Assembly: GCA_031426435.1 (NCBI GenBank)
Contig: JANPLH010000612.1
Location: 4,022-68,021, forward strand
Length of the DNA: 64,000 nt
Direction of reading: 5' to 3'
DNA from: Saprospiraceae bacterium
GTDB lineage: Bacteria > Bacteroidota > Bacteroidia > Chitinophagales > Saprospiraceae
Position numbers and translations under genes: made by a program. Of the stretch, positions 1 through 64,000 are shown piece by piece. The notes under the pieces were generated by a model. The model made no database searches. It saw only the letters and a program-made list of their open reading frames with translations, and had not been told where the DNA came from. Every line of letters starts with the position of its first letter. Positions within the stretch are counted from its first letter, which is position 1.

Positions 1-11
1 CTTGCCTTTTC

Positions 12-509
12 ATGACTTGCAGCGAACTCAAGCGCATGGAAGAACGACATTCCTCCCGCTCTGATTCAGGAAACAAGCCTCCGAAAGGTTCGGTTAAGGC
101 CGTTCGCAAATTATCGACCTTCCCCGTTTCTGGAAAATCCAGCAAAAATATCATTAGCTATTTCGGCGACGAACGTGCGCAAGGTGCTCGGAAGCACGAA
201 GGTATTGACATCGCTGCACCTAGAGGCACTACTGTCCTGTCAGTTTCGATAGGGGTGGTGACGAGGGTGGTGGAAAAAGGCAATGGCGGAAAGCAGGTTT
301 GGGTGCGCAACCTGAACTCCACTATGACCTATTACTACGCCCATCTGGATAAACAATTGGTGACCGAAGGGCAGAAGGTCGCAGAAAGAGAAATACTTGG
401 TACGGTTGGCAATACGGGCAACGCCTCCAATGGCCCTCCTCACTTGCATTTTGAGATTATCGATCAATATGGAAAATCGCTGGATCCGCTCCCACTAATG
501 CCAATTTAG
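12..509 (+). CDS. M23 family (LytM-type) metallopeptidase; possibly 5'-truncated by window edge
   Basis: 165-aa ORF with HEGID (HxxxD) and GNTGNASNGPPHLHFEI (HxH) zinc motifs. The frame stays open back to nt 3, so the true start may lie upstream of the window. Confidence 0.85.
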   Translation: MTCSELKRMEERHSSRSDSGNKPPKGSVKAVRKLSTFPVSGKSSKNIISYFGDERAQGARKHEGIDIAAPRGTTVLSVSIGVVTRVVEKGNGGKQVWVRNLNSTMTYYYAHLDKQLVTEGQKVAEREILGTVGNTGNASNGPPHLHFEIIDQYGKSLDPLPLMPI

Positions 510-518
510 TTTGGTTTT

Positions 519-1409
519 CTACTTCGTAACGATGGTCATCACCCGGTCATAACTCAACCCCGTAAAAATCCCAATCGCCCCGGCGTCTCCCTCCAAATTG
601 GAGATGATGCTGCTCGGCTGTCCGAATGGGTTGCCGTTGGCGTCAATGGCGTACTGAGTGCTTTCCCGAAAATCAAAATAAGCACGGTCAATATGGAAGA
701 TGGTGTTGTAAATCGTGTCCCCCTCCTTGAAGTCGTAGCTGGTGCCGAAGACGATGACCTTGTCATCCACGTAGTCGTCGTTGGTGGTGAAGTCCTGCTG
801 CGGTATGGAGTCTCTGAGTGAGTTTTCGTGCAACATCCGGCGATAATAATCCACCGTGGAAGGGTCGTCGGTGATGTACGTCAGGCAGCGGGCGAGCGTG
901 TCTTGCTCTTCGTTGAACTCTATCACCACACTATCAATTGGCACGACGGGCACCAAACGGGTAATGGCGGTGATGGTCTTGCCGTCAGGCGTGGTGATTT
1001 TTAACGAGAAGTCGTTGCCGTACTCGGCTGGCACCAGCGTCGTATTGACGTAGTTAAAAACCTTCAACGTGATGGGGTTGATGAAGGGTGTATTGTCCAA
1101 TTTATAGTCCACGCCATTGTGCGAGATGGTCACCTCGGCACTGTCCACGAGGATGTTCTCCACATACTCCAACGGGTCGGTCGGGAACGGTTCAAAGTAC
1201 GCCGAACTGCGGGTCAGCAGCAACGTGAACGGCTGCCCCGGCTCTAAGTAGCACTCTACCACATACTGCGGCTTGTATTCCGGCAGGTCGAGGTTGATTT
1301 CCTTTTCCAGGTTGCCGCAACTTTGAAAGGAAAATGTAAAAAGCAGGAGCGCAAAAAAAGGCCAAGAAAAGCTTTTTAAAAGGTTTGATTTTTGAAGAAA
1401 ATATTTCAT
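519..1409 (-). CDS. DUF4249-like lipoprotein, partner of the adjacent TonB-dependent receptor
   Basis: Signal peptide plus lipobox (LLLFTFSFQSCGN). About 296 aa, lying immediately downstream of a CarboxypepD_reg-type TonB receptor, which is the usual DUF4249 context. Confidence 0.6.
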   Translation of the reverse strand: MKYFLQKSNLLKSFSWPFFALLLFTFSFQSCGNLEKEINLDLPEYKPQYVVECYLEPGQPFTLLLTRSSAYFEPFPTDPLEYVENILVDSAEVTISHNGVDYKLDNTPFINPITLKVFNYVNTTLVPAEYGNDFSLKITTPDGKTITAITRLVPVVPIDSVVIEFNEEQDTLARCLTYITDDPSTVDYYRRMLHENSLRDSIPQQDFTTNDDYVDDKVIVFGTSYDFKEGDTIYNTIFHIDRAYFDFRESTQYAIDANGNPFGQPSSIISNLEGDAGAIGIFTGLSYDRVMTIVTK

Positions 1410-1484
1410 AAAGTATTGGTTGTCAAATTTTTAGTACAAAAAATAAGAAAATGTTGAAGTACGGACTGGCAGTCCGTGTTACCG

Positions 1485-3842
1485 TCAAAACTTGAAGTTC
1501 CACGTCAGCGACCCGATGATCGGGAACAGTGACACCTGCTTGGCCGCCAGCCCCGTCGGGATGGCCAACGGGTCTTCCAGCGGATCCACCCCCTCGGAGT
1601 ATTTCGGTTCGATGTAGATGAAGAACGTGTTGCGGCGGTTCGTTGCGTTGAAGACGCTCAGGGTCAGGTCGCTCTCGCCCCATTTCGGGAAGAATTTATA
1701 GACGAGGCCGAGGTCCGTCCGAAAAAAATACGGCAACGTGAAGGCGTTCCGCTCGCCGTAAACCGGCACGAATGGCTCAAAATCAGCACCGTGCACATCT
1801 TGGAACGTGAACTTGCCGACAGGCAGCCAAGCCCGGTCGCCGCTGCCGTACACCGCCGTGCCGGAGATGGTGAGCCGCTTTGTGATATCGTACATCAGTA
1901 CCACGGCGAGGTTGTGCCGACGGTCGTAGCGAGGGTAAAAATATTTGCCCTCGCCAGCGTACACTTTTGTATCGTCAATCGTCTCGAAATCGCCCCGCTT
2001 GGTCAGCGACAACGTGTAGGCGATCCAGCCTTTGAAGTCGCCGACCTTCTTCTCGATGCCCAGCTCCATGCCGTAGCCGTAGCCTTTTCCGATGGCAAAT
2101 TCGTTCTCCAAATTGTCGTTGGCGAAGAGCTGTGCGCCGTCCACGAAGTCCACTTGGTTGCGGAGTTTTTTATAATAATACTCGTTGGTAATCAGGTATT
2201 TATCCCCCAAAAGCTTCTCAAAGCCGATGGCGACTTGGTCGGAGTTTTGCGGCTTGATTTGCTTGGTGCTGGGGTACCAAATATCCGTCGGCAACGAGAT
2301 GCCGGAGGTGCTCACGAGGTGCTGGTACTGGTACATCCGGGCATAGCTGGCCTTGAACGAGAGGTCGGGGTTCACGACGTACAGCGCTGCCATCCGTGGC
2401 TCGATGCCTACATAAAACGCATCGTTTGCGAAGCCCGAAAGCCGCAGCCCGGCATTGATTTTCCAATGCTCGCCGAAGCTCATCTCGTCGGCCACATAGG
2501 CTCCGAGCGAGAGTCCCGTGAAGTCGTTCCCGCCGGAAAAGCTCACTTCGCCGTCGTCGCTGCCCGCTTTGAGGCGGCCCACGCCGAAGCTGTGGTGGGT
2601 CACGTTGCCCCCAAAACGCAGGATATGGTTGTCGTTTAGGCCGTAGTAAAAATCGGATTTCAGGTTGGCGTCCTGCACATCGGAGCCTACCTTGAAAGAG
2701 AAGCCCGTGATTTTCGTTTCGATATTATAATCGTAATCAGAGTAGGTAAACGTCAGGTTGTGAAACAGTTTTGGAGAAAAAACATGGTTCCACCTGGCAG
2801 TCCCCGTCTTGTTTCCCCAACTGAAGTCAAAGTTGAAAAAATCGCCCTCGAAGCCGAACACGTCCCGCCCGAAGTAGCCGCTGAGGTAGAGGCGGTCGTT
2901 CTCGCCGAGGTCGAAGTTCACCTTCGTGTTCAGGTCGTAGAAATAGTAGTTGGGGATAGGGTTGTATTCGGGGTCGTCGGCGTTGGCTTTGTTAAACTGC
3001 CGGGTGATAAGGTCGGCGTAGGTGCGCCGGCCGCTCACGATGAACGACGATTTGTTCTTCTCGATAGGCCCCTCCAAGGTCAAGCGGCTGCTGATTAGGC
3101 CGATGCCGCCCGTCCCGGCAAAGCGCTGGCTGTTGCCGTCCTTCATCCGCACGTCAATCACTGACGAGAGCCGCCCGCCATACTGCGCCGGGAAGCCGCC
3201 TTTGTAGAGCTTGAGGTCCTTCACCGCATCGGTGTTGAAGGTGCTGAAAAAACCGAAAAGGTGATTAGCGTTATAGACCACCGCCTCGTCCAGCACGATG
3301 AGGTTCTGGTCGCCAGCGCCGCCCCGCACGTACAGCCCCGTGTTGCCCTCCGAGGCAGACGGCATTCCAGGCTTCAGTTGGATGACCCGCAGGATGTCCG
3401 TCTCGCCTAACAGGGCGGGCAGCACCTTGGTCTCCCTCGTCGAAATTTCCTCGATGCTCATCTCCGTGGAGCGGATGGATTCCCTGAAAGCATCCGCCTT
3501 CACCACCACCTCTTGCAACTCAATACCCGTGCCGAGGCGCACATTGAGCGTCACGGCTTTTGTTGGCAAAATGCGCAGCGTCTTCGGCTGGAAGCCCACA
3601 TAGCTGTATTCGAGGGTGATGGAATCGTTGCCGAAAGGCAAGGTGAGCGAGTAAAAACCGTACTCGTTGGTAGTGGCGCCGTTGCCGCTCGTGGCTTCAT
3701 AGACGCTCGCACCGATGAGCGTCTCACCGTTGTCGTCGTCTTTCACAACACCGCTAATGGTGATTTTAGCGGTTTGCTGCGCAATGACTTGGCCAAGCAT
3801 GAATATGGACAATGCGAGCGTAAAAAGTCTTTTTGAAATCAT
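1485..3842 (-). CDS. TonB-dependent receptor with N-terminal carboxypeptidase-regulatory-like domain
   Basis: 785 aa with a signal peptide. ISGVVKDDDNGETLIGASVY is the CarboxypepD_reg-like part and DILRVIQLKPGM...GLYVRGGAGDQNLIVLDEAVVYN is the plug motif. The beta-barrel ends in an aromatic residue (WNFKF). Confidence 0.9.
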   Translation of the reverse strand: MISKRLFTLALSIFMLGQVIAQQTAKITISGVVKDDDNGETLIGASVYEATSGNGATTNEYGFYSLTLPFGNDSITLEYSYVGFQPKTLRILPTKAVTLNVRLGTGIELQEVVVKADAFRESIRSTEMSIEEISTRETKVLPALLGETDILRVIQLKPGMPSASEGNTGLYVRGGAGDQNLIVLDEAVVYNANHLFGFFSTFNTDAVKDLKLYKGGFPAQYGGRLSSVIDVRMKDGNSQRFAGTGGIGLISSRLTLEGPIEKNKSSFIVSGRRTYADLITRQFNKANADDPEYNPIPNYYFYDLNTKVNFDLGENDRLYLSGYFGRDVFGFEGDFFNFDFSWGNKTGTARWNHVFSPKLFHNLTFTYSDYDYNIETKITGFSFKVGSDVQDANLKSDFYYGLNDNHILRFGGNVTHHSFGVGRLKAGSDDGEVSFSGGNDFTGLSLGAYVADEMSFGEHWKINAGLRLSGFANDAFYVGIEPRMAALYVVNPDLSFKASYARMYQYQHLVSTSGISLPTDIWYPSTKQIKPQNSDQVAIGFEKLLGDKYLITNEYYYKKLRNQVDFVDGAQLFANDNLENEFAIGKGYGYGMELGIEKKVGDFKGWIAYTLSLTKRGDFETIDDTKVYAGEGKYFYPRYDRRHNLAVVLMYDITKRLTISGTAVYGSGDRAWLPVGKFTFQDVHGADFEPFVPVYGERNAFTLPYFFRTDLGLVYKFFPKWGESDLTLSVFNATNRRNTFFIYIEPKYSEGVDPLEDPLAIPTGLAAKQVSLFPIIGSLTWNFKF

Positions 3843-3966
3843 GTCGGGTGGATATGGAAATTAGAAATTTGGAAATTGAGGCCCCAGCTTGGCTTTTTCC
3901 AAACGAAAGATGGGCGCAAAGGTATTTGCCCCTAAAGCCTTCTTTAACATTTTTCTACGAAAAGGG

Positions 3967-3982
3967 TTCGTTGGCCAACGAA
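3967..3982 (-). terminator. Weak hairpin (perfect palindrome TTCGTTGGCCAACGAA) about 27 nt after the last gene of the 4.0-12.5 kb operon
   Basis: On the minus strand the palindrome is followed by CCCTTTTCG. The stem is short and the U-tract poor. Confidence 0.3.
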
Positions 3983-4008
3983 TGGTGGGAATTGCCAAGG
4001 GCAAGCGC

Positions 4009-4542
4009 TTACACTAATTTGTTGTTTTGAATGAACTGCTCCACTGCCTCCGTCAGCTTCCTAAAATTGGCTGGAATCATGCTGGCCATAAATGACTCTA
4101 TCCCCTGAGCAACGAGCGGCCCCGCCATTTTGATGGGCAGTGCATTGGTTTGCCAGTGCAGTGTACCCTCAAAGCTAAGCCTACATGCCTTGCCGCCCAT
4201 GGCTGCCTCAAAGGTGGTGTTGCCAATGCAGGACATCTGCTCCTTGAAATAATGCGACCGGATTTCCCATCGGCAACTACGCTGCGCTTCCTTCCAAACG
4301 GCACTGTCTGTCCAGGTAAGCATGTCTGGTTGCACCATTTTGGCCAAAAAATCGGGAAGCGGTGGCCTTGCCTTCCACACATTGACCATCAACAAATGCC
4401 CTTCCTCATTCTCGCCGCTGCTTATCGGGCTTACGCTCTCAATGTCGGGCACCGCCGCTGCGATTTCCGGGAGGTGTCCTTGCATGGTTTCCCACACCAA
4501 TGCTGTGGGGTGCTTTACGATGGTGACGGTTCTGAATTCCAT
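4009..4542 (-). CDS. SRPBCC/START-like (polyketide-cyclase/lipid-binding fold) protein, operon gene I
   Basis: The ATG at 4542 gives MEFRTVTIVKHPTALVWETM..., the typical start of an SRPBCC domain. The ORF track extends to a TTG at 4566. The length and beta/helix pattern fit the family, but there is no catalytic assignment. Confidence 0.6.
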   Translation of the reverse strand: MEFRTVTIVKHPTALVWETMQGHLPEIAAAVPDIESVSPISSGENEEGHLLMVNVWKARPPLPDFLAKMVQPDMLTWTDSAVWKEAQRSCRWEIRSHYFKEQMSCIGNTTFEAAMGGKACRLSFEGTLHWQTNALPIKMAGPLVAQGIESFMASMIPANFRKLTEAVEQFIQNNKLV

Positions 4543-4566
4543 TGTACTTGATGGGTGATTTGACAA

Positions 4567-5631
4567 CTAATTTTTCAAAGACATGCCAAAGGATTGGCGA
4601 TGAGCATAAATCTCTGGCGACAATTCCATTTGCGACCTAATAGAAGGAGAAACATGTTCACTTGCGGCCAACCATGAAATGGCTTCTATCAGGGCTGCTT
4701 TGGCGGGTCGCCCCACATAGCCCAGTTCTTCCGCCGCTTTTTGATGACTGTACCAATAGTAGTTGCCCACCATTTTAGCCTGTTCCCTGGTAGAAATTGG
4801 GCGGTCGTTGGTCAACAGGCTCAATGCTTCCTGCAATGCAGAGGCAAGGTATGCAGCGGTATGATATACCTTCAAATAGGGACCTGGCATGCCGGTAAGC
4901 GATGAAATGAGTTGGTGAATTGCTTGCCACTCCAAGTTTTCGCCCCCCAGCAGGTAGCGTTCTCCCGACCGTCCATTTTCTGCGGCTAAAACGTGCCCCT
5001 CTGCCACATCCTGCACCGAGGCAATATTGCAACCACCTATCCACGAGGTTTTGAACAAATCTTGCAAGTAGCTGACAATGTGGTGGTTGCTCTCGGTCAG
5101 CCCATAATCATGCCCGCCCACCACCACTGTCGGATGCACAGAGACAAGTTCTACTATACCGTCTTTTGCCATTTCAAAAGCGGCATCCACTTGCCCCTTT
5201 TTCGCCAAAACATAAGCAGGCGCTGACTCGATGCTGCCAGGGTGGGCCTCGTCAAGAATACGCTGTTGGCCAGTACTGCCAAAAACAACGGACGATGAGG
5301 TGAGCACCATGCGGCACACGCCCGCCGCCTTTGCCGCCGTTATTACATGCTTCACTCCTTCTTTGGCTTCGCCAATAAGCTGCTCAGGTGGCTGCCGCCA
5401 ATAACTAAAAACGCCCGCAACGTGGAACACCCATTCACAGCCCTCCATTGCAGCCGTCAAGGTGGCAGGTTGCTGTATGTCGCCAATTGCCATTTCCACA
5501 TTTAACCCTTCCAAACTTCGCAAATCACTGGTTGGCCTTATGAGCGCTCGCACGGAATGACCCTTGGCGAGCAGCGCCTGCACGACATGGCTGCCGATAA
5601 AACCGTTTGCCCCTGTAACAAGTGCTCTCAT
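4567..5631 (-). CDS. Extended SDR, NAD(P)-dependent epimerase/dehydratase or dihydroflavonol-4-reductase/HpnA-like, operon gene H
   Basis: MRALVTGANGFIGSHVVQALLAKGHSVRALIRP is a Rossmann GxxGxxG motif. The start ATG at 5631 overlaps the stop of the upstream gene (ATGA). The ORF-track N-terminal extension is not needed. Confidence 0.85.
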   Translation of the reverse strand: MRALVTGANGFIGSHVVQALLAKGHSVRALIRPTSDLRSLEGLNVEMAIGDIQQPATLTAAMEGCEWVFHVAGVFSYWRQPPEQLIGEAKEGVKHVITAAKAAGVCRMVLTSSSVVFGSTGQQRILDEAHPGSIESAPAYVLAKKGQVDAAFEMAKDGIVELVSVHPTVVVGGHDYGLTESNHHIVSYLQDLFKTSWIGGCNIASVQDVAEGHVLAAENGRSGERYLLGGENLEWQAIHQLISSLTGMPGPYLKVYHTAAYLASALQEALSLLTNDRPISTREQAKMVGNYYWYSHQKAAEELGYVGRPAKAALIEAISWLAASEHVSPSIRSQMELSPEIYAHRQSFGMSLKN

Positions 5632-7790
5632 GGCTGGTTTTGGTTGTTCAATAAATTGATGTCCTTTTTGGCCGCTGTTGCCAGCTCTCCAAATAACTGT
5701 CTCAATGCATCTGTGGCTGGATTGCTTTCGGTACTTGGGCTGAAATGGCGGTAGCCAAGGTCGTCTTGTTGCCAACTGCCGGGTTGGCCGCTTGCTTGTC
5801 GGGAGCTATTTACCAATTTTTCCACCAAACCGGAAAGCATGTTCAATAGGCCCTTCAGCTTGTCAATTTCCGGCGGCAACATGGAGGAGGGGCCATGCCC
5901 CTCTCCGAATGCCATATCAAATGCTTTACCCACCAATGGCGACCTGCCCTCATAGCTTGCTTCGAAATTTGCCATGGTACGTGAAAAGAATCGGATGTAG
6001 GAATCGGAGACCAGTGCATCTTTCACCTTCGGCAAATAGTCTATGTTGAATACTTGCCAGAACAAGGGCAGCGCAAATTTTTGCCTTGCAACGATGGAGA
6101 CCCGCACGCCACCGGGGTCTTTGGCAAAGGTGACCATGCCATCATCAAATGTTGCCGAGTTGTTGGCACTGTGAACGGTACGCCAAAAAATCTGCTGCTG
6201 CGAAAAACCGTAACGGATGACCTCTATTTTGTCCACATCAATATACTCGCCACCAAAAAGGGCCATCCAGTTTGGTTGGGGCAGGTATATGTCCCTTTCT
6301 ACCTGATAGATGGTGCGCTGCTTTCCGTCATGTTTCACTGCCTGCCTTGCTCCGCCAATATTGTCGTACATCATTTCCACGGCACGGCTGATGTCCACCC
6401 GCTCCACAAAATCGGAATACGGCACCGGGATGATTTTGGAATATTCGAACAAAACCGAATCGTCAAGGTAGCGCCAGCAGAGTCCATTGCGGTCGGGGGG
6501 CGTATGCTTCAGGATGTTGCAAAAAGGCAGAATATAGCTTTCCACCTCCTCAAAATCTTCCGTTGAAAAACTGTTTGGGTTCACGTTCAAGGCTACCGCC
6601 TTGCGGTAAAGGCGGTCTTTGTCGTACAGTATCTGCCAGGTTTCCTGAAAATGCTGCGCTCCGGCAAGCAGGTAATTCAAGGTAACCATTCCCCAAAACG
6701 CCATCGGGTGGTCGTCAAGGTCTGTTGTCAATGGGGACAGCAGGTTATTGATTTGGCCGTCGAGGATGTTTTTGAAGGGAAACAGCGAGGTGTTTACCTG
6801 AAGCAGCCATGCCTCTGCAAGCCGCTGCGAGAGCAAGGATTCATTTCGCTTGCGGGTGGACTCCCGGACATGGATGGGCACGTTCTTCCAACCAGGATAG
6901 GGTGAAAGGTCGCCGTACAATTGGTAAGATTTGGGCAAGCCTATTTTACGCAGTGCCGCTGCGTTCAATTGCGAAGCATAGGGGTCAAGCCCCATCTTTA
7001 GGGCAGCCGCCCAATCTGCCAGCAGCAAGTGGTTGCCAGCAATGATGGTATGTGTAGCAATGGGGTTGGAGCGAAGCGTTCCCTGGCTGCCGTGATTGCT
7101 CCAATAGGCATCTATGATAGCAAAGTGAACTTCGGTGCGCTCCAACAGCCCAACCACTACCTCATTCTGCGGCAACCGGTGATGGTAGTGGTAGGTTTTT
7201 GCCCGAAGCGGCAGAATGCCGAGCAAGTTGTTCAGACCGAGGGCAAAACATTGGGCTTGGTCGGTCTTGTTTTTTGAAAAAACGATGCGAAAATGCGCTT
7301 GCAACCAATGGGACGAAACTTCCGAGTTGCGAAGTGCGCTGCCTTCGGGAAAGCCGCCGTCCATCAGCGACTCTCCAAGGTCGAGCACCTCGTATTCATT
7401 GCCGTTTGGGGTGCAAAATTGGTAGCCACAAAGGTCGGCGAGCACCATGACTTCCCGGTTTTCCAGCCATTGGCCCGAAGCCCCTTCTGCATCTGCCACG
7501 GCCACCTTGGTGTAGCCTTGCTCATGAAGCAGGTCAATCAAATGCTCTACCAAGCGGGGGTCGGTGCCAGTGGTCGCCCCGCAGTCAAAAAGCTCCAAAT
7601 CTGGCTTTATCAGAATGGCCATGTCGGGCCTTTCAACGCAGCATTGCCCCCGCACAAGTTCGAGCGCTTCCCACAAACCACCCTCCTGTAAGGCTGCTTG
7701 CAATAGCTGCACTGCCGGCTCTCTGCCAGTTTTAATGGAACAGCTAACCGTGCCTGGGATGGTTTGTGTCTTTAGTGCTCGTTTTGCCAT
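5628..7790 (-). CDS. Two-domain protein: DUF362-like N-terminal domain fused to an SRPBCC/START-like C-terminal region, operon gene G
   Basis: 720 aa. ILIKPDLELFDCGATTGTDPRLVEHLIDLLHEQGY...IIDAYWSNHGSQG...AGNHLLLADWAAALKMGLDP follows the DUF362 pattern. Residues about 400-640 have an SRPBCC-like alternation, and the tail is helical. Confidence 0.6.
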   Translation of the reverse strand: MAKRALKTQTIPGTVSCSIKTGREPAVQLLQAALQEGGLWEALELVRGQCCVERPDMAILIKPDLELFDCGATTGTDPRLVEHLIDLLHEQGYTKVAVADAEGASGQWLENREVMVLADLCGYQFCTPNGNEYEVLDLGESLMDGGFPEGSALRNSEVSSHWLQAHFRIVFSKNKTDQAQCFALGLNNLLGILPLRAKTYHYHHRLPQNEVVVGLLERTEVHFAIIDAYWSNHGSQGTLRSNPIATHTIIAGNHLLLADWAAALKMGLDPYASQLNAAALRKIGLPKSYQLYGDLSPYPGWKNVPIHVRESTRKRNESLLSQRLAEAWLLQVNTSLFPFKNILDGQINNLLSPLTTDLDDHPMAFWGMVTLNYLLAGAQHFQETWQILYDKDRLYRKAVALNVNPNSFSTEDFEEVESYILPFCNILKHTPPDRNGLCWRYLDDSVLFEYSKIIPVPYSDFVERVDISRAVEMMYDNIGGARQAVKHDGKQRTIYQVERDIYLPQPNWMALFGGEYIDVDKIEVIRYGFSQQQIFWRTVHSANNSATFDDGMVTFAKDPGGVRVSIVARQKFALPLFWQVFNIDYLPKVKDALVSDSYIRFFSRTMANFEASYEGRSPLVGKAFDMAFGEGHGPSSMLPPEIDKLKGLLNMLSGLVEKLVNSSRQASGQPGSWQQDDLGYRHFSPSTESNPATDALRQLFGELATAAKKDINLLNNQNQP

Positions 7791-7798
7791 TAGTGGTT

Positions 7799-8095
7799 TT
7801 ACTTCAGCAGGTTCTCTACCGCTTTTACCGAGGCTGTGATGGAAGCCTTGGAAAACTCAGCCTGTGCATCCAGCCAGCTTTCGGCCATGTTTCGCCACAT
7901 TGTTTCTGCGTCTTCGGTCTCTATAGTTTTTAAGCCCGCCACCTTCATGGCCGACCGTTGCACCTTCAAGCCACCGTCCATGCAGGCAGTGCAGAACCGC
8001 CTCCAATCGTCAACTGCCTGCTTGGCCTGCGGGGCAGAATGCTCGCAGTAATCCAGGATGAAGGAAGAAAATGGGTTGTTTTTGTTATTCGACAT
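7799..8095 (-). CDS. Small all-helical hypothetical protein (phasin-like composition), operon gene F
   Basis: 98 aa with an ATG start, lying 8 nt upstream of gene G. There is no TM segment or signal peptide. The amphipathic helical sequence resembles the N-termini of genes C and D. Confidence 0.55.
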   Translation of the reverse strand: MSNNKNNPFSSFILDYCEHSAPQAKQAVDDWRRFCTACMDGGLKVQRSAMKVAGLKTIETEDAETMWRNMAESWLDAQAEFSKASITASVKAVENLLK

Positions 8096-8143
8096 GGTGA
8101 TAAGAATGGTTGAATTGATTGATGACGCACTTGCGCACCCATG

Positions 8144-9367
8144 TTAAGGGCTGACAAGGTAGCTGTGGTGAAATCCCAATCGGGGGTCCGCCAATTTGCC
8201 CACTAGCGGCACGAACTCTTGTATGTCGGGCATTGGCACCCGCAGCCTTAAGCTCAGGGATGGGTAATCGTAAATTGTGATATGGTTAAGCCCCCGGTTT
8301 GCCGTGAACAACAAGCTTTGGTCTTTTGAAAGTTGGGTGGCGTGCACGGAGTCCATCAACCGGAAATGGCTGACCCGCAGCGCACCTAATATATGTTCGG
8401 TGGAGGTGAAAAGGTTTGCCCGCACCAAAACATCGTAAGCGGTGGTGGCCATGGTGCGCTTATGGTTCATCACTTCCTGCAAGTCTGGTTTTTCGTCAAT
8501 AATGCGGAATTCTGAAAAGTTTTCGAGGTTGATGAACACGATGGAATGGCTGCCGCCATTGCAAAAAATCAGCTCCGTATCAGAAATGGTAACATCAGAA
8601 TTGATATGGCAAGGCATTTCCCGCCCGCATGCCCAATGCCGTACCACCCGCTTGCTGGCGGGGTCAATTTCAAAAGCGTATTCCTTGAAAAAGGCAATTG
8701 CCCATTGGTGGTAGTCTGTATGGTGCTGCGGCAATACCCTGAACGAGACGGCGTAAAAAAGGTCCTTGACCGGGTGGTTGATCAGGTGCCAGCAAGTGGC
8801 AGGAAGGTCAATGCGGGTAGTCTCCCCGGTCTGCATGTCCAATATGCCAACCATTTTGGCCTCGCCTTTTGCGCCAAAGGCGGGATTGTCCATGGAGCCG
8901 TAACAGAGGTAGCGCCGTGATGGGGTAAACTTCATGCTGTGCGGCAGCAATACCTTGTGCGGCCCCAATTTTTCACCCTTGTCCAGCCGATTGACATTGA
9001 AGCGGTAAAAGTTTTCGCCGATGGCGGCTATGAACTCCTCGTTGCTCAGCCAGGCGATGTGGGTGCTGCCTTGTATGCTGGTATTCGGCACCTCGAAGCC
9101 GAGGGTTGATTGCCGGTGCAGTTCATCCAAGGTAAGCGGGTCGTAAAAAGCAAGGTGCTGCCCGGTGGTGCCCATGTACCCCAGTTTCCGGTCAGGGCTG
9201 ATATGAACAGCATGGCCCCCAGCCATGCCATTGAAGTATTTTATTTTAAAGGCGTAGGAATTGTCGGCGGGGTCGAAAAGGAAATTGCACACACCAGCCA
9301 AGCCCTCCAATCCATTGATGCCGTTGCCATCGAGGGCGATGTGAAATGCGTATGGATAAGTTTTCAT
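8144..9367 (-). CDS. Hypothetical His-rich protein, probable beta-propeller, operon gene E
   Basis: 407 aa with an ATG start and no signal peptide. It has repeated beta-strand-rich segments and His motifs NHPVKD, PCHINSD, SVHATQ and GFHHSY. Confidence 0.6.
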   Translation of the reverse strand: MKTYPYAFHIALDGNGINGLEGLAGVCNFLFDPADNSYAFKIKYFNGMAGGHAVHISPDRKLGYMGTTGQHLAFYDPLTLDELHRQSTLGFEVPNTSIQGSTHIAWLSNEEFIAAIGENFYRFNVNRLDKGEKLGPHKVLLPHSMKFTPSRRYLCYGSMDNPAFGAKGEAKMVGILDMQTGETTRIDLPATCWHLINHPVKDLFYAVSFRVLPQHHTDYHQWAIAFFKEYAFEIDPASKRVVRHWACGREMPCHINSDVTISDTELIFCNGGSHSIVFINLENFSEFRIIDEKPDLQEVMNHKRTMATTAYDVLVRANLFTSTEHILGALRVSHFRLMDSVHATQLSKDQSLLFTANRGLNHITIYDYPSLSLRLRVPMPDIQEFVPLVGKLADPRLGFHHSYLVSP

Positions 9368-9432
9368 TGAATAGGTAAAGGCTGTTGAAGTTCTTTTTGG
9401 CGCAATTTAGTTCTCATGGTTCAAAACTCGTA

Positions 9433-10167
9433 TCAAGTTTTGGCCTTTTTTGTAGCGCTTGTTTTATTGACAGCGGCTTTTTTTGGGGTGGCTGTGCTGC
9501 TATTGGTTTCTGGTTTTTTAGCATGGACTACCAAAACAAAGGCAGTATCTTCAAACCCATCTACAATGACTTCGCAGAGATAGGTGGCTGGTTCCAGTGC
9601 AGCAGGCAGCATCACTGAAATGGTGGCTGGCACGACCTGTCCGGGTGGTATCTCAAATTGTTGTGGGTCAAAGGCAAGTCCAATATGGGCAGGTGACCCA
9701 GTATCAGCATGTACGAAACTTGTGGCCTCGAACCTGCCATATTGGGTGCCGGGTCGGCTGCTTTGCATCTGAAGGATGTTGGCGATGGTTTCGCCGGGGT
9801 GGCCTGTCATTGAGATTTGGTGGCGTTCGGCAGGGGGCGGTGGAGGTGGTGGTGGTACCGTTCTTTCCGCTGTTTGTGCAGGTTCCGCACGAGGTGTTGT
9901 TCCTTGTTGCGACAGCAAATTTGCCATACTGTTGGACCACTCAAGACCAAGGTCAATCAAGCGCTCTGTGTACTTGAGGTTCAACTGGAACAAGTCGTTC
10001 ATCCTTTGGGAAAAATTATTCCCATCAGCGCCTTTGGGCTGGTCGGACACGAGGCGTTTCATGGCCGCTGCCGAATCAGTCACCATTTGTTTATTGGCTT
10101 CCACCGACTTCTTGAAAATCCGCTCAACGTCTTTCACCCAGTCGTTTTGGCCATTTGATGTTGCCAT
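9433..10167 (-). CDS. Hypothetical protein: helical N-domain, poly-Pro linker, Ig-like beta-sandwich and Lys-rich tail; operon gene D
   Basis: 244 aa. An eight-proline run is encoded at about 9835-9860. The C-terminal part (HQISMTGHPGET...YLCEVIVDGFEDTAFVLVV) looks like a beta-sandwich. The tail is KKPETNSSTATPKKAAVNKTSATKKAKT. Confidence 0.6.
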   Translation of the reverse strand: MATSNGQNDWVKDVERIFKKSVEANKQMVTDSAAAMKRLVSDQPKGADGNNFSQRMNDLFQLNLKYTERLIDLGLEWSNSMANLLSQQGTTPRAEPAQTAERTVPPPPPPPPAERHQISMTGHPGETIANILQMQSSRPGTQYGRFEATSFVHADTGSPAHIGLAFDPQQFEIPPGQVVPATISVMLPAALEPATYLCEVIVDGFEDTAFVLVVHAKKPETNSSTATPKKAAVNKTSATKKAKT

Positions 10168-10234
10168 GTTTGTTTTTTGTTGAAAGTTGGAGGGGGTGTT
10201 GTTCTACCCCAAAACTCGAAAACCCAGAACTATT

Positions 10235-10897
10235 TCACCCCACCATACCGGGGCGCTGTTCAGGCTTTTGTTCGCAATAAAAATGGTCCTGCCAGCTTTG
10301 CCAATGCAGGAAGTATTCTTTTTCATCGAGTGGGCAGACTTCTGGCCCATTGCCGCAAGCCCTCACGTTCAATTTGAAGCAAACATTCTGGTTGACCTCA
10401 GCCTCCCGGATTACGATATCAGTCGAATAGGTATTGCCCGCTTCAAACCCCTGCATCAGGTTGACGGTCATCAGCACAGCGATGGACTGCCCCGGTTCCA
10501 GTATTACCGTGTCCCTGTTCAATAATGGTTGCATGGGAGCTGTATTTCCGTGCTGGTCAACCAATTGGCGCAACCCAATCCTGTATGTCTTGGTGGCTCC
10601 GCATTTGTTCTTGATGCTGAACGGTACTACGATGACCTCGCCCTCGCAGGCCTCCCGCACGATTTCGGCAAGGCAACGGGGAGGGCAGGTTTTCTTGGGC
10701 GGACAACAGTCACTTTGGTTTGCAGCCCTATAGGTCGGTGCAGCCATTTTGGTGTAAGCATCCCCTGCCATTTTGAGGTTGTTCTGCACCATTTGAGTCA
10801 GAAAGTCGGTGTATGCTCCATAAAATGAGGGGACCCTATTAAGAACGTTGGAAGCATCTCTCCAAAAATTGGCTTGCGGGTTTGTGGTCTCTTCCAT
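10235..10897 (-). CDS. Hypothetical Cys-rich protein: helical N-domain, CCPPKKTCPPRC linker and Ig-like beta-sandwich; operon gene C
   Basis: The ATG at 10897 gives MEETTNPQ...; the track starts at a TTG at 10927. It has 10 Cys and no signal peptide. Confidence 0.6.
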   Translation of the reverse strand: MEETTNPQANFWRDASNVLNRVPSFYGAYTDFLTQMVQNNLKMAGDAYTKMAAPTYRAANQSDCCPPKKTCPPRCLAEIVREACEGEVIVVPFSIKNKCGATKTYRIGLRQLVDQHGNTAPMQPLLNRDTVILEPGQSIAVLMTVNLMQGFEAGNTYSTDIVIREAEVNQNVCFKLNVRACGNGPEVCPLDEKEYFLHWQSWQDHFYCEQKPEQRPGMVG

Positions 10898-10977
10898 GAT
10901 GATATTGTTTTCGGTTTGGGCAGACAAGGTTGGTCAAACATTGGCAAGTCCAACAACTTAAAGCCTGCCCTCCAGTT

Positions 10978-11892
10978 TTAAGATTTTTTCTTTACCACTT
11001 TAACAGGTGGCGGCACATTAGCAGTCGGTGTAGCCGGGCGCACGGGCGCAGCGGGTTTAGGGGTGGATGAGGCTGTTGTAGTTATCGTTGAAGCTGCAGG
11101 TTTTGGCATAGGTGCAGGTTCAGGCACTGCGGGCACTATCTTGTAACTCAGGAGTTGGTCAATAATGCGGATGTCACCCTCGTAGAGCCAAGTTGGTTGA
11201 ATGTCTTTGGGCAGGGTGAAAGCAAGGTGCAACACCAGCGTTTCGCCCGGCTGTACCAACTGACCTGCTTCCCTGACCGTAACCGTAGCCCAACTGGCCA
11301 CGTCGTTTTTCATTCCTCTGATGAAAACATCAAGCGTTTCTTGCATCCCGCTTTCTTTGTCCTTGCGGAGTGCGAATGCAAGGTTTCTACAAATCAAGTC
11401 CATGTCCACGGTAGTGTTGTGCTTGATGGTTGGCACGATGACCGGGATGTTGCCTTTGTTTACCAGCAGCACCTCTTTGTTGCAGGTCTCGCCTGGTTTG
11501 GTACCGAAGAAAACAATTTCACTCGGTACCAATTCAATTTCAAGGGTTTCCTGTACTACTACCGAAATCTCCCGCTTTACACCACCAATCTCCACAGTGG
11601 AGCGGTAGGTGCCCGGTGCTGTGGATGGGTGCATGGATATGGAAAGCGTTTGGCGCCGAACCTCGCCCCCCATCAAAACAGAGTTGATGGTCAGGCCAGC
11701 TTTTGGAATGGCAACCGCAGAACGGGAACTACTCTTCGAGAAAGCCAACTCTTGAAGGAAGACTGGCTCGTTGTGGGAATTCTCCAAAGTGACGTAGCCA
11801 AGCAACGCTTGTGGCGGGCCGCTCAAGAGGATTTCTGCATCCCTGCAACCTATCTTTTCAAGCCCTTCTGCTATGAAATTTTCGGTGGTCAT
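10978..11892 (-). CDS. Hypothetical protein with two Ig/ASH/DUF1573-like beta-sandwich modules and a Pro/Ala/Thr/Lys tail; operon gene B
   Basis: 304 aa with an ATG start. SEIVFFGTKPGETCNKEVLLVNKGNIPVIV resembles ASH/DUF1573 modules. The tail is PAVPEPAPMPKPAASTITTTASSTPKPAAPVRPATPTANVPPPVKVVKKKS. Confidence 0.6.
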   Translation of the reverse strand: MTTENFIAEGLEKIGCRDAEILLSGPPQALLGYVTLENSHNEPVFLQELAFSKSSSRSAVAIPKAGLTINSVLMGGEVRRQTLSISMHPSTAPGTYRSTVEIGGVKREISVVVQETLEIELVPSEIVFFGTKPGETCNKEVLLVNKGNIPVIVPTIKHNTTVDMDLICRNLAFALRKDKESGMQETLDVFIRGMKNDVASWATVTVREAGQLVQPGETLVLHLAFTLPKDIQPTWLYEGDIRIIDQLLSYKIVPAVPEPAPMPKPAASTITTTASSTPKPAAPVRPATPTANVPPPVKVVKKKS

Positions 11893-11951
11893 GTTGCATT
11901 ATGTTATTGTGCCAAGTCAAGGTCGGCATGGTCAGTTAACGAGGTAATGAT

Positions 11952-12542
11952 TCACTTGGGATTGGCTTTTACTCCAACGTTCTGGTTCAAGGTCGGATTG
12001 CCAACGGTTTGGTCGGTAGTTCGTTGCGGAAAAGGCCGGGTATCTGGTTCACAGCAGATTGTCTCGCATTTCTCGTAGGCATTGGGCACGTATGGCTCAG
12101 TGATCACCTGCGATTCTCCGCTGAAGCATAGGGTCAAAACTTCCAGGCCGAGGAACTTGAGACATACTTGGTTGTAGTGCGGTATATGCATCCTTATCTC
12201 CGGCGTCAGCAAATCTTTGATGTCCTGTTTTGACAAATGGGGCAGGTTGAGCAGGTCTATCTGCGAACCAATGGGCATATTGGGGTCTCCCATTATCAAG
12301 GAAGCCACCGGGTTGTTTTTCTCGCCGGTTACGTGGGTGCCTATCGGTTGCGACTTCTCGCCAGTTACGTGGGTACCAATTGGCTGGGCCTTGTCACCAG
12401 TCACATGGGTACCTATCGGTTGCGACTTGTCGCCCCGGACATAAGTATTCACGGTCATTGGCATTGTAAAAATGGTCAAGCCAGTTCCAAAGTTGATGGA
12501 ATGGGTATAACTGGTCGGAATCTTAAGGGAAGGAGCTGCCAT
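11952..12542 (-). CDS. Hypothetical protein with five tandem 12-residue repeats (GDKSQPIGTHVT type) and a Cys-containing C-terminal domain; first gene (A) of the operon
   Basis: 196 aa with ATG at 12542. The repeats were verified codon by codon, and the C-terminus contains CETICCEPD. Confidence 0.6.
   Translation of the reverse strand: MAAPSLKIPTSYTHSINFGTGLTIFTMPMTVNTYVRGDKSQPIGTHVTGDKAQPIGTHVTGEKSQPIGTHVTGEKNNPVASLIMGDPNMPIGSQIDLLNLPHLSKQDIKDLLTPEIRMHIPHYNQVCLKFLGLEVLTLCFSGESQVITEPYVPNAYEKCETICCEPDTRPFPQRTTDQTVGNPTLNQNVGVKANPK
12255..12434 (-). repeat. In-frame 36-nt x 5 tandem repeat inside gene A
   Basis: Units are 12399-12434, 12363-12398 and 12327-12362 (near-identical peptides GDKSQPIGTHVT / GDKAQPIGTHVT / GEKSQPIGTHVT), then 12291-12326 and 12255-12290 (degenerate: GEKNNPVASLIM, GDPNMPIGSQID). 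Confidence 0.9.
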
Positions 12543-12672
12543 TGGGCTGAATGAAGTTTGGTGAATGGTTGGTAATCAGCGCCAATATAAAACATATTTT
12601 GCCAATATTGAAAATGGCGGGGAAAAATATTGAAAAAAACGCTTGCTGCCATAACATGCTCAATATGCAAAA

Positions 12673-13914
12673 TCAATCCAATAAAAATAACCGAAGCAAA
12701 TTCAGCGCATAGTATGCAGAGTATTGGATATTAATGAGGCGGTTCTTCGTCAGTTGCAGTTTCCTGGTGACCGTGTGTTGCCCGTCACCCACCGCAATCC
12801 ACACCGTGCCCACCGGCTTCTCAGGGGTGCCGCCATCAGGCCCGGCGATGCCGCTGGTGGCCACGGCTACGTCGGTGCCGAGCAAACGATTGGCTCCCGC
12901 CACCATCTCCCGAACGGTCTGCTCACTGACTGCACCGTACTGTTCCAGCGTCTCCAGTTTCACACCTAACTGATTCATTTTCACAGCGTTGGCATACGAA
13001 ACTACGCTGCCCATAAAGTACGCCGACGACCCCGGTACGTAGGTGACGAGGTGTGCCAAGTAGCCGCCCGTGCAGCTTTCGGCGGTGGAAAGGGTCTGGT
13101 TTTTTTCCTTCAAAATTCGGCCAATGACAATTTCCAGCGAGTCGTCGCCGTAGCCAGCGATGATTTGCGGGGGTAGCAGCCCCTCCATTTCCCGGAATTT
13201 TTCATCGAGGATTTTCTCAACCAAAACCGGATCGGCATCACTCACGGTGAGGCGCAGGCGTACCCGTGCGATAGCAGGCAAGTAGGCTAATTTCACTTGC
13301 GGCGGCAGGTTTTCTTCAAAATCCTTTAGATGCTCCGCAATGGTAGACTCGCCCTCCCCGGCAGTGAACAAGGTGCGGTGGGCGGTAGGTAGCGCATTGA
13401 ATTTTTCCTTCAACCTTGGCATTACCTCGTGCTGCATCAGGTACTCCATTTCAAAGGGTACGCCAGGCATACTGGCCACTACCTTGCCGACCTCCTCGAA
13501 CCACATACCGGGGGCGGTGCCCATTTTGTTGGTCAAAACGGTGGCATTCTGTGGCATGAGGCACTGGGTGCGCACGGCCTCGGTGATGGGCTTGCCGATG
13601 CGCTCGTAAATCTGGTTAAGCCTGTCCATCGTTGGTTGGTCGAAGACGAAGCCCACGCCATAAAAATCGGCGATGGCCTTCTTGGTCACATCGTCTTTGG
13701 TAGGGCCGAGACCGCCTGTCACCAGCACGATATCGGCCTGCTGGGTAGCCGTTTGCAATGCTCTGATGATGGCCTCGTGGTCATCGCCAACGGCCGTCCT
13801 TCCTATCACTTTTGCGCCGATTTCAAGCAGCATCTGCGCCATTTTGGCCGAGTTGGTGTCAATGATTTGCCCAATGAGCAGCTCGTCGCCAATGGTTAAA
13901 ATATGAACGTTCAT
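12673..13914 (-). CDS. cinA: CinA family protein (competence/damage-inducible; MoCF-binding plus nicotinamide-nucleotide amidase domains)
   Basis: MNVHILTIGDELLIGQIIDTNS... and C-terminal TAESCTGGYLAH...ATSGIAGPDGG. The true ATG is at 13914. The track's longer N-terminus (IPSYLIPPYL) reads through a palindromic repeat. Confidence 0.9.
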   Translation of the reverse strand: MNVHILTIGDELLIGQIIDTNSAKMAQMLLEIGAKVIGRTAVGDDHEAIIRALQTATQQADIVLVTGGLGPTKDDVTKKAIADFYGVGFVFDQPTMDRLNQIYERIGKPITEAVRTQCLMPQNATVLTNKMGTAPGMWFEEVGKVVASMPGVPFEMEYLMQHEVMPRLKEKFNALPTAHRTLFTAGEGESTIAEHLKDFEENLPPQVKLAYLPAIARVRLRLTVSDADPVLVEKILDEKFREMEGLLPPQIIAGYGDDSLEIVIGRILKEKNQTLSTAESCTGGYLAHLVTYVPGSSAYFMGSVVSYANAVKMNQLGVKLETLEQYGAVSEQTVREMVAGANRLLGTDVAVATSGIAGPDGGTPEKPVGTVWIAVGDGQHTVTRKLQLTKNRLINIQYSAYYALNLLRLFLLD

Positions 13915-13916
13915 AA

Positions 13917-14000
13917 GGTATGGAGGTATGAGGTATGAAGGTATGATGGGGCGTTGCCGGAAGGTCTTGCATACCTCCAAACCTCATACCTTCATACCTC
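13917..14000. repeat. Palindromic intergenic element with arms built from the tandem word GGTATGA(R)
   Basis: The left arm is AGGTATGGAGGTATGAGGTATGAAGGTATGATGG and the right arm is TGCATACCTCCAAACCTCATACCTTCATACCTC. It fills the cinA-birA spacer and overlaps the birA stop. Confidence 0.85.
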
Positions 14001-14756
14001 AAAACATATTTCTTTTAGGTCGAAGCACTCAATTCTACTATCTACTTCCATCCTCAGCCGCCCCATTTCGTCAATGCCGGTGATGCTGCCTTGAAATGCC
14101 TCGCCATTGGTGCGCCGGTAATTGGCCAACTGGCCGAAGCGGTAGAGGTGACTAAGATAGTCTTGCTGCAAAGGAACCATTTTCCCAGCTTTTAATTGAA
14201 GATAGCGCCCTTCCAAATGCTCGCAAAGCAGCGGCACGAGGTCGTACAAAGGAAAGTTCTGGCCTGTTTCAAGGCGCATGGAAGTGGGGTTAGGCGGGTT
14301 GGAGACGAAATCAGTTTGGTTAATATTAATTCCAATGCCCGCAACTGTGGAGCGTATTTGAGTGTTGATGAGGGAGTTTTGTATCAAGATGCCCGCTATT
14401 TTGCAGGAGCCAACGTAAATGTCGTTGGGCCACTTGATTGAAACGGGGGCATTGGGCAGGCAGTTTTTCACCAAATCAAAAACGGCCAATGAAATGCATT
14501 GGTTGAGTTGGAACTGGTCTTTTGCCTCGATGAAATCTGGATAGAAAATGGCGCTGAGGCTGATGTTCTTGCCCGGCTCCGACTCCCAGTGGTTGCCAAT
14601 TTGCCCCCTGCCAGCGGTCTGATGGAAGGTCGTTATGACAGTTCCGGCAGGAGGAATGCTTTCAGATAAAAGCATCTGGGCATGGGCGCTGGTAGAAGGC
14701 AGTTCCGGCAGTTCTACCATTGATTGCCCGACAAATAAGGTGTTTGGTCTTCTCAA
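13992..14756 (-). CDS. birA: Biotin--[acetyl-CoA-carboxylase] ligase
   Basis: 254 aa. QTAGRGQIGNHWES (GRGRxG-type biotin-binding loop) and KWPNDIYV motifs. Confidence 0.88.
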   Translation of the reverse strand: MRRPNTLFVGQSMVELPELPSTSAHAQMLLSESIPPAGTVITTFHQTAGRGQIGNHWESEPGKNISLSAIFYPDFIEAKDQFQLNQCISLAVFDLVKNCLPNAPVSIKWPNDIYVGSCKIAGILIQNSLINTQIRSTVAGIGININQTDFVSNPPNPTSMRLETGQNFPLYDLVPLLCEHLEGRYLQLKAGKMVPLQQDYLSHLYRFGQLANYRRTNGEAFQGSITGIDEMGRLRMEVDSRIECFDLKEICFEV

Positions 14757-14907
14757 TCGAAATAAAGTTCGTACATTTATGCTTTGAATTCAGCGGCGGA
14801 ATGCCGCTAAACCATAACAAACACTAACCTGAGTGGCTGGCTTGGGTATTTTTTGCAAATTCCTCGGTCAACAGCAGCCGAAGGTTCAAAAGTAAACAAA
14901 TCCTGAT

Positions 14908-15294
14908 TTGAGCGCACAAGCAGTTTTAAAATCTAACCTCTCCTCCGCCGAGATGCTCAACGACCTTATTGTTGATTGCATTCAGGACATCAAAGGAAAA
15001 AACATCGTTAAACTCGACCTCAGGAAACTGGACGATGCCCCCACGGATTTCTTCATCATCTGCGAAGGGGACTCCAACACGCAGGTCAAGGCCATTTCGG
15101 GCAATATACACAGGCGCCTGAAAGAGGAAATGGATCAAATGCCGCTCCACGTAGAGGGCGTGAAGAATTCCCGTTGGATTTGCATGGACTATTTCAATAC
15201 AGTGGTGCATGTTTTTTACCGGGAAACGAGAGAATTCTACGACATCGAGAACCTTTGGAGCGATGCGAAGTTTACGGAGTACGAGAACTTATAA
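14908..15294 (+). CDS. rsfS: Ribosome silencing factor RsfS (iojap family)
   Basis: 128 aa. KGKNIVKLDLRKL...FFIICEGDSNTQVKAI...WICMDYFNTVVHVF is the family pattern. The start is a TTG at 14908, so the exact start is uncertain. Confidence 0.85.
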   Translation: MSAQAVLKSNLSSAEMLNDLIVDCIQDIKGKNIVKLDLRKLDDAPTDFFIICEGDSNTQVKAISGNIHRRLKEEMDQMPLHVEGVKNSRWICMDYFNTVVHVFYRETREFYDIENLWSDAKFTEYENL

Positions 15295-15475
15295 AATGAT
15301 GAATGATAAATCACTATTCATCGTGAATGCAGAGTATCTCATCGAAAACAAGCACTGAAAAGCAGTATTTTCAAAACAGACCCAGTATTTGCTTGTTTCG
15401 AGGAAAGTGATTTAATAAAATCGAAGCAGGAAGCATAAAACAGTTTTTGCCCTTCCTTCTTTTTCATAATCGTCA

Positions 15476-17485
15476 ATGGAAAACAACCAAGAAAATAAAA
15501 ACGGCACAAAATTCAACCCCTATTGGATATATGGGGTATTGGCCCTTTTCTTCATCGGCCTGAACTTTTTGCCCATCACGAGCAGTACGAGCGAGCCTAT
15601 CAATTTTGAGAAGTTCGCCGATATGGCCAAAGAAGGCGACGTGGAAAAACTAGAGGTCGTAAACGAGAAATACGCCCAGATTTACCTCACCGAGAACGCC
15701 ATCAAAAACAAAAAGGAAAAGTACAAGGACGCCTCCAAAAGCTCCTTTGCCAACAAGCGCCCGCATTACACTTTCGATACTGGCCCTGCGGAAAATTTTG
15801 CCAAAAAGATTGATGCGCTCAATGTTTCCCTACCTGTCGAAAGTCAGGTAAAGGTTTCATATATCGAGAAGCAAAACTGGCTGTCACCTATCATCAGCCT
15901 GTTGCTCCCTTTGGCGCTGTTGGTACTGCTCTGGATTTTCATCATGCGAAGGGTAGGTGGCGGTGCCGGTGGCCCTGGTGCACAGATTTTCAACATCGGC
16001 AAGTCAAAAGCCACGCTGTTTGACCAAAACTCCAAGGTCAATATCAACTTCGGCGACGTGGCCGGCCTCGACGAAGCCAAAGAGGAAGTCATGGAAGTCG
16101 TTGATTTTCTCAAAAATCCGAAAAAATACACCGCCCTCGGCGGCAAGATACCCAAGGGCGTACTCCTCATTGGCCCTCCGGGAACGGGCAAGACGCTCCT
16201 TGCGAAAGCAGTGGCCGGCGAGGCAGCAGTGCCGTTCTTCTCCATTTCTGGTTCCGACTTCGTCGAAATGTTCGTGGGCGTGGGTGCCTCACGGGTACGT
16301 GACCTCTTCCGCCAAGCACGGGAAAAAGCACCTTGCATCGTCTTCATTGACGAGATTGACGCCATCGGTCGTGCACGGGGCCGCAACACCATGCAAGGCG
16401 GCAACGACGAGCGTGAGAATACCCTCAACCAGCTTTTGGTGGAAATGGACGGCTTCCCGACCGACAAGGGCGTTATCCTGATGGCTGCCACTAACCGACC
16501 CGACGTGCTCGATTCGGCGCTGATGCGCCCAGGCCGCTTCGACCGCCAGATTGCCATTGACCGCCCAGACTTGAAGGGGCGTGAAGCCATTTTTGCCGTG
16601 CATTTGAAAAACATCAAGACCTCTGACACGGTCACGCCGATTGCGCTGTCAGAAATGACCCCGGGCTTTGCGGGTGCCGAAATCGCCAACGTTTGCAACG
16701 AGGCAGCACTTATTGCGGCTCGCCGCAACAAAGAAGAGGTGGACATGGACGACTTCAACTACGCCCTTGACCGGGTCATCGGCGGCTTGGAGAAGAAGAA
16801 CAAGCTCATCTCGCCAGAAGAAAAAGAAATCATCGCCTACCATGAGGCTGGCCACGCCGTTTGCGGCTGGTACCTCGAACACGCTTCGCCGCTGGTGAAA
16901 GTGACCATTGTACCAAGGGGCATCGGAACTTTGGGCTACGCCCAATACCTGCCTAAGGACGAGTACATCACCCGCACCGAGGCGCTGCTTGACCGCATGT
17001 GCATGACCTTCGGGGGCCGTGCTGCCGAGGAACTTACCTTTGGGAAGGTATCCACTGGGGCGCAGAACGACCTCGACCAAGTGACCAAGATGTCGTACAG
17101 CATGGTCGCCGTGTTTGGCATGAATGAAAAAGTGGGGCAAGTGTCCTTTTACGGGATGCAAAACGAAAGCTTCGCACGACCTTACTCCGAAGAGACAGCG
17201 GCCATGATTGATGCCGAAGTGCGCAGGATAGTGACTGCCCAGTTCGCCCGTGCCAAGAGCATCTTGATGGACCACCGTGACGCCCTCGAAATACTTGCGA
17301 AGCAACTCCTCGAAAAAGAAGTGCTGCACAAAAATGACGTGGAGAAGCTCATTGGCCCGAGGCCATACGCCTGGCCGGACGAGCACAAGGCTCATCTCAA
17401 TGGCATGTTATCGGTGCCGGCCATTGGCATCGCTACAGTTGCAGATGTACCGTCAAGCGACAACGGCGTTTCAGATGTGATGTGA
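15476..17485 (+). CDS. ftsH: ATP-dependent zinc metalloprotease FtsH
   Basis: 669 aa with two N-terminal TM segments. Walker A GPPGTGKT, Walker [12 protein letters not shown] region, and zinc site HEAGHAV. Confidence 0.97.
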
Positions 17486-17510
17486 AGTTTTTCGTTGAAT
17501 AAATAAAGGC

Positions 17511-17553
17511 AAACAGGGCCGTTCCAGCAGTTGGGGCGGCCCTGTTTGTTTTC
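17511..17553 (+). terminator. Intrinsic terminator after ftsH
   Basis: AAACAGGGCCG-loop-CGGCCCTGTTT followed by GTTTTC. Confidence 0.7.
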
Positions 17554-17686
17554 AGGAAGCGTTGGTACTACAAAGTTTATCTTGAGCATATGCTTGCCAA
17601 TGCTCAAATTCATGAGTTACTGACAATTTGCGTAAATCCCCAAGTTTTCTACCTTCGAGCCTTTCAATCAAACTGCCCGTTCCAAC

Positions 17687-18433
17687 ATGTCAATTAAAGC
17701 TGAACCTACCCTGCCCATACTCAAACCCGGCGAAATGCATTACCTCGATGGCCCGAAGAGCCGCCAGCGGGAGTTGGGCTTTGCGTTTAAAGTCTTTTGG
17801 GAATTCCTCAAAGGCTTTCGGGCGCTGCATTTCGTGGGGCCGTGCATCACGGTCTTTGGGTCCGCACGCTTCAAGGACGGGCATGAATACTACGAAAAAG
17901 CAGAGGAAGTCGGCAGGGCCATCGCTGCCATGGGCTTCACGACGATGACCGGCGGTGGCCCCGGCATCATGGAGGCGGCGAACAAAGGTGCCTTCGAAGC
18001 GGGCGGCAGGTCGGTGGGCTGTAACATCGTGCTGCCCTTTGAACAGCACCCGAATCCCTATATGCACAAATGGGTGAATATCCGCTACTTCTTCGTGCGC
18101 AAGGTGCTGCTGCTTAAATACTCCTACGCCTTCATCATACTGCCCGGCGGCTGGGGTACGATGGATGAACTTTTTGAAACGCTAACGCTGGTGCAAACCA
18201 AGGTCATGCACAACTTCCCAGTGGTATTGATTGGAAAAAACTACCACCAATTACTGATGGATTACCTGAATTTCATGGAAACGCAAAAGACCATTTCGCC
18301 CGAAGACCTCAAACTCGTGCTGCTCACCGATGACGTCGGCGAAGCCATGGAACACGTACAGCGTTACATTTCAGCAAATTTCAAAATCATGAAAAAGCGT
18401 AGGCCGTTTTGGATGCTTTTTGAAAAGGTTTGA
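17687..18433 (+). CDS. LOG family protein (TIGR00730; cytokinin riboside 5'-monophosphate phosphoribohydrolase-like)
   Basis: GGGPGIMEAANKGA and PGGWGTMDELFE motifs. Confidence 0.88.
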   Translation: MSIKAEPTLPILKPGEMHYLDGPKSRQRELGFAFKVFWEFLKGFRALHFVGPCITVFGSARFKDGHEYYEKAEEVGRAIAAMGFTTMTGGGPGIMEAANKGAFEAGGRSVGCNIVLPFEQHPNPYMHKWVNIRYFFVRKVLLLKYSYAFIILPGGWGTMDELFETLTLVQTKVMHNFPVVLIGKNYHQLLMDYLNFMETQKTISPEDLKLVLLTDDVGEAMEHVQRYISANFKIMKKRRPFWMLFEKV

Positions 18434-18535
18434 ACAGTGTGATTCCTAATTTTACCTTTGTCTTGAAAGGCATTCTGCCTTCACTCTGAACTCAATTATT
18501 TCGTCATTCCTGAAAGGGAAAAAACTTAACAATTT

Positions 18536-18970
18536 ATGCTGAACGGACTCATACATGCCCATTCCGGCCTACGCTGGGTAGTGCTGGTTTTACTCGTCGC
18601 CGCCACCTTCAAAGCACTGATGAAATGGCGATCCAACGTCTCCTATTCAGAGGGCGACCGCAAGCTCAACCTCTTTACCATGATTTCCATGCACGTGCAG
18701 CTGCTGCTTGGTTTGGCATTGATATTCATGAGCGACAAGGTGAATTTTTCGCAAATGAAAGACGCCATGTACCGCTTCTTCAGCGTCGAACACAGCGTGA
18801 TGATGCTACTCGCCATCGCCCTCGTGACCATCGGCCATTCAAAGGCGAAGAAGGCAACGGATGATGCCAAGAAGTTCAAGACGATTTTCACCTTTTACCT
18901 GATCGCCCTGCTGCTCGTGCTGGTGGCCATTCCATGGCCTTTCCGTGGTTGGGGCAATGGTTGGTTTTAA
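18536..18970 (+). CDS. Small integral membrane protein (four predicted TM helices), function unknown
   Basis: 144 aa. HAHSGLRWVVLVLLV... and further hydrophobic helices. Confidence 0.6.
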   Translation: MLNGLIHAHSGLRWVVLVLLVAATFKALMKWRSNVSYSEGDRKLNLFTMISMHVQLLLGLALIFMSDKVNFSQMKDAMYRFFSVEHSVMMLLAIALVTIGHSKAKKATDDAKKFKTIFTFYLIALLLVLVAIPWPFRGWGNGWF

Positions 18971-18972
18971 AG

Positions 18973-19038
18973 GGCTGTTGGCTGTTGGCTATTGGCCGTT
19001 GGCTGCCAATGGCCAGTGGCCAATAGCTAACAGCTAAC
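18973..19038. repeat. Imperfect palindrome of the GGCTGTTGGCTATTGGC word family
   Basis: GGCTGTTGGCTGTTGGCTATTGGCC...GGCCAATAGCTAACAGCTAAC. Related words recur at 24937-24970, 29683-29700 and 42468-42486. Confidence 0.8.
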
Positions 19039-19078
19039 TTAAATTAACCCTTTCCGTTAAAAATTCATTATGGTTCGG

Positions 19079-19116
19079 ATGCGCCAAAACTTCAGTGGTT
19101 TTGGCGCATTATTTTT
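19079..19116 (+). terminator. Intrinsic terminator
   Basis: ATGCGCCAAAAC-TTCAGTG-GTTTTGGCGCAT followed by TATTTTTG. Confidence 0.7.
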
Positions 19117-19148
19117 GCCTGTACAATTGAAAATCAAATCATTTTACA

Positions 19149-19610
19149 ATGAAAAAAATCGCCTTTTTCGCCCTGATGCTTTTTGCCGCAAGCACCGTTT
19201 TTGCGCAGCAAAGCCCTGTCAAATGGTCGTATGAAGCCAAAAAAGTGGCCGATGCCCCCAAAGGAGAAACTCAGTACGACCTCGTTTTCACCGCCCATAT
19301 CTCCGATGGCTGGTACGTTTATTCCCAATACCTCGAAAGCGACGACGGGCCTATCCGCACGTCATTTACTTACGAGGCCAATGCTTCCCTAAAAATGGAG
19401 GGCAAAAACCTGGAAGAAGGCCACAAGTACGAGGGCTACGATGACCTCTTCGGCATGAACATCATCAAGTTCAAAGGCAATACGACCTTCACGCAGCGGG
19501 TAAAAATCTCGGCACCTACCAAGCTAAAGGGCAGCTTGGAGTTCATGACCTGCGACAGCGAGCGCTGCCTCCCCCCCGTTGAAGTTCCTTTCTGGTTTGA
19601 CTTGAAGTGA
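19149..19610 (+). CDS. Stand-alone DsbD-alpha (N-terminal domain)-like periplasmic protein
   Basis: 153 aa with a signal peptide. DGWYVYSQYL and FMTCDSERCLPP (C-x4-C). It is clearly paralogous to the first domain of the downstream DsbD. Confidence 0.75.
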   Translation: MKKIAFFALMLFAASTVFAQQSPVKWSYEAKKVADAPKGETQYDLVFTAHISDGWYVYSQYLESDDGPIRTSFTYEANASLKMEGKNLEEGHKYEGYDDLFGMNIIKFKGNTTFTQRVKISAPTKLKGSLEFMTCDSERCLPPVEVPFWFDLK

Positions 19611-19616
19611 TAGCTT

Positions 19617-19703
19617 CACGGTTTCACTGTTTCATGGCTTTATGGCTCCATTGTTTTATTGGCTGTGCCCCTGACAATGAAGCCATGAAACAATGAAACC
19701 ATG
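19617..19703. repeat. Palindromic intergenic element (GTTTCATGG word family)
   Basis: The arms are CACGGTTTCACTGTTTCATGGCTT (19617-19640) and AAGCCATGAAACAATGAAACCATG (19680-19703), with 2 mismatches over 24 bp. Confidence 0.85.
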
Positions 19704-19775
19704 CATTACCTTTGCAAGCTTTTAAAAAACACCTACATAGCGGGCTGTCCCCGCTTTTATTTCAAAAAATTAGAC

Positions 19776-22316
19776 ATGAGAAGGTTCTGGACACTTTCGT
19801 TGCTATTGGCATTTTCTGCCTTGGCCTTCGGCCAAATACATAATCCCGTCAAATGGAGTTTTTCGTCAAAACAACTCAACGACACGGAGTTCAACCTCGT
19901 GTTCACCGCCGATATTGAAGACGGCTGGTACGTCTATTCGCAGTACCTCGAAGGTGACGACGGGCCAGTGAAAACGAGCTTCACCTATGAAAAGGGCAGC
20001 CATTTCTCGCTCGTGGGAAAGAACGCCGAAAGCTCCAGCCATCGCAAGGAGATGAACGATCCCTTGTTCGACAACATGAAGGTCATCAAGTTCTCGGAGA
20101 AGGTCAGTTTTACCCAAAAAGTAAAGGCCACAGACCTTACTAAGCCCATCAGCGGCTACCTGGAGTTCATGACCTGCAACAACGAGCGCTGCCTGCCGCC
20201 CACTGAAGTTGATTTTTCCTTTCAGTTAAAATCAAATACGAAACCTGCCGAGAACCCGACGGTTGCGCCAGCAACAGAAAAGGACAAGAATCCCACGCCG
20301 GCCATTGCTCCGCCAACCATCCAGCCATTGCCAGAATCAGCCATTTCTGGTGGAAATGGCATGGAAAACCCCGTTTCATGGACTGCCAACGTGCAGAAAA
20401 CTGGCGAAAACGAGTTTATCATCAACTTCAAGGCAACAGTGGAGAAAGGCTGGGCCATCTACTCCCTATTTGTAAAAGAGGGCGGGCCACTGCCTACGGA
20501 ACTGACATTTGCCACGGATGAAAACCTAAAAACCGTTGGCAAGCCAACAGAAACCAGCAGCCATAAAATCGAGGAGAAGGACCCCATATTTAAGATGAGG
20601 GTCACCAAGTTTAAGGAAGAAGTGACGTTCAGTCAAAGGATTTCGGCCAAAGACCCGTCCAAGCCGGTGGAGGGCATGATTTCTTACATGTCTTGCAACG
20701 ATGAGCGCTGCGTACCGCTTGATGTGTCTTTCCAACTTGATTTGGCTGGGCTAAATGTGAAAATTGGCAATGACATTGGAGGCACAGCCCCAGCCGCAGT
20801 GCTGACAACCGACTCCATTGTCTATCTCGGCGACTGCAAGTTCAGCCTTGACCGCTCGCAAGTGGCCGACTGCGGCGAGGAAAAAGAGGACAGGAGCGGT
20901 CTTTGGAAAATCTTCATCCTCGGTTTCCTTGGCGGCTTGGCGGCGCTGTTCACCCCCTGCGTGTTCCCGATGGTGCCGCTCACGGTCAGCTTTTTTACCA
21001 AAAGCAACCAATCGAAGAAAAAGGGCTTCCAGAACGCTGCACTATACGGCTTTTTCATCTTGGCGGTGTATGTGCTGTTCAGCCTACCCTTTCATGTGCT
21101 GGATTCCGTCAGCCCCGACATCCTGAGCGATTTCTCGACGAACCCGACCATCAACATCGTTTTCTTCCTGATTTTCCTTGTGTTCGCCATCTCGTTTTTT
21201 GGCTATTTTGAAATAACGCTGCCCGAATCCTGGTCGAACAGATCGGCCAATGCAGAGGGCGTGGGCGGCATCCTGGGCATCTTTTTCATGGCCCTTACGC
21301 TGGTGCTGGTGTCGTTCTCCTGCACAGGCCCCATCCTCGGTTCGCTGCTCGGCACCGTGCTCGACTCCGATGCTGGTGCGATGCAACTCACGGCTGGCAT
21401 GGCGGGCTTCGGAGTTGCTTTGGGCCTTCCCTTTGGCCTGTTCGCTGCCTTCCCCAACTGGCTCAAGGCGCTGCCAAAATCCGGTGGCTGGATGACCACT
21501 GTGAAGGTCGTGCTGGGCTTCCTCGAACTTGCCTTGGCGCTCAAGTTCCTCTCCAACGCTGACCTTGTGAAGCACTGGGGCATCCTGAAAATGGAGGTAT
21601 TCCTTGTCCTTTGGATTGTGATTTTCCTTGGCTTGGGCATTTATCTTTTGGGCAAAATCAGGTTCCCGCATGATACGCCTGTTTCGTTGAAGCAACTCTC
21701 GCCCGTGCGCTGGGTACTCGCCATCCTGTCGTTCCTGTTTGTTGGCTACCTGGCCACCGGCCTGCGTTATGATGAAAAGGAAGGCTCACTGCATACCCTG
21801 TCACTGCTCAGTGGCGTGGTGCCGCCCACTTGCTACAGCATCTGGTACCCCTGCGATTGCCCACAAAATGTGTATTGCTTCAAGGATTTCTGCGAGGGCC
21901 TCGAAGTGGCTCGCAAGGAGAACAAGCCCATCATGATTGACTTCACTGGCCATGCTTGTGCCAACTGCCGCCGCATGGAAGCGGAGGTTTGGCCACAAAA
22001 AGGCGTACATGAATACCTACGGGATTCGTTTGTGGTCATTTCATTGTATGTGGATGAAAAGATTGATTTGCCGGAGGCAGAACAAAAATCAATGCCCATG
22101 AAGAGCGGCGGTACCAAGCGCCTGCGCAACTTCGGCCACAAATGGGCTTATTTCCAAACGGAGAACTTCAACGACAACTCGCAGCCGCAATATGTGCTAC
22201 TTTCCAATGACGGCAAGCTGCTCAATAAGCCGGTTTCGGGTATGCAAAAAGTGGGTGATTATGAGGACTGGATTAAATGCGGTTATGAGCAGAATAAGAG
22301 ACTGAATGGGAAGTGA
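19776..22316 (+). CDS. dsbD: Thiol:disulfide interchange protein DsbD family: two alpha-like domains, a DsbD/CcdA transmembrane core and a C-terminal thioredoxin fold
   Basis: The start is at MRRFWTLSLLLAFSALAFG (ATG 19776). TCNNERCLPP and SCNDERCVPL mark the alpha-like domains, TPCVFPMVPL...SCTGPILG the membrane core, and GHACANCRRME the CxxC thioredoxin motif. Confidence 0.88.
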   Translation: MRRFWTLSLLLAFSALAFGQIHNPVKWSFSSKQLNDTEFNLVFTADIEDGWYVYSQYLEGDDGPVKTSFTYEKGSHFSLVGKNAESSSHRKEMNDPLFDNMKVIKFSEKVSFTQKVKATDLTKPISGYLEFMTCNNERCLPPTEVDFSFQLKSNTKPAENPTVAPATEKDKNPTPAIAPPTIQPLPESAISGGNGMENPVSWTANVQKTGENEFIINFKATVEKGWAIYSLFVKEGGPLPTELTFATDENLKTVGKPTETSSHKIEEKDPIFKMRVTKFKEEVTFSQRISAKDPSKPVEGMISYMSCNDERCVPLDVSFQLDLAGLNVKIGNDIGGTAPAAVLTTDSIVYLGDCKFSLDRSQVADCGEEKEDRSGLWKIFILGFLGGLAALFTPCVFPMVPLTVSFFTKSNQSKKKGFQNAALYGFFILAVYVLFSLPFHVLDSVSPDILSDFSTNPTINIVFFLIFLVFAISFFGYFEITLPESWSNRSANAEGVGGILGIFFMALTLVLVSFSCTGPILGSLLGTVLDSDAGAMQLTAGMAGFGVALGLPFGLFAAFPNWLKALPKSGGWMTTVKVVLGFLELALALKFLSNADLVKHWGILKMEVFLVLWIVIFLGLGIYLLGKIRFPHDTPVSLKQLSPVRWVLAILSFLFVGYLATGLRYDEKEGSLHTLSLLSGVVPPTCYSIWYPCDCPQNVYCFKDFCEGLEVARKENKPIMIDFTGHACANCRRMEAEVWPQKGVHEYLRDSFVVISLYVDEKIDLPEAEQKSMPMKSGGTKRLRNFGHKWAYFQTENFNDNSQPQYVLLSNDGKLLNKPVSGMQKVGDYEDWIKCGYEQNKRLNGK

Positions 22317-22342
22317 ATGAAGCCGATTTAAGGCAATTTATT

Positions 22343-22476
22343 TGATTTAAGATATAAGATTTAAGACGTAGGATTTAAGATTTATTGGCGATTTGGAAAA
22401 TGTCATATTTGAGGTTTCGAGCAGTCGCCCCCAATCTAAAATCTTATATCGTCTATCTTATATCTTAAATCAAAAC
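22343..22476. repeat. Palindromic element, GATATAAGAT / ATCTTATATC word family (copy 1 of 4)
   Basis: TGATTTAAGATATAAGATTTAAGACGTAGGATTTAAGAT...AAAATCTTATATCGTCTATCTTATATCTTAAATCAAAACA. Confidence 0.85.
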
Positions 22477-22507
22477 ACCAGTATTTGCAGGCGAAGCGAG
22501 CATTAAC

Positions 22508-23065
22508 CTACCCAAAATTTTTCAATAATTCCCATACAATTTCCCCCTCGAATCCCCTCGACATGGCATACTGTGCCAGCTTTCCTTTTCGGGCAAAATC
22601 GTTTTCTTCACCAATATGTGCGGCCCGTTTTTCCAATACTTCCCTCAATGTTTTAAGGTAGTCCTGCTCGCTGATTTCTTCCATCGCCTTGCGTATGCAG
22701 TAGTCGGAGATGTCCCGCAGCTTCAGTTCTTGTCGGATGCGGGTGCGGCCCCATTGCTTCATGCGAAACTTGCCCCGTGCGAAGGAACGGGAGAAGCGCT
22801 CCTCGTCCAAGAACTTTTCTTCAATAAGGCTGGCCATTACGTCCTCCAAGTCCTGGCCGTAACAGCACAATTCAATGAGTTTGCCGCGCACTTCTTGGTG
22901 GCAGCGGTCTTGGTAGGCGCAGTAGCGTTGCAGCTTGATTAGTGCCTCGGCCTTGGAGGTGTATTTTTTGGCGGGCTTCTTTTCCACTTTTTTAAAAACA
23001 GGTAGTTTCACCGCCAAAGATGGTGTTTTTTTTATTTCAACGGCAGCATTGAAGCGCAACCTCAT
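22508..23065 (-). CDS. recX: Regulatory protein RecX
   Basis: ALIKLQRYCAYQDRCHQEVRGKL... and repeated three-helix units. The ATG at 23065 is preferred over the track's TTG at 23143, but the start is uncertain. Confidence 0.75.
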   Translation of the reverse strand: MRLRFNAAVEIKKTPSLAVKLPVFKKVEKKPAKKYTSKAEALIKLQRYCAYQDRCHQEVRGKLIELCCYGQDLEDVMASLIEEKFLDEERFSRSFARGKFRMKQWGRTRIRQELKLRDISDYCIRKAMEEISEQDYLKTLREVLEKRAAHIGEENDFARKGKLAQYAMSRGFEGEIVWELLKNFG

Positions 23066-23142
23066 CCGACTTGGCGCAAATAAATTTTCATGTTCCAATG
23101 CAGCGTACCCTTGCGTAAACGCATTACTGAGACAATTAAACA

Positions 23143-24732
23143 ATGCCCAACACTATGACAACCCCAAATCTTGGCTCCCTTTCAGCGAAAACCCTCCTCT
23201 TGGTGCTATTGGCGGTATTGGTGCGCATGCCCGCCCTCATTTCTCCAAAAGCAATTGATGACGAACGAATCTACTCGGTGGTTGGGATTGAGATGCTCCA
23301 TGGCGAATTGATGTACCAAGATGCCATTGAGCGGAAGCCCCCCTTGCTTTTCTGGACTTATGAGGCCATTCTTGGTATCGGTGGCGACTACAATTGGCAT
23401 TTCCTGCACTTCGCTGGGCTGTTGTGGATTTTGCTAACCATGTGGGGCATTTACAAACTGGCCAAGCTGCTATTCGATAAAGACTCGGGCCTTGTAGCGG
23501 CGATGTTCTATGGCGTTTTTGTGGGCTGGGCCTTTTGGGGCAATCTGGCCATGAACGGTGAGGTGCTTATGAACCTGCCCATTGCCTGGGGCATCTATTT
23601 TGTGCTAAAAAACAGCCGTTCTTTCCGGGTATTGGAATTGTTTTTTGCAGGGGTGCTGCTTTGTTGCGCCTTCCTGCTAAAGCAGCCTGCCGCCATCATG
23701 GCAATACCCTTGGGGCTTTACCTTTTATCGCCCGGTTATCGGCACAAAATGCAGGCAATATGGCTGGTTTCTTTCCTCCATGCGGGTGTTCTGACCATTG
23801 GGTTCTTTAGTTGCTTGGCGGTGGTGGCAGCCATATTGCATGCGCAGGGCATCCTCGATGCAGCATTCTATTGGACGATAAGTGACCACGACATACCGCA
23901 TGGCTTGTTTGACCCTGTTTTTTGGACACGTGGCATCGGCATGACCTTCGCCTTTATCGGTTCCTGTGGGGTGCTGGTAGTGGGTACCGTCGCAGCCCTT
24001 AAAATGGGCAATAAAAAAGAATGGGGCCTCTGGGAAGGCAAACGCCCTGAATTTTGGGCCATGACGAACCTGCTTATTGCGGCGATTATTGGCCTATCGC
24101 AGGCGGGCAGGTTTTACCCCCATTATTATATCCAATTGGTGCCAATATTATGCATTTTAGCTGCACCAGTTTATAGTGCAATATGGACAAAAAGAAAGGA
24201 TTTTAATTTTTGGCTTTTTAAAGAAAGCATCAGTAAAATATGGCTGACCGCAACCATTGTCGCCTTTTTAATTGTACATTCAATTGGATTAATAAACCAT
24301 TGGGCGAATTCAGAAACTGGGGATTATCTGTTGGCGAATTCACGGCCCGATTATGAGGTATTTATTTGGGGACAAAGCTCCAACCTTTACATAGATGCTC
24401 AACGCCGGGCAGCAACCCGCTATGTGGCTACATTTCCATTGACAGGGTATATATTTGGAAGCCCCCTGAGCTGGGATACCAGCTACGATACCTCGCACAG
24501 AATTTTACCGGGTGCTTGGGAAAACCTTAAACTCGATTTTATTAAAAAAATGCCGGAATACATCATTGACAACGATGCAGCGAGGGCGGTACCACGCTAC
24601 CCCATTGCGCAGTTCCCATATTTTGATGCTATTGTCACTAATTGCTATGAGCAAGAAATAAAGACAAAAGACGGCGTAATCTATAAAAGAAAAAGCGGTG
24701 ATTGCCCGCAATTAAATCATCCAGTGCGATGA
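23143..24732 (+). CDS. Glycosyltransferase family 39 (ArnT/PMT_2-like) integral membrane protein
   Basis: 529 aa and polytopic. DDERIYSVVGIEMLHGELMYQDAIERKPPLLFW is the DE-x...KPPL signature region. Confidence 0.8.
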   Translation: MPNTMTTPNLGSLSAKTLLLVLLAVLVRMPALISPKAIDDERIYSVVGIEMLHGELMYQDAIERKPPLLFWTYEAILGIGGDYNWHFLHFAGLLWILLTMWGIYKLAKLLFDKDSGLVAAMFYGVFVGWAFWGNLAMNGEVLMNLPIAWGIYFVLKNSRSFRVLELFFAGVLLCCAFLLKQPAAIMAIPLGLYLLSPGYRHKMQAIWLVSFLHAGVLTIGFFSCLAVVAAILHAQGILDAAFYWTISDHDIPHGLFDPVFWTRGIGMTFAFIGSCGVLVVGTVAALKMGNKKEWGLWEGKRPEFWAMTNLLIAAIIGLSQAGRFYPHYYIQLVPILCILAAPVYSAIWTKRKDFNFWLFKESISKIWLTATIVAFLIVHSIGLINHWANSETGDYLLANSRPDYEVFIWGQSSNLYIDAQRRAATRYVATFPLTGYIFGSPLSWDTSYDTSHRILPGAWENLKLDFIKKMPEYIIDNDAARAVPRYPIAQFPYFDAIVTNCYEQEIKTKDGVIYKRKSGDCPQLNHPVR

Positions 24733-24812
24733 CTTTTATTATACTGCGCACTAATAGATTTTGTGTAAAATTGCTATTGGCCCAATGTCATCAACTTAGC
24801 GAGATATGTTTG

Positions 24813-24905
24813 TTTGATGGGACACAGATTTGAAAGATTTAACGGATTAACACAGATTAAATCAGTGAAAATCAGTTAAATTTTTCAAATCTGCGTCCCA
24901 TCAAA
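24813..24905. repeat. Palindromic intergenic element (arms 23 bp, 1 mismatch)
   Basis: TTTGATGGGACACAGATTTGAAA ... TTTCAAATCTGCGTCCCATCAAA. Weaker outer arms lie at about 24790-24806 and 24912-24928. Confidence 0.85.
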
Positions 24906-24936
24906 TCTTGCTCAATCTTAAGTTGACGCTATTAGA

Positions 24937-24970
24937 CCGTTGGCCAATAGCCAACAGCCAATAGCCAAGG
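24937..24970. repeat. GGCTGTTGGCTATTGGC-family word repeat (single arm)
   Basis: CCGTTGGCCAATAGCCAACAGCCAATAGCCAAGG. Confidence 0.7.
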
Positions 24971-25013
24971 AACACCATATCTCGACCTTTAAGAATCTAT
25001 TATAAAATAAACA

Positions 25014-25421
25014 ATGGAATTCAATCAAATCAAAGCCACCGTACTGGCGCTTAAATTTATCAAATTTGGCATTGTTGGCTTCTCCGGCCTACTGGTGGAC
25101 TTTGGGTTGACCTGGATTTGCAAGGAGCAGCTAAAGCTCCAGAAATACCTGTCTAATAGCATTGGCTTCGTGGCGGCAGCCAGTAGCAACTACTATCTCA
25201 ACCGTATCTGGACGTTCGAGAGCCATAACCCGCAGGTCGTGGAACAGTACGCCAAGTTCCTGATGGTGTCCCTAATCGGCTTGGGCTTGAACAACTTGCT
25301 GATTTATATCCTACACGAGCAAAAAGGCTATAATTTCTATGGCTCGAAACTGGTGGCCATCGGTTTCGTGATGCTCTGGAATTTTACAGCAAACTACTTT
25401 TTCACCTTCTGGACAGCATAG
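25014..25421 (+). CDS. GtrA family membrane protein
   Basis: 135 aa with four TM helices. FIKFGIVGFSGLLVDFGLTW...YYLNRIWTF is the family pattern. Confidence 0.85.
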   Translation: MEFNQIKATVLALKFIKFGIVGFSGLLVDFGLTWICKEQLKLQKYLSNSIGFVAAASSNYYLNRIWTFESHNPQVVEQYAKFLMVSLIGLGLNNLLIYILHEQKGYNFYGSKLVAIGFVMLWNFTANYFFTFWTA

Positions 25422-25455
25422 GTGCTACCCCTCGCCAATAATATGCTGGCCTTTT

Positions 25456-26559
25456 TTACTCCAAAGGCAGCCTCGAGGCCGCCACCACATCCTCGATGGC
25501 GTGGACGACATTGGTGATTTCCCAGGCATCGGCAGAAGTGACGACGCCCCGGATGAGGTCCACGTACATGACGGGCAGGCCGTTGTTCACAAAATCATAG
25601 ATTTCCATTTCCACGAAGTCGCCATTGACCGTATTGCGCAAGCCGAACTTGCGGATGGTCAGCTCGCTGGGGCGGTTTTTGGAATACACAAAATCGTATT
25701 CAATCAATATTTGGTACCGTTGGAAGGGCTTCAAAAATACATAGCGGGCGCTCCTGTCAGGTTTGAAATCAATGGTAAGTGCACCATCTACCCCATTGCC
25801 CTGGCGCACCGCCCGGTGGTGTATTTGTTTGTTGGTACTGATGACCGAGTCGTGCTGTTCGGCGTTTTTGTTGCTGAACAAGAACAATTTTGAAAAGGCA
25901 TTGGACGCCACGGACTGCAAGCGGTGGCGCAGCGAAAGGTCGAGCCAGAAAAGGTCGTAGTCGGTATCGAACTGCGAATCGGCCCCGACGATGACGTTGA
26001 CGGAGTCCCGGTTGAACCATGACTTCATGGCCACCCTGCGCTGGTTGCGGGCGTGCAACTGCATCAGGTAGTCGTTCAAAGGCTGAAAAACGTTGCCGAT
26101 TTTTTGGGCGTTTGGCCCTTCAACGGTAAGCTGCAAAGTGTACTCGCCCTTTTCGTTGGCCACCAATTCGCCGGAGGCATGTGCCTCGTCGGTACTGTTG
26201 CGGTCTTGCCACCAGAGGTCGGCCCGGCACCTGGAATCGAAGTACATCAGCTCCAGCCGCCCGACGAACTGGCTATCGGGGATGATAAAGGTAGCCCTGG
26301 TGCTGCGGCCAATGTATTCATGCCAAACAACGAGGTCGGAGCCGCCCGTGACAAATAGCTCATCGGCGGTATTGGCGGTATCGAGGAAAAGCAGGGCTAT
26401 GCCGGAGAGGTAGGTATTGGTTCCTTGCCGCTCGGCCCTTACGGTCGGTTTGCCCGGGTTGTTGAGAAAAACGGGCACGGCCAGTTGTGGTTTGAAAGGG
26501 GACTGTGCAAACAAGGGCAGGGTCAGATAAAGGGCAGCAGCAATTATAAAATATTTCAT
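25456..26559 (-). CDS. Secreted hypothetical protein
   Basis: The ATG at 26559 gives the signal peptide MKYFIIAAALYLTLPLFAQ. No family was recognised. Confidence 0.6.
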   Translation of the reverse strand: MKYFIIAAALYLTLPLFAQSPFKPQLAVPVFLNNPGKPTVRAERQGTNTYLSGIALLFLDTANTADELFVTGGSDLVVWHEYIGRSTRATFIIPDSQFVGRLELMYFDSRCRADLWWQDRNSTDEAHASGELVANEKGEYTLQLTVEGPNAQKIGNVFQPLNDYLMQLHARNQRRVAMKSWFNRDSVNVIVGADSQFDTDYDLFWLDLSLRHRLQSVASNAFSKLFLFSNKNAEQHDSVISTNKQIHHRAVRQGNGVDGALTIDFKPDRSARYVFLKPFQRYQILIEYDFVYSKNRPSELTIRKFGLRNTVNGDFVEMEIYDFVNNGLPVMYVDLIRGVVTSADAWEITNVVHAIEDVVAASRLPLE

Positions 26560-26850
26560 TTTCGGGCTAAAGTGTTTTGGTAATCGGTTCAACATGGCCT
26601 TGGGGGCGGGGCGAATGTAAGGAAAGATGGAACAGTAGGGGTTTTGAAAATTGACAATCAGCAAATCTTAGATGGTTTCTCAAGATTTTCGGAAGCGCAT
26701 TTAAATTTTAAAAGGGGTTTAAACATTTGTTGAATTATCCAGTTTTACCGAAAATCACCTATTTCCCTGCCATTAAATTATCTTTTAACCATGAAATCTA
26801 ACCTGCGACAAACCTGCCGGTAGATTTTCCATTCAAACAGTATTATCCGT

Positions 26851-29124
26851 ATGAAAACTTATGCCATTACCATAGGGCTACTGCTTATGGCAGTCACCCT
26901 TTTTTGCCAAACGCCGTCCACAGTCTCACGTCGGGTGCTGGAAGCAAAAGCAGCCAAAGCTAAATTTCAAACCGTTCAATTATTTGATAATGTTGGTGAG
27001 GCAAAATACAACAAAAACCTCAAAAATGCCCTGAAAGGTGGTCAAATGCTCAATTTGAAAACCAAAGAACTCAAGTTGTTGTATGCCTCAAAGCCCAACA
27101 GCTTGACCTTGGAATTGCCCAGTGCACAAAAAAGTGCCATGCGATTGGAATTGGTTCGGCACGACCTGCTGACCAGTGATTTTTCGGTAAGGGACAATAA
27201 AAGCAAAGGCAAACTGAAGTACCAGCCGGGGGTGTTCTATCATGGCATCGTGCAGGGTTCCAACAATTCCGTGGCAGCTATTTCTATTTTTGAGAATGAA
27301 GTAATAGGGGTAGTCAGCGATGCAGCGGAAGGTCAAATGACCTTGGGAAAAGCAGGGGAGTCCGCCAAAAGCACCAACTATGTTTTTTACCGTCAACAGG
27401 AATTGATACAAGCACCAGGCTTTTCATGTGAGGCAATAAATACGCCCGGCAGCAAGCCAAGCGAACCCACTAAGGATGGCAACTCCAAAGTGCTGGCAAA
27501 ATGCGTAAGAGCTTACCTTGAATGTGACTATGATTTGGTCAATGAAAAGGGTGGGGCAACAGGCGCTGTCAATTACATAACAGGCCTCATGAACATGGTC
27601 TCTACTTTGTACCTAAATGATGCGATTACGCTGAATGTGTCAGAGATTTTTACCTGGACAACACCAGATACCTACCCCACCAACAGTAGTTCCAGTGTGC
27701 TCACAGCCTTCAAGGCAGCCCGCCCGACGTACAATGGCAACATCGCCCACTTGATAAGCCGGGGAGCTCCAACCAACGCAGGCATTGCATACGTTGATGC
27801 CCTTTGTACCGCTTATGCTTATGGATATAGCTCCATCGCAAGCACGTATGCTACCGTGCCAACTTATTCCTGGTCAGTAGGAGTGCTGGCACATGAAATG
27901 GGCCATAACCTTGGGTCCCCGCACACCCATGCATGTGTCTGGAATGGCAACAATACCGCCATAGACGGCTGTGGCCCCCAAATTGGGTCGAACGAAGGTT
28001 GCACGGGCCCCATTCCTGTCAAAGGCACCATCATGAGCTATTGTCACATGGTGAATGGTGTCGGCATTGATTTTAACCTTGGATTTGGCCCGCAGCCTGG
28101 CGATCGCATTCGGGGAGAAGTAAATGCAGCGACTTGCCTAACAACCTGTGGTTCAAGCGGCGGCTGCTCCCTGACGGTTACTTTATCGGGTGGCACCAGC
28201 ATTTGCAGTGCTGGCACTGGCATTGTCACTGCCACCTCCACTGGCACCGCTCCTTTTACCTATAGCTGGTCGAACGGAGGCACCACACAAACCATCAGCG
28301 GGCTATCAGCTGGCACCTATAATGTGACCATCACTGATGCAGCAGGTTGCATTGGCACGGGCAGCCGGACCATCACCCTTTCTGGATTGACATTGACGAC
28401 TACTGTCACCAACGAAACCAGCGCTGGCGCCAAAAATGGCGCTATCAATTTGACGGTTGCTGGGGGTACGGCGCCTCAAACCTATATATGGTCAAATGGC
28501 CCTACTACAGAAGATTTAGCAGGCCTGGCTGCCGGCACCTATACGGTCACCGTTACTTCCGCCAATGGTTGCACGGGCATAAAAAGTGCGACAGTTACTA
28601 CATCATCTTCCGGCGGGGGAGGCAGTTGTTTGCCTTTGGTCGCATTGCCACATTCCCAGAGCTTTGAGGGTAATATTGGAACGTGGACGCAAGACACCAA
28701 CGATGGCATGGACTGGACGGTGAAATCCGGTACTACGCCAACCATCAATTCTGGGCCATCCGCCGCCAGTTTAGGCAGCTATTATCTATATACCGAAGCT
28801 ACGGGCAATACTGGAAAACTTTCCCGCATTACCAGCCCCTGCTTCAACCTTGCTTCGGTTGTCAATCCCGTTATCCGGTTCAATTACCATATGTATGGTG
28901 CGCAAATGGGCAGCTTGAAACTGGAAATCAGCACCAATGCCGGAAGCACATGGACCTCAATATGGTCTTTAAGCGGCAACCAAACCAATGTCTGGCGCAC
29001 AGCGACAATTTCCTTGAGTAGCTATGCCACACAAACCGCTAAGTTCCGTTTTGTGGCCACCATTGGAGGTGACACCAGCGACAAGGCCATAGATGGCATA
29101 AACATTCGGTCAAATTCAAATTGA
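26851..29124 (+). CDS. Secreted reprolysin-like (M12B) zinc metalloprotease with SprB-like repeats and a C-terminal MAM-like domain
   Basis: Signal peptide and HEMGHNLGSPH zinc site. Three repeats of the CxxxxxGxITxxxxGGTxPYTYxWSNG type. The C-terminal 170 aa (GMDWTVKSGTTPT...YYLYTEATG...) follow the MAM pattern. Confidence 0.8.
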   Translation: MKTYAITIGLLLMAVTLFCQTPSTVSRRVLEAKAAKAKFQTVQLFDNVGEAKYNKNLKNALKGGQMLNLKTKELKLLYASKPNSLTLELPSAQKSAMRLELVRHDLLTSDFSVRDNKSKGKLKYQPGVFYHGIVQGSNNSVAAISIFENEVIGVVSDAAEGQMTLGKAGESAKSTNYVFYRQQELIQAPGFSCEAINTPGSKPSEPTKDGNSKVLAKCVRAYLECDYDLVNEKGGATGAVNYITGLMNMVSTLYLNDAITLNVSEIFTWTTPDTYPTNSSSSVLTAFKAARPTYNGNIAHLISRGAPTNAGIAYVDALCTAYAYGYSSIASTYATVPTYSWSVGVLAHEMGHNLGSPHTHACVWNGNNTAIDGCGPQIGSNEGCTGPIPVKGTIMSYCHMVNGVGIDFNLGFGPQPGDRIRGEVNAATCLTTCGSSGGCSLTVTLSGGTSICSAGTGIVTATSTGTAPFTYSWSNGGTTQTISGLSAGTYNVTITDAAGCIGTGSRTITLSGLTLTTTVTNETSAGAKNGAINLTVAGGTAPQTYIWSNGPTTEDLAGLAAGTYTVTVTSANGCTGIKSATVTTSSSGGGGSCLPLVALPHSQSFEGNIGTWTQDTNDGMDWTVKSGTTPTINSGPSAASLGSYYLYTEATGNTGKLSRITSPCFNLASVVNPVIRFNYHMYGAQMGSLKLEISTNAGSTWTSIWSLSGNQTNVWRTATISLSSYATQTAKFRFVATIGGDTSDKAIDGINIRSNSN

Positions 29125-29161
29125 GGTGACCGCCCTATTGAAATAGTACCTTAAAAAAGCG

Positions 29162-29202
29162 GCCCGTTGCATGTCAAAACTGCAACGGGCAGCTTCATTT
29201 TT
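29162..29202 (+). terminator. Hairpin terminator after the M12B gene
   Basis: GCCCGTTGCA-TGTCAAAAC-TGCAACGGGC, then AGCTTCATTTTT. The same stem sequence is used at 43302-43334. Confidence 0.5.
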
Positions 29203-29415
29203 ACCAAACCATATAAACCAAAAAAACATCAAACAAGCACACCATTCAGTTGTTGCAAGTGTTCCACCCTCCCAATCAAGCAGCGCCCTTGTAACTACAA
29301 TAATCGCACAGTACCTTGCTTGAACTTTCGCTTTTTTGGATTGATTTGGCTGCTGCTGGAGTTGAAAACTGGTAGGCTTGTCACAACTGGTTACTTCATT
29401 CTTACAATCCAGTTC

Positions 29416-29492
29416 CCCCGCTGGCAACTGGTCTTCCCTTCACAATTAAAAAACCCAACGCTGGTTTCGCCCTCCGACCGGACACCAGTATC
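29416..29492 (+). repeat. CGCTGG-rich dispersed repeat, copy 1
   Basis: Block CCCCGCTGGCAACTGGTCTTCCCTTC (29416-29441) plus block CGCTGGTTTCGCCCTCCGACCGGACACCAGTATC (29459-29492). Both blocks recur at 32071-32132. Confidence 0.85.
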
Positions 29493-29536
29493 GTTTCGTC
29501 TCATATCTTTTTGGTAAAGATATGAGACGAAACGAT
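29490..29536. repeat. Perfect 21-bp stem / 5-nt loop hairpin
   Basis: ATCGTTTCGTCTCATATCTTT-TTGGT-AAAGATATGAGACGAAACGAT. Confidence 0.9.
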
Positions 29537-29696
29537 AGTAGGAACAAGTCAGGATACCTAATCCTGTCCCATATCTTTTCTAGCCCCAGCGGCGGGGCGC
29601 AATATGATAGCTTTCCTTGACAGGTTTCGCTCCGCTGGAGCTTAGGAGACTAGGTTAACCTGCATTGCTTATTACACAACCCCCAACAGCCAACAG

Positions 29697-30932
29697 CTAT
29701 TTTATCACATATTTTGGCGTCGCATTGAAAGTTTTACTCACAGGTTCGCCGGTGATAATTTCCACCTCAAATTTTTTGAAGCGGTTGCCTTCAAACGAAA
29801 TTCGCAGCGGCTCGCCGTTTTGCCTGACGGCGCTTTCAACAATGACCGTTCCCGATTCATCATAAACACGAGCTTCCGTGCCCTGGAAAGTTACCTGCTC
29901 GAAGATGATTTCGTATTTTTTTAAAAAATCATCGGGAGGACAGGACAGGCAGGGCGGAATGGGCCATCGCAGGCGCAACCTCGCCCACCAGGCAACTTCA
30001 ATCGGAATGCGGAAGCACATAAAACTGCCCGGATTCAGCTCGCAAAAGGTGCAATGGTCTTCCAGCAATGCCCGCATCTCCCTACCGCAGACGGCGCAAA
30101 ACGGCTGGCTGGAGCTTTTCATCTGGCAAGTTGACTGAGGGCGATAAACCCCAAGGGCTGCATAGCCGCCGCCCTGCCATAAGCCAACTACGCCCGGCGG
30201 GGTGTTCGACGTGGTGGGAATGGGCGTCGCTGCGTTAATCAAATCTCCCCATTTGGTGGTAGCCCGGTTGGTGTTGATGGTCAGGTTGGCATCATCCGGT
30301 TCGCCGCCCGACCAGGTGACGTTGTCGTCGCTGCCGTCGCAAACGTAGCAGGTGTATTCATCTGCCAAAAAACCGATCTTGTGCCCAAGCTCGTGGGTGA
30401 TGATTTGCGCAAAATTGGAAGAAATGGAAGAAAAGACCAGCGTGCCGGCGCACCCGCCCCATTGCGTGTCGTTGACCAGCACAAAAGTGGCGTCGGATGC
30501 TGGCGCATAAGCCGCTGCTTCAAAGCATTTGGCTGGCGAATCGCTGCGTATGCAACGCTCCGCTTCGCCGGCGGCGGGGTTGCCGTAGCGGCAATCCAAT
30601 TCCGTATTTTTGAAAATGCCGTCCTTCGGGTGGTCGCATCCGGATTCTTCCGACAGAACGTTGACCCGCCAGATGTTCAGTGCGCACATCGTTTCCGAGT
30701 AGGGAACCAATGCCCTCAAAGCGTCCACCGCTTCGTTCACTTTTTGATTAAAAGTGGCCTGCTGGGCAGCCGTAAAACCGTCTCCGATAAAAACAATATC
30801 GTACTTCTGGGCGGTAGGTCCGTTGCTAAGAACGGACGTGTAATATTGCCCGCCATTGGTCTGGATGTCCACCTGTGCAAGCAGGCGAACTGTAAAAAGC
30901 AAAATGAAATAGAAAGTAATGGATTTTTTCAT
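29697..30932 (-). CDS. Secreted M64-like (IgA-peptidase family) zinc metallopeptidase with a Cys-rich C-terminal extension
   Basis: The ATG at 30932 gives the signal peptide MKKSITFYFILLFTVRLLAQ. HELGHKIGFLADEY motif. The track's N-terminal NSNANPNSNSNP extension is translation of a hairpin repeat. Confidence 0.75.
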   Translation of the reverse strand: MKKSITFYFILLFTVRLLAQVDIQTNGGQYYTSVLSNGPTAQKYDIVFIGDGFTAAQQATFNQKVNEAVDALRALVPYSETMCALNIWRVNVLSEESGCDHPKDGIFKNTELDCRYGNPAAGEAERCIRSDSPAKCFEAAAYAPASDATFVLVNDTQWGGCAGTLVFSSISSNFAQIITHELGHKIGFLADEYTCYVCDGSDDNVTWSGGEPDDANLTINTNRATTKWGDLINAATPIPTTSNTPPGVVGLWQGGGYAALGVYRPQSTCQMKSSSQPFCAVCGREMRALLEDHCTFCELNPGSFMCFRIPIEVAWWARLRLRWPIPPCLSCPPDDFLKKYEIIFEQVTFQGTEARVYDESGTVIVESAVRQNGEPLRISFEGNRFKKFEVEIITGEPVSKTFNATPKYVIK

Positions 30933-30954
30933 GTCAGTAGAATTGGGAAAACTC

Positions 30955-31020
30955 AAATCCAAATTCAAATTCAAACGCAAGGCGTGACGTGGGGCTGGGT
31001 TTGAATTTGAATTTGGATTT
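30955..31020. repeat. Perfect 22-bp stem hairpin with arms made of the GAATTT/GGATTT word; possible minus-strand terminator between two genes
   Basis: AAATCCAAATTCAAATTCAAAC (30955-30976), a 22-nt loop, then GTTTGAATTTGAATTTGGATTT (30999-31020). An extra partial word follows at 31021-31032. Confidence 0.9.
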
Positions 31021-31033
31021 GCGTTTGAATTTT

Positions 31034-31765
31034 TCAACGCAACTTGATTTCACTCAAAAATTTTCTTCCCCTCCTGCCCTCCGGCGTCGTCAAATCCATT
31101 CGGGCTGATGCCTCGTAAAAACGGATAACGACCGCCTCTTTCAGGTTGGGAATTTTGACGGGGAAAACGCTTGGAGATTCTTTCCCTTCCCGGTGGATGC
31201 CTGATCCTTCGGGGTTTTCAAAAACCTCAGCCCGCTCTTTGACGGGGTGCGCAATGGAGGCTGAAAAAAGGAGGTTCCCATTTGCCGCCATGATGTCGTA
31301 GGAAAGCTGGAAAGTGCGGGTTGAAAATTGCTGGTCGTACCCGCCGCCATAAGGCTTGTCGCTTACCAGCCTTAACCTTCCGTCCGTGTTCATTTCCAAA
31401 ATCAACTGTTTAGCGGTTGCGGGTTGGATTTCAAAAGCAACCCTGCCTACGCTTTTCCCATTTTCGGTGAGGGAAATCGTCGTGCTTCCTTGTTCCGCCA
31501 TTCCGATAGCCATCGGGACCAGGACTTCTAGGTGCCCCAGGTCATTTACGCCGATTACGGTAGCGACGGTTTTTCCAAAAGTCACTTGTAGTCCAGTAGT
31601 GCGGTCGAATTTGCCTTGTGAGCGGGCGAGCAAAATGGTTTCGCCGGGAGCGCTTTTTGCTGGCGTCACCGAGATTTCCCCGCCGCCGCCCTGTGGTGTT
31701 TTTTTGAGGTCACAGCGCATGCAAAGCAGCACTGATAGCAACAATAAGGGAAACAGCTTTTTCAT
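31034..31765 (-). CDS. Lipoprotein with IPT/TIG-like beta-sandwich domain, function unknown
   Basis: The ATG at 31765 gives MKKLFPLLLLSVLLCMRC (lipobox). SVTPAKSAPGETILLARS...VTFGKTVATVIGV is IPT-like. Confidence 0.6.
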   Translation of the reverse strand: MKKLFPLLLLSVLLCMRCDLKKTPQGGGGEISVTPAKSAPGETILLARSQGKFDRTTGLQVTFGKTVATVIGVNDLGHLEVLVPMAIGMAEQGSTTISLTENGKSVGRVAFEIQPATAKQLILEMNTDGRLRLVSDKPYGGGYDQQFSTRTFQLSYDIMAANGNLLFSASIAHPVKERAEVFENPEGSGIHREGKESPSVFPVKIPNLKEAVVIRFYEASARMDLTTPEGRRGRKFLSEIKLR

Positions 31766-32070
31766 AAGCAATGGAATTGAAGTGATAGGAAATGAGGGGC
31801 ACAGCAGCGATTTGTCCCCCCTAAAATGAGTTGAAAATAATGGTAAGAAGATTTCACGTTTGCTAAAGCAAAAACAACAATTATGTATCAACCCACCATC
31901 GAAGCAAATATACTGAAAACTACGGAAAAATTTGTGCAATAATCACAGGTTTGTAGTCCTGACACGGTTTGAAGAAGCGATTGTCTTAACCCTGCTGTCT
32001 CAGGGTCTTTCCGGCGTAGTCTTTACTGATTTTTTGCATTGCAACGCTGGTTCTTTTTTGTTTAGTTGCA

Positions 32071-32132
32071 ACCCCGCTGGCAACTGGTCTTCCCTTCCCC
32101 GCTGGTTACGGTCTCCGACCGAACACCAGTAC
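32071..32132 (+). repeat. CGCTGG-rich dispersed repeat, copy 2 (same orientation as copy 1)
   Basis: CCCCGCTGGCAACTGGTCTTCCCTTC (32071-32096) matches copy 1 at 26/26 positions. CGCTGGTTACGGTCTCCGACCGAACACCAGTACC (32099-32132) follows. Confidence 0.85.
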
Positions 32133-32230
32133 CACACGTCTCCAACGTGCGTATGCAAAAACTCACCATTTACCAATCTTCGCCCCAGAACCATAAAACT
32201 TCATGAACGATTGAAATTAGTTTCAATGCG

Positions 32231-34159
32231 TTAATCTATGCCATCACTGCAACCGCAATCTAGCTTGAGCTTCACGATGGGCGAGTTGATGATCACATCC
32301 TGAATGGGGTTTTCGCAAGTGCATTTATTGGGAACTATGAATTCCAGTTTCCTGGGGCCATAATATACGGCTTTCAGTATAAAACCATCGGTGGCATCGT
32401 CCCACCTGGCCTTTCGTTTTTTGTTGTTTACAAGAACTTCCAACTCGTTGTTATTCACATAATACTTTAAAATACCGGTTGTCATGATATGTATATCCGC
32501 TATACGCCGGGGACAGTTCATATAGAATGTAGTGTTGTAGTCTTCTACCTTTCCAATGGTAGGGCTACAATTGAAATAACCGGTCCGGTCGCTCATCTCG
32601 AACCTGTAGGTACCGCTGCCTATCCCCTCCAATACGTATTCTACCCCGTCGGGCTTGACGATGGGCCTGACCGCTTGGGCTTGACCATCCATTAAGAGTA
32701 CGGGTTCCCTTTTATTGGCTTGGTAAAAATCAGTCGAAACCAGCAGTGTAACGCTGTACTCGCCGTCCGATGGTGTTGAGCTACCCACTGATGGTGGAGC
32801 TTCTTTTCGCACGCACTCCATGCTGATGGTGGTGTCCTTGCTTAGGTAAAGTTCGGCAGGGATGCAGAGGTATGAGCCATCCGCCAAGCGGGCCTCTATG
32901 CGGTGTTGCCCCTCCGGCAGGGTCATTTTAGCAATGGAAAAATCTCCTTTTGGGAACTGGGAGGTAATGGTCTGCGGCTGATTGTCCACGCTCACTGTGC
33001 CAATGGCCGACCGTGTCAGTATGCCCAACTCAAACCTGGTTTTGGAACAACTAAGCGTATAAGTCGTCGAAGGGGGGCGCTTGATTTTGAAAGTACCGCC
33101 ACAGCGCCAGGTGCTGTCGTTGACGGACAAACTATACGTGCTATCTATGATGAGATGAGGGATGACGATACCGGATGAATCTTTCGTGAACGACCATTCG
33201 GCAGGTGGCGTTCCATTCACCAGTACCGCTGGTGCTTGCAGTCGCCTTCCCATGCGAAAAGTCGCTTCTTCCACGGTTTCACCAGGCGATGGGTCTAGCA
33301 AATGCCGGATGCCCAAGCCTGCTACCACCACCAACGCCAGTCCTGCTGCCAGTGCCATCAGCTTGCCCATGCCACCCCACGCCAGCAGTGGTTTTTTCTT
33401 CTTTTCGGCCTCAAGTTGCGCCAGCAATGCTTGCCATTCAACGGGCTGTTCTTGCACCGGGCTGTATTCTGTGGTGATGTCCACGGCGAAGTTGTACACC
33501 AAATTGTAGTAAACCCGCTCGTTGTCCACCTTTTCTACGGTGGACACCTTCAAGTACAGGGGGAACTTGCCCACTTTCTTGGGCGTCACTTCAAATACCC
33601 ATTCCGTGAAAGCGCTCAGCTTTGCTTTCTGGTCGAGGTTGTTCGGTGTCCAGATGTCAAAGGCTGTGCTATCCCTTGCCAGCAATTCCACACTCATGAT
33701 GTCGGTCACATCAATATCATCTACCAATTTGGTGTGCTCGGTCGGCACAAAATTTTTGGTGATATGCTCCCAGATTGCCCCTATGCGAACCGTGCATGTG
33801 GTAGGTAGGTTCACGGTCATGCGGCTGGGGATGTTGTGCATGAGCTTCCCCTTGCCCGAAACATTGGACAGGAAGTCTTTTTCATCCTTGAATTTGCGGA
33901 TGCCTTCTATAAGGTTCAATAAACCACTGCGAATCCGGTTGAGTTCGAGGGTATAATCCTCTTGGCCAATGGTATTGGTTCGGTTTTTTGACTCCAAGGA
34001 TTTCAACTGGCCAAGCAATTGATACACGTCCTTCACCAAGGGCCGTTCTGCTTCAATCTGATTTGCTTGAAAATAGGACAAGAGCTGGCGCAACGCCTCC
34101 TCTAACTGATTGTCAACGGTTAGGTTGTGGAGGGTGGTGATGAGTGAATTCAGTTCCAT
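32231..34159 (-). CDS. Single-pass membrane protein: cytoplasmic helical adaptor-like N-domain plus beta domain, TM helix, and Cys-containing extracytoplasmic beta-rich repeats
   Basis: 642 aa with ATG at 34159. The TM helix is LLAWGGMGKLMALAAGLALVVVAGLGI at about residue 260. The N-terminal 90 aa form a helical bundle, and the C-terminal 350 aa have PEGA/CarboxypepD_reg-like repeats with paired Cys. Confidence 0.6.
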   Translation of the reverse strand: MELNSLITTLHNLTVDNQLEEALRQLLSYFQANQIEAERPLVKDVYQLLGQLKSLESKNRTNTIGQEDYTLELNRIRSGLLNLIEGIRKFKDEKDFLSNVSGKGKLMHNIPSRMTVNLPTTCTVRIGAIWEHITKNFVPTEHTKLVDDIDVTDIMSVELLARDSTAFDIWTPNNLDQKAKLSAFTEWVFEVTPKKVGKFPLYLKVSTVEKVDNERVYYNLVYNFAVDITTEYSPVQEQPVEWQALLAQLEAEKKKKPLLAWGGMGKLMALAAGLALVVVAGLGIRHLLDPSPGETVEEATFRMGRRLQAPAVLVNGTPPAEWSFTKDSSGIVIPHLIIDSTYSLSVNDSTWRCGGTFKIKRPPSTTYTLSCSKTRFELGILTRSAIGTVSVDNQPQTITSQFPKGDFSIAKMTLPEGQHRIEARLADGSYLCIPAELYLSKDTTISMECVRKEAPPSVGSSTPSDGEYSVTLLVSTDFYQANKREPVLLMDGQAQAVRPIVKPDGVEYVLEGIGSGTYRFEMSDRTGYFNCSPTIGKVEDYNTTFYMNCPRRIADIHIMTTGILKYYVNNNELEVLVNNKKRKARWDDATDGFILKAVYYGPRKLEFIVPNKCTCENPIQDVIINSPIVKLKLDCGCSDGID

Positions 34160-34168
34160 TGCGCCTTA

Positions 34169-34359
34169 GGGTTACAATGGTTCATGAAGGTTTCTCGTTT
34201 CAGGTTTCAGGGAAGTACCTGCTTGTAACAATTTTGCTTACGTTGATTTGCAATAGAACCCATTCTAAAAATGCTATTCATGTCCAATTGAGCACGAAAC
34301 TCCCGTGAAACCTGAAATCGAAGATTCACGCCAGTAACCCTTCACGAACCATTGGGTTA
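34169..34359. repeat. MITE-like element of about 190 nt with imperfect terminal inverted repeats of about 50-65 nt
   Basis: The left arm is GGGTTACAATGGTTCATGAAGGTTTCTCGTTTCAGGTTTCAGGGAAGT. The right arm is ACGAAACTCCCGTGAAACCTGAAATCG...CCCTTCACGAACCATTGGGTTA. It starts 10 nt upstream of the start codon at 34159. Confidence 0.75.
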
Positions 34360-34463
34360 GAATAATGGCCCTAATGTCATACTAAAAATTCACTTTTTGA
34401 AAATAATCAAGGATTGCAGTGGTATTTGGATGGGGGGCATCTGCCATGCTTCGGGCCCTTTCC

Positions 34464-34585
34464 CTGCTTTTTTCATTGACAAGCCTTCCAAATCCATTTC
34501 TTCCCCCTCCACCCCTTTCGACAAGGGTTCCAAATCAATTTCGTCACCTGCTTTTTTTCATTGACAAGTCTTCCAAATCCATTTC
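34464..34585 (+). repeat. Two direct copies of about 37 nt, 84 nt apart, plus a degenerate third between them
   Basis: CTGCTTTTTTCATTGACAAGCCTTCCAAATCCATTTC (34464-34500) and CTGCTTTTTTTCATTGACAAGTCTTCCAAATCCATTTC (34548-34585). The partial copy CGACAAGGGTTCCAAATCAATTTC lies at 34519-34542. Confidence 0.85.
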
Positions 34586-34637
34586 CCTGAAAGATATACT
34601 TATGGATTCCCATTTGAAGCCCACCAACCCATTTCCC

Positions 34638-34684
34638 CAAAAAACGAAACGGCCCGCCGCAGTGTTTCTCCTGCGACGGGCCGT
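34638..34684 (-). terminator. Intrinsic terminator downstream of aconitase
   Basis: On the minus strand: ACGGCCCGTCGCAG-loop-CTGCGGCGGGCCGT followed by TTCGTTTTTT. Confidence 0.65.
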
Positions 34685-34782
34685 TGTTTTGAGCCAGTAT
34701 AAGTCCGATTAAGTAGGAAAATGTTTGGCGCAAGTGTTTGATAACAGCGCAATTTCCCAATTTCTTAATTTCCCAATTTCAA

Positions 34783-37059
34783 TTACCCTTGGCTCCTATC
34801 CTTCCTTATCTTATTCAGCGCCGACCCCGCCTTCACCCAAGCAATTTGCTGCTTGTTGTAGGTATGCTTAACCTCAAAGCTCTCCTGCGTTTTGTCGGCG
34901 TGGTTCAGCACGATGGTCAAGTTCTTGCCCGGCGTGAGGTTGCCCTTGATGTCAATCTTGTCATCCTGCCGGATTTTGTCGTAGTCGGCATTGTCCACGA
35001 AGGTCAGTGCGTACATCCCCTGCTTTTTCAGGTTCGTTTCGTGGATGCGGGCGAAGGACTTCACGATGACGGCCTTCACGCCGATGAACCGAGGCTCCAT
35101 CGCCGCATGTTCCCGGCTGCTGCCCTCACCGTAGTTTTCTTCCCCAAAGACAATGGTGCTCACACCAGCGTCCCTGTACGCCCGGCCACTGTCCGGCACA
35201 GACATGAATTTGGCCTTGGTGCCACGCTTGCCGTAGTTGGCCACGCTGTTCGTCTGCTCGTTGAAATAGTTCAGCGCACCGATGAGGCAGTTGTTGGAGA
35301 TGTTTTCCAAGTGACCACGGAACTCCAGCCAAGGCCCGGCCATCGAGATATGGTCAGTGGTGCACTTGCCCTTCGCCTTGATGAGGATGCGCATATTGCG
35401 GAGCTGCTTCGTGGTTATCGGCTCGAACGGCGTCAGCAATTGCAGGCGCTTTGAGGTCGGGCTGACGGTCACCTGCACCTTGCTGCCATCCTTGGCAGGG
35501 GCTTGGAAGCCAGCGTCCTTTACATCGAAGCCGAGTGGCGGCAGCTCAACGCCCGTTGGTGGGTCGAGGCGCACAGCAACGCCATCCTCGTTGATGAGGG
35601 AGTCGGTCAGCGGATTGAAGGTCAGGTCGCCAGCGATGGCCAAGGCGGTCACAATTTCGGGACTGGCCACGAAGGCATGGGTGGCGGCGTTGCCGTCGTT
35701 GCGCTTCGAGAAATTGCGGTTGAACGAGGTGATGATGCTGTTCTTCTTGTTCGGGTCGGTGGTATGGCGCTGCCACTGGCCGATGCAGGGGCCGCAGGCA
35801 TTGGCCAGCACCACGCCGCCCATTTGCTCGAAAGCCTCCAACTGGCCGTCACGGGCCACCGTGTAGCGGATCTGCTCCGAGCCGGGCGTCACGGTGAACT
35901 CAGATTTCACCTTCAACTTTTTCGCTACCGCCTGACGTGCCAGCGAGGCCGCACGGTCGAGGTCTTCGTAGCTGGAGTTGGTGCAGGAGCCAATGAGGCC
36001 GACCTCCAGCTTCGCTGGGTAGCCGTTGTCTTTTACCGCTTGCGCAAATTTGGAGATTGGCCAAGCGAGGTCCGGCGTGTAAGGGCCGTTCACATGCGGT
36101 TCCAGTGTCGAAAGGTCAATCTCGATGACTTGGTCGAAGTACTTCGCCGGGTCGGCGTAGCACTCTGGGTCGCCCGTGAGGTGCTTCGCAATGCCGTCGC
36201 AAAGTGCTGCCACGTCAGCCCGGCCCGTGATGCGCAGGTAGCGGCCCATCGCCTCGTCGTAGCCGAAGGTAGAGGTCGTCGCCCCGATTTCAGCGCCCAT
36301 GTTGCAGATGGTGCCCTTGCCCGTGCAGGAGAGCGAAGTTGCGCCCTCGCCGAAGTACTCGACGATGGCTCCAGTGCCGCCTTTCACGGTCAGGATGCCC
36401 GCTACTTTCAGTATTACGTCTTTTGAACTGGTCCAGCCGCTCAGTTTGCCCGTCAGCTTCACGCCGATGAGCTTAGGCATCTTGAGTTCCCAAGGCATGC
36501 CCACCATCACGTCCACCGCATCCGCACCACCGACGCCGATGGCCACCATACCGAGGCCGCCCGCATTGGGGGTGTGGGAGTCCGTGCCAATCATCATCGC
36601 ACCGGGGAAGGCGTAGTTTTCCAGTACGATCTGGTGGATGATGCCAGCGCCCGGTTTCCAGAATCCGATGCCGTATTTGTTGGAAATGGAGGCGAGGAAA
36701 TCGAACACCTCCTTGTTTTTGTCGAGTGAGTCAGCGAGGTCAACAGCAGCGCCGTCTTTCGCCAAAATGAGGTGGTCGCAGTGGACAGTGCTGGGAACGG
36801 CGGTCCGGGTCTTGCCGCACATGTCGAACTGGAGCAGCGCCATCTGCGCCGTGGCGTCCTGCATGGCCACCCTATCGGGGGCGAAGGACACGTAGTCCAC
36901 GCCCCGCTGGTACTCTTTCAGCGGTGATTCGGCGTGCAGGTGTGAGTAGAGGATTTTGTCGGCCAAGGTCATCGGGCGGCCCAGTTTTTTGCGGGCTTTC
37001 TTCAGTTTTTCTGGCAGCTCGGCGTAGAGCTTTTGTATCAAATCGAGGTCGAAAACCAT
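34783..37059 (-). CDS. Aconitate hydratase (about 750-aa, mitochondrial-type architecture)
   Basis: 758 aa. [21 protein letters not shown] and [10 protein letters not shown] carry the Fe-S cluster ligand cysteines, and the swivel domain has [15 protein letters not shown]. Confidence 0.95.
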
Positions 37060-37237
37060 GGTGGTGTTTTTTTATGTTTTAAAATGCGGTTCGAGGTTTT
37101 TCGGGCGGGCAAAGGTAGCGGTTTCCAAAGGAAATCAGGTGTTGGAATAGCGGTTTTTTCATTACCTACAAGAATTCATAACTTACCATGCAAACACTAC
37201 CTTTGGGGCTTGACCACCTAATCTATCTTGTTCTGAA

Positions 37238-38724
37238 ATGCTAAATGGAGTTGTACTACTCATTGAAATCAGTTTTCTGCCGATTGCCGTTTTGCTGCTG
37301 CTCAAGAGGAAGGCATTCAATGCTTCGCTGTTCCTCATCATCGCCGTTTGCGCACAATTGTTGTTTTTTACTGCAAATGATTCCTACCTCCACCATTGGG
37401 ACGAAAAATACCACGCCCTCGTTGCGAAGCACCTCGCCGAAAACCCGCCCAAACCTTGCCTTTACAAAGACCCCATTGAAGATTACAATTACCAGCAATG
37501 GACAAACAACCATATCTGGCTGCATAAGCCGCCAATGGCTTTGTGGATTATGGCTGGTGCTATTAAAGTATTTGGTGCTAACGAGCTTGCCATAAGATTG
37601 CCGTCCGTGCTGCTTTCTTTGTTGTCTGTTTTGTTGACATTTTTAATCGGAAGTGAGCTTTTTTCAAAACGCACAGGCGTTATTGCTGCTTTTTTCCTCG
37701 CCATTAATGGGTTCTTTATTGATATAACATCTGGCCGCACCACCACCGACCATATTGACTGTACTTTCTTGTTTTTTGTACTATTGGGCATTTATTTGAC
37801 CATCAAATATTATTCAAATAATAAAGTATGGCTGTTTGTCGCCGCTACCATTGTCTGCGGCTTGGCTTTGCTCACAAAATGGTTGCCCGCATTGATTATT
37901 GTTGGTCTATTGGCCTAATTGGATTGACGAACAAAGTAGGGTTTGTCAAGAACGCCATAGCTGCAAGTTTATTCATACTAATTTCATTCCTGGCTTACCT
38001 GCCTTGGCGGCTATATACTCAACAGCAATTCCCATTGGAGTTCGCATGGGAGCAAGCATACAACCTGCGCCACCTGACCGAGGCACTGGAGGGGCATCAA
38101 CACCCGTGGTGGTATTATCTGGATTGGATTAGGATTATCTGGAATGAAGCTATTTATCTGGTTTTAGCTTTTATCTTATGGCGGGTTTTAAAACTGAAGC
38201 AAAAAAATGAATTATTGCTACTTATTTGGATATTAATTCCACTCATCGTTTTTTCATTTTCATCCACTAAAATGCCCGGGTATGTGCTTATTTCAGCACC
38301 AGCGGCTTTTATTTCAATGGCGCTATTTTGCGAGTATTTATTGGTGGAATTCAAGTATGGAAAATTGGGGATAGCTATTGTTCTTGCTATTGTTTTATTG
38401 GCACAACGATATTGTATTGAAAGGGTAAAACCATTTAACAGAGATGATGAAAAGGAAAAGATAACCGTTGAAATAAAGCGATTAATAGACAGCATTGGAC
38501 ATAGCCCGACCGTGCTTTACGGCAACCCATTCTCCATCGAAACCATGTTTTACACTGACTATATTTCATACACCAGTTTGCCGACTGAGAAGGGGATGGA
38601 AAATGCGCAACTAAAAGGTCATCAAATCGCTGTACTGGACAATGGGCAACTGCCTAAGGAATTGTTGCTGGATAGCCAAATCTTGAAAATTAAGTCACCG
38701 TTGACTACTTTCAATCCTAATTGA
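37238..38724 (+). pseudogene. GT39 (ArnT-like) glycosyltransferase interrupted by a frameshift near 37,905-37,920
   Basis: Two overlapping ORFs (37238-37918 and 37828-38724, different frames) together make one GT39-length protein. HHWDEKYHALVAK...WLHKPPMALWIM...ELAIRLPSVLLS lies in the first part, and further TM helices continue in the second. Confidence 0.7.
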
Positions 38725-38736
38725 GCAGTGATACCG

Positions 38737-38863
38737 ATTTCGCAGCCATTCCCTTTCGAACCGCTGCGAAATCTTTTATTTTTTCCACATTTCGCAGCCA
38801 TTCTATTTCGAACTGCTGCGAAATCTGCCTATATTTGCCACATTTCGCAACCATTCTATTTTT
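38737..38863 (+). promoter_or_regulatory. Tandem hairpin repeats (2 full plus 1 half copy, period 52-53 nt) ending just upstream of the ATPase start codon (38869)
   Basis: ATTTCGCAGCC-ATTCCCTTTCGAAC-CGCTGCGAAAT (38737-38772), ATTTCGCAGCC-ATTCTATTTCGAAC-TGCTGCGAAAT (38789-38824), and a left half only, ATTTCGCAACCATTCTATTTTT (38842-38863). Confidence 0.5.
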
Positions 38864-38868
38864 TTGAG

Positions 38869-40308
38869 ATGAATAAAACACTCATTGGCAGGCAAGAAGA
38901 GAAAAAGATGCTTGAAAGCGCATTGACTTCCCAAAAACCGGAAATGGTGTCCTTGATAGGAAGGAGGCGGGTGGGCAAGACCTATTTGATAAAAACCGTT
39001 TACGGCAGCCAGATAGATTTTGAAATCACGGGCGTACAACATGCCCCACGCCGGGAACAATTGCGGAACTTCATGCTGCAAATCGTGAAATCATCGCAGG
39101 GCAGCTTCCCCATGACCGAGCCTAAAGATTGGTTGGAGGCGTTTTACCTGCTCTCAAAATTCCTTGAGACGAAGGGAAAGCAAGGGAAATTAGTCGTCTT
39201 CTTGGATGAACTGCCTTGGCTGGCGACGCACAATTCGGGCTTCCTGCGGGGCCTGAGCTGGTTTTGGAACAGTTGGGCCGCCGAGCAGCCCATCGTGGTG
39301 GTGGTCTGTGGTTCTGCGGCGTCATGGATGATAAAAAAGGTCGTGCACCACAAGGGCGGGCTGCACAACCGGATTACCCGTCGCATCTACTTGAAGCCCT
39401 TCAACCTGCAAGAAACGGAGCTGTTCCTGCAGCACAAGCATTGCAATTTTGAGCGGTACCAAATCCTTCAACTTTATATGGCAATAGGCGGCGTACCGCA
39501 CTACTTGGAGGAAGTGGAGCCGGGAAAAAGTGCTGCCCAGAATATTGACCAAATCTGCTTCTCCGAAAACGGGCTGCTACGGGACGAGTTCCCCAAACTG
39601 TTTTCCTCATTGTTCGAGCATTCGGAGTCGCACGTCAGGGTGGTCAGAGCCTTGGCTGGCAAGCAAATGGGCCTGACCCGTGGCGAAATCGTGCGGAGCA
39701 GCCGCCTACCAGAAGGGGGAGGCACCTCCACGGTCATCGAGGAACTCCTGCATTCGGGGTTCATTGCGGCCTACCAGCCTTTCGGCAACAAAAAGAAGGA
39801 AACACTATACCGCCTAACCGATGAATATACCCTGTTCTACCTGCGTTTTATCGAAAACAACCCAAGCATAGGGGAACCAGTATGGCAGCAACTCAGCAAA
39901 ACGCAACAGTGCGTCCGTTGGACGGGCTATGCCTTCGAGGGCATCTGCCTGAAACACGTGCCGCAAATCAAAAAAGCACTTGGAATTGCGGGCATATATG
40001 CCACGGCTTCTTCTTTTTTCAAAAAGGGTACGGACGAGGAACAGGGCGTCCAGTTCGACCTCTTGATTGACCGAAACGACCATACCATCAATATCTGCGA
40101 GATTAAGTTTCACGCTTTCGAATATAGCTTCGACAAAACTGACGCATTGGATTTCAGGAACAAAATAGCTGCGTTCAAGTCGGCCACCAAGACCCGCAAA
40201 CAAGTTTTCCTGACCATGATTACCACCTTTGGTGTCAAACAGAACCAACATTCGCTTGGACTGGTAGATGCTTCGGTAACCATGGACGAGTTGTATGTTG
40301 GCATTTGA
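38869..40308 (+). CDS. AAA+/STAND-like ATPase (archaeal-ATPase PF01637-like N-domain, DUF234-like C-terminus)
   Basis: The ATG at 38869 gives MNKTLIGRQEEKKMLESAL...LIGRRRVGKTYL (Walker A) and VVFLDELPW (Walker B). Confidence 0.75.
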   Translation: MNKTLIGRQEEKKMLESALTSQKPEMVSLIGRRRVGKTYLIKTVYGSQIDFEITGVQHAPRREQLRNFMLQIVKSSQGSFPMTEPKDWLEAFYLLSKFLETKGKQGKLVVFLDELPWLATHNSGFLRGLSWFWNSWAAEQPIVVVVCGSAASWMIKKVVHHKGGLHNRITRRIYLKPFNLQETELFLQHKHCNFERYQILQLYMAIGGVPHYLEEVEPGKSAAQNIDQICFSENGLLRDEFPKLFSSLFEHSESHVRVVRALAGKQMGLTRGEIVRSSRLPEGGGTSTVIEELLHSGFIAAYQPFGNKKKETLYRLTDEYTLFYLRFIENNPSIGEPVWQQLSKTQQCVRWTGYAFEGICLKHVPQIKKALGIAGIYATASSFFKKGTDEEQGVQFDLLIDRNDHTINICEIKFHAFEYSFDKTDALDFRNKIAAFKSATKTRKQVFLTMITTFGVKQNQHSLGLVDASVTMDELYVGI

Positions 40309-40395
40309 GCAGGGTTTGCCCTCGCCTTGACGGCAGCCTCCAAATTTTCATTTCCGCCGAAAAAGAATTTCCCTAATTTGGCGCACTCAATATTA

Positions 40396-40507
40396 GGTTG
40401 ATAAAGGGTTGATAAAGGGTTGATAAAGGTTGATAGAGGACTGCGTTATGCGAGCTATCAACCCTTATCAACCCAATAAATCAACCCTTATCAACCCAAA
40501 AATCAAC
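40396..40507. repeat. Palindromic element with arms of tandem GTTGATAAAGG words
   Basis: (GGTTGATAAAG)x3-GTTGATAGAGG, a 15-nt loop, then CTATCAACCCTTATCAACCC...TCAACCCTTATCAACCC. It ends 5 nt before the start codon at 40512. Confidence 0.85.
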
Positions 40508-40511
40508 GACA

Positions 40512-41564
40512 ATGAAAAACATCAAAGGCCCAGCCATCTTCTTGGCACAGTTCATGGGCGACTCAGCACCCTTCAACTCCCTCGAAAGCGTCTGCACCTG
40601 GGCTGCCAGCCTCGGCTACATCGGCGTACAAATCCCTACTTGGGACAGCCGCTTGATTGACCTCGAAAAGGCCGCCAACAGCCAAGCCTACTGCGACGAC
40701 CTCAAGGGCCGTGTCGAAGCCTGTGGCGTTCAAATCACCGAATTGTCCACGCACCTGCAGGGTCAGCTCGTGGCCGTCCACCCTGCCTACGACCTCAGCT
40801 TCGATGGGTTTGCGCCAGTCGAATGCCGCAACAACCCCGCCGCCCGCACTGCTTGGGCCGTGCAGCAGTTGAAATGGGCCGCCAAAGCCAGCCGCAACCT
40901 CGGCATTGATGTGCATGTGACCTTCAGCGGCGCATTGCTTTGGCACACCGTCTATCCTTGGCCGCAGCGCCCACAGGGTTTGGTGGAAACGGGCTTCGGG
41001 GAACTGGCCAAGCGCTGGCTGCCCATCCTGAATGCCTTCGATGAGGTGGGCGTTGACCTCTGCTATGAAATCCACCCCGGTGAAGACCTGCACGATGGTG
41101 TCACCTTCGAGCGGTTCCGGGAGGCCACGGGCAACCACAAGCGGGTCAACATCCTTTACGACCCCAGCCACTTTGTGCTGCAACAGTTGGATTACCTGGC
41201 GTATATTGACATCTACCACGAGTTCATCAAGATGTTCCATGTGAAGGATGCCGAGTTCAATGCCACGGGAAGGAGTGGCGTCTATGGCGGCTATCAGGGT
41301 TGGATTGACCGCCCTGGCCGCTTCCGCTCCTTGGGCGATGGTCAGGTGGATTTCATCTCCATTTTCTCGAAATTGGCACAGTACGACTATAGCGGCTGGG
41401 CGGTGCTGGAATGGGAGTGCTGCATCAAGGACAGCGAACAGGGTGCCGCCGAAGGTGCGCCGTTCATCGAAAACCATATCATCAAGGTGACGGAGCGGGC
41501 CTTCGACGACTTCGCTGGCGGCAAGCCGGACGAGGAGTTGAATCGGAGGATACTCGGTCTTTGA
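40512..41564 (+). CDS. Sugar phosphate isomerase/epimerase (xylose-isomerase-like TIM barrel)
   Basis: 350 aa. The CYEIHPGEDLHDG...ILYDPSHFVLQQLD...HVKDAEF...WAVLEWEC pattern gives the metal-ligand E/D/H/E positions of the family. Confidence 0.8.
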   Translation: MKNIKGPAIFLAQFMGDSAPFNSLESVCTWAASLGYIGVQIPTWDSRLIDLEKAANSQAYCDDLKGRVEACGVQITELSTHLQGQLVAVHPAYDLSFDGFAPVECRNNPAARTAWAVQQLKWAAKASRNLGIDVHVTFSGALLWHTVYPWPQRPQGLVETGFGELAKRWLPILNAFDEVGVDLCYEIHPGEDLHDGVTFERFREATGNHKRVNILYDPSHFVLQQLDYLAYIDIYHEFIKMFHVKDAEFNATGRSGVYGGYQGWIDRPGRFRSLGDGQVDFISIFSKLAQYDYSGWAVLEWECCIKDSEQGAAEGAPFIENHIIKVTERAFDDFAGGKPDEELNRRILGL

Positions 41565-41569
41565 AGCGG

Positions 41570-41664
41570 TGTTTTGATAAGATATAAAATAGACGATTTA
41601 AGATATAAGATTGCGGGAGCACCAGCCCAAAATCTTATATCGTCTATACTATATCATAAAACAC
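41570..41664. repeat. GATATAAGAT/ATCTTATATC palindromic family (copy 2)
   Basis: GTGTTTTGATAAGATATAAAATAGACGATTTAAGATATAAGATT-loop-AAAATCTTATATCGTCTATACTATATCATAAAACAC. Confidence 0.85.
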
Positions 41665-41697
41665 CCCTCTGTTTATCTTTTACTTAGCCATTAAACA

Positions 41698-42345
41698 ATG
41701 CCATTTACCCTCGCAATCACCCGAAAAAGGATCCCATTGACCAAGAATCCTTGGTTGATAGGCTGCATCGTTGTCTTTTTAGCCGTCTGGGCCAATTCGC
41801 TCATCGGCACATCGGACATCAACAACTGGCTGCTGGAAAATGCGCTGACTTTCCTTTTCCTTATTTTTCTTGTGGCCAGCTACCGAAAGCACCAGTTGAG
41901 CGACCTCAGCTACCTGCTCATTTGCCTTTACCTTTGCCTCCATGTTTATGGCTCGAAACATACTTACGCCGAAAACCCCTTTGGTTATTGGCTAAAAGAC
42001 GCCCTCGACCTCTCCCGCAACCAGTACGACCGCATAGTACATTTTGGGTTTGGGTTCTTGTTGGCCTACCCTATGCGGGAGCTGTTCTTGCGGTGGCTTA
42101 AAGCACCTGCTTGGGTGGCTTGGTTGCTTCCCATTGAAATAACGCTATCAATAGGCTCCTTTTATGAATTGATAGAATGGGCTGTTGCCGACATTTTCTT
42201 CAAGGAACAGGGAGATGCTTACCTTGGCACGCAAGGCGATATATGGGATGCTCAGAAGGATATTTTCTTGGCGTTTATTGGTGCCATTCTCGCTACCTCC
42301 ATTGTATCTTCGATAAAAAAGCTGTTCCAAATTTACGAAGATTGA
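41698..42345 (+). CDS. DUF2238 (YjdF-like) membrane protein
   Basis: HTYAENPFGYWL...RNQYDRIVHFGFGFLLAYPMRE...YELIEWAV...YLGTQGDIWDAQKD is the family signature. Confidence 0.8.
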   Translation: MPFTLAITRKRIPLTKNPWLIGCIVVFLAVWANSLIGTSDINNWLLENALTFLFLIFLVASYRKHQLSDLSYLLICLYLCLHVYGSKHTYAENPFGYWLKDALDLSRNQYDRIVHFGFGFLLAYPMRELFLRWLKAPAWVAWLLPIEITLSIGSFYELIEWAVADIFFKEQGDAYLGTQGDIWDAQKDIFLAFIGAILATSIVSSIKKLFQIYED

Positions 42346-42372
42346 GGCTTGGATTAATATCTCAAAGTATTC

Positions 42373-42436
42373 GCCAAACTTGTTTGGTTGGTTTATTTGC
42401 CCAGCCTGCCAAACAAGTTTAATGGCTACAATGAAC
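42373..42436 (+). repeat. AAACTTGTTTGG hairpin element (copy 1)
   Basis: GCCAAACTTGTTTGGTTGG-loop-CCAGCCTGCCAAACAAGTTTAATGGCTACAATG. Confidence 0.85.
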
Positions 42437-42504
42437 ATCTTGTATTTCATAACTGTTGATGACGTAGAGTTGGCTGTTGGCCAATCTTTTAAAAATAATG
42501 CAAG

Positions 42505-43215
42505 ATGATAAAATCAAGTTTTTTAATATTCAGTGCGCTTACAATGCTGCTTATGTTTGGTTGTACCCAAGCTCCTGACAGCGATAATGCTACCACTTCT
42601 GAGCCTAAAGAAATTACTCCCAGTAGTACGCCCGGTGGAACAATGGCTGTTGACCCCAGCGCTAGTAAAGTAGAGTGGGTTGGAACCAAAGTAAGTGGGT
42701 ATCATTCGGGTCCTGTGCAGATTAAGAGTGGTGAATTGATGGTACAAGACGGGAAAGTGACAGGCGGTAAATTTGTGCTTGACCTTACTACTATTGCAAC
42801 GACGGGGCCGAAGGGTTCACAAGAAGCGATGAATGCTAAATTGACGGCGCATTTAAGGTCCAATGAATTTTTTGACGTGGACAATTTTCCTGAAGCAACT
42901 TTCGAGATTACATCAGTAGCGCCTTTTACGGGTACACAAGAACCCGCAGTTGTGCAAGACGATAATAAATTGGAAGAAATCAGCGAATATAGGGTAGCTA
43001 ATCCAACTCATACTATTAGCGGCAATTTGACCATTAAAAACATTACCAAAAACATTCAATTTCCCGCCCTGATCACTGTATCAGAAAATGCTGTGGATGC
43101 TACTGCGAAATTCAATATTGACCGGACTCAATGGGGCATTACTTATCCTGGAAAACCGGATGATTTGATTAGAAATGAAATACACCTCGGCATAGCTTTA
43201 AAGGCTACTAAATAG
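42505..43215 (+). CDS. YceI family (polyisoprenoid-binding-like) lipoprotein
   Basis: Lipobox (LLMFGC). KVEWVGTKVSGYHSGPVQIKSGEL...AHLRSNEFFDVDNFPEATFEITS...ISGNLTIKNITKNIQFPA...FNIDRTQWGI. Confidence 0.85.
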   Translation: MIKSSFLIFSALTMLLMFGCTQAPDSDNATTSEPKEITPSSTPGGTMAVDPSASKVEWVGTKVSGYHSGPVQIKSGELMVQDGKVTGGKFVLDLTTIATTGPKGSQEAMNAKLTAHLRSNEFFDVDNFPEATFEITSVAPFTGTQEPAVVQDDNKLEEISEYRVANPTHTISGNLTIKNITKNIQFPALITVSENAVDATAKFNIDRTQWGITYPGKPDDLIRNEIHLGIALKATK

Positions 43216-43301
43216 GAGGTATAATACGCTATTAACCTAAAATAATATAGGGAAATCGCCTCCATTTAAACCGATTAACACCCTGTCAACTATCACAAAA
43301 C

Positions 43302-43341
43302 AGCCCGTTGCGAGCAGATTGCTTGCAACGGGCTTTCTTGT
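43302..43341 (+). terminator. Hairpin terminator after the yceI-like gene
   Basis: AGCCCGTTGC-GAGCAGATTGCTT-GCAACGGGCT followed by TTCTTG (weak U-tract). Confidence 0.5.
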
Positions 43342-43342
43342 A

Positions 43343-43411
43343 GCCGCTAAACTTGTTTGGCTGGCTCATTTGTGTTATCCAGCCAGCCAAACAAGTTTGG
43401 CGGCTACAATG
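43343..43411 (+). repeat. AAACTTGTTTGG hairpin element (copy 2, same orientation)
   Basis: GCCGCTAAACTTGTTTGGCTGGCT-loop-AGCCAGCCAAACAAGTTTGGCGGCTACAATG. Confidence 0.85.
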
Positions 43412-43413
43412 GA

Positions 43414-44061
43414 TTATCCCCAATTCATATCCTTTACTCCAAAAGCATCCAGCACATCGTCCGGTACGCCAGTATAGGTGTTCGGGGTGTTGCCCTTGTA
43501 GCCGATGTCGTCCCAACCCATTTGAGTTGTGTAAAAACCAGTAGATGTCAGATCACGCATCCGGTTGAAGAACGTAACACCGGCTTGCATCTCGGGCTTG
43601 GCCTTAGCAGGGTAGGCGATGTCGTCCACTACTTGGATGCGCTGTTCCGGGCTGCAGTCCACGAAGGCCTTCTCGAAGCGCCCGTAGCACTCCATGTCGA
43701 GCCAACGGAGGCCGCCCCGCATTGGGACTTGGTGTTCCGGCAAGTCCTTTACGATAAACTCGATGAACTCCGGCACCCCAGCTTCAGTAGCACTGCCCGA
43801 CACATCATCCTTCGGAATGATGATATCGGCAAGGATAGCAATGGTAGCCATTTCATGCTCGTTGAAAAAGGTCTCGGCAAGCAGACGTTTGTCCCTGTCA
43901 ATCTCGAACTGCTCTCGCCCGGCTGTGAGGATGTCATCCTCGGCAGCGTTAGCAGTAGTGGATGGCTTGGCGTCAGTGCCATCGGTCTTGCAGCTCTCGA
44001 GCAGCAACCCTGCCGATATGGAGCCTACGCCTATGAATTTGAGATAGTCTCGTCTTTTCAT
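43414..44061 (-). CDS. Gluconate 2-dehydrogenase subunit 3-family small subunit with Tat signal
   Basis: MKRRDYLKFIGVGSISAGLLLESC (twin-arginine motif). FFNEHEMATIAILADIIIPKDDVSGSATEAGVPEFIEF is the family core. Confidence 0.8.
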   Translation of the reverse strand: MKRRDYLKFIGVGSISAGLLLESCKTDGTDAKPSTTANAAEDDILTAGREQFEIDRDKRLLAETFFNEHEMATIAILADIIIPKDDVSGSATEAGVPEFIEFIVKDLPEHQVPMRGGLRWLDMECYGRFEKAFVDCSPEQRIQVVDDIAYPAKAKPEMQAGVTFFNRMRDLTSTGFYTTQMGWDDIGYKGNTPNTYTGVPDDVLDAFGVKDMNWG

Positions 44062-44062
44062 G

Positions 44063-44140
44063 ATTGGAAATTTGGAAATTATGAAATTGAGAAATTGGGA
44101 ATCGTGCTTAATTTCCTAATTTCTCCAATTTCCCAATTTC
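44063..44140. repeat. Palindromic element of GGAAATT words filling the whole spacer between the GMC oxidoreductase and its small subunit
   Basis: TTGGAAATTTGGAAATTATGAAATTGAGAAATTGGGAAT ... TAATTTCCTAATTTCTCCAATTTCCCAATTTC. Single arms of the same word occur at 3849-3880 and 34749-34782. Confidence 0.8.
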
Positions 44141-45890
44141 AGATGTTTTGCTGTTTCTTCTGCTCCACAATATACTCTCCTGTGCGCATGGCCAAGGCGA
44201 GTATCGTCCAAGTACAGTTCTTGTCGCCCTGCTGCACGATGGGGCCGCCATCGGTGACGAAGAGGTTCTTCACCTCATGCGACTGGCACCATTTGTTGAG
44301 CGGGGCTTTTTTCGGGTCGTCGCCCATACGCACCGTGCCCACTTCGTGGATGATGCGGCCGGGGGCTTCGAGGCCGTAGTTGTTCTCCTTGCCTTGAATG
44401 CCCCAAGTGATATCAGCGCCCATCGCCTTCATCATTTCCTGGAAGGTCTCCTGCATGTGCTTGGCCTGGTTGATTTCGGCATCGGTCCATTTGTAGTGGA
44501 AACGCAGCACGGGTATGCCCCATTTGTCCACTTTATTCGGGTCAATTTCGCAGTAGTTGCTTTCGAGCGCAAGGCCAGTGCCCCGGCCCGCCATGCCCAC
44601 ATTGGAGCCGAAGAAGCGGCGGTGGTCCTGTTTGAGCGAAGCGCCATAACCGCCCGCCTCCTTGGTCTGGCCGTCCTTGGTGGGATACTTGCTGTTGATG
44701 CCCTGAATCCCGAAGCCGAAGCCGTAGGAGGGATCGCCCATGCCGCCCCAATACTCGATGTGGTAGCCACGGGGGAAGTCGAGCTTCGCTTTTTTATTAT
44801 CAATCCACCAAGGTGAAAGGATGTGTACGCTGCCAACGCCGTCCTCGTTGTAGCGCTTGCGGTCAAGGAGTGAGGGCATGATGCCGCCCATGGCCACGCC
44901 CGTGGAGTCGTGGAGGTACCTGCCGACGGCACCGCTGCCATTGCCGATGCCGTTGGGGTGGCGGCTGCTCTTGGAGTTGAGCATGATGCGGGCCGAGCTG
45001 CATGCGCTGGCTGCGAGGATGACGGTTTTGGCCATCACTTGGTACTCCTGCCCATCGTCTTTGCTTACGTAAGCTACACCCGTGGCTTGGCCTTCTTTAT
45101 CGGTCAAAACCTCCCGCACCATTGCGTTGCATTCCAGTTCGAGGCTGTACTTGGTCTGCGCTGGGATGACGAGGCAGGACGAGGATGAAAAGTCCCCGTA
45201 AATGCGACAGGCCCGCCCGCATTGGCCACAGTACCAGCATTTTTGGCGACCTGAATTGGCGTCTTTCAAGTCTTCTGTCAGCACCGAACCCCTACCGGGA
45301 ATCACTGGGACGCCGATTTTTTGCCCTGCTTTTTTTATCAAAATTTCGTGGAGGCGGGGCTTCGGTGGCTTCATGAAGATGCCGTCCGGGTCGTTGGGCA
45401 GCCCTTCTTTCGTGCCGTAGATGCCAAGCATCACGTCAATTTTATCATAAAACGGCTTCACATCGTCGTAGCTGATGGGCCAGTCGTCGCCGACGCCGTC
45501 GTGGCTTTTGCCCTTGAAATCATTGGGGCCGAAGCGCAGCGAGATGCGCCCCCAGTGGTTGGTGCGCCCGCCGAGCATGTGCGAACGGAACCAGTGGAAC
45601 TCGGTGCCCTCGGCGGCGGTGTAAGGCTCTCCGTCAATCTGCCAGCCGCCCATCGCAGCATCGAACTCGCCGAAAGCACGGGTGGTGCCAGCGCCCCGAC
45701 GCAGCGATGCCCACGGCGGCAACATCTGGTGGGAGTGCAGTTTTGGGTCGTAAAATGGCCCAGCTTCGAGCATCAGCACCTTGAGGCCCGCCTGCGAAAG
45801 CACATAGCCCGCCATGCCGCCCCCCGCACCGGAGCCCACGATGATAGCGTCATAGACGGTGGGCTTTTTCTTTATTTGGAAATTACTCAT
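44139..45890 (-). CDS. GMC family FAD-dependent oxidoreductase
   Basis: 583 aa. YDAIIVGSGAGGGMAGYVLSQAGLKVLMLEAG (FAD GxGxxG motif) and a C-terminal HEVGTVRMG region. Confidence 0.9.
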   Translation of the reverse strand: MSNFQIKKKPTVYDAIIVGSGAGGGMAGYVLSQAGLKVLMLEAGPFYDPKLHSHQMLPPWASLRRGAGTTRAFGEFDAAMGGWQIDGEPYTAAEGTEFHWFRSHMLGGRTNHWGRISLRFGPNDFKGKSHDGVGDDWPISYDDVKPFYDKIDVMLGIYGTKEGLPNDPDGIFMKPPKPRLHEILIKKAGQKIGVPVIPGRGSVLTEDLKDANSGRQKCWYCGQCGRACRIYGDFSSSSCLVIPAQTKYSLELECNAMVREVLTDKEGQATGVAYVSKDDGQEYQVMAKTVILAASACSSARIMLNSKSSRHPNGIGNGSGAVGRYLHDSTGVAMGGIMPSLLDRKRYNEDGVGSVHILSPWWIDNKKAKLDFPRGYHIEYWGGMGDPSYGFGFGIQGINSKYPTKDGQTKEAGGYGASLKQDHRRFFGSNVGMAGRGTGLALESNYCEIDPNKVDKWGIPVLRFHYKWTDAEINQAKHMQETFQEMMKAMGADITWGIQGKENNYGLEAPGRIIHEVGTVRMGDDPKKAPLNKWCQSHEVKNLFVTDGGPIVQQGDKNCTWTILALAMRTGEYIVEQKKQQNI

Positions 45891-45968
45891 GTGAAGGATG
45901 TTTTTCTTTTTAAATTATCGGGGGGAAAGGTAGGAGAATTTTCTTTTTTGGTAAAAATGAAAAACGGT

Positions 45969-46394
45969 TTAGTCGCCAATCACCGCAATACACTTCAGCT
46001 CAATCGCAATCGGCGTGGGTAGCGAGTCAACGCCCACTGTGGTGCGGCAGGGCTGGTTGTCCTTGAAATACTCGGCATAGATGCGATTGTAGGTGTGAAA
46101 GTCCCGCTGCATATTGGTGAGGAAGACGGTTACGTCCACCAGCGAATCCCAAGTGGCGCCGCTGGCCTCCAGCACCGCCCGTACGTTGCGGAACACGGAA
46201 TGGCACTGCGCCTCGAAATCGAACTCGGTGAAATTGCCTGCCGGGCTGCGGGTGAGGCCGGGTATGCCGTCCGTCTCAGCGTCCCGTGGCCCGATGCCGG
46301 AGAGGAAAAGCAGGTTGCCCACCCGGCGGGCATGGGGGTAGAGGCCGACGGGGCGGGGGGCGGTGGGGGTGGTTATTTTCACGTTTTCACTCAT
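45969..46394 (-). CDS. RidA/YjgF family protein
   Basis: The ATG at 46394 gives MSENVKITTPTAPRPVGLYPHARRVGNLLFLSGIG...CRTTVGV..LP. The track's TTG start at 46421 lies inside a repeat element. Confidence 0.85.
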   Translation of the reverse strand: MSENVKITTPTAPRPVGLYPHARRVGNLLFLSGIGPRDAETDGIPGLTRSPAGNFTEFDFEAQCHSVFRNVRAVLEASGATWDSLVDVTVFLTNMQRDFHTYNRIYAEYFKDNQPCRTTVGVDSLPTPIAIELKCIAVIGD

Positions 46395-46410
46395 ACTGAA
46401 ACCATTGTTT

Positions 46411-46513
46411 TTTGATTTCAAATATAAGATAGACGATATAAGATGTAAAATTCGGGGCTCGTGCTCAAAATCTAAAATCTTATATCGTCTATCTTATATC
46501 TGAATCAAAACAC
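46411..46513. repeat. GATATAAGAT/ATCTTATATC palindromic family (copy 3)
   Basis: TTTGATTTCAAATATAAGATAGACGATATAAGATGTAAAATT-loop-AAAATCTAAAATCTTATATCGTCTATCTTATATCTGAATCAAAACAC. Confidence 0.85.
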
Positions 46514-46538
46514 TATAAAACTGGATGCGGTGGTCGGC

Positions 46539-47690
46539 TTAAACACTGACCCACTTCACCTTGCTCCTCCCGCTCGCAATCACTTTTTCGATAAACTTCA
46601 TGCCCCGCACCCCATCGCTCACGGTGGGGAAGTCTTGGTAAACGGCGGGTGCTTCCACACCATCCAGCCGGGCACGGATGCAGATGGCGACGTTGCGGTA
46701 AATGCTGGCGAACGCTTCGAGGTAGCCCTCTGGGTGGCCGCCGGGGATACGGGTATGTGCCGTGGCCTCCGGGTATAGTTTGCCGATGCCCGTGCGAAAG
46801 ATTTCCGTCGGCTTATCTAACCACTTGACAATCAAGGAATTGGGTTCCATCTGAAACCACTGCAAGCCTGCCTTGGTGCCATAGATGCGGATGTTCAGGT
46901 CATTCTCCTCGCCCGCCGAAATCTGGCTGGCGTGGAGGATGCCCTTCGCCCCATTGTCGAAATGGAGCAGCACGTTGCCGTCGTCGTCGAGCAGACGGCC
47001 TTCCACGAAGGTGCTGATGTCGGCACAGAGTTCCGTGATTTTCAGCCCGGTGATGTACTCGGCGAGGTTCTCGGCGTGGGTGCCGATGTCGCCCATTGCG
47101 CCAGCGATGCCGCTTCGTTTTGGGTCGGTGCGCCATTCGGCTTGTTTGTAACCGGTGTCTTCCACTTTATTGGTGAGCCAGCCCTGTGGGTACTCCACCA
47201 CGATTTTACGGATTTGGCCGATTTCACCGTTTCTCACCATCGCACGGGCCTGTTTTACCATCGGATAGCCGGTGTAGTTATGCGTCAGGGCGAAGATGAG
47301 GCCCGTCTCTTCCACAAGTTTTTGCAAGTGGAGTGCCTCTTTCATGTTGAAACAAAGCGGCTTGTCGCAAACGACGTGGAAGCCGTTTTCTAAAGCCATC
47401 CTTGCGGGGGCGTAGTGCATGTGATTGGGTGTCACGATGCTCACGAAGTCCATGCGCTTGCTTTCAGGCAGCTTTTTTTCCTTCAAAATCATGTCCTTGA
47501 AGCTGCCATAGACCCGCTTTGGGTCTACGCAGAGGTCTTCGCCGGAGAGCCGTGACTTCTCAGGATCGGAGCTGAATGCCCCGCAAACCAATTCAATCTC
47601 TCCATCCAAAGCCGCCGCCATGCGGTGTACTCCTCCTATGAAGGCACCTCGGCCACCGCCGATCATACCCATGCGGATTTTTCTTTTCAT
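46539..47690 (-). CDS. Gfo/Idh/MocA family oxidoreductase
   Basis: The ATG at 47690 gives MKRKIRMGMIGGGRGAFIGGVHRMAA (Rossmann fold). The track's 51-aa N-terminal extension (ILYLKSYILYLKL) is translation of a repeat element. Confidence 0.88.
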   Translation of the reverse strand: MKRKIRMGMIGGGRGAFIGGVHRMAAALDGEIELVCGAFSSDPEKSRLSGEDLCVDPKRVYGSFKDMILKEKKLPESKRMDFVSIVTPNHMHYAPARMALENGFHVVCDKPLCFNMKEALHLQKLVEETGLIFALTHNYTGYPMVKQARAMVRNGEIGQIRKIVVEYPQGWLTNKVEDTGYKQAEWRTDPKRSGIAGAMGDIGTHAENLAEYITGLKITELCADISTFVEGRLLDDDGNVLLHFDNGAKGILHASQISAGEENDLNIRIYGTKAGLQWFQMEPNSLIVKWLDKPTEIFRTGIGKLYPEATAHTRIPGGHPEGYLEAFASIYRNVAICIRARLDGVEAPAVYQDFPTVSDGVRGMKFIEKVIASGRSKVKWVSV

Positions 47691-47724
47691 TGCGATATGC
47701 TGCTTTTTATGACGACTATAGCCT

Positions 47725-47899
47725 TGATTTAAATATGTGGTATTTAATTTAAGATATAAGATGTATGATTTAAGATATAAGATTATAAAGTCGAAGAATG
47801 ATTGTAAATGCTGGCACTTCGCCATAAAAATCGCTTCAATCAATCTATAATCTTATATTGTAAATCTTAAATCAAATGCCACGTATTTAAATCAAAGCT
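47725..47899. repeat. GATATAAGAT/ATCTTATATC palindromic family (copy 4, longest)
   Basis: TTGATTTAAATATGTGGTATTTAATTTAAGATATAAGATGTATGATTTAAGATATAAGATT ... CAATCTATAATCTTATATTGTAAATCTTAAATCAAATGCCACGTATTTAAATCAA. Confidence 0.85.
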
Positions 47900-47924
47900 A
47901 TCCCTTTGCAATTCCCCAAAATCT

Positions 47925-48698
47925 TTAAATCGAGCGAATCTTCACATTCCGGAACCGCACCTCGTGCTCATGGTCCTGCAGGCCGATATGACCTTGTTTG
48001 GTGAGGCCGTACTGTGGGTAGCCCTTGAACTTGGATTTAGCGAGCTGCTCCTTCCATTTTGCGGAACCCAACTCGTACTCCAAGCATTTTTGACCGTTGA
48101 GCCAATGCTCCACTTTGCCGTTGTTGTGGACAATCTTGGCAGTGTTCCATTCGCCGATGGACTTCATGGTACAGCCAACGCCAGCCTCCATATCATAGTT
48201 GTCGCCTGTGCGGTGCATGTCCATGTTGAAATTGGGGTCCATTTTCGCCCAGGTATCGTTGTCAATCAACTGAAACTCTGGTGCATTGTGCCAGATAGCG
48301 CTGTCTTTTTCCTCCATGACGAAGTACAAAATGCCGCTGTTGGCGGAGTCAGTGAGCATGAAGTCAATGGACAGTTCAAAATTGCCGAATTTCTCCGAAG
48401 TGATAAGGTCGCCGCCAAAGCCATCGGGCTTCGGGTTTGGTGTGGATGCAATGACCAATTCGCCGTTCTGTGCGGACCAACCGAGCTTGGGCAAGTCTGG
48501 TAGGTTGTAGCCCCGCCAGCCATTGAGGGTAGTGCCATCGAAAAGGAGCCGCCAGCCGGCAGCGCTCTCCTCAGCCGTGAGCGAATTGCTTGGGGCAACG
48601 GCTGGCGTATCGGTAGCAGCGGGTTTGGAAGGGGCGTTGTTCTGGCAGGAAGCCAGTGCGAATGCCGTGATGAGTAAGGTAAAAAATTGATTCTTCAT
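47925..48698 (-). CDS. DUF1080 (3-keto-disaccharide hydrolase family) lipoprotein
   Basis: The ATG at 48698 gives MKNQFFTLLITAFALASC. GWRLLFDGTTLNGWRGY...GDLITSEKFGNFELSIDF...EFQLIDN...GHIGLQDHEHEVRFRNVKIR. Confidence 0.85.
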   Translation of the reverse strand: MKNQFFTLLITAFALASCQNNAPSKPAATDTPAVAPSNSLTAEESAAGWRLLFDGTTLNGWRGYNLPDLPKLGWSAQNGELVIASTPNPKPDGFGGDLITSEKFGNFELSIDFMLTDSANSGILYFVMEEKDSAIWHNAPEFQLIDNDTWAKMDPNFNMDMHRTGDNYDMEAGVGCTMKSIGEWNTAKIVHNNGKVEHWLNGQKCLEYELGSAKWKEQLAKSKFKGYPQYGLTKQGHIGLQDHEHEVRFRNVKIRSI

Positions 48699-48807
48699 GT
48701 TGTCCAGTTTTATTTTTATGTGAAACTGGGGCAAGATAGAGAAAATCCTTGCGGTGTTCAAAATGGTATGAACGACTTTTTTTAATCAACTGACAATCAA
48801 AATTTTA

Positions 48808-48851
48808 TAAAACAAAAAGGGCTTTCAGCGTATTGATTGCTGGAAGCCCTT
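48808..48851 (-). terminator. Intrinsic terminator after the phosphoesterase gene
   Basis: On the minus strand: AAGGGCTTCCAGC-loop-GCTGAAAGCCCTT followed by TTTGTTTT. Confidence 0.7.
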
Positions 48852-48854
48852 TCG

Positions 48855-50483
48855 TTATTTTTTGACCAATCGGTATCGTCGGAGCACTTTTCGGTCGCCC
48901 TTCACGATGGCGAGGTACTTGCCAGGCGGCAAATGGTTGATTTTCAACGATTTAAGGTATTCTTTGGGCGTCTGGTTAGTGAGTTCCACGCGAGTTACCT
49001 CTTGTAATTTATGGTTGATGACCCGTATGACTACATTGCTGGTCTCCTCCAAGTTGTACTTGATTTGCGCCTCGCCCGATGCTGCATCTGCAACGACGAG
49101 GGGACAGGCTTCCCAGTTGCCTGTTTCGTCTTCAATAACAGGCACTTCCGAAAGCAGGGATTTGGCGGGCGACTGGGCCTGTGTGCCGCCACGGGAGGCC
49201 ATCATCCCTTCGTCGAAGGTGGGAATGGCTGGGCCCTTGGAGGCAATGGTAATCACATCGCCCGTGGGTGGGCTCCAAATGCGCAGGCCGACTGGGGTCT
49301 TGAAGATATTCTTTGGATCAATATTGGCCACCCGGCCAGCACCGTCCGTTTGTATGGTGCGCACTTCTATTTTATCCTTGTCGATGAAAATCCAGTTGAA
49401 CTGGTTGAAGCTGCCGCTGGCACGGGTCCAGGTCTTGTCATCGTCGTTGCTGCGCAATGGTGCGCCCCAGCAGCCCTCGCCGATATAGACCGTGCCGTTC
49501 TCGTTGTCCCGCACGAAACCTTCATCACTCCCAGGCCCATTATCCGGCCGAATGGGATAGGTGCTCTTTACCACGTGTGCGTCGCACTCCACCATGAGGT
49601 CCACGTTGTATTTCAAAAATAGCGGTGCCCAATTGGTCACTTGGTCGTTCTTCTCAGGCTTGCGGGCGGTGTGCGGCCGCATGGGATGATGATACTGCCC
49701 AATGCGCCAGAGGGCTTTCGAGCCGTAGGCCTTGAGGTCGCCTTCGAGCCAATCACGCTGGTCGCCGCCAACAGGTATCAATGTGTTCAAGGTGTAAATG
49801 CGCACGAGGTTGCCGCCGAGCGAGGTGGTATAAAAGCCGCCCTCGGCCTGCATATCAAAAAGGTCAATCAGGCTTTTGTTGCTGTATTCATGGTTTCCAC
49901 GGGCCACGATGATAGGCGTCACCCGCCCGTCTTCAGCGATGGTAAGCTGCCAGTCGTCGAACCACTCCTGCCATTCCATCGGGAAATCGTTTTCAGTGAA
50001 GTCGCCACCGAACATGACGCAATGCGGGCGCAGCTTCGCAACGAGGATGTTGGCGTCTTGCCGAGCGTCACGGTGGTTGCGGGAGTCGCCGCCCGCAATG
50101 ATGGACAGCCTGCGGTCGGGGCTGCTGGGGGCGGTGGTGAAGAAGTAGCGTTGGCTAATGCCCTCACTGTCTTTTACCAAAAAATAATAGGTGGTATTGG
50201 GCATGAGGTTTTCCAAGCGCACGAACTGGTTGTTCATTTCCTCCGCCAATTGGCTGCGGTCTGGGCGCTTACTGAGGCCATACTCGGCGGCTTTTTTGCC
50301 ATAGTCGTTCACGTCGAGCAGTAGCACGGGGTCGGTGCCAGATGCCTGGTTCCAGGCAATGGTGGCCGAGGTGGAGGCATTGCCTTGCCAAATGACCCGG
50401 AACTTGTCGGCCCGACCAAAGGCACTACCGGCCAAAAGGGTCAGCAACAGTGTTTGAATAATTTTCGGATGTTTAAGCAACAT
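48855..50483 (-). CDS. Secreted calcineurin-like metallophosphoesterase (purple-acid-phosphatase-like) with T9SS type-A C-terminal sorting domain
   Basis: Signal peptide and an FN3-like N-domain. GGDSRNH...FGGDFTEND...ARGNHE metal ligands. The C-terminal about 80 aa (IKYNLEETSNVVIRVIN...GKYLAIVKGDRKVLRRYRLVKK) form a Por_Secre_tail-like domain. Confidence 0.8.
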   Translation of the reverse strand: MLLKHPKIIQTLLLTLLAGSAFGRADKFRVIWQGNASTSATIAWNQASGTDPVLLLDVNDYGKKAAEYGLSKRPDRSQLAEEMNNQFVRLENLMPNTTYYFLVKDSEGISQRYFFTTAPSSPDRRLSIIAGGDSRNHRDARQDANILVAKLRPHCVMFGGDFTENDFPMEWQEWFDDWQLTIAEDGRVTPIIVARGNHEYSNKSLIDLFDMQAEGGFYTTSLGGNLVRIYTLNTLIPVGGDQRDWLEGDLKAYGSKALWRIGQYHHPMRPHTARKPEKNDQVTNWAPLFLKYNVDLMVECDAHVVKSTYPIRPDNGPGSDEGFVRDNENGTVYIGEGCWGAPLRSNDDDKTWTRASGSFNQFNWIFIDKDKIEVRTIQTDGAGRVANIDPKNIFKTPVGLRIWSPPTGDVITIASKGPAIPTFDEGMMASRGGTQAQSPAKSLLSEVPVIEDETGNWEACPLVVADAASGEAQIKYNLEETSNVVIRVINHKLQEVTRVELTNQTPKEYLKSLKINHLPPGKYLAIVKGDRKVLRRYRLVKK

Positions 50484-50543
50484 TCAATTTCTTTTTAGGT
50501 GCTGGCAAATGGTGGGGTGCTACCTGCTACTGTTTGAAGACGG

Positions 50544-50726
50544 TTAATGGAACGGTTTGGCACAGCCGTTATTGTTAAAATCTTGTTCAAATTGCCGCCG
50601 TGCATATTCGATTCTGTGTTCCAAACGGCTTTTCTCAATGTCTTTTGTTTTAACTTCGCCCCGCTTTCCACGAAGGTAAGCCTTTTTCAAAACCAGTTTA
50701 CGTTCAAATGGTTGTGCAGGGTTCAA
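50544..50726 (-). CDS. Possible small basic protein (60 aa), unassigned
   Basis: This is the only ORF in the 300-nt spacer upstream of glyA. It is helical and Lys/Arg-rich, with no recognised family, and could be non-coding. Confidence 0.3.
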   Translation of the reverse strand: MNPAQPFERKLVLKKAYLRGKRGEVKTKDIEKSRLEHRIEYARRQFEQDFNNNGCAKPFH

Positions 50727-50781
50727 AACCTTGTCCTAAATGCCTACCGTCGACCGTAAGCCGTTAACCGTCTACCATTTT

Positions 50782-52071
50782 ATGACAACAGATACCGCCA
50801 TTTTCAACCTGATAGACCAAGAGCTGGAGCGCCAGCGCCACGGCATCGAACTCATCGCCTCCGAGAATTTCACCAGCGCCGAGGTCATCCGTGCAATGGG
50901 CTCCTGTTTGACCAATAAATATGCCGAAGGCTATCCTGGCAAACGCTACTATGGCGGCTGTGAAGTAGTGGACCAAGTGGAAGAACTAGCCATCGAGCGA
51001 TTAAAACAGCTTTTCGGTGCAGAATACGCCAACGTACAACCACATGCAGGCGCACAGGCCAATGCGGCGGTTTTTCTCGCCTGCCTCAATCCCGGTGACA
51101 AGATTTTGGGCCTCAACCTCGCCCACGGCGGTCACCTGTCGCATGGCTCGCCTGTCAACTTTAGTGGTAAGGTTTATAAACCCGTTTTCTATGGTGTGGA
51201 AGAAGCCACTGGCACGATTGATATGGACAAAGTGGAGGCACTCGCCATTGCGGAGCAGCCAAAACTCATCGTCTGCGGTGCCTCGGCCTACTCTCGTGAC
51301 TGGGACTACCAGCGCTTCCGGGAAATCGCCGACAAGGTAGGCGCCCTACTCCTCGCCGACATTGCACACCCTGCTGGCCTCATCGCCGCCGGGCTGCTCA
51401 ACGACCCGATGGAGCATTGCCATATCGTCACCTCTACCACGCACAAGACGCTGCGTGGCCCCCGTGGCGGCATCATCATGCTCGGCAAAAACTTCGATAA
51501 CCCATGGGGCCGCACCCAGAAGAACGGCACCATGATAAAAATGGGCACCATCCTCAACAGTGGTGTATTCCCCGGTATGCAGGGTGGGCCGCTGGAGCAT
51601 GTCATCGCCGCCAAGGCCGTGGCTTTTGGCGAGGCGCTGCTGCCGGAGTTCAAAATCTACGGCGCTCAGGTGATGAAAAACGCTCAAGCTATGGCCGCCG
51701 CTTTTGTGGAGAAAGGCTACAAAATCATCTCCGGCGGCACCGATAACCACCTGATGCTCATTGACCTGCGGTCAAAAGGCGTGACGGGCAAACAGACTGA
51801 GGAGGCGCTAGTGCGGGCCGACATCACCGTGAACAAAAACATGGTGCCTTTTGATACCGCTTCGCCAATGGTGACTTCCGGCATCCGCATTGGTACAGCG
51901 GCCATGACCACCCGTGGCTTCGTGGAGGCTGACTTCCGCCGCACGGTGGAGTGGATTGACGCACTGGTGATGGACGTGGAGAACGAGGAACTCATTCGAG
52001 AGACGAGGAAGGAGGTGAATAGGTTTATGGCGGGTTTTCCGTTGTATGAATCCGCCACGATGAGCGTTTAA
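50782..52071 (+). CDS. glyA: Serine hydroxymethyltransferase
   Basis: The ATG at 50782 gives [30 protein letters not shown]...[14 protein letters not shown], which contains the PLP lysine motif. Confidence 0.97.
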
Positions 52072-52073
52072 AA

Positions 52074-52904
52074 ATGACCAACACCGCCACCTACAATATC
52101 CACCTACCCCAGTTCGAGGGGCCGTTCGACCTCCTGCTGTTCTTCATTGAGCGGGACGAACTGGACATCAACGACATTCCCATCCACAAGGTGACGGAGG
52201 ATTTTCTGACGTACATCCGCCAGATGGAGGCGCTGAACGTGGACCTGGCCAGTGAGTTCATCCTTGTGGCAGCGACGCTTTGCCGCATCAAGGCGAAGAT
52301 GCTCATCCCCCGCAAGCCAGTGGACGAGGAGGGCAACGAGATTGACCCACGGGAGGAGCTCGTGACCCGCCTGCTTGAGTACAAGCGCTACAAGAGCGTG
52401 CTCGACGAGATGCGCCAAATGGAGGAAACCCGTGCCCTGCGGGAGCACCGGGGCAATGTGACAAAGGAACTGCAACAGATAGCCACGAAGGCGTTGGTGG
52501 ACGTAGAATTGGAAAGCCTCACCCTGTTCAAGTTGCTGAAAACTTTCGAGAAATTGGTGAACCGCATGGAAATGGACGACAAGAAACACATCGTACACAC
52601 CATTGTCAAGTTCGACTACACCATTGCAGCGCAGCAAGACTATATTTTTTCCAAGCTTAAAAAAGGGAAAAAAACGGATTTCAGGTCGCTGTTTTCGAAG
52701 CTGGAAAACCGGATAGCCGCCATTGTGACCTTCCTCGGTCTGCTCGAACTGCTCAACATGCAGTTGGTGGCCATTACGCAGGGAGAGGGGATGAACAATT
52801 TTTGGGTGAGCTTGCCGGAGGAAAATGAGATGATAGTAATTGAAGCAGACATGCCCAGCGAAGCCGACGAATCACCTATCACCAGTCACCAATCACCAAA
52901 CTAA
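52074..52904 (+). CDS. scpA: Segregation and condensation protein A
   Basis: FEGPFDLLLFFIERDELDINDIPIHKVTEDFLTYI is the kleisin N-terminal signature. It lies 2 nt after the glyA stop. Confidence 0.85.
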   Translation: MTNTATYNIHLPQFEGPFDLLLFFIERDELDINDIPIHKVTEDFLTYIRQMEALNVDLASEFILVAATLCRIKAKMLIPRKPVDEEGNEIDPREELVTRLLEYKRYKSVLDEMRQMEETRALREHRGNVTKELQQIATKALVDVELESLTLFKLLKTFEKLVNRMEMDDKKHIVHTIVKFDYTIAAQQDYIFSKLKKGKKTDFRSLFSKLENRIAAIVTFLGLLELLNMQLVAITQGEGMNNFWVSLPEENEMIVIEADMPSEADESPITSHQSPN

Positions 52905-53368
52905 CTCAACTTCCCCTTCGACTTCATCATCCTGTCAATATCCCGCTTGGAGTCCTTTTCCTTGATAGATTCCCGTTTGTCGAACGATTTTTTGCCCTGT
53001 GCCAAAGCGATTTCTACTTTCACGAAATTGCGGTCGGAGAAGTAAATCTTGTACGGCACAATGCTCATGCCCTTTTCCTTCACCCTTTTTTCCAGCTTGC
53101 GCAATTCGGACTTGTGCAGCAGCAGCTTTCGGTCACGGCGGCTGGGGCGCACGCTATAGGCATTGGCGTTTTCGTACTCTTTGATGTAAAGGCTCTTTAT
53201 CCAAAGTTCACCGTTGATGAAAATGCAGTAGGCATCTGTAAGGCCCGCATGGCCAGCTCGTATGGACTTCAGCTCTGAGCCACCCAGTACAATGCCCGCC
53301 TCCAAATTGCTGACAAAATGGAACTCGTGCGAGGCACGGCGGTTGACGATTTCTTTTGTGGTACCCAT
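52901..53368 (-). CDS. smpB: SsrA-binding protein SmpB
   Basis: VNRRASHEFHF...GIVLGGSELKSIR...SLYIKEY...RDRKLLLHKSEL. The ATG at 53368 is preferred over the track's TTG at 53380. Confidence 0.93.
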   Translation of the reverse strand: MGTTKEIVNRRASHEFHFVSNLEAGIVLGGSELKSIRAGHAGLTDAYCIFINGELWIKSLYIKEYENANAYSVRPSRRDRKLLLHKSELRKLEKRVKEKGMSIVPYKIYFSDRNFVKVEIALAQGKKSFDKRESIKEKDSKRDIDRMMKSKGKLS

Positions 53369-53411
53369 AAGTGGTTTCAAGTTTTGTGTTTCAAGTTTCA
53401 GGGGGAAGGGA

Positions 53412-53720
53412 CTACTTCAGTTTTACAGCAGTCCCATACGCTAAAATCTCCGCTGCATTCTGCATCACCATCGAAGTCATGAAGCGCACGTTAATAACGG
53501 CATCGGCACCGATTCGTTCAGCATCGGCCAACATTCGGTCAAGGGCCTCCTCTCGGGAGTCGGCCAGGAGCTTGGTGTACTCCGTGATTTCGCCGCCCAC
53601 TATATTGCGCAAGCCAGCCATGATGTCACGCCCGATGTGGCGTGCCCGCACGGTGCTGCCACGGGCGATGTCAATCACTTCAATGACTTCCCTGCCCGGG
53701 AGGAAGTCCGTCGTGGACAT
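53412..53720 (-). CDS. YbjQ family (UPF0145) protein
   Basis: The ATG at 53720 gives MSTTDFLPGREVIEVIDIARGSTVRARHIGRDIMAGLRNIVGGEI..., the typical length of about 103 aa. Two further upstream in-frame ATGs exist. Confidence 0.8.
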   Translation of the reverse strand: MSTTDFLPGREVIEVIDIARGSTVRARHIGRDIMAGLRNIVGGEITEYTKLLADSREEALDRMLADAERIGADAVINVRFMTSMVMQNAAEILAYGTAVKLK

Positions 53721-54387
53721 GATAATAGCCTTGTTTTGCATCTGCATTTTCTTTTGAAGGGTAAAACGCCCGCACGAAAAGCCCAACGCCGATAGCCAGT
53801 AGGGCCGCTCCCGCAATTTTTCGCATTAAAAGAATATTCTTGGGTTTGAGCCAACGCCGGATGTATTTGGCGAGGCCCACCTTGATAGTGTCCGTGAATA
53901 TAATGGTGCCGAACAGGCCGAGGTAGAAAAGCTGCGCCTGGTCCGGCTTCAGTGCCTGCTTCGTGAAAAGCGTGGCAGAAACGCCCAGCCAGAAGAAAAA
54001 GGTGAAGGGGTTGATGGTGTTGATGAGGAAGCCCGTCGTCAATAGCGACAGCACGGAGGAATGGCGCACGGCCTTTGGCTGTTGCAGTTTCTCTATCGGT
54101 GGTGGTTTTAGGAGCAACATGCTCCCTCCCACTATCAATAAAATGATGCCCCCAGCAATGCTCAGCCAGAACTCCAACCCCTCCCATTGCGCTAGCTTGA
54201 CCACGTAGGACACACCGAAAAACGTGACGGCCACAAATAGCAGGTCGCTAAACCAGATGCCCGCCGATACCATGATGCCCGCCCGGAAGCCCTGCTCGAT
54301 GCTCGTTTGCAACAGCGTAAAGATGATTGGCCCAGTGAGCACACTGAGCACGAGGCCGAGTTTTATACCGTTCCAAAAAAGCTCCAT
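53680..54387 (-). CDS. LysE family translocator
   Basis: The ATG at 54387 gives MELFWNGIKLGLVLSVLTGPIIFTLLQ. Six hydrophobic helices. The 3' end overlaps the ybjQ-like start by about 41 nt. Confidence 0.8.
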   Translation of the reverse strand: MELFWNGIKLGLVLSVLTGPIIFTLLQTSIEQGFRAGIMVSAGIWFSDLLFVAVTFFGVSYVVKLAQWEGLEFWLSIAGGIILLIVGGSMLLLKPPPIEKLQQPKAVRHSSVLSLLTTGFLINTINPFTFFFWLGVSATLFTKQALKPDQAQLFYLGLFGTIIFTDTIKVGLAKYIRRWLKPKNILLMRKIAGAALLAIGVGLFVRAFYPSKENADAKQGYYHVHDGLPPGQGSH

Positions 54388-54491
54388 GATGTGGAAGCCG
54401 GACGAGCCGAACTTCAAATTATTTTTTTTAAAATTTTTAATCAGCATGAATGCCAATTGGTTACTGACATTTCGGCCAAATCAACTGGCAG

Positions 54492-54902
54492 TCAAAAATA
54501 AACGGTCGCAACTAATTGACGCCTGCCCCCGTAATTTCGGAACTCGCAAAGATAGATGCCCTGCCAGGTACCGAGGTTCAGCCGCCCCTTCGTAATCGGG
54601 ATACTGACCGAACAACCTGCCAGCACCGATTTCACATGGGCGGGCATGTCGTCTGGCCCTTCGATGGTATGGGTGAGGAAGGGCAGGTTCTCTGGAACGA
54701 GTCGGTTGAAGAACCCCTCAAAATCAACCCTGACCGAAGGGTCGGCGTTTTCGTTGATGGTCAGCCCAGCGCTCGTGTGCTTGATGAACAGGTGCAACAG
54801 GCCTTCCGACGGAAAAGGCCCGGCTTGGCGAAGTACCTCCTCCGTAATCAGGTGGAAGCCACGGTGGTAAGCAGGAAGCGAGAACTCGATTTGTTTGACC
54901 AT
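54492..54902 (-). CDS. YjbQ/UPF0047 family (secondary thiamine-phosphate synthase enzyme)
   Basis: LHLFIKHTSAGLTINENADPSVRVD...THTIEGPDDMPAHVKS...LNLGTWQGIYLCEFR. Confidence 0.88.
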   Translation of the reverse strand: MVKQIEFSLPAYHRGFHLITEEVLRQAGPFPSEGLLHLFIKHTSAGLTINENADPSVRVDFEGFFNRLVPENLPFLTHTIEGPDDMPAHVKSVLAGCSVSIPITKGRLNLGTWQGIYLCEFRNYGGRRQLVATVYF

Positions 54903-55275
54903 GAATGAAAATGGCGTTGAGGCTTGGCAAAATTAGAAAGATTGGCGCTTTGGCCGTTTTTTTTTAACAGGCTTTGTTGAAGCTAAACCGTTGCAAGGGA
55001 AGGCATCGTGCCAATTTTAAGGGAAATATGCCAATTAAATTAATTTTAATTGGCATATTTTTCGCTAATCAATCCGCTCCAACCTGATAACGCTACAAAA
55101 CGCCTTGTTTTACTGGTATTATTAAAATTTCACATTATTTATTCTCGAAAAAAAATTTCGACTTTTTTTACCCCATTACTGGTTTCTTTGAAAAATTTAG
55201 TATTATTTTGGAGAAATTTTCCTCTCAGCATTCATTGTGAACAAGCTAAAACGAGAACACTAATCATGTAGATCA

Positions 55276-56847
55276 ATGCTGAAACAACAACTTACTCAAA
55301 AGTTACAACAGAAACTTTCGCCCCAGCAGATACAGCTGATGAAGCTATTGCAGATACCAACTGCGATACTTGACCAGCGAATCAAAGAAGAACTGGAAGC
55401 CAACCCAGCTCTCGAAGAAGGCGACCTCTTAGAGGAAGATTTCCTGGAAATGGGTCGTACCGAAGATGGTAAGACCGAAGATGATCAGAGCGAACGGGAA
55501 AGCGAAAGCGGAGAGAGCGAAAGCGATGGTGAAGTGGACGAACTGGAACGAGAAGAAGTCATGCCAGAGGAAGAAGTCTTGATTGACGACTACCTTAATG
55601 ATTATATGGACGATGACGAGGCCAGTTATAAATACCAAGCCGAAGGTAGCGGCCAGGAAGAGGAGAACAAAACCCTCCCTGTAGCTGTAGAAGACACCTT
55701 TCACGAATACCTCGAAACGCAAATTGGGATGCTCGACTTCAAGGAAGAGCGGGAGCGCATCATTGCAAGGCAAATCGTCGGTAGTATTGATGACGACGGC
55801 TACCTGCGCCGTGAGACCGATGCCATCCTCGATGACCTCGTGTTTTCGCAAAACGTGAGCGCAAGGGCCGAAGAAATCGAATATTGGCTTGCCAAAATCC
55901 AGCGCTTCGACCCGCCGGGCGTGGGTGCCCGCAACTTGCAGGAAAGCCTTTTGCTCCAAATCGAGCACAAGATGACCAGGTCGGAGACCTCCTACGACGA
56001 GAAGCTCATCTTGGCCATTTCCCGCAAAATCATTGCGACCTACTTCGACGAGTTCACCAAGAAACATTATCCAAGGCTCCAGCGTCAGCTCAACCTCACC
56101 GAAGAGGAACTGAAGGAGGCCATTGACGAAATACTCAAGCTGAACCCGAAGCCTGCCAGCGGCCACGTATCCAACAGCCGCAGCACGCAGTACATTGTGC
56201 CGGACTTCATCATCATCAACAATGATGGCGAATTGGAGCTTTCACTCAACTCCCGCAATGCGCCTGACCTCCATATCAACAACCACTACCGTGACATGCT
56301 GCGCTCCTATAAGCACACCGTGAACGGCCGGCGGGCAACCAACAAGGAAAAAGAGGCCATCCTGTTCATCAAGCAGAAGATTGACAGCGCCAAATGGTTC
56401 ATTGATGCCATTCGGCAGCGGCAGCAGACGATGTTCAATACGATGTACGCCATCATGAACTATCAATACGAGTACTTTGCCAGCGGCGACCAAAAGCGCC
56501 TCCGCCCAATGATTTTGAAGGACATCGCTGACATTACCGGATTGGACATCTCGACCGTTTCACGGGTCGCCAACAGCAAGTTTGTGCAGACGGAATTCGG
56601 TACCAAGCGCCTCAAGGATTTCTTCTCGGAGAGCCTCCAGACGCAGGACGGAGAGGAAGTTTCCACTTTGGAAGTGAAGAAAATACTCACCGACATCATC
56701 AGTGCGGAGAACAAACGCAAACCGCTCTCCGACGAGAAATTGAAGAGCATGTTGATGAAAAAGGGCTACAACATCGCCCGCCGAACTGTGGCCAAGTACC
56801 GTGAGCAATTGAACATCTCGGTAGCGAGGTTACGGAAGGAGCTGTAA
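55276..56847 (+). CDS. rpoN: RNA polymerase sigma-54 factor
   Basis: N-terminal LQQKLSPQQIQLMKLLQ, an acidic region, a C-terminal HTH, and the RpoN box ARRTVAKYRE. Confidence 0.95.
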   Translation: MLKQQLTQKLQQKLSPQQIQLMKLLQIPTAILDQRIKEELEANPALEEGDLLEEDFLEMGRTEDGKTEDDQSERESESGESESDGEVDELEREEVMPEEEVLIDDYLNDYMDDDEASYKYQAEGSGQEEENKTLPVAVEDTFHEYLETQIGMLDFKEERERIIARQIVGSIDDDGYLRRETDAILDDLVFSQNVSARAEEIEYWLAKIQRFDPPGVGARNLQESLLLQIEHKMTRSETSYDEKLILAISRKIIATYFDEFTKKHYPRLQRQLNLTEEELKEAIDEILKLNPKPASGHVSNSRSTQYIVPDFIIINNDGELELSLNSRNAPDLHINNHYRDMLRSYKHTVNGRRATNKEKEAILFIKQKIDSAKWFIDAIRQRQQTMFNTMYAIMNYQYEYFASGDQKRLRPMILKDIADITGLDISTVSRVANSKFVQTEFGTKRLKDFFSESLQTQDGEEVSTLEVKKILTDIISAENKRKPLSDEKLKSMLMKKGYNIARRTVAKYREQLNISVARLRKEL

Positions 56848-56874
56848 ATCAACAGCTTACGATATTAACAAAAA

Positions 56875-56908
56875 GGGCTTCTCCAGCGATGGGGAGGCCC
56901 TTTTTGTT
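56875..56908 (+). terminator. Intrinsic terminator after rpoN
   Basis: GGGCTTCTCC-AGCGAT-GGGGAGGCCC (10 bp including 2 G-U pairs) followed by TTTTTGTTTG. It is preceded by AAAAA, so it may act in both directions. Confidence 0.75.
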
Positions 56909-57171
56909 TGAAGACAAGCCAAGAATTAAAAATGAAGAATGGATTGACTTTGGAGTTTTGTTTCAATTTTTTGACCTTTTTTGTGCTGAACCGCAAAAAA
57001 TTCAGATTTTTTGAAAAAAAATCCAAAAACTATTGCTTTTCCACTAAAAATGATTTTACCTTAGCGTCCAGAAAGTAAGAGTAGTTTTTACACCAAGCTA
57101 AAATTTTCACAGAGGCTGTCAAAAGCCTCGTCGAATCAAGATAAATAATTTGGTTTTATTTGGTTAGGGCT

Positions 57172-57207
57172 GAGGTAGTGCTGCAAGAGCGCTGCCTCTT
57201 TTTTTTT
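57172..57207 (+). terminator. Orphan intrinsic terminator in a gene-free spacer (possible 3' end of a small RNA or small-peptide transcript)
   Basis: GAGGTAGTGC-TGCAAGA-GCGCTGCCTC (10 bp including 2 G-U pairs) followed by nine T. No ORF of 60 aa or more lies between 56848 and 57505. Confidence 0.6.
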
Positions 57208-57508
57208 GCCAAAAGCAAAGAACACAAAGCCATGTTGTATTATTTGAGGCTCATTCCAATAGGCTGCTTTTAACGCTATCCATGCAGCTTTTTCAATTTT
57301 CCATAAATTTTTTTATAAAAATTCTGTACCTACCCGACAAGTTTCACGTCAAAAACATAAAATCCCCGCCGTAAGAAGTTAATTTTCCTATTTTCGTGCA
57401 GGACTTTCAAAGTTGTTTTCAATACAACTCATTGATAACCAATATTTTAGGCAACAAACTTGACGATTAAAGTGTGTTGTCAATAGGAAAATCGCACTTG
57501 CCAGTTTG

Positions 57509-58081
57509 ATGGAAACAGAGTACATTTCCACGGAACAGGACATAGACTTGATTAGAAGTTACCTTGCTACGAAGGACGCAAGGCACTTCACACAGCTATA
57601 CCGGAGGTATTCAGGTAAGGTATACGGTAAGTGTATATCACTGCTGCGGGAAGAGCATTTGGCAAGGGACGCCGCACAGGACATTTTCATGAAGATTTTC
57701 CTCAACCTCGGTCAATTTGGCGAACAAGCCAAGTTCTCAACTTGGGTCTATTCCATCACCTACAATTACTGTATAGATGTATTGAGGAAAAAGAAAAAGA
57801 CCGGCGACATCTTCTCCGATGACATGGAACGTCTCCCCGACATGGTGGAAGAAGTACACGACGAAGCGCTTTTGACCATGCGATCTGACCGATTGCGAGT
57901 GGTTTTGGAGAATATTCCCGTTGGCGACAAGGCCATCTTGTTGATGAAATATCAGGATGACCTTCAAATAAAAGAGATAGCCGACATGCTCCATAAGACC
58001 GAAAGTGCCATAAAAATGAAAATAAAACGGGCCAAGCACAAGGCCCAAATGATTTACGATGAACTATTTCCCGATGATTAA
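57509..58081 (+). CDS. ECF-type sigma-70 family RNA polymerase sigma factor
   Basis: Region 2 is FTQLYRRYSGKVYGKCISLL...DAAQDIFMKIF...FSTWVYSITYNYCID and region 4 is LQIKEIADMLHKTESAIKMKIKRAK. The ATG at 57509 follows the track's TTG. Confidence 0.88.
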   Translation: METEYISTEQDIDLIRSYLATKDARHFTQLYRRYSGKVYGKCISLLREEHLARDAAQDIFMKIFLNLGQFGEQAKFSTWVYSITYNYCIDVLRKKKKTGDIFSDDMERLPDMVEEVHDEALLTMRSDRLRVVLENIPVGDKAILLMKYQDDLQIKEIADMLHKTESAIKMKIKRAKHKAQMIYDELFPDD

Positions 58082-58107
58082 TTAAGGACCAATCGAATAA
58101 AATAGTC

Positions 58108-58410
58108 ATGAGCACCGCAAACAGTTTCAAGCAGATCATGGAGGAGGATGCGCTGATGTATCCGACCCCACCCGAAATCGAGGAGCACGTCCTCGGTAGC
58201 TTGCAGATTTTGTCCATGATGGGGCAGGCCATGGAACTGTACATCCCCAAGGTGTTCGAGATGTTCATCCTCACCTTGGGAGGCACGGTCAAGGAACTGG
58301 ACACGGTGGTTAAAAACGAACTGCCAGAAGCCACTCCAGACCCCGATTCGGATAACACCACGCCTGGCATGGCCGGTACCCACTCGCCCGACGAAGACCT
58401 GAAGGACTAA
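58108..58410 (+). CDS. Small acidic hypothetical protein downstream of the ECF sigma factor
   Basis: 100 aa with an ATG start, 27 nt after the sigma gene. It has no zf-HC2 motif and no clear TM helix, so it is not a canonical anti-sigma factor. Confidence 0.5.
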   Translation: MSTANSFKQIMEEDALMYPTPPEIEEHVLGSLQILSMMGQAMELYIPKVFEMFILTLGGTVKELDTVVKNELPEATPDPDSDNTTPGMAGTHSPDEDLKD

Positions 58411-58481
58411 ATAAGGCAGCCCCTTTTCACGATTTCTTTAACTTTGACACTCCACAAACAACGGAAAACAAGGCATACATC

Positions 58482-59303
58482 ATGGATATAGTTGAAATAG
58501 TCAAACCCGTACTCACCAGGTTTCTCGGAGCAATCCCTAACGTCATTGGAGCAATCGTAGTCATCCTCGTAGGTTGGATGCTGGCCAAGGTAGTTTCCAA
58601 GGCACTTCAAAAAGTGTTTGAAAGCATCAAAGTAGATAGGTTCGGCGAGAAAATCAACGAGACGGAGTTCGCCACCAAGGCCAACTTCAAGGTAAAACTT
58701 AGCGCCTTTCTTTCCAAATTGGTCTATTACCTGCTGATGCTCGTATTCATCATGGCAGCTACCGACGTGTTGGGCATGCCCATCGTTTCGCAGATGGTCA
58801 GCGACCTGATCACCTATTTGCCCCGTCTGTTGAGTGCGCTGGTGCTATTTGTACTGGGCATTTATTTGGCGGAGTTCGTGAAAAACATCGTGCTTACCAC
58901 CACAAGCGCCCTCGGCATTTCCTCCGGCAAAATCATCGCAAACTTCGTCTTCTATTTGATTTTCCTCACGCTTACCATCAGCGCCTTGGCGCAGGCCAGC
59001 ATTGAAACCTCGCTGATAACCTCCAACCTGACCGTCATCCTCGGCGGTGTCATACTGGCTTTTTCCATCGGCTACGGCTTTGCTTCCAAAGATACAATGG
59101 CCAATTTCCTCGCATCATTTTACAGCAAGAACAAGGTCAAGGTCGGCGACTATATCCAAGTGGACGGCTCCAAGGGACGGGTCATTGCCATTGACAGTAC
59201 CTCCATTACGCTACAAGGAGAGGGAAAAATAATTGTGATACCTTTAATGAAACTTACGTCTGACAAGGTGGAAATTTTTTCCAACGAAAGGCAGATTAGC
59301 TAA
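58482..59303 (+). CDS. MscS-like / conserved-TM-helix-repeat mechanosensitive channel family protein
   Basis: 273 aa with four or five TM helices, then VKVGDYIQVDGSKGRVIAIDSTSITLQ, a beta-domain typical of MscS-type channels. Confidence 0.55.
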   Translation: MDIVEIVKPVLTRFLGAIPNVIGAIVVILVGWMLAKVVSKALQKVFESIKVDRFGEKINETEFATKANFKVKLSAFLSKLVYYLLMLVFIMAATDVLGMPIVSQMVSDLITYLPRLLSALVLFVLGIYLAEFVKNIVLTTTSALGISSGKIIANFVFYLIFLTLTISALAQASIETSLITSNLTVILGGVILAFSIGYGFASKDTMANFLASFYSKNKVKVGDYIQVDGSKGRVIAIDSTSITLQGEGKIIVIPLMKLTSDKVEIFSNERQIS

Positions 59304-59370
59304 TAAAGCATTTTTTTATGTTTATGCCTTGTTAAAATCAACTTTCGTCAATAAAAAATGATACCGAATC

Positions 59371-60327
59371 ATGACAAAAAAGCTTTTACTCTCCACCCTT
59401 GCGCTCGTCGCTATTTGTTTTGCCGTGCAAGCACAATCCGTTGAGGAAATGACGGCAACAAAGGCCGCCAAAGAAAAAGAACTTAGTGCTTTGGAAGCCC
59501 AATTGGCCGACTTGACAGGCAAAGTAGGCGCCCTCAAAGGAGAGGTTACAGACCTGACAGACAAGCTGACCCCCTACCCACGCTGGGATGTTGGGGCGCT
59601 CGGCAATCTGGGCCTGAACTTCGCCGGTTTCAACAGTTGGTTTTCCAAAGGCTCTCCAAACACCCGTGCCGTCAACATCGGCTTCTCTGGAAATGCCTTC
59701 GCAAACCTTGACCAGAAAAAATACTTCTGGCGCAACGGCACCAATCTCACATTGGCTTGGCTCAAATTCGATGATGTTGACAACAAGGACGACAATGGCG
59801 ACTTTCAGGTAGCCGCCGACGCCTTCAACGTCACCTCTCTGTTTGGCTACAAACTCTCAGAAAAATTTGCCATATCCACCTTGGGCGAGTACCGTACTTC
59901 GATATTGGACGGCAAGTTCAACAACCCCGGCTACCTTGACATTGGGGCAGGAGCAACTTGGACGCCCGTTACCGACCTCGTCGTGGTGGTCCACCCGCTG
60001 AACTACAATTTTGTATTCTCCAACAGCGATGGTTATGACTATCAAAGTTCGCTCGGCTGCAAAATCCTGGCTGACTACAAGCGCCAGCTCACCAAGGGCA
60101 TTGCATGGAAATCGAACCTTTCCGCCTTCTTTAGCTATGAAGGGAGTAACCTTCATAACTGGACTTGGGTCAACGGCCTAACCACCGCCGTCCGGGGCAT
60201 CGGTATCGGCTTGGATTTTGGTTTGCGCAGCAACAAACAGGAAGCACTGGCTGCTGGCAAATCGGATAACCCGCTCCAGACTTATTACATCTTAGGCTTC
60301 TCCTATGCCCTTGGCACGAAGAAGTAA
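59371..60327 (+). CDS. Outer-membrane beta-barrel-like protein (DUF3078-like) with N-terminal coiled coil
   Basis: Signal peptide, coiled coil (KEKELSALEAQLADLTGKVGALKGEV), then alternating beta-strand pattern and an aromatic-rich C-terminus. Confidence 0.5.
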   Translation: MTKKLLLSTLALVAICFAVQAQSVEEMTATKAAKEKELSALEAQLADLTGKVGALKGEVTDLTDKLTPYPRWDVGALGNLGLNFAGFNSWFSKGSPNTRAVNIGFSGNAFANLDQKKYFWRNGTNLTLAWLKFDDVDNKDDNGDFQVAADAFNVTSLFGYKLSEKFAISTLGEYRTSILDGKFNNPGYLDIGAGATWTPVTDLVVVVHPLNYNFVFSNSDGYDYQSSLGCKILADYKRQLTKGIAWKSNLSAFFSYEGSNLHNWTWVNGLTTAVRGIGIGLDFGLRSNKQEALAAGKSDNPLQTYYILGFSYALGTKK

Positions 60328-60399
60328 TTTGGGTTGGTTTTGGATAAAAAGAGAGCGGGCTGCCTGTGTTCAGGTATCCCGTTCTTTTTTTGATTGACT

Positions 60400-62214
60400 T
60401 CAAAACGATTGCAACTCCACCAACTTCTCATACTCTCCGCCCCGCTGCATCAATATGTTGTGTGAGCCTTGCTCAATGATGCGGCCGTCTTTCATCACAA
60501 CGATTTCGTCTGCGTGCTGCACCGTGCTCAGGCGGTGAGCGATGACGATGCTCGTCCGGTTTTTCATCAGCACGTCGAGGGCATCCTGCACCAGCCGCTC
60601 CGACTCGGAGTCGAGGGCGGAAGTGGCTTCGTCGAGGATGAGGATGGGCGGGTTGGCGAGTACGGCACGGGCGAGGGTGAGGCGCTGGCGCTGGCCGCCA
60701 CTGAGCTTCACGCCCCGGTCGCCGATATTGGTCTGGTAGCCATCGGGAGTGGCAAGGATGAAGTCATGGGCATGGGCGATGCGGGCGGCCTGCTCAACAG
60801 CCTCGTCGGTGACGCCCTCAATCCCGAAGGCGATATTGTTGAAAATACTGTCGTTGAACAGCACCGGCTCCTGTGTCACGATGCCCATCAGCGAGCGAAG
60901 GTCTCGCAGGCGGTAGTCCTTGATGTTCGTGCCGTCCAATAAAATCTCGCCGCTGGTCACGTCGAAGAAGCGGGGAAGCAGGTCGGCGAGGGTGCTCTTC
61001 CCAGCGCCGGATGGCCCCACGAGCGCCACGATTTTTCCTTTCTGAATGGTCAGGTTGATGCCTTCCACAGCGTGTCGGTTGCTGTTTGCGTAAGCGAAAC
61101 CGACATTGCGCAGCTCGATTTTATCCTCAAAAGCAGTGATGGGCCTGGCGTCCGGTTTTTCTACAATCCGCAAATCGGCCTGCCGGATGCTGTCTATGCG
61201 CTCCACGGCGGCCATGCCTTTTTGCACGTTGTAAAATGCGGCTGCGAACTTCTTGGAGGGTTCAATCATGCTGAAAAAAGCCAACAACAAGGCGAAGAAG
61301 GTGGGTACGGTGAGCAGCCCCTTGTCCACCTCGTTGTACCCGTACCAGATGAGCACGGCCACCGTGGCCACACCAAGGAACTCGGTGAGCGGCGACGAGA
61401 GATCACGCCGCCAAAGCAGCCGCACCAGCAGCCGTCGGTACTCGTTGTTTTCCCTTCGGAAATGGGCGGACTGGAACGGCTCGGCGTTGAAACCCTTGAT
61501 GATACGCAGCCCGCCGATGCCCTCTTCCATCATCGAGAGCAGCCCGCCCAGCCGCTCCTGCACCAGCCTCGACTGCCGCTTTAGCAGCTTGCCCACCCGC
61601 CCGATGACCAGTCCCGTAAAGGCCAGCAACACCAATACGAACAGCGTCATGCTCGGACTCACATAGACCATGAAACCGAATGCCCCGATGATCAGCATCG
61701 GCTCCCGGATGATGCTCTCCAGCACATTGAGGATGCTGGATTCGACCTCCTGCACGTCCACGGACATGCGGGCCAGCAAGTCGCCCTTTCTTTCCTCCGA
61801 AAAATAGGCCAGTGGCAAGGCCAGCATTTTATCGTAAAGCTCCTGCCGGATGTCCCGCACCACGCCATTGCGCACGGGCGAAAGGAAGAACTGTGAGAAG
61901 TAGCGGAAAATATTTTTGAAAAAATATAGCACCAGAATCAGCCCAAGGGCATAGGCAAGGGCTGTCCGCTTGCCTTTTTCAGCGATGATTTGGCTAAGGT
62001 AAAAATTGACGTGCTCCTTCGCATTGTCCAGTGTAAAACTGTCCGGCACCTCCGTCACCAGCGGCTGCTGGTCGAGCAGGATGTTGAGGAAGGGGATGAT
62101 GGCCGGGATGCTCACCACCGAGAACGCAACCATGAGCAGGTTGCACAGGATGTTACCCACAAGCAGGGGCTTGTAGTTGCGCAGGGGGGAAAGTAGGCGG
62201 AAAAATGGTTGCAT
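60400..62214 (-). CDS. ABC transporter permease/ATP-binding fusion (MsbA-like exporter)
   Basis: 604 aa with six N-terminal TM helices. Walker A GPSGAGKST, signature LSGGQRQR, and Walker B ILILDEATSALD. Confidence 0.92.
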   Translation of the reverse strand: MQPFFRLLSPLRNYKPLLVGNILCNLLMVAFSVVSIPAIIPFLNILLDQQPLVTEVPDSFTLDNAKEHVNFYLSQIIAEKGKRTALAYALGLILVLYFFKNIFRYFSQFFLSPVRNGVVRDIRQELYDKMLALPLAYFSEERKGDLLARMSVDVQEVESSILNVLESIIREPMLIIGAFGFMVYVSPSMTLFVLVLLAFTGLVIGRVGKLLKRQSRLVQERLGGLLSMMEEGIGGLRIIKGFNAEPFQSAHFRRENNEYRRLLVRLLWRRDLSSPLTEFLGVATVAVLIWYGYNEVDKGLLTVPTFFALLLAFFSMIEPSKKFAAAFYNVQKGMAAVERIDSIRQADLRIVEKPDARPITAFEDKIELRNVGFAYANSNRHAVEGINLTIQKGKIVALVGPSGAGKSTLADLLPRFFDVTSGEILLDGTNIKDYRLRDLRSLMGIVTQEPVLFNDSIFNNIAFGIEGVTDEAVEQAARIAHAHDFILATPDGYQTNIGDRGVKLSGGQRQRLTLARAVLANPPILILDEATSALDSESERLVQDALDVLMKNRTSIVIAHRLSTVQHADEIVVMKDGRIIEQGSHNILMQRGGEYEKLVELQSF

Positions 62215-62313
62215 TTAAAAAGGTAGGCCTGTGGTTGCCGATAGCCGATAGAGGCTGTCGGTTTTTCGGCGAAATAACGCCATTCTTTTCAATCAAGTGT
62301 ATCTATCCTATTA

Positions 62314-64000
62314 TTATCGAATCACAGTGACAGTACCTTTTAATTGTACGATAATGCCGGGGGCAACTTCCACTTCTGCCCAATAGGTGAATTGCCCGGC
62401 TACAACATTTTTGCCAAGGTGGGTTCCATCCCAGCCGTCCGTTGGGGAGTTGGTCAAGAAATTCCTTTGTTCAAAAACCTGGTTCCCCCAGCGGTCAAAA
62501 ATCAGCAGTGCATGGACGGGCGAGGGCAGCTCTGAGTAAAGCACGAAGCGATCATTGCCCACTATGGAGGCTGGATAGATTGCGTTGGGCGCATACACCT
62601 GCGGCTCCACGATGAGCAAAAGGCTATCCGAGCCAGGGCAGCCGTTTTCGTCGTACACGGTCAGCGTCACCCAAGTCGCAATTTCAGGTCGAATATTGTA
62701 AACAAGGCAATTGGCGCAGCCAGCAGTATCGGTTGGCACCCAAGCCGTGCTGGAAACATTGGCGTTGGTGAACCCCTCCAAAAGCACGTTGTCGCCGGGG
62801 CGCAGGGGATGGGGCAACCCAATGGCAACAAGGTCTACCGCCACGCTATCGGGTTGGGGCAGCTCGAAATGGATGGGTTCGTTGTAACAGCCAGAAGCGT
62901 CCTGAACGATGAGCTTGTGGTCGCCACCCGCCACGTTTTCAATTACCGGGTCGGTAGCGGTATGTTGGCCGTGGTCAATGGAGTACAGGTAGGGCGGGGT
63001 GCCGCCGTTGGGTAGGCTGAATGAAATCTGGCCATCGGCAAAGCCATAGCAGGATGGCTCCACGAAGCTGAAATCGAATTGCGGAGCAGTGAGCGGCACA
63101 TCAATCGAGTCGGTGAAAGTGGCCGTGTTGCGGCAGCCGCCGAGGTAGGCAATGGCCTTATGCTCGCCTGGAGCCAATACGATGAAGGTCGTGTCGGTGC
63201 CTTCCTGCATGATGGTGTCATCATACACCCATTTTATTTTATCGAAAAAACCATGCGCTGTGAGCGTGTCTGGGCAGATGCCGTCGCCGTGCAGGGTCAG
63301 CTCGACATTAGGACTGACGTACTCGTACCCCGTCAGCAAACTGGCATAGCTGGCGAACTCCTTTCTGCAGACCACGGAAGCGTAAACTGCCCCGTCGGAC
63401 ACTACTCGCATGGAACTGACGGCTTCCAAATGCTTAAAGATGCGCTTTGCTTTGTAGGTGACGAAATCGTCGTTGCCGGGCACGGTCATCGGAGGGCCAA
63501 GGTCAATGGGCTGCCCATCAAAGAAGACTTCCACCGCTGTATTGCGAAGCGCAACCACTTGAAGGGAGCCGTCAAAACGTGTAGGCCCGATGCGGTTAGG
63601 CAAGCAAATATTGTCAATTTGGTGCGGTATTCCGCAACTGAGCGGCGGCATGAACAACAGTGAAACAGTGTTGAGGCTGGTCTTTCCGGTGTCGTGGCCG
63701 CCCGTCATTTGGTAAGCAAAAGCGGGTTTGGATGTTCGCACGAACATGTTTCCCGTAGGGATGTAAAAAGCAGCAGGAATGGAGATGTACTTGCCTGCAT
63801 TGAGGGTCGCAAGAGCCGTGTCCGCTCCGTTTACCCAAACTTCGGTGCCATCATAATGCGCCATGATGATGGGGTGCTCCAGCGAGGTTGGGCCGTCGCC
63901 CCGGCAAAAAATATACTCCTTTCCGACCCTTTCGAGCGGCAGTATCTGGTCAATGCCAATATCATTGGCGGCATACACCACGGGGGCACCGTACCAAGCG
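62314..64000 (-). CDS. Large surface protein, C-terminal part only: SprB-like repeat plus gliding-motility-associated (CHU_C, T9SS type-B) C-terminal domain; the 5' end lies beyond the window
   Basis: The frame is open to nt 64000. CYGFADGQISFSLPNGGTPPYLYS is the SprB-type repeat. The C-terminus is APNAIYP...NDRFVLYS...LLIFDRWGNQVFE...GWDGTHLGKNVVAGQFTYW. Confidence 0.8.
   Translation of the reverse strand, partial: AWYGAPVVYAANDIGIDQILPLERVGKEYIFCRGDGPTSLEHPIIMAHYDGTEVWVNGADTALATLNAGKYISIPAAFYIPTGNMFVRTSKPAFAYQMTGGHDTGKTSLNTVSLLFMPPLSCGIPHQIDNICLPNRIGPTRFDGSLQVVALRNTAVEVFFDGQPIDLGPPMTVPGNDDFVTYKAKRIFKHLEAVSSMRVVSDGAVYASVVCRKEFASYASLLTGYEYVSPNVELTLHGDGICPDTLTAHGFFDKIKWVYDDTIMQEGTDTTFIVLAPGEHKAIAYLGGCRNTATFTDSIDVPLTAPQFDFSFVEPSCYGFADGQISFSLPNGGTPPYLYSIDHGQHTATDPVIENVAGGDHKLIVQDASGCYNEPIHFELPQPDSVAVDLVAIGLPHPLRPGDNVLLEGFTNANVSSTAWVPTDTAGCANCLVYNIRPEIATWVTLTVYDENGCPGSDSLLLIVEPQVYAPNAIYPASIVGNDRFVLYSELPSPVHALLIFDRWGNQVFEQRNFLTNSPTDGWDGTHLGKNVVAGQFTYWAEVEVAPGIIVQLKGTVTVIR

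Follow-up and report, generated by a model that had tools for sequence, protein, structure and literature searches.

A conserved cluster of nine genes in a Saprospiraceae bacterium that probably encodes an unstudied bacterial cell component or pathway

Analysis of a 64-kb window (the whole stretch of Saprospiraceae DNA examined here) revealed nine genes, here named A to I, that form one conserved unit moving between genomes and present in hundreds of bacterial species of a dozen phyla. The first-pass annotation could place them in no known pathway, and this view held: the products of A to F had no match in Pfam, NCBIfam, PADLOC, or PDB sequences, and no description of the cluster was found in the full-text literature. 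Since most of the proteins belong to no described family, the cluster is probably a cell component or pathway that nobody has studied.

The nine ORFs run head to tail on the minus strand from position 4009 to 12542 (Table 1). Their previously annotated coordinates and spacings were recomputed exactly, with spacers from A to I of 59, 80 (50 from the TTG start of C), 67, 65, 48, 8, -4, and 24 nt. A second assembly of the same DNA, with its genes called independently, gave proteins of 196, 304, 220, 244, 407, and 98 amino acids for A to F. In none of the nine proteins did a 19-residue window reach a Kyte-Doolittle mean of 1.6, as would mark a transmembrane segment, and none has a signal-peptide-like N terminus. 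The products of the two adjoining outer-membrane genes, unlike A to I, have hydrophobic N termini. Judged by sequence, the nine proteins look cytoplasmic, as initially proposed.

Table 1. Genes of the cluster and their leader, with positions in the 64-kb window
Feature	Position	Strand	Product or description
Leader, probable promoter	12543-12672	-	130 nt; carries the exact word TTTTCAATATT twice (coding strand) plus a TATATTGG box
A	11952-12542	-	196 aa
B	10978-11892	-	304 aa
C	10235-10897	-	220 aa from ATG; 230 aa from TTG at 10927
D	9433-10167	-	244 aa
E	8144-9367	-	407 aa
F	7799-8095	-	98 aa
G	5628-7790	-	720 aa
H	4567-5631	-	354 aa from ATG overlapping the G stop (ATGA)
I	4009-4542	-	177 aa

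Relatives of E, with 59 to 88% identity, were found in 354 species-level genomes among the 185,579 species of the GTDB representative genomes. They belong to Bacteroidota, Ignavibacteria, Proteobacteria, Acidobacteriota, Verrucomicrobiota, Nitrospirota, Actinomycetota, Chloroflexota, Cyanobacteria, and Myxococcota. Species carrying the cluster come from soil, freshwater, wastewater, and marine habitats or are symbionts. Among 80 loci in all, 47 had full flanks, and E, G, H, and I stand together in 45 of these, across more than 10 phyla (G and H are each present in 46, I in all 47). Wherever the block of A to D is present, its order is constant. In the nearest relative, L164 (E 88% identical), all nine genes recur but lie in another neighborhood; overall, flanking genes differ from genome to genome, with 138 Pfam families among 140 flanking ORFs. 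The same content and order across phyla, combined with varying flanks, mean that this is not a chance neighborhood. A patchy distribution, as seen here, would also suit an anti-phage defense island. However, none of the PADLOC anti-phage models matched any of the nine proteins, the cluster was not found in plasmid and viral collections, and its sequence conservation is far above that usual for defense genes. With chance juxtaposition already refuted, we give this pair of explanations next to no credence.

The nine genes had been proposed to form a single system. Homologs of A to I indeed colocalize across more than 10 phyla, but closer examination resolved the conserved unit into two modules, an E-G-H-I core and an accessory A-B-C-D block. 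A together with at least two genes of the B/C/D type lies beside E-G-H-I in 28 of the 47 fully flanked loci, whereas 17 have none of A to D within 10 kb; among all 80 loci, the A family occurs in 39. F lies between E and G in 13 of the 80 (Bacteroidota, Ignavibacteria, and one Chloroflexi metagenome-assembled genome [MAG]) and is restricted to Bacteroidota and a few neighboring lineages. The frequency of the core relative to that of A to D indicates that the small-molecule side comes first and the scaffold side second. Our preferred reading, held tentatively and at somewhat below an even chance as a whole, is that of an ancient, self-contained, horizontally mobile gene set in which a hydrophobic-ligand core (E-G-H-I) is joined by an accessory scaffold (A to D) that gathers the core into a cytoplasmic body.

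Within the same loci, inter-phylum identity amounts to 59 to 68% for E, 35 to 50% for G, 40 to 51% for H, 21 to 42% for I, and 22 to 48% for A to D. The conservation of E between phyla is about that of core informational proteins, and its distance from the cluster partners points to an unusually strong constraint. As E is equally conserved in the 17 loci without A to D, the scaffold, which may be dispensable, cannot explain this constraint. The E family (834 homologs) is isolated, with 190 hits among 1.84 billion representatives. An AlphaFold model of E (pLDDT 80, pTM 0.84) shows a seven-bladed beta-propeller, its four-stranded blades closed by the C-terminal strand, with a helical insert at residues 296 to 330. 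This agrees with its first description as a His-rich, propeller-like protein: E has 23 His residues, a conserved His opens the innermost strand of most blades, and H52, H103, H143, H194, D258, N361, H400, and H401 persist in relatives that share as little as 25 to 40% identity. Foldseek searches against the PDB returned 1734 propeller matches that were generic (TM 0.5 to 0.6, mixed top matches) and pointed to no specific enzyme relative. A profile search against PDB sequences was empty, Pfam and NCBIfam gave no match, and THOC3, WD40, and Lactonase matches appeared far below threshold in three homologs. We therefore rejected membership in the named propeller enzyme families (lactonase, cd1/NirN, N2OR, CCO, and WD40), to which E has no sequence match or clear structural match.

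Metal-centre propellers with inner-strand His ligands are known from the CuZ site of nitrous-oxide reductase and from carotenoid cleavage oxygenases. E resembles them in its seven blades, inner-strand His residues, and HH pair, but it lacks a sequence match to either, neither is among its top Foldseek matches, and E is a predicted cytoplasmic protein with a putative metal site. In 42 of 44 loci, the sister subfamily of E has a CoA-type acyltransferase (PF00198) as its partner, which speaks for an enzymatic role of E-family propellers in acyl or lipid chemistry and against pure scaffolds. E itself is probably a metal-dependent enzyme. Its conserved His residues could, however, be structural rather than metal ligands, as is the GH histidine of WD40 repeats.

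Nearly all domain assignments made in the first-pass annotation proved correct. G carries an N-terminal DUF362 domain (PF04015, residues 59 to 263, E value 4e-18, 66.5 bits versus a Pfam cut-off of 24), which is present in 120 of 120 G homologs among the matches listed. In its AlphaFold model (pLDDT 80), this domain is followed by a helical middle part, a domain at about residues 438 to 613, and a helical tail. Foldseek matched the third part to StAR (3p0l, E value 9e-6), MLN64, TTHA0849, and TcmN, with E values of 9e-6 to 1e-3 and TM scores of about 0.5 to 0.64 on the target, and also to CERT. The model, with its predicted beta-alpha-alpha-beta6-alpha topology around a pocket, thus supports a START/SRPBCC helix-grip fold and the domain fusion first assigned to G. 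DUF362 belongs to the same Pfam clan as the N-terminal domain of LarA (PMC11770544), the lactate racemase with a nickel-pincer cofactor, and the G model matched LarA (9eia) with an E value of 8e-4. Nevertheless, G matches DUF362 and not DUF2088, it has no LarA C-domain, and no larB, larC, or larE genes were found in the cluster or its flanks; a role as a LarA-type nickel-pincer racemase was therefore rejected.

H matched the Pfam families Epimerase (1e-23) and 3Beta_HSD (3e-18) above their cut-offs and retains the motifs GANGFIGSH (GxxGxxG) and YVLAK (YxxxK). These features identify H by sequence as an NAD(P)-dependent extended SDR, as first annotated, in the neighborhood of HpnA, 3-beta-HSD, SdmB, and OleD. 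The alignment to HpnA is full length, but the score against TIGR03466 (273 bits) remains below the NCBIfam cut-off of 368, as do those against SdmB (141 bits, cut-off 600) and OleD (79 to 88 bits, cut-off 580). Furthermore, shc/hpn, sdmA, and oleABC genes are all missing around H, and the cluster holds no hopanoid, sterol, or olefin genes, so that H was rejected as an equivalog of these enzymes of hopanoid synthesis, sterol C-4 demethylation, and olefin synthesis. I had been described as SRPBCC/START-like, and its matches do fall in the SRPBCC clan, but only below threshold (DUF2505, E value 5e-4; Polyketide_cyc2, 4e-3). Across its family, 5 and 4 of 29 members, respectively, gave these matches (best 1.4e-5). 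I had no PDB sequence match and no relation to the START domain of G detectable with hhalign; we regard it as SRPBCC-like at this subthreshold level.

A START/SRPBCC protein paired with an SDR-type protein is known from the yeast CoQ synthome (COQ10 with COQ11). The cluster shows a comparable arrangement, with the SDR H translationally coupled and encoded between G and I, and the StAR/MLN64/CERT/TcmN folds of G and SRPBCC-clan matches of I also recall StAR-type carriers and aromatase/cyclases. It differs from all of these in that neither domain joins a named SRPBCC family by sequence and that the cluster lacks genes for quinone, sterol, or polyketide biosynthesis.

In 18 of the 80 loci, E is adjoined by a PAP2 lipid-phosphate phosphatase, whose closest named family is undecaprenyl-diphosphatase; this link to lipids speaks for the preferred reading. 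The active sites of PAP2 proteins usually face the periplasm, which fits awkwardly with a cytoplasmic pathway. These neighbors are also in line with a purely metabolic operon, in which E, G, H, and I act as soluble enzymes, joined in some phyla by PAP2, to synthesize or modify a lipid or other hydrophobic metabolite, and A to D are carriers, regulators, or substrates, for example Cys-modified ones. The universal core, the loci without A to D, the sister clade of E that pairs with an acyltransferase only, the intact catalytic motifs of H, and the CxCxCC ends of many C-type proteins all agree with such an operon. Yet the cluster lacks a synthase, a ligase, a transporter, and any other enzyme of a committed step, and it would be unusual for a plain pathway to include four conserved nonenzymatic proteins that keep a fixed order and show repeat, Ig, and polycationic features. 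The near-housekeeping conservation of E over its whole length is also atypical for enzymes of secondary metabolism, and we consider this explanation rather unlikely.

The scaffold assigned to A to D in the preferred reading begins with a repeat protein. The A gene has a 36-nt period with 3.2 copies (TRF), which agrees with the repeats read from the protein: five 12-residue xGD/ExxxPIGTHVT units, as first annotated, plus two degenerate units. They precede a conserved, Cys-bearing C-domain (R.H.P.HY..F..FG.E.....CGE.Q.I.E.Y.....E.C). Number and sequence of the repeats depend on the phylum (V.ELP.I outside Bacteroidota), and A had no Pfam, NCBIfam, or PDB match. CsoS2 and CcmM are repeat-motif scaffolds of carboxysomes; A likewise combines variable short tandem motifs with a conserved terminal domain and is encoded beside proteins it might organize. 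It has no sequence relation to either, however, and the cluster lacks a BMC shell, Rubisco, and carbonic anhydrase. Pfam and NCBIfam scans of the nine proteins found no BMC-H/P shell domains, HK97-fold encapsulin, or GvpA, and the cluster was accordingly rejected as a bacterial microcompartment, encapsulin, or gas vesicle system. Tandem, lineage-variable repeats beside a conserved domain could also mark A as a multicore precursor peptide of a RiPP-like system in which E, G, and H modify the repeats. We see only a very slim chance of this, given that the repeats have no flanking cleavage motifs, A is missing in about 40% of loci that keep E-G-H-I, and the cluster encodes neither a protease nor a transporter nor any known family for the recognition or maturation of RiPPs.

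Profile searches revealed that B, C, and D are paralogs (here named the S family). Weak matches of S-family members to fn3_5 (seven members), NEW3 (two members, best 2.5e-6), HYDIN-Ig, and FixG_C suggest Ig-like (E-set) beta-sandwich proteins, in line with the fold first ascribed to all three; that B contains two such modules is less well supported. The tail of B is rich in Pro, Ala, Thr, and Lys and polycationic. C has an amphipathic N-terminal helix (residues 9 to 27, hydrophobic moment 0.58) and a Cys clamp, with CCPPKKTCPPRC before the sandwich and HFYC after it. Across phyla, conservation reaches at least 90% at Cys64 and Cys71 and is complete at Cys208; C-type proteins contain 7 to 25 Cys residues. 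In D, a Pro8 linker connects an amphipathic helical N-domain (hydrophobic moment 0.63) to an Ig-like sandwich, which is followed by a Lys-rich tail. It evolves fast, a word-based search recovering only D itself, and a profile search against the PDB matched generic helical bundles and Ig domains only. F is probably a small helical protein, unrelated to the N-domain of D, with faint ApoLp-III and Phasin_2 matches in single members only.

Amphipathic helical domains together with Lys/Pro/Ala-rich, histone-like tails are found in the Pseudomonas PHA-granule phasins PhaP and PhaF and in TadA of Rhodococcus lipid droplets. The helical N-domains of C and D resemble these proteins, and the frequent polycationic tails of B and D could similarly tether a body to the nucleoid. 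D also matched Phasin_2 (E value 0.0017), and weak matches to this family occurred in 2 of 59 S-family members (D and one other) and 1 of 14 F members. However, the score of D (19 bits) lies below the Pfam cut-off of 24.9, its helical domain is fused to an Ig-like sandwich, and these phasin-type matches could be composition artifacts. The cluster, known here from genes alone, also differs in having no WS/DGAT. As no PHA synthase or depolymerase was found among the nine proteins (Pfam, NCBIfam) or the recurrent flanking genes, membership in the phasin/PHA-granule system was rejected.

In many phyla, B- or D-type proteins carry Lys/Arg-rich tails that, with their Pro/Ala content, resemble those of histone H1. 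These tails could mean that B and D bind DNA in a nucleoid-associated or DNA-protective complex while the other genes modulate chromatin or stress tolerance. We regard this as highly improbable: the tails are lacking in many orthologs and switch between B and D, Pfam detected no DNA-binding domains, and the core genes encode lipid-pocket and oxidoreductase proteins.

The Cys residues of C and of the A C-domain, together with one conserved His per blade and the HH pair in E, could instead belong to a metal-handling system that stores, buffers, or inserts Zn or some other thiophilic metal. In a group of 10 alphaproteobacterial loci, a zur-like FUR regulator and znuABC abut E-GHI. This adjacency is confined to one closely related lineage without A to D nearby, though, and no known metallochaperone or transporter family occurs in the cluster. 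Metal handling would also leave the two START/SRPBCC pockets, the SDR, and PAP2 unexplained; it appears improbable.

The leader upstream of A had been proposed to carry an operator. A repeated word does lie in this 130-nt region: AATATTGAAAA occurs exactly twice in the 64-kb window, both times inside the leader. However, 10 other Bacteroidota loci lack the word upstream of A, which does not support an operator. The TATATTGG box is close to the Bacteroidetes -7 consensus TAnnTTTG. In L164, a conserved TAnnTTGG box follows a single copy of the word at a distance of about 20 nt, which places that copy where the -33 region of a promoter would fit. The proposed operator is more likely promoter sequence.

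What the analysis establishes are the genes, their folds and domains, joint inheritance, gene order, and missing export signals; ligand class, catalysis by E, metal binding, and higher-order assembly are inferred. Taken as a mechanism, the preferred reading of core and scaffold would work as follows. The cytoplasmic core, E-(F)-G-H-I, would bind and transform a hydrophobic small molecule, most likely an isoprenoid-like or long-chain lipid. G and I would provide two helix-grip (START/SRPBCC) lipid pockets, G in addition a LarA-like DUF362 domain. H, which appears catalytically intact, would oxidize or reduce bulky secondary alcohols and ketones, and E would act as a His-lined propeller, probably a metal-dependent enzyme. 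On the scaffold side, A would contribute tandem short linear motifs, joined by the paralogous Ig-like proteins B, C, and D with their predicted amphipathic N-helices, a probably Zn-type site in the Cys clamp of C, and histone-H1-like polycationic tails on B and D. The scaffold would most likely gather the core proteins into a multiprotein body in the cytoplasm. The amphipathic helices could hold this body on a hydrophobic surface, and the tails could hold it on the nucleoid or some other polyanion. A bolder version, which we consider unlikely, is a new type of body: a protein-scaffolded, possibly lipid-cored, nucleoid-tethered inclusion with its own enzymes that has spread horizontally through at least 12 phyla.

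E keeps near-universal company with G, H, and I, and often with A to D, yet it has no name, Pfam family, or solved relative. A wholly uncharacterized cluster in at least 354 species-level genomes represents a sizeable gap in bacterial cell biology. Haliscomenobacter hydrossis DSM 1100, which is in culture and has a complete genome, carries the cluster and opens it to experiment. Solving it would assign functions to at least six orphan families and to DUF362, and a His-lined propeller might turn out to catalyze a new kind of reaction. Should the scaffold reading be true, the cluster would represent a new type of bacterial subcellular compartment.

The nine tightly spaced minus-strand genes of the first-pass annotation, A to I in order of transcription, were borne out when their coordinates were recomputed on the window, with spacers of 59, 80 (50 if C starts at TTG), 67, 65, 48, 8, -4, and 24 nt. 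For A-F, gene calling done independently on a second public assembly of this DNA gave the same six products, and comparison of loci confirmed the predicted cluster boundaries (4009 and 12542) and the leader upstream of A. Also, the claim that no product carries a signal peptide or transmembrane helix held: the Kyte-Doolittle maximum was 1.40, and no N terminus was signal-like. The GC content of the cluster (0.49 to 0.55 in 1-kb windows) is inside the range of its flanks; therefore, a recent horizontal acquisition in this genome was rejected. Genes for a TonB-dependent receptor and a DUF4249-like lipoprotein lie co-directional and directly downstream of I, 166 nt off. Since this pair is not conserved beside the cluster elsewhere, it is regarded as a separate unit despite the common strand. 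Elsewhere in the window, a gene encodes a DsbD-like thiol:disulfide interchange membrane protein of 871 aa, whose N-terminal region repeats a module of ~150 aa; a separate 153-aa gene upstream is one more copy of this module with its own signal-like N terminus.

Coordinates of the cluster genes, of other features in the window, and of features in comparison loci
Feature	Position	Strand	Remark
A	11952-12542	-	ORF confirmed
B	10978-11892	-	ORF confirmed
C	10235-10897 (ATG) or to 10927 (TTG)	-	ORF confirmed
D	9433-10167	-	ORF confirmed
E	8144-9367	-	ORF confirmed
F	7799-8095	-	ORF confirmed
G	5628-7790	-	ORF confirmed
H	4567-5631	-	ORF confirmed
I	4009-4542	-	ORF confirmed
Leader	12543-12672		upstream of A
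TonB-dependent receptor and DUF4249-like lipoprotein	519-3842	-	window
DsbD-like protein	19149-22316	+	window
Cluster of nearest relative	3031-11306		L164
Cluster of Haliscomenobacter hydrossis DSM 1100	5920-13906		L161
PAP2 gene	about 9.1-10.0 kb (full-length loci)		L019, L024, L026, L027, L029, L033, L035, L037, L039, L045, L053, L057, L060-L062, L065, L071, L074
zur/znu genes	about 5.9-9.1 kb		L060, L062, L065, L071, L072, L075-L079

The first-pass annotation had taken the leader repeats as a possible operator. Within the 64-kb window, the 11-mer AATATTGAAAA has exactly two copies, both of them in the 130-nt leader, and 10 other Bacteroidota loci lack it upstream of A. Several of these 10 loci (e.g., L001, L004, L005, and L015) have a Bacteroidetes-type TAnnTTTG box there, and the nearest relative has one TTTTCAAT word some 20 nt upstream of a TAnnTTGG box that is conserved. 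Because the word is not conserved and has a promoter-like position in this relative, the operator was rejected, and a promoter (-33 region) is the more economical reading of the leader word. A search of the cluster region against Rfam gave no match at E-values up to 1, and the numbers of intrinsic terminators and sigma-70 promoters found by scanning did not exceed those in shuffled sequence.

Homologs of the nine genes do co-occur in other genomes. A total of 834 E homologs were detectable, the best 120 of which all show 64 to 88% identity across the entire protein. A scan of 185,579 species, each represented by one genome, revealed 354 stretches encoding E relatives; the best 80 of these (59 to 78% identity) come from Saprospiraceae, Chitinophagales, Ignavibacteria, Gamma-, Beta-, and Alphaproteobacteria, Chloroflexota, Nitrospirota, Verrucomicrobiota, Acidobacteriota, Myxococcota, Gemmatimonadota, Binatia, Acidimicrobiia, other Actinomycetota, and one cyanobacterium (Nodosilinea). 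These 80 loci were analyzed by tblastn with the nine window proteins, ORF clustering, and iterative family hidden Markov models (HMMs), and presence was counted in the 47 loci whose 10-kb flanks are complete on either side. G and H were each found in 46 of the 47 and I in all of them, and E, G, H, and I occur together in 45. A is present in 29/47 and paralogs of the B/C/D family in 30/47 (23 loci with exactly three copies and 7 with two), with A, at least one B/C/D-family gene, E, and G found jointly in 28/47. Of all 80 loci, only 13 have F.

The order A-B-C-D is identical in Bacteroidota, a gammaproteobacterial tubeworm symbiont, the cyanobacterium, Acidimicrobiia, and Sphingomonadales, while the A-D and G-H-I blocks are co-directional, convergent, or divergent relative to E, depending on the locus. 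The window flanks cinA, birA, TonB-dependent receptor, and DUF4249 are essentially never kept in the 80 loci, the exceptions being one weak birA-like and one weak TonB-like match, and a Pfam census of 140 flanking ORFs yielded 138 different families, of which only PAP2 recurs. In the nearest relative (GCA_009612935.1, WBZM01000356.1), which has all nine genes including F and an E that is 88% identical, the cluster is flanked by a DUF2238 gene and genes for gluconate 2-dehydrogenase, where the window has cinA and the TonB-dependent receptor; it has relocated as a unit between these close relatives. Together, the gene content kept across loci, the unrelated flanks, and this relocation strongly indicate that the cluster moves as a unit and is more than a chance neighborhood. 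No match to E was found on plasmids (tblastn) or viral contigs. Membership in a defense system was rejected, as at least one defining feature is lacking and none of the nine proteins has a PADLOC match; chance or anti-phage defense is hardly credible as an explanation of the cluster.

In the same loci, identity between phyla is 59 to 68% for E, 35 to 50% for G, 40 to 51% for H, 21 to 42% for I, and 22 to 48% for A-D. Judging from these values, E is evolving much more slowly than its partners. Its proposed propeller nature was supported by an AlphaFold model with seven blades (pLDDT, 80; pTM, 0.84) and a helical insertion at about residues 296 to 330. Foldseek searches of the PDB with this model returned about 1,700 propellers and no specific relative, the top matches being NirN, G-beta, the QHNDH beta subunit, and hydrazine synthase (TM, 0.5 to 0.6). 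When 1.84 billion representative proteins were searched with a profile, only 190 matched; all canonical E proteins form one 50%-identity cluster, besides which there are about a dozen divergent full-length relatives. Residues retained at 25 to 40% identity are D13, G14, H52, T102-H103, H143, W193-H194, S257-D258, R358-G359, N361, and H400-H401. Aligned with the predicted strands, most of these conserved histidines stand at the start of the innermost strand in successive blades, an arrangement suggestive of a metal site or an active site at the central channel. Alternatively, these histidines may be structural, like the WD40 GH histidine.

With respect to the core partners, the predicted DUF362-START fusion in G was confirmed, with DUF362 at residues 59 to 263 (Pfam), a helical middle region, and a START/SRPBCC unit at about 438 to 613 that has beta-alpha-alpha-beta6-alpha topology in the AlphaFold model. 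Foldseek matched this unit to StAR, MLN64, STARD5, CERT, TTHA0849, and TcmN-type structures. A LarA structure was likewise among the matches of G, in agreement with the Pfam clan CL0471 common to DUF362 and the LarA N-domain (PMC11770544). H is an extended SDR, as proposed, with GxxGxxG and YxxxK present; its nearest families are HpnA, SdmB, and OleD, although it reaches none of their curated cutoffs. All SRPBCC-clan matches of I were subthreshold, and hhalign comparisons of the I family with the C-domain of G and of F with the N-domain of D were not significant.

Among the accessory proteins, B, C, and D are paralogous: C- and D-type HMMs merge at iteration 1, B joins later, and individual members match Ig-like families weakly. 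A word-based search with D found D itself only, because D evolves too fast for such a search. The N-terminal helices of C and D are strongly amphipathic (hydrophobic moments of 0.58 and 0.63, respectively). C-type proteins are Cys-rich in every phylum (7 to 25 Cys), with conserved cysteines directly before the sandwich (C..C-P-P-x3-C-P-P-x-C or CxxCxPDxCxCRCC) and after it (W..HF.C or terminal CxCxCC). A consists of short tandem motifs of lineage-variable number and type (12-residue xGDxxxPIxT units in Bacteroidota, 9- to 11-residue V.ELP.I units elsewhere), followed by a conserved C-domain. A RiPP-like system is a very remote reading of the cluster. B- or D-type C termini often are Lys/Arg- and Pro/Ala/Thr-containing tails of the histone H1 type; a nucleoid protein complex is nevertheless considered highly improbable.

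Two kinds of neighbors bear on the function of the core. A PAP2 membrane lipid-phosphate phosphatase, closest to the undecaprenyl-diphosphatase SepP but below the cutoff, is encoded beside canonical E in 18 of the 80 loci (Proteobacteria, Nitrospirota, and Acidobacteriota) and has no counterpart in the window. E-G-H-I directly adjoins a FUR-family (zur-like) regulator gene and znuA/znuC/znuB in a single alphaproteobacterial lineage, in which A-D were not found within 10 kb. This adjacency hints at a possible metal link but is confined to that lineage, and metal handling as the role of the cluster appears improbable.

Furthermore, a metagenome scan with a four-sequence alignment as the query revealed a sister subfamily about 40% identical to E in 44 metagenomic loci (L081-L113, L115, L127, L146, L151-L153, and L156-L160), with no A-D or G-I found nearby. 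In 42 of these, the propeller gene adjoins one for a stand-alone 280-aa 2-oxoacid-dehydrogenase-type acyltransferase catalytic domain (PF00198; E-value, 1.6e-28), and 21 also have an AraC regulator with a SpoIIAA-like domain. The pair is a predicted second uncharacterized two-gene system, and its gene content argues that E-family propellers may be enzymes of acyl or lipid chemistry.

The claim that the nine genes fit no known pathway stood. When all nine proteins were scanned against Pfam, NCBIfam, and PADLOC, A, B, C, E, and F had no match. PDB searches by single sequence, and by profile for E, G, A, D, and I, gave nothing significant, and no description was found in open-access papers or bioRxiv, although one may exist elsewhere. 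Membership in PHA granules, bacterial microcompartments (BMC), encapsulins, gas vesicles, the hopanoid/sterol (HpnA/SdmB) and olefin (OleD) pathways, and the LarA racemase system was rejected, at least one defining feature of each being absent. Only generic fold or domain memberships hold, i.e., DUF362, START fold, extended SDR, and beta-propeller. The closest functional analogies of the cluster are phasin/PhaF- and TadA-coated inclusions, CsoS2-type repeat-motif organizers, COQ10/COQ11-type START and SDR pairs, and His-lined metal propellers. Since its kind is assignable to no described system, the cluster is rated new.

The best reading, which we hold tentatively, combines a ligand-handling unit, E-(F)-G-H-I, with an accessory scaffold, A-B-C-D. 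Gene content, folds, order, co-inheritance, and the absence of export signals are observed; the class of ligand, catalysis, the binding of metal, and assembly of any kind are inferences. The cytoplasmic E-(F)-G-H-I unit would bind and transform a hydrophobic small molecule, with two helix-grip pockets available, H performing a redox step, and E probably a metal-dependent one. Isoprenoid or acyl lipids are the putative ligands, as suggested by the PAP2 gene found in some phyla and by the acyltransferase that accompanies the sister clade. The scaffold would comprise a multivalent motif protein (A) together with three Ig-like adaptors. By means of amphipathic helices, a Cys clamp, and polycationic tails, these adaptors could hold the enzymes in a body that sits on a hydrophobic surface or on the nucleoid. 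A plain soluble pathway, with no such body, is rather unlikely.

In summary, the cluster is a real, strongly conserved, and uncharacterized gene system. Its core is also carried by Pacificimonas pallii WHA3 and Roseateles sp. DB2. The complete genome of H. hydrossis DSM 1100 (CP002691.1) encodes, at about 6.261 to 6.269 Mb, A, B, C, D, E, G, H, and I (176, 263, 223, 245, 421, 711, 348, and 167 aa, respectively) and no F, with an AraC-type regulator gene 1.3 kb upstream of the cluster. Thus, a cultured type strain carrying the cluster is at hand.

Follow-up and report, generated by a model that had tools for sequence, protein, structure and literature searches.

Most bacterial Ig-like proteins are extracellular or located on the cell surface. 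The locus described here, in a window of 64,000 nucleotides (the whole stretch of DNA analysed) from a Saprospiraceae bacterium, raises the question of what is done by three consecutive proteins, B, C and D, that appear to carry beta-sandwich modules and no export signal. An earlier note, made from the sequence of the window, had proposed a paralogous family acting as a cytoplasmic coat, adaptor or scaffold. B, C and D are encoded by three consecutive minus-strand ORFs, and the genes are real and conserved. The cluster to which they belong is listed below.

A, 11952..12542, minus strand: 196 aa; first gene of the cassette
B, 10978..11892, minus strand: 304 aa; predicted tandem ASH/PapD-like beta-sandwiches
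C, 10235..10927, minus strand: 220 aa from the ATG at 10897, or 230 aa from the TTG at 10927
D, 9433..10167, minus strand: 244 aa; predicted helical head, Pro-rich linker, beta-sandwich and Lys-rich tail
E, 8144..9367, minus strand: 407-aa orphan, rich in His; opens the linked enzyme-like module
F, 7799..8095, minus strand: 98-aa amphipathic helical protein
G, 5628..7790, minus strand: 720 aa; DUF362 domain (LarA clan) at the N-terminus, C-terminal half uncharacterised
H, 4567..5631, minus strand: 354 aa; HpnA-like extended SDR
I, 4009..4566, minus strand: ~177-185 aa; possibly SRPBCC-like, on weak evidence; last gene of the cluster

The ATG at 10897 is the probable start of C, and the ATG of H overlaps the stop codon of G. 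A promoter and terminator scan found sites no commoner than in shuffled sequence, and no description of the cluster was found in the literature.

Domains and relationships of B, C and D

In the AlphaFold2 model of B (whole-chain mean pLDDT 77.8), a beta-sandwich formed by residues 14-113 (nt 11554-11853; block pLDDT mostly ~80-95) is followed by a second, residues 119-253 (nt 11134-11538), where the pLDDT is lower in a helical insert, and by a Pro/Ala/Lys tail, residues 254-304, that is predicted to be disordered. The insert is a helical hairpin (residues 164-199) that bears the invariant motif HNTxxDMDLICRN. These are the only helices in the model, and the first Ig domain begins directly, with no helical head. 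The B family alignment (23 sequences) contains 36 invariant columns, and the mean net charge of the family's tails is +3.0 over the last 25 residues.

The AlphaFold2 model of D consists of two long amphipathic helices, residues 7-41 and 51-86 (nt 9910-10149), predicted at a pLDDT of ~45-50, a Pro-rich linker (residues 87-115), a beta-sandwich (residues 116-216, nt 9520-9822; pLDDT ~85-92) and a Lys-rich tail (residues 217-244, nt 9436-9519) that is predicted to be disordered. The hydrophobic moment of the D head has a z of 4.1 (1.8-4.5 in the D family), and for the C, D and F heads of the window z is 3.3-4.7 (1.7-7.1 among family members). Residues 10-87 of D match Phasin_2 (PF09361) with 19.0 bits (E=0.0017), below the Pfam gathering threshold of 24.9, and similarly sub-threshold matches were obtained for 5 of 12 proteins in the D family and 11 of 122 in the superfamily, with a best E of 1.3e-4. 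The tail of D in the window has a net charge of +5 over its last 25 residues. Across the D family the mean for the same stretch is +7.1, against -5.7 for the remainder of the protein, and the tail is clearly basic (net +4 or more) in 13/15 members. A basic tail is absent in C and A.

C has an amphipathic, helical head (~residues 1-55), a Cys cluster D-C-C-P-P-x3-C-P-P-x-C (~nt 10673-10711), an Ig-like body (~nt 10358-10660) and a conserved W/H/C-rich C-terminal segment. Five Cys are invariant in the family alignment of 11-16 sequences. The body of C is probably a beta-sandwich, judged by its homology to D. The architecture of helical head, linker and Ig body that had been ascribed to all three proteins thus fits C and D and not B, which starts with an Ig domain. 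The predicted beta-sandwich endings, two in B, one in D and, by homology, one in C, agree with the earlier note, as do the disordered tails of B and D.

Pairwise BLAST among A-G, including B, C, D and F, gave nothing significant, and profile comparisons were needed to detect relationships. With hhalign, the C and D families align over 169 columns (probability 96.4%, E=1.3e-9), and the first domain of B matches the Ig domain of D (E=1.2e-7). Judged by these profiles, C and D are paralogues and B domain 1 is homologous to the D Ig domain. The direct comparison of B with C is not significant (probability 13%), so the link between B and C passes through D only. The heads of C and D had also been considered to resemble F and the tail of G. 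The likeness of C to D is upheld by their homology, and the remainder was rejected: F reaches a probability of only 7-15% with the D head and <1% with the C head, and the G tail <1% with anything in the cluster. The paralogous family is therefore supported for C, D and the N-terminal domain of B and not for F or the G tail. The idea that the C-terminal half of G is a paralogue of I, in a START-START arrangement, was also discarded, as its profile probability is 0.2%.

As modelled, the sandwiches of B and D belong to the ASH/PapD-like/MSP fold class, being 7-8-stranded with ASH, PapD or MSP domains as best neighbours. Foldseek matches for B were 9ijj_C, a tandem-ASH central-pair protein (1.1e-10), 7sqc, 2qsv (7.7e-10) and CEP192 SPD-2. 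Those for D were the CEP192 ASH domain 6fvi (6.5e-7), HYDIN, OCRL, MSP/VAP and a GH123 N-domain, as well as 2ys4, 2e6j, 3qbt and 1msp. At the sequence level, no Pfam model of the ASH family exceeded its threshold for B, C or D; the score of B against HYDIN_VesB_CFA65-like_Ig was 12.6 bits (cut-off 25.5). The D and C families gave weak matches only, to NPCBM_assoc, fn3_5 and GH123_N, with fn3_5 found in 5/11 C family members. B had no sequence-level match among PDB chains, and PDB sequence searches with the profiles of A, B, C, D, E, X182 and X355 (the last two introduced below) and with G returned nothing usable.

As a lone query, D found no relatives by k-mer protein search and none in 40 related genomes. 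The D superfamily comprises at least 190 representatives (50% identity clusters) at E<=1e-10, most with basic tails, and has no Pfam model. Among its representatives is HHM05550.1, a protein from a Gammaproteobacteria MAG. The tail is +5 or more in 72 of 122 representatives, and HHH_5 was found in two representatives and the histone-H1-like HC2 in one, with matches anywhere within the protein counted.

Conservation and neighbourhood of the A-D cassette

The A-B-C-D order is the same in every locus with enough sequence. Loci were found in Haliscomenobacter hydrossis, other Saprospiraceae, Ginsengibacter and Chitinophagales MAGs and a Rhodothermales MAG, placing the cassette in Saprospiraceae, Chitinophagaceae and Rhodothermales genomes and in two phyla. 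One carrier, H. hydrossis DSM 1100, is a cultured strain with a complete genome, and the entire cluster is found there at about 6.26-6.28 Mb of CP002691. The cassette is rare: B was found in 3/401 genomes when the order was searched, and a D-like protein in 2/401 when the phylum was.

All 15 A orthologues lie directly upstream of B. The N-terminus of A is conserved, as is its C-terminal domain, in which four Cys are invariant (CCEPDTRPFP). A 12-aa repeat, G-D-x3-P-I-x-T, occurs four times in A and three to seven times across the family. A has no Pfam, NCBIfam or PDB match. A defence system or prophage was discounted, as PADLOC gave no match for A-I and PHROGs none for A-G.

Flanking sequence was long enough in 16 loci, and each of these has the cassette next to one of two modules. 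The first is E-F-G-H-I, and E lies beside A-D in 14 loci. The E family (12 orthologues) has a mean column identity of 84%; E has no Pfam or PDB match and, as a lone query, found no homologue in 40 relatives. The F family consists of 6-8 sequences, and F is missing from five orthologous clusters (L003, L010, L011, L012 and L021). G matches Pfam DUF362 (E=4.4e-18), which is placed in the LarA clan (PMC11770544). H matches TIGR03466 HpnA (E=1.9e-81; 273 bits, under the 367-bit cut-off), SdmB (E=6e-41) and the Pfam families Epimerase and 3Beta_HSD. I, which is kept at the module end in orthologous loci, has sub-threshold matches to Polyketide_cyc2 (E=0.004) and DUF2505 (E=6e-4). The two blocks, A-D and E-I, run in the same direction in the window, converge in Ginsengibacter and Chitinophagales, and follow the order E-I-A-D in G128.

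The second module is made up of a methyltransferase, a polyprenyl synthetase, a D-like Ig protein (X343), X355 and X182. Two genomes that carry A-D lack E and G entirely, and there the cassette is convergent with this module. The N-terminus of X343 is homologous to the D Ig domain by profile comparison (E=3.9e-6). X182 and X355 have no Pfam match even at E<=10, and X182 is also without a PDB match; their identification as SCP2-like and CrtC/AttH-like proteins, respectively, was dropped. The neighbouring modules include a UbiE-type methyltransferase, the polyprenyl synthetase and a gene that looks FAD hydroxylase-like. In G338, the genes immediately upstream of A, on its own strand, encode a DAGAT-like acyltransferase and a fatty-acid desaturase. 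This gene neighbourhood suggests that the cassette is linked to lipids.

Two specific lipid connections were eliminated using four cassette genomes. PHA synthase was absent, with neither PhaC_N (PF07167) nor the class III model (TIGR01836) found in G000, G128, G338 or G424, and the cargo therefore cannot be PHA. Identification of the cassette with PHA-granule phasins was rejected on this ground and on the sub-threshold Phasin_2 scores. Squalene-hopene cyclase was likewise not found in the four cassette genomes, so the HpnA-like SDR is not hopanoid-linked, and a hopanoid or sterol connection through H was dropped.

Cell location and possible roles

No hydrophobic N-terminus or membrane-helix-like segment was found in B, C, D or ~75 members of the A, B, C, D and F families, using a heuristic based on hydropathy only (Kyte-Doolittle 19-mer maximum <=1.56 and N-terminal 10-mer <=1.82 in the ~75). 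By the same kind of heuristic, signal peptides, lipobox-like N-termini and T9SS-compatible architectures were absent from the ~75 family members and 122 D-superfamily representatives. Export signals revealed by alternative upstream starts had been named as grounds for refutation. On inspection, the B, C and D ORFs each open at the first start codon after a stop; they are already maximal, and an upstream start cannot add a signal peptide. Three successive proteins without a signal, as first described, are thus borne out, and Sec- or T9SS-exported Ig-like proteins were set aside, as B, C and D have no N-terminal or lipoprotein signal by the heuristic. The missing export signals across the families point to a cytoplasmic location, as had been suggested. 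That beta-sandwiches would be odd in the cytoplasm needs qualifying, as the ASH/PapD-like/MSP fold has cytosolic eukaryotic members (Hydin, CEP192, OCRL, VAP and MSP).

The reading we prefer, with a probability of roughly 40%, is that A-D may coat or scaffold a lipid or isoprenoid body in the cytoplasm, with a tether to a polyanion similar to that of PhaF. A-D would be a four-gene structural cassette of cytoplasmic proteins that coats or scaffolds a hydrophobic product which the neighbouring enzymes make or carry, either an isoprenoid or neutral-lipid body or a soluble lipid-handling complex. The phasin-like amphipathic heads of C and D would rest on the hydrophobic surface, the Ig domains (two in B, one each in C and D) would supply protein-protein contacts, and the Lys-rich, H1-like tails of D and B would attach to a polyanion, with nucleoid DNA the likeliest candidate, much as PhaF tethers PHA granules. 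We infer the cell location, binding to a hydrophobic body, lattice formation and DNA binding. The coat, adaptor or scaffold role put forward in the earlier note is plausible and is made stronger by the invariant cassette beside lipid modules, the phasin-like head and the H1-like tail. A bolder form, which we think rather unlikely, is that A-D make the shell or coat of an undescribed inclusion in the bacterial cytoplasm that stores or sequesters isoprenoid or neutral lipid. ASH-type Ig domains and the phasin-like heads would be the building material of this coat, and the H1-like tails would position it on the nucleoid. D would then stand for a widespread superfamily, as yet unnamed, of coat proteins with a head-Ig-tail layout that are found in several phyla.

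Lipid handling might also proceed with no visible inclusion, if B, C and D were a soluble scaffold or adaptor of a lipid metabolon that shields hydrophobic intermediates. The closest analogy would be the soluble ubiquinone metabolon, whose accessory factors are of the SCP2 and coiled-coil kinds. The cassette is always beside enzyme modules with small putative lipid-binding proteins (I and X182), the modules hold the methyltransferase, polyprenyl synthetase and hydroxylase-like genes listed above, a D-type Ig domain is fused to another protein in the alternative module, and eukaryotic ASH and MSP domains are protein-protein interaction modules. However, the two enzyme modules are unrelated, and a generic hydrophobic surface explains their pairing with the cassette more easily than specific docking does. 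A metabolon also gives no evident role to strongly basic tails and phasin-like heads, and the presumed likeness of X182 to SCP2 has no Pfam or PDB match behind it. We regard this arrangement as doubtful. Another possibility is that B and D are mainly nucleoid-associated, organise chromatin and bind DNA through their H1-like tails, with the lipid linkage incidental or regulatory. The Lys-rich tail is conserved as a property throughout the D superfamily and some relatives have HhH or HC2 DNA-binding domains, yet a general nucleoid protein would hardly be as rare and accessory as this cassette, at the frequencies for B and D-like proteins given above; such a tail is lacking in C and A, and linkage to lipid modules kept across two phyla argues against coincidence. 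A primarily nucleoid role is very unlikely in our estimation.

Equally improbable is that B, C and D leave the cytoplasm without an N-terminal signal, by lysis, in vesicles or through a secretion system not yet known, and serve in an extracellular or surface matrix or sheath, where the Cys clusters would form disulfides. H. hydrossis grows as a sheathed filament, the Cys clusters of A and C are invariant, and the Foldseek neighbours include secreted proteins, namely P. gingivalis 2qsv, RbmA, chaperone-usher chaperones and the S-layer protein SbsC. Against this, none of the family members or superfamily representatives surveyed has an export signal, the cluster contains no secretion genes, and the partner genes all look like those of cytoplasmic enzymes. 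The cassette is also present in Chitinophagaceae and Rhodothermales, which are not known to form sheaths.

If the coat or scaffold reading is correct, the cassette would define a new class of granule or lipid-body protein, in which a phasin-like head and a tail that tethers to the nucleoid are combined with a cytosolic Ig domain of the ASH/MSP type, a fold best known in the cytosol from eukaryotic proteins. Saprospiraceae, Chitinophagaceae and Rhodothermales would then also have a cytoplasmic compartment, or an assembly for handling lipids, that has gone unrecognised. Naming the D superfamily would annotate many proteins that are now called hypothetical, and the idea is directly testable in the cultured H. 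hydrossis DSM 1100. If it is wrong, a well-delimited conserved cassette remains, with beta-sandwich folds confidently assigned to B and D from their models.

Comparison with known systems

The eukaryotic ASH, MSP and PapD-like domains of Hydin, CEP192/SPD-2, OCRL1, VAP and the major sperm protein are the best structural matches for the domains of B and D. ASH and MSP domains are, as B and D appear to be, cytosolic Ig-like modules without a signal, and they are used for protein-protein assembly. However, the identity is only 8-17%, what the matches show is a shared fold class and not common ancestry, and B and D have no cilium or centrosome context. Within Bacteroidota, Porphyromonas gingivalis 2qsv (Foldseek E=7.7e-10) resembles B in having tandem beta-sandwiches. 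Unlike 2qsv and other bacterial PapD-like or Ig proteins, B has no signal peptide, and it has the domain 2 hairpin and a basic tail.

Soluble lipid-handling assemblies such as Coq10 and the UbiJ/UbiK ubiquinone metabolon use START/SRPBCC or SCP2 carriers for polyprenyl lipids in the cytoplasm. Compared by description, and as a lead only, they share with the cluster the themes of polyprenyl lipids, small carriers and an accessory protein that is small and helical.

In PhaF, a phasin that binds granules is joined to a histone-like tail that binds the nucleoid (PMC7590123, PMC5658603). As in PhaF of Pseudomonas putida and PhaM of Ralstonia eutropha, D has an amphipathic head, with weak similarity to Phasin_2, and a histone-H1-like Lys/Ala/Pro-rich C-terminal tail, and by analogy this suggests one end that binds a body and another that binds a polyanion. 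D differs from both in that an ASH-type Ig domain is predicted to sit between head and tail, and it is encoded with A, B and C beside isoprenoid and lipid genes rather than pha genes.

Gene cluster, start codons and export signals

The four-gene cassette A-D and its linked partner module E-I make up nine genes that run in one direction with short spacing in the window. B, C and D are adjacent minus-strand ORFs, filling 9433-11892, and none of the three has a matching model in Pfam, NCBIfam, PADLOC or PHROGs. The host is a Saprospiraceae MAG, and its FtsH groups at 90% identity with a protein named "Saprospiraceae bacterium".

Genes of the cassette and of the partner module
A, 11952-12542, minus strand: cluster gene, upstream of B
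B, 10978-11892, minus strand: ORF of 304 aa
C, 10235-10927, minus strand: ORF of 230 aa from a TTG
D, 9433-10167, minus strand: ORF of 244 aa
E, 8144-9367, minus strand: cluster gene
F, 7799-8095, minus strand: cluster gene
G, 5628-7790, minus strand: DUF362
H, 4567-5631, minus strand: HpnA-like SDR
I, 4009-4566, minus strand: weakly SRPBCC-like

Two starts were reconsidered. Alignment with orthologues makes the ATG at 10897 the likely start of C, for a protein of 220 aa. In its longest form (4567-5775) the H ORF opens with a TTG and shares 148 nt with G; comparison with orthologues and the SDR motif GxxGxxG at the N-terminus place the true start at the ATG at 5631, which forms an ATGA overlap with the G stop codon.

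The earlier note described B, C and D as lacking export signals, and this held. The ORFs begin at the first start codon past a stop, so upstream extension is impossible, and a Kyte-Doolittle heuristic detected neither a hydrophobic N-terminus nor a membrane-helix-like stretch in B, C and D. The same was true of approximately 75 proteins from families A, B, C, D and F and of the wider D superfamily, where 0 of 122 representatives had a signal-like N-terminus.

A contains a 12-aa repeat (G-D-x3-P-I-x-T-...), present in 3-7 copies across 15 orthologues (4 in the window), and a conserved C-terminal domain with four invariant Cys and the terminus CCEPDTRPFP. The A orthologue of one cassette-bearing genome, G128 (L027:8659-9552), carries an extra, unrelated C-terminal repeat (TDATRK-like). 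C has five invariant Cys. E has approximately 18 invariant His, a mean column identity of 84% among 12 orthologues from Saprospiraceae and Chitinophagales, and no sequence match in Pfam, NCBIfam or PDB. This orphan is very strongly constrained and probably a metalloenzyme.

Folds and relationships of B, C and D

AlphaFold2 models were built for D from a 16-sequence alignment and for B from 23 sequences. In D, residues 116-216 form a confident beta-sandwich (pLDDT ~85-92), preceded by two long helices at 7-41 and 51-86 of low confidence (~45-50). B has two beta-sandwiches, 14-113 and 119-253 (mean pLDDT of the whole model 77.8), the second interrupted by a helical hairpin (164-199) bearing the invariant motif HNTxxDMDLICRN. 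Both tails are predicted to be disordered. The best Foldseek matches of D in the PDB were the CEP192 ASH/PapD-like domain (6.5e-7), HYDIN PapD-like domains, the OCRL1 ASH domain, MSP, VAP and the GH123 N-terminal domain. Those of B were proteins of the ciliary central pair with tandem ASH domains (1.1e-10), the CEP192 SPD-2 domain and 2qsv from P. gingivalis. On these predicted structures, the sandwich modules noted earlier in B and D are real and belong to the ASH/PapD-like/MSP class, the eukaryotic members of which are cytosolic; that of C would follow from its homology to D.

Pairwise BLAST detected no relationship among B, C and D. Profile comparison aligned C with D over 169 columns (96.4% probability, E=1.3e-9), spanning the head end, linker and Ig body, and B 16-117 with the D Ig domain (94%, E=1.2e-7); B versus C was not significant. 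Hence C and D are true paralogues with a common head, linker and Ig plan. The earlier note had extended this architecture to all three proteins, but B lacks a helical head, and the Ig module is all that it has in common with them. The proposed likeness of F and the G tail to the heads of C and D was not sustained: profile comparisons of F with either head, and of the G tail with any cluster protein, were not significant, and the likeness reduces to common amphipathic-helix composition.

When the D profile was run exhaustively as an HMM against 1.84 billion representatives, 834 proteins matched at E<=1e-3, of which 190 reached E<=1e-10 and 48 reached E<=1e-30; most aligned over their full length of 200-260 aa. 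The few with names are "hypothetical protein", and one is from a Gammaproteobacteria MAG. Among the 122 representatives, the tail net charge is at least +5 in 72, and weak matches were found to Phasin_2 (11) and to Ig families (11-13). HHH_5 (helix-hairpin-helix; 2/122) and HC2 (histone-H1-like; 1/122), scored anywhere in the protein, fit the idea that the Lys-rich tail binds nucleic acid.

Distribution and partner modules

The A-D cassette is rare. In samples of 401 genomes each, B was present in 3 from the order (the window's own among them) and a D-profile match in 2 from the phylum, and neither count is a census; D and E were not found among the 24 congeners searched. Leaving out the window's own protein, B has 18 relatives (42-76% identity), with named sources that include Haliscomenobacter hydrossis, Saprospiraceae MAGs and Ginsengibacter. 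The order A-B-C-D is constant across all relatives' loci with sufficient sequence. In the same genomes, mean column identities are 84% for E, 53% for C, 52% for B and 38% for D, and such unequal evolutionary rates argue for differing constraint over a single recent transfer. At two loci, orthologues are broken, D into two overlapping ORFs (L020, 11553-12216) and G into ORFs of 414 and 295 aa (L017, 13831-15994); frameshifts, decay or errors of assembly may account for the breaks.

A-D and E-I behave as units that can be separated. Both run in one direction in the window and H. hydrossis, whereas they converge in Ginsengibacter and Chitinophagales MAGs; the order in G128 is E-F-G-H-I-A-B-C-D. 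E and G were found nowhere in two A-D carriers, G338 (Saprospiraceae, 99% complete) and G424 (a Rhodothermales MAG), where A-D is convergent with another conserved module, which partners the cassette in two phyla.

Alternative partner module
L026:2899-8135 and L016:4001-8587: UbiE-type methyltransferase, polyprenyl synthetase, and proteins X343, X355 and X182

The polyprenyl synthetase matches are at E about 1e-55 to 1e-58, and the first ~105 residues of X343 are homologous to the D Ig domain (87%, E=3.9e-6). X355 and X182 had no match in Pfam or PDB; X355 may resemble CrtC/AttH-like proteins, and X182 may resemble SCP2-like ones. The Rhodothermales locus has additional genes for a FAD hydroxylase or geranylgeranyl-reductase-like protein and a NUDIX protein, and in G338 a DAGAT-like acyltransferase and a fatty-acid-desaturase-family gene (L026:11158-13181) lie immediately 5' of A on the same strand. 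In the window, H is HpnA/SdmB-like and I weakly SRPBCC-like. Sixteen loci include 5 kb or more of flanking sequence, and in every one of them A-D adjoins one of the two lipid/isoprenoid-type modules.

A possible role for the cassette

These results agree with a structural cassette in the cytoplasm that acts on the hydrophobic product of interchangeable lipid/isoprenoid modules. Our leading, tentative reading (probability about 0.4) is that A-D form a coat or scaffold on a lipid or isoprenoid body. The same adjoining modules and sandwich domains could be read as a soluble metabolon scaffold built from B, C and D, which we consider unlikely. Less likely still is a primarily nucleoid role, which the basic tails and the HHH_5 and HC2 matches would favour but the lipid-type modules at every sufficiently flanked locus speak against. 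Export by a non-classical route, which would be compatible with signal-less N-termini, is equally improbable.

Two narrower links, to PHA and to hopanoids, were considered and rejected. D cannot be a PHA phasin, because its Pfam score is sub-threshold and a PHA synthase was found in 0 of the four cassette genomes searched. Nor is the HpnA-like SDR linked to hopanoids, as no squalene-hopene cyclase was found in four cassette genomes. The plan of D runs from an amphipathic, phasin-like head through a putative interaction domain to a basic tail of H1-like type. In its logic it comes nearest to PhaF and PhaM, proteins that cover PHA granules and anchor them on the nucleoid (PMC7590123, PMC5658603).

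Follow-up and report, generated by a model that had tools for sequence, protein, structure and literature searches.

We found that a gene from a Saprospiraceae bacterium encodes a 12-residue peptide unit, present in five tandem copies, which is kept by purifying selection while the number of units changes among orthologues. The encoded protein, A, belongs to a family that, like the gene cassette around it, is absent from Pfam, NCBIfam, PHROGs, PADLOC, and PDB. The interpretation that we favor, with a probability of about 55%, is that the array serves as a length-variable structural beta-repeat rod or as a multivalent array of strands, within an assembly in the cytoplasm that is linked to isoprenoid lipids. 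By itself, the repeat is a clean case of a short tandem peptide unit under purifying selection with copy-number turnover. Because the repeat-bearing gene opens a conserved, uncharacterized four-gene cassette (A-B-C-D) found beside isoprenoid-lipid genes in several phyla, the cassette outweighs the repeat and is the more noteworthy of the two.

A 12-residue tandem repeat under purifying selection

The window (the whole 64,000-nucleotide stretch of DNA that was analyzed) contains gene A and its repeat array at the following positions:

11952 to 12542, minus strand: gene A, ORF of 196 amino acids with an ATG start, first gene of the cassette
12435 to 12455, minus strand: TVNTYVR, possible half unit (strand part only) leading into the array; weak, from sequence comparison
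12255 to 12434, minus strand: five in-frame units of 36 nucleotides (12 residues), inside gene A
12399 to 12434, minus strand: u1, GDKSQPIGTHVT
12363 to 12398, minus strand: u2, GDKAQPIGTHVT
12327 to 12362, minus strand: u3, GEKSQPIGTHVT
12291 to 12326, minus strand: u4, GEKNNPVASLIM
12255 to 12290, minus strand: u5, GDPNMPIGSQID

The coding frame is on the minus strand, which had gone unmentioned in the initial annotation. With Tandem Repeats Finder, we obtained an array of period 36 at positions 12319 to 12434 (3.2 copies, 78% matches, no indels, score of 148), and the period-12 self-similarity of the N-terminal region of A (mean BLOSUM62 score of 1.56) was equalled in no more than 1 of 100 shuffles. 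The initial annotation had counted six synonymous codon differences and one S-to-A change between u1 and u2, and four synonymous differences and one D-to-E change between u1 and u3, and both counts are exact. With the Nei-Gojobori method and Fisher's test, pS and pN are 0.78 and 0.037 for u1 and u2 (P = 3e-5), 0.44 and 0.037 for u1 and u3 (P = 0.009), and 0.78 and 0.074 for u2 and u3 (P = 1e-4). The in-frame 36-nucleotide repeat is therefore real, with a peptide that is kept (pN of 0.04 to 0.07 among u1 to u3) while synonymous sites have diverged (pS of 0.44 to 0.78). With synonymous sites between units near saturation, we agree with the earlier proposals that this is not recent slippage and that the peptide period is under purifying selection.

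Units u4 and u5, which had been described as degenerate copies, are part of the array and both fit the family consensus G-[DNE]-x3-P-[VILM]. The same description of TVNTYVR is plausible but weak: it has T and V in common with IGTHVT and aligns with PxxVN[ST]xV of orthologues, and of a unit it matches the strand half alone. Units u1 and u3 are identical at 31 of 36 nucleotides, exceeding the match of either to any orthologous unit, which points to a lineage-specific duplication.

Turnover of unit copy number among orthologues

The initial annotation had suggested examining orthologues of A for varying copy number and a dN/dS well below 1, and we observed both. The unit is retained among 120 homologues, with numbers varying from zero to seven (only one or two in most orthologues), and 193 of 203 unit spacings are exactly 12 residues. 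Two closely related orthologues with five and four units (L086 and L087, respectively) differ in the repeat region with a dN of 0.053 and a dS of 0.363 (omega of ∼0.15), so that purifying selection acts between orthologues as well as within the gene; comparison of the window gene with either one gives a pN of 0.13 to 0.17, with dS saturated. A contig that is 99.8% identical (590/591 nucleotides) keeps all five units with one E62D change, a two-unit duplication is present in homologues P0003-5, and the length changes are all of whole units. Copy number thus appears to turn over by gain and loss of whole units while purifying selection keeps the unit itself, a pattern typical of structural repeat proteins.

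Across the family, the units have the consensus G-D-P-N-K-P-V-A-T-L-I-T. Only four positions are conserved throughout: G1, D/N2, P6, and position 7, which is hydrophobic. The search pattern (G[DNE]...P[VILM]) itself fixes G1 and P6, hence their frequency of 100%, and position 2 is nearly invariant (84% D, 15% N). Many orthologues have 8-residue x-G-x-h-x-x-x-h units beside the 12-mers, and significant periodicity of the N terminus was found in 91 of 116 members from Bacteroidota (periods of 12, 8, 16, and 24) and in 50 of 93 distant members (periods of 4 to 24). Unit number does not correlate with the lengths of B and C (rho of 0.01 and −0.07), and a simple ruler matched to B or C is therefore not indicated.

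The A family and its C-terminal domain

We found >190 Bacteroidota homologues of A; the 190 homologues at an E value of ≤0.01 are all unnamed or annotated as 'hypothetical', and a profile search adds distant relatives in Actinobacteria and Methylomirabilota. Searches with A against Pfam, NCBIfam, PHROG, PADLOC, and PDB gave no match, and a full-text literature search found no description of the A family or of the cassette; the 'ebo' cluster of eustigmatophytes we take to be a different gene set. Members have three parts in common: at the N terminus a conserved motif and a periodic region, and at the C terminus a conserved domain that bears Cys. The motif, M-x-x-P-S-[IV]-K-I-P-x-x-Y-T-H, is conserved among orthologues and supports the ATG at position 12542, and the periodic region consists of G-D-x3-P-[VI]-x-[TS]-x-h-x units (zero to seven copies) or of repeats with other periods. 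The N terminus of the window protein, MAAPSLKIPTSYTH, has no signal-peptide-like segment when read by eye.

12027 to 12254, minus strand: family-defining C-terminal domain of A, residues 97 to 172 (LLNLP...RPFP), with invariant and near-invariant columns

This 76-residue domain is the most conserved portion of A, and the profile search recovers it in other phyla. R117, P121, Y123, G132, C139, G142, E143, Y151, P153, E157, and C159 are invariant, and C127, C139, C159, C163, and C164 form a Cys cluster. The window protein contains the family core, [LI]P..-R.H.P.Y...-G.E....C.GE.Q.I.EPY.PN..E.C, following its periodic N terminus, and a B homologue is encoded downstream. The profile search also returned several giant repeat proteins (P0149, P0172, P0206, P0221, and P0242); P0172 and P0206 have only subthreshold Pfam matches, and P0221 and P0242 were discarded as family members because on reading they are unrelated low-complexity repeats.

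The A-B-C-D cassette

The remaining cassette genes and those downstream of them in the window are as follows:

10978 to 11892, minus strand: gene B, 304 amino acids, two modules of Ig-like (ASH/HYDIN-like) type and a tail rich in Pro, the invariant partner of A
10235 to 10897, minus strand: gene C, 220 amino acids, helical N terminus, CCPP..CPP.C motif, and Ig-like body, with invariant Cys/Pro columns
9433 to 10167, minus strand: gene D, 244 amino acids, phasin-like N-terminal helix and Ig/fn3-like C terminus, from weak profile matches
4009 to 9367, minus strand: clade-specific downstream module E-I, in ∼13 Saprospiraceae-type loci only
8144 to 9367, minus strand: gene E
7799 to 8095, minus strand: gene F
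5628 to 7790, minus strand: gene G, DUF362
4567 to 5631, minus strand: gene H, HpnA-like SDR
4009 to 4566, minus strand: gene I, SRPBCC

Gene B is directly downstream of A, and the order A-B-C is kept, in 82 of 83 loci; D was found by tblastn in 68 of the 83, and the D ORF cluster spans 74 loci and is usually duplicated. Gene order is conserved from Bacteroidota to Actinobacteria and Methylomirabilota, with homologues of B and C adjoining A-like genes in Methylomirabilota and Cellulomonas: hhalign relates the B profile to the Methylomirabilota neighbor with a probability of 99.6% (E = 2e-24), and C to the Cellulomonas neighbor at 90.6%. The resemblance of B to HYDIN is weak (E = 0.25), and with TIGR03466 (HpnA) H reaches 273 bits, short of the 368-bit cutoff. 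None of the four cassette proteins has a recognizable signal peptide (A being judged by eye), and no enzyme-family matches were found in B, C, or D.

The cassette is rare, and its absence from all 400 genomes sampled across the phylum and all 24 of the genus excludes a general housekeeping role. A defense system was rejected, as PADLOC gave no match for A to G, and the flat GC content of the cluster and its flanks (0.50 to 0.52) argues against recent horizontal transfer into this genome. A scan for sigma-70 promoters and terminators, which is ill-suited to Bacteroidota promoters, gave nothing beyond the shuffle expectation.

Predicted structure and likeness to known systems

Structure prediction, which had been suggested as a check, gives ordered and regular structure for residues 31 to 110, with AF2 pLDDT values of 82 to 90 in a first model and 70 to 79 in a second made from a deeper alignment. 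Beta-bridges recur at unit positions 2 and 5, with one bridge ladder per unit. In the C-terminal domain, AF2 predicts a helix (residues 105 to 111) and a long amphipathic beta-hairpin (residues 117 to 130 and 133 to 147), with a pLDDT of 72 to 88 in the model from the deeper alignment. The monomer models have low pTM values (0.29 to 0.37) and appear extended, as judged from Foldseek results rather than from coordinates. Foldseek returned no PDB match at an E value of ≤10 for model 1 and 12 for model 2, all with E values of >2.8 and none significant; matches in BFVD had TM scores of ≤0.16, and a profile search of PDB sequences gave nothing beyond noise at an E value of 1.5. The 'beta-solenoid or filament' of the initial annotation is probably the best class for the array, and the range of repeat periods in the family (4 to 24) does not fit a single solenoid geometry.

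We compared A with several kinds of short-repeat protein. Like A, the fibrous beta-repeat proteins (T4 gp5C with its VxGxxxxx triple beta-helix, the adenovirus fiber shaft, and HylP/endosialidase stalks), which possess a folding nucleus at the C terminus, have short, Gly-marked strand/turn repeats of 8 to 16 residues in variable copy number, and the conserved C-terminal domain of A could nucleate assembly; however, Adeno_shaft matched only 1 of 148 members (E = 0.031), 3gw6 was found at an E value of 9.7, and A occurs in a cytoplasmic, nonviral context and has no PHROG match. The antifreeze protein of Tenebrio molitor (TCTxSxxCxxAx) shares a period of exactly 12, small residues at fixed positions, and one bridge ladder per unit, but its 12-residue beta-helix, with two Cys per coil in a disulfide ladder, can be rejected: there is no Cys in any unit of A and hence no disulfide core, so that the stabilizing principle of that fold is absent, and Foldseek found no match. 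An RTX beta-roll (PF00353, GGxGxDxUx, period of 9, 18 residues per turn) does not agree with the 12-residue spacing, with the unit G-D-x3-P-V-x-T-x-h-x, or with the lack of Pfam matches at an E value of ≤0.1, or of ≤10 across 148 members. Of the 12 residues of the unit, IGTHVT agrees with the left-handed beta-helix hexapeptide (PF00132, [LIV]-[GAED]-x2-[STAV]-x, hexads in triads of 18) and GDKSQP does not, and there is no Pfam match. A secreted functional amyloid of the curli type was discarded, as A lacks a signal peptide by eye and the cluster has no csg or fap homologues.

The C-terminal domain resembles GvpA/GvpJ (PF00741) in its predicted succession of helix, long amphipathic beta-hairpin, and helix, and GvpA is likewise a small, first-in-operon protein within a cluster of structural-looking proteins. 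There is a local motif likeness (FLGLEVLTL in A and LADVELLSI in GvpA/J), and the gas-vesicle shells 7r1c and 8gbs rank third and fourth of the 12 Foldseek matches (E values of 4.1 and 4.6, TM scores of 0.22 to 0.24, from a model with a pTM of 0.29). However, the N-terminal array and the Cys cluster of A are both missing from GvpA, and no gvp genes were found in the window genome. Homology was rejected, with PF00741 matching none of 148 members at an E value of ≤10 and hhalign giving a probability of <1% when A6 or A5 was compared with an alignment of the GvpJ type; we keep the likeness as a lead.

Links to isoprenoid and phasin genes

A trans-polyprenyl synthase gene (PF00348) lies beside the cassette in 51 of 80 loci and a gene of the geranylgeranyl-reductase family in 48 of 80, and these two are the only recurrent enzymes across 83 loci. 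In the five distant contexts, PF00348 is always within 4 kb. In the clade of the window genome, genes for an HpnA-like SDR, DUF362, START, and SRPBCC proteins replace this pair, and the PF00348 gene is absent from the cluster. By synteny, the cassette is genomically tied to isoprenoid-lipid enzymes.

Phasin-like helices are present in C and D, two of the four cassette proteins. Members of the D family have weak Phasin_2 matches in 17 of 79 cases and Ig/fn3-type matches in ∼40, and a distant A-like domain (P0208) is fused to a genuine Phasin_2 domain, passing the threshold (E = 2.4e-16, 60 bits). D and its paralogues with phasin-like N-terminal helices, together with this fusion and the linkage to lipid genes (here isoprenoid), recall phasin-coated inclusions, but the cluster has no PHA synthase. 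A itself shows no likeness to phasins: it does not match Phasin_2 (PF09361), the D of the window scores 19 bits against a gathering score of 24.9, and P0208 alone passes.

Proposed role of the array and alternatives to it

In the explanation that we favor, each 12-residue unit would contribute one short, amphipathic beta-strand ([VI]-x-[TS]-x-[VIL]-x), preceded by a fixed turn (G-D/N-x-x-x-P), and tandem units would build a regular beta-rich rod or strand array whose length shifts through gain or loss of whole units. The array precedes the family-defining domain with its predicted helix, long amphipathic beta-hairpin, and Cys cluster, which probably oligomerizes or docks on partners. We infer that the A-B-C-D cassette may form a cytoplasmic protein scaffold or coat associated with isoprenoid lipid, within which the repeat would be a spacer that sets length or a multivalent donor of strands. 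The analysis shows the repeat, its selection, the family, the synteny, and the predicted order; the fold class, oligomerization, binding partners, and link to lipids are inferred. A bolder version, which we regard as distinctly speculative, is that proteins of the A family are the subunits that make up the wall or struts of a cytoplasmic body, bounded by protein and not described before, which would contain or arrange reduced polyprenyl or triterpenoid lipids. The GvpA-like module of helix and amphipathic hairpin would polymerize with its hydrophobic face toward the lipid, and the array, with its lineage-variable copy number and period, would set the spacing or recruit the Ig-like and phasin-like B to D proteins. 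If so, this would be a multiphylum bacterial isoprenoid organelle, with a logic like that of gas vesicles, PHA granules, and encapsulins with polyprenyl-transferase cargo.

The array could instead be a series of short linear motifs in a flexible scaffold, as in CsoS2 or a tandem beta-zipper, with each 12-mer binding one partner copy by strand addition, e.g., the Ig-like domains of B, C, and D; the array would then cross-link many partners and form no autonomous rod. We consider this possible, if rather unlikely. CsoS2 carries [IV][TS]G motifs, which the [VI]-[TQ]-G-[DN] motif of the units recalls, and, as CsoS2 is generally described, A is also like it in having conserved Cys, a variable repeat number, and structural partners encoded nearby. 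Ig-like beta-sandwiches occur in every partner protein, independent binding motifs readily accommodate variable copy number and period, and the extended appearance of the models is as expected. However, a disordered scaffold would not usually be modeled with a pLDDT of 82 to 90 and regular bridges, the cluster contains no genes for BMC or encapsulin shells, and copy number does not change with the number of D paralogues in the way that this reading predicts: one or two units are found where D is accompanied by D', and three to five where D is single.

The other functions that the initial annotation had offered fare worse. It had proposed a metal- or ligand-binding array in which His, Asp, and Thr side chains recur at regular intervals, and for this the near invariance of D/N at position 2 and the T-H-V-T of two or three units in the window gene and its closest relatives can be cited, and Ca2+ is bound by Gly-Asp turns in RTX beta-rolls. 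Family-wide, however, the His that the window gene has at position 10 occurs in no more than 9% of units, with L, D, or T at this position in most homologues; the GGxGxD nonapeptide is lacking, neither HemolysinCabind nor another Pfam family of metal repeats is matched, and the invariant Cys that could bind metal sit in the C-terminal domain, outside the repeat. We thus find such an array improbable. We give even less weight to the suggested multicore precursor of the RiPP type, in which the 12-mers would be cut out or modified (the linked PF00348 enzyme might prenylate them), with the C-terminal domain as a 'follower' for recognition. The layout of near-identical short tandem peptides with one conserved domain is suggestive, as is the linkage of PF00348 across phyla, this being the family of ComQ, which prenylates ComX. 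But the invariant neighbors are nonenzymatic Ig-like and helical proteins, and the cassette lacks a protease, transporter or exporter, radical-SAM, YcaO, or other maturase; the units have no conserved nucleophile (Trp, Cys, or Tyr) and number only one or two in most orthologues; the window clade has no PF00348 gene in the cluster, the linked synthases elsewhere look like ordinary IdsA/GGPP-synthase-type enzymes, and the portion of A that is most conserved is its folded C-terminal domain. The reading that the array arose neutrally or by recent slippage, or that the ORF is no real gene, has almost no chance of being correct: the tandem DNA repeat itself, and nothing else, speaks for it, and near-saturated synonymous divergence with a kept peptide, an omega of ∼0.15, exclusively whole-unit length changes, and frame, start, and domain conserved in >190 homologues all speak against it.

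If the cassette with its structural repeat array does build a cytoplasmic structure around isoprenoid lipids, bacteria would have a new type of inclusion or scaffold, which is also a possible tool to compartmentalize terpenoid production. The cassette hypothesis is testable in cultured carriers, which include Haliscomenobacter hydrossis, Terrimonas ginsenosidimutans, Dyadobacter bucti, Chryseolinea serpens, Niabella insulamsoli, and a Cellulomonas sp.

A selected 12-residue repeat in gene A

The repeat at 12255-12434 falls within a minus-strand open reading frame (gene A; 11952-12542, 196 aa, ATG start), a strand that the initial annotation did not give, and its minus-strand translation consists of five back-to-back 12-residue units:

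12399-12434, minus strand, unit u1, GDKSQPIGTHVT
12363-12398, minus strand, unit u2, GDKAQPIGTHVT
12327-12362, minus strand, unit u3, GEKSQPIGTHVT
12291-12326, minus strand, unit u4, GEKNNPVASLIM
12255-12290, minus strand, unit u5, GDPNMPIGSQID

Tandem Repeats Finder reports a period of 36 at 12319-12434 (3.2 copies, 78% matches, score 148, no indels). Two repetitive plus-strand ORFs (12217-12444 and 12237-12554; 75 and 105 aa; SPVTWVPIG three times) are antisense frame shadows of A and not genes. The codon counts reported initially are exact, with six synonymous differences and one S-to-A change between u1 and u2, and four synonymous differences and one D-to-E change between u1 and u3. By the Nei-Gojobori method, pS among u1-u3 is 0.44-0.78 and pN is 0.037-0.074, and Fisher tests of the synonymous excess give p = 3e-5, 0.009, and 1e-4.

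The DNA of three relatives was compared with the window gene. L089, on a 5.5-kb contig, differs by a single base (G186C, giving E62D) and retains five units; L086 (79% amino acid identity) has five units, and L087 (71%) has four. For the repeat regions of L086 and L087, dN is 0.053 and dS 0.363 (omega ∼0.15); when either is compared with the window gene, dS is saturated, and pN is lowest in the C-terminal domain (0.08-0.12), intermediate in the repeats (0.13-0.17), and highest over the first 36 codons (0.20-0.21). The expectation that orthologues would vary in copy number with a dN/dS well below 1 is thus borne out, and neutral slippage, which the initial annotation had already discounted as a recent event, is refuted both by pS well above pN among units and by the low omega between orthologues. 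Units u4 and u5 are positional orthologues in the window gene, L086, and L087, and the T-H-V-T units have duplicated separately within lineages: u1 and u3 of the window gene are identical at 31/36 nt, with either matching any orthologous unit at 29 or fewer, and L086 u2 and u3 are identical at 30/36. There is also an apparent two-unit duplication in the homologous proteins P0003-5. From the duplication pattern and the orthologue comparison, we conclude that the array gains and loses whole units, and that new units then come under purifying selection. We interpret the repeat as a structural element that is translated and under selection.

A survey of 120 homologues yielded 322 units matching G-[DNE]-x3-P-[VILM] (GD units), with 193 of the 203 spacings exactly 12 residues long and 0 to 7 units per homologue (mode 2). 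The consensus is G-D-P-N-K-P-V-A-T-L-I-T; G at position 1 and P at position 6 (both 100%) are set by the search pattern, and position 7, which the pattern also restricts, is V, I, or L. Position 2 is D in 84% and N in 15%, and position 9 is T or S in 88%. Position 10 is His in just 9%, and the His is therefore a local feature of the window gene's subclade.

The A family and its periodic N terminus

A word-indexed search found 190 homologues of A at E≤0.01, all unnamed or 'hypothetical', the named sources being Bacteroidota (Saprospiraceae, Haliscomenobacter hydrossis, Terrimonas, Ferruginibacter, and Lacinutrix). A is unmatched in Pfam, NCBIfam, PHROGs, and PADLOC, the best E value of its profile against PDB sequences is 1.5, and a literature search found no description of the family or of its cassette. 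The alignment has three parts: an N-terminal motif (M-x-x-P-S-[IV]-K-I-P-x-x-Y-T-H), the repeat region, and a C-terminal domain whose sequence is highly conserved (LLNLP...IPNYNQ.CFK..G.E.F..C.SGE.QVITEPYVPNA.ERCE..CCEPDTRPFP) and which has five near-invariant Cys (127, 139, 159, 163, and 164).

The family reaches beyond Bacteroidota: searching 1.8 billion representative proteins with its profile gave 173 matches at E≤0.001. Distant members (110-200 aa) share the core [LI]P..R.H.P..F..G.S..G.E....LCGE.Q.ITEPY.PN.CE.C, and their N-terminal repeats are short and quite unlike the 12-mer: GGVRTELA (8 residues), GDPQRPIAAQVGVELV (16), DSKIDLKS (8), DPITL (5), and GLDDIRV-type. By autocorrelation with a shuffle control, N-terminal periodicity is significant in 91/116 Bacteroidota members (period 12 in 52, 8 in 17, 16 in 13, and 24 in 5) and in 50/93 distant members (periods 4 to 24). 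The family trait is thus a set of stacked short strand-turn units preceding the conserved domain, and the 12-mer is the variant used and expanded in the window genome's clade. In one distant relative, P0208, an A-type C-terminal domain (residues 1-70) is fused to a bona fide Phasin_2 domain (E = 2.4e-16), which is independent domain-fusion evidence linking the family with phasin-like coat proteins.

Predicted structure and alternative explanations

Structure prediction, a check proposed in the initial annotation, supports a regular array. With the 120-sequence alignment, AlphaFold2 gives a mean pLDDT of 70, with residues 31-110 at 82-90, and model 1 has isolated beta-bridges recurring at positions 2 and 5 of the units (residues 38/41, 50/53, 74/77, and 86/89), which could be either parallel, giving a solenoid, or antiparallel, with units paired; the C-terminal domain is ill-defined. 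A broader 148-sequence alignment that includes distant relatives leaves the bridge pattern unchanged (repeat pLDDT 70-79) and predicts, in the C-terminal domain, a long beta-hairpin (117-130/133-147, pLDDT 72-88) preceded by a helix at 105-111 and followed by a shorter one at 155-158. As read from the sequence, the hairpin would have a hydrophobic face of M118, I120, V126, L128, F130, L136, L138, F140, and V146.

The repeat is reminiscent of fibrous beta-repeat proteins (triple beta-helices and beta-spirals) and has the same period as the 12-residue helix of TmAFP, but the defining features of both are missing and no homology to either is detectable. Foldseek gives no PDB matches for model 1, noise alone in BFVD (TM≤0.16), and, for model 2, 12 PDB matches, none significant (all E>2.8). 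Two of these are gas-vesicle shells, and the predicted helix-hairpin-helix resembles GvpA, but homology to GvpA is rejected by profile comparisons. The array is therefore classed as a selected structural tandem repeat in an undescribed family; that the cassette as a whole is something new we consider rather unlikely.

Each unit can be read as a fixed turn (G-D/N-x3-P, Asx-Pro type) and an amphipathic strand of six or seven residues, whose two faces in the window gene carry I, T, and V, and G, H, and T, respectively. Most economically, the units would form a regular beta-rich rod or set of strand modules, with length tuned by unit number, that projects from or leads into the C-terminal hairpin/Cys domain, which may mediate assembly. 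A CsoS2-like or tandem-beta-zipper multivalent scaffold is a possible rival explanation. The initial annotation also raised a metal-binding array of His, Asp, and Thr, but the His is not conserved across the family; its further proposal of a multi-core (RiPP) precursor is countered by the absence of maturases and of a conserved nucleophile, and by the presence of only one or two units in most orthologues.

The A-B-C-D cassette and its genomic context

Genes B to I follow A on the same strand, with spacers of 59-80 nt:

10978-11892, minus strand, B
10235-10897, minus strand, C
9433-10167, minus strand, D
8144-9367, minus strand, E
7799-8095, minus strand, F
5628-7790, minus strand, G (DUF362)
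4567-5631, minus strand, H (SDR)
4009-4566, minus strand, I (SRPBCC)

Of 83 loci (80 from a species-representative genome scan plus three more), 82 have A-B-C in this order by tblastn and 68 have D, counts that include related, non-independent genomes and MAGs whose taxon labels may be wrong.

Loci containing each family, from clustering of all neighbouring ORFs
A, 80
B, 78
C, 76
D, 74 (125 members, hence usually D plus a paralogue)
PF00348 polyprenyl synthase (PPS), 51
Geranylgeranyl-reductase-family (GGR) flavoprotein, 489 aa, 48
DUF362 (G), 14
E, 13
SDR (H), 12
SRPBCC (I), 9

The G, E, H, and I families are confined to Saprospiraceae-type loci, the window's own type. The GGR flavoprotein scores 224 bits against TIGR02032 (cut-off 158.8), and H is HpnA-like (273 bits against TIGR03466, under its cut-off); both alternative modules thus have a terpenoid-lipid flavour. 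The cassette has a rare, patchy distribution, being found in 0/24 other genomes of the genus and 0/400 sampled genomes of the phylum, and nothing in the GC content indicates recent import. In two MAGs, labelled Deltaproteobacteria (QJWJ01000068) and Hyphomicrobiales (CAYULF010000002), the cassette is 37-51% identical to those of Bacteroidota and is accompanied by the same PPS/GGR pair, reflecting either mis-binning or horizontal transfer.

Repeat number varies with locus type. Where the E/G/H/I module is present, A has 3-5 GD units and D occurs singly; where the PPS/GGR pair is present, A has 0-2 (4 in one exception) as well as Gly-marked units of 8 residues, and D is accompanied by D'. In the PPS/GGR type (L041, L059, and ∼35 other loci), the commonest distance from the N terminus to the NLP motif is exactly 78 residues, comprising 8-residue x-G-x-h-x3-h units and one GD unit, in sequences that diverge to 35-45% identity; this recurrence suggests a length constraint, relaxed in the window's clade. 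GD-unit number does not correlate with the length of B or C (rho 0.01 and -0.07), and the 12-mer expansion is therefore a clade feature rather than a simple match to partner size.

Association with PF00348 recurs for distant A-like genes. In Cellulomonas and two related contigs, PF00348 is followed by four unknown genes, the A-like gene, proteins of ∼245, 200, and 170 aa, and a UbiE-type methyltransferase; in a Methylomirabilota contig, the A-like gene and a 291-aa protein adjoin two PF00348 genes and a Nudix gene; and in a further contig, the A-like gene precedes proteins of 244, 197, 200, and 134 aa, PF00348, and a GGR-like gene. The Methylomirabilota neighbour is confirmed as B by hhalign (probability 99.6%, E = 2e-24), and lower probabilities suggest that the Cellulomonas neighbours may be B (72%) and C (90.6%). 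PF00348 enzymes beside the cassette (L004:11717-12745, L090:4283-5350, and L091) score high, though under the threshold (147-199 bits), against NF041169 ('family 2 encapsulin cargo polyprenyl transferase'), the top match for the Cellulomonas enzyme; no encapsulin shell gene lies near those at L004, L090, and L091.

The D family has recurrent weak Ig/fn3-type matches (∼40/79 members) and weak Phasin_2 matches (17/79, best 1.9e-4), and B has a weak HYDIN/ASH-type match (E = 0.25). The invariant Ig-like/phasin-like partners, the absence of signal peptides (by eye), and the cross-phylum polyprenyl synthase linkage together point to a cytoplasmic scaffold or coat that, judging by synteny, may be tied to isoprenoid lipid.

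E (407 aa), which belongs to no Pfam or NCBIfam family, is unusually constrained and probably an enzyme: its identity across all 13 Saprospiraceae-type loci is ∼77%, against only 25-58% for A-D. C has an invariant CCPP-x3-CPP-x-C motif, no export signal, and a C-terminal W-Q-S-W-Q-x-H-F-Y-C-E-P motif, with W202, H205, Y207, and C208 conserved in 52 sequences. Upstream of A, the AT-rich 130-nt spacer at 12543-12672 (minus strand) has two copies of ATATTGGC (caATATTGGCaaaatatgttttATATTGGCgc) near the A start, possibly a promoter or operator, and TATGTTTT resembles the Bacteroidota -7 element TAnnTTTG.
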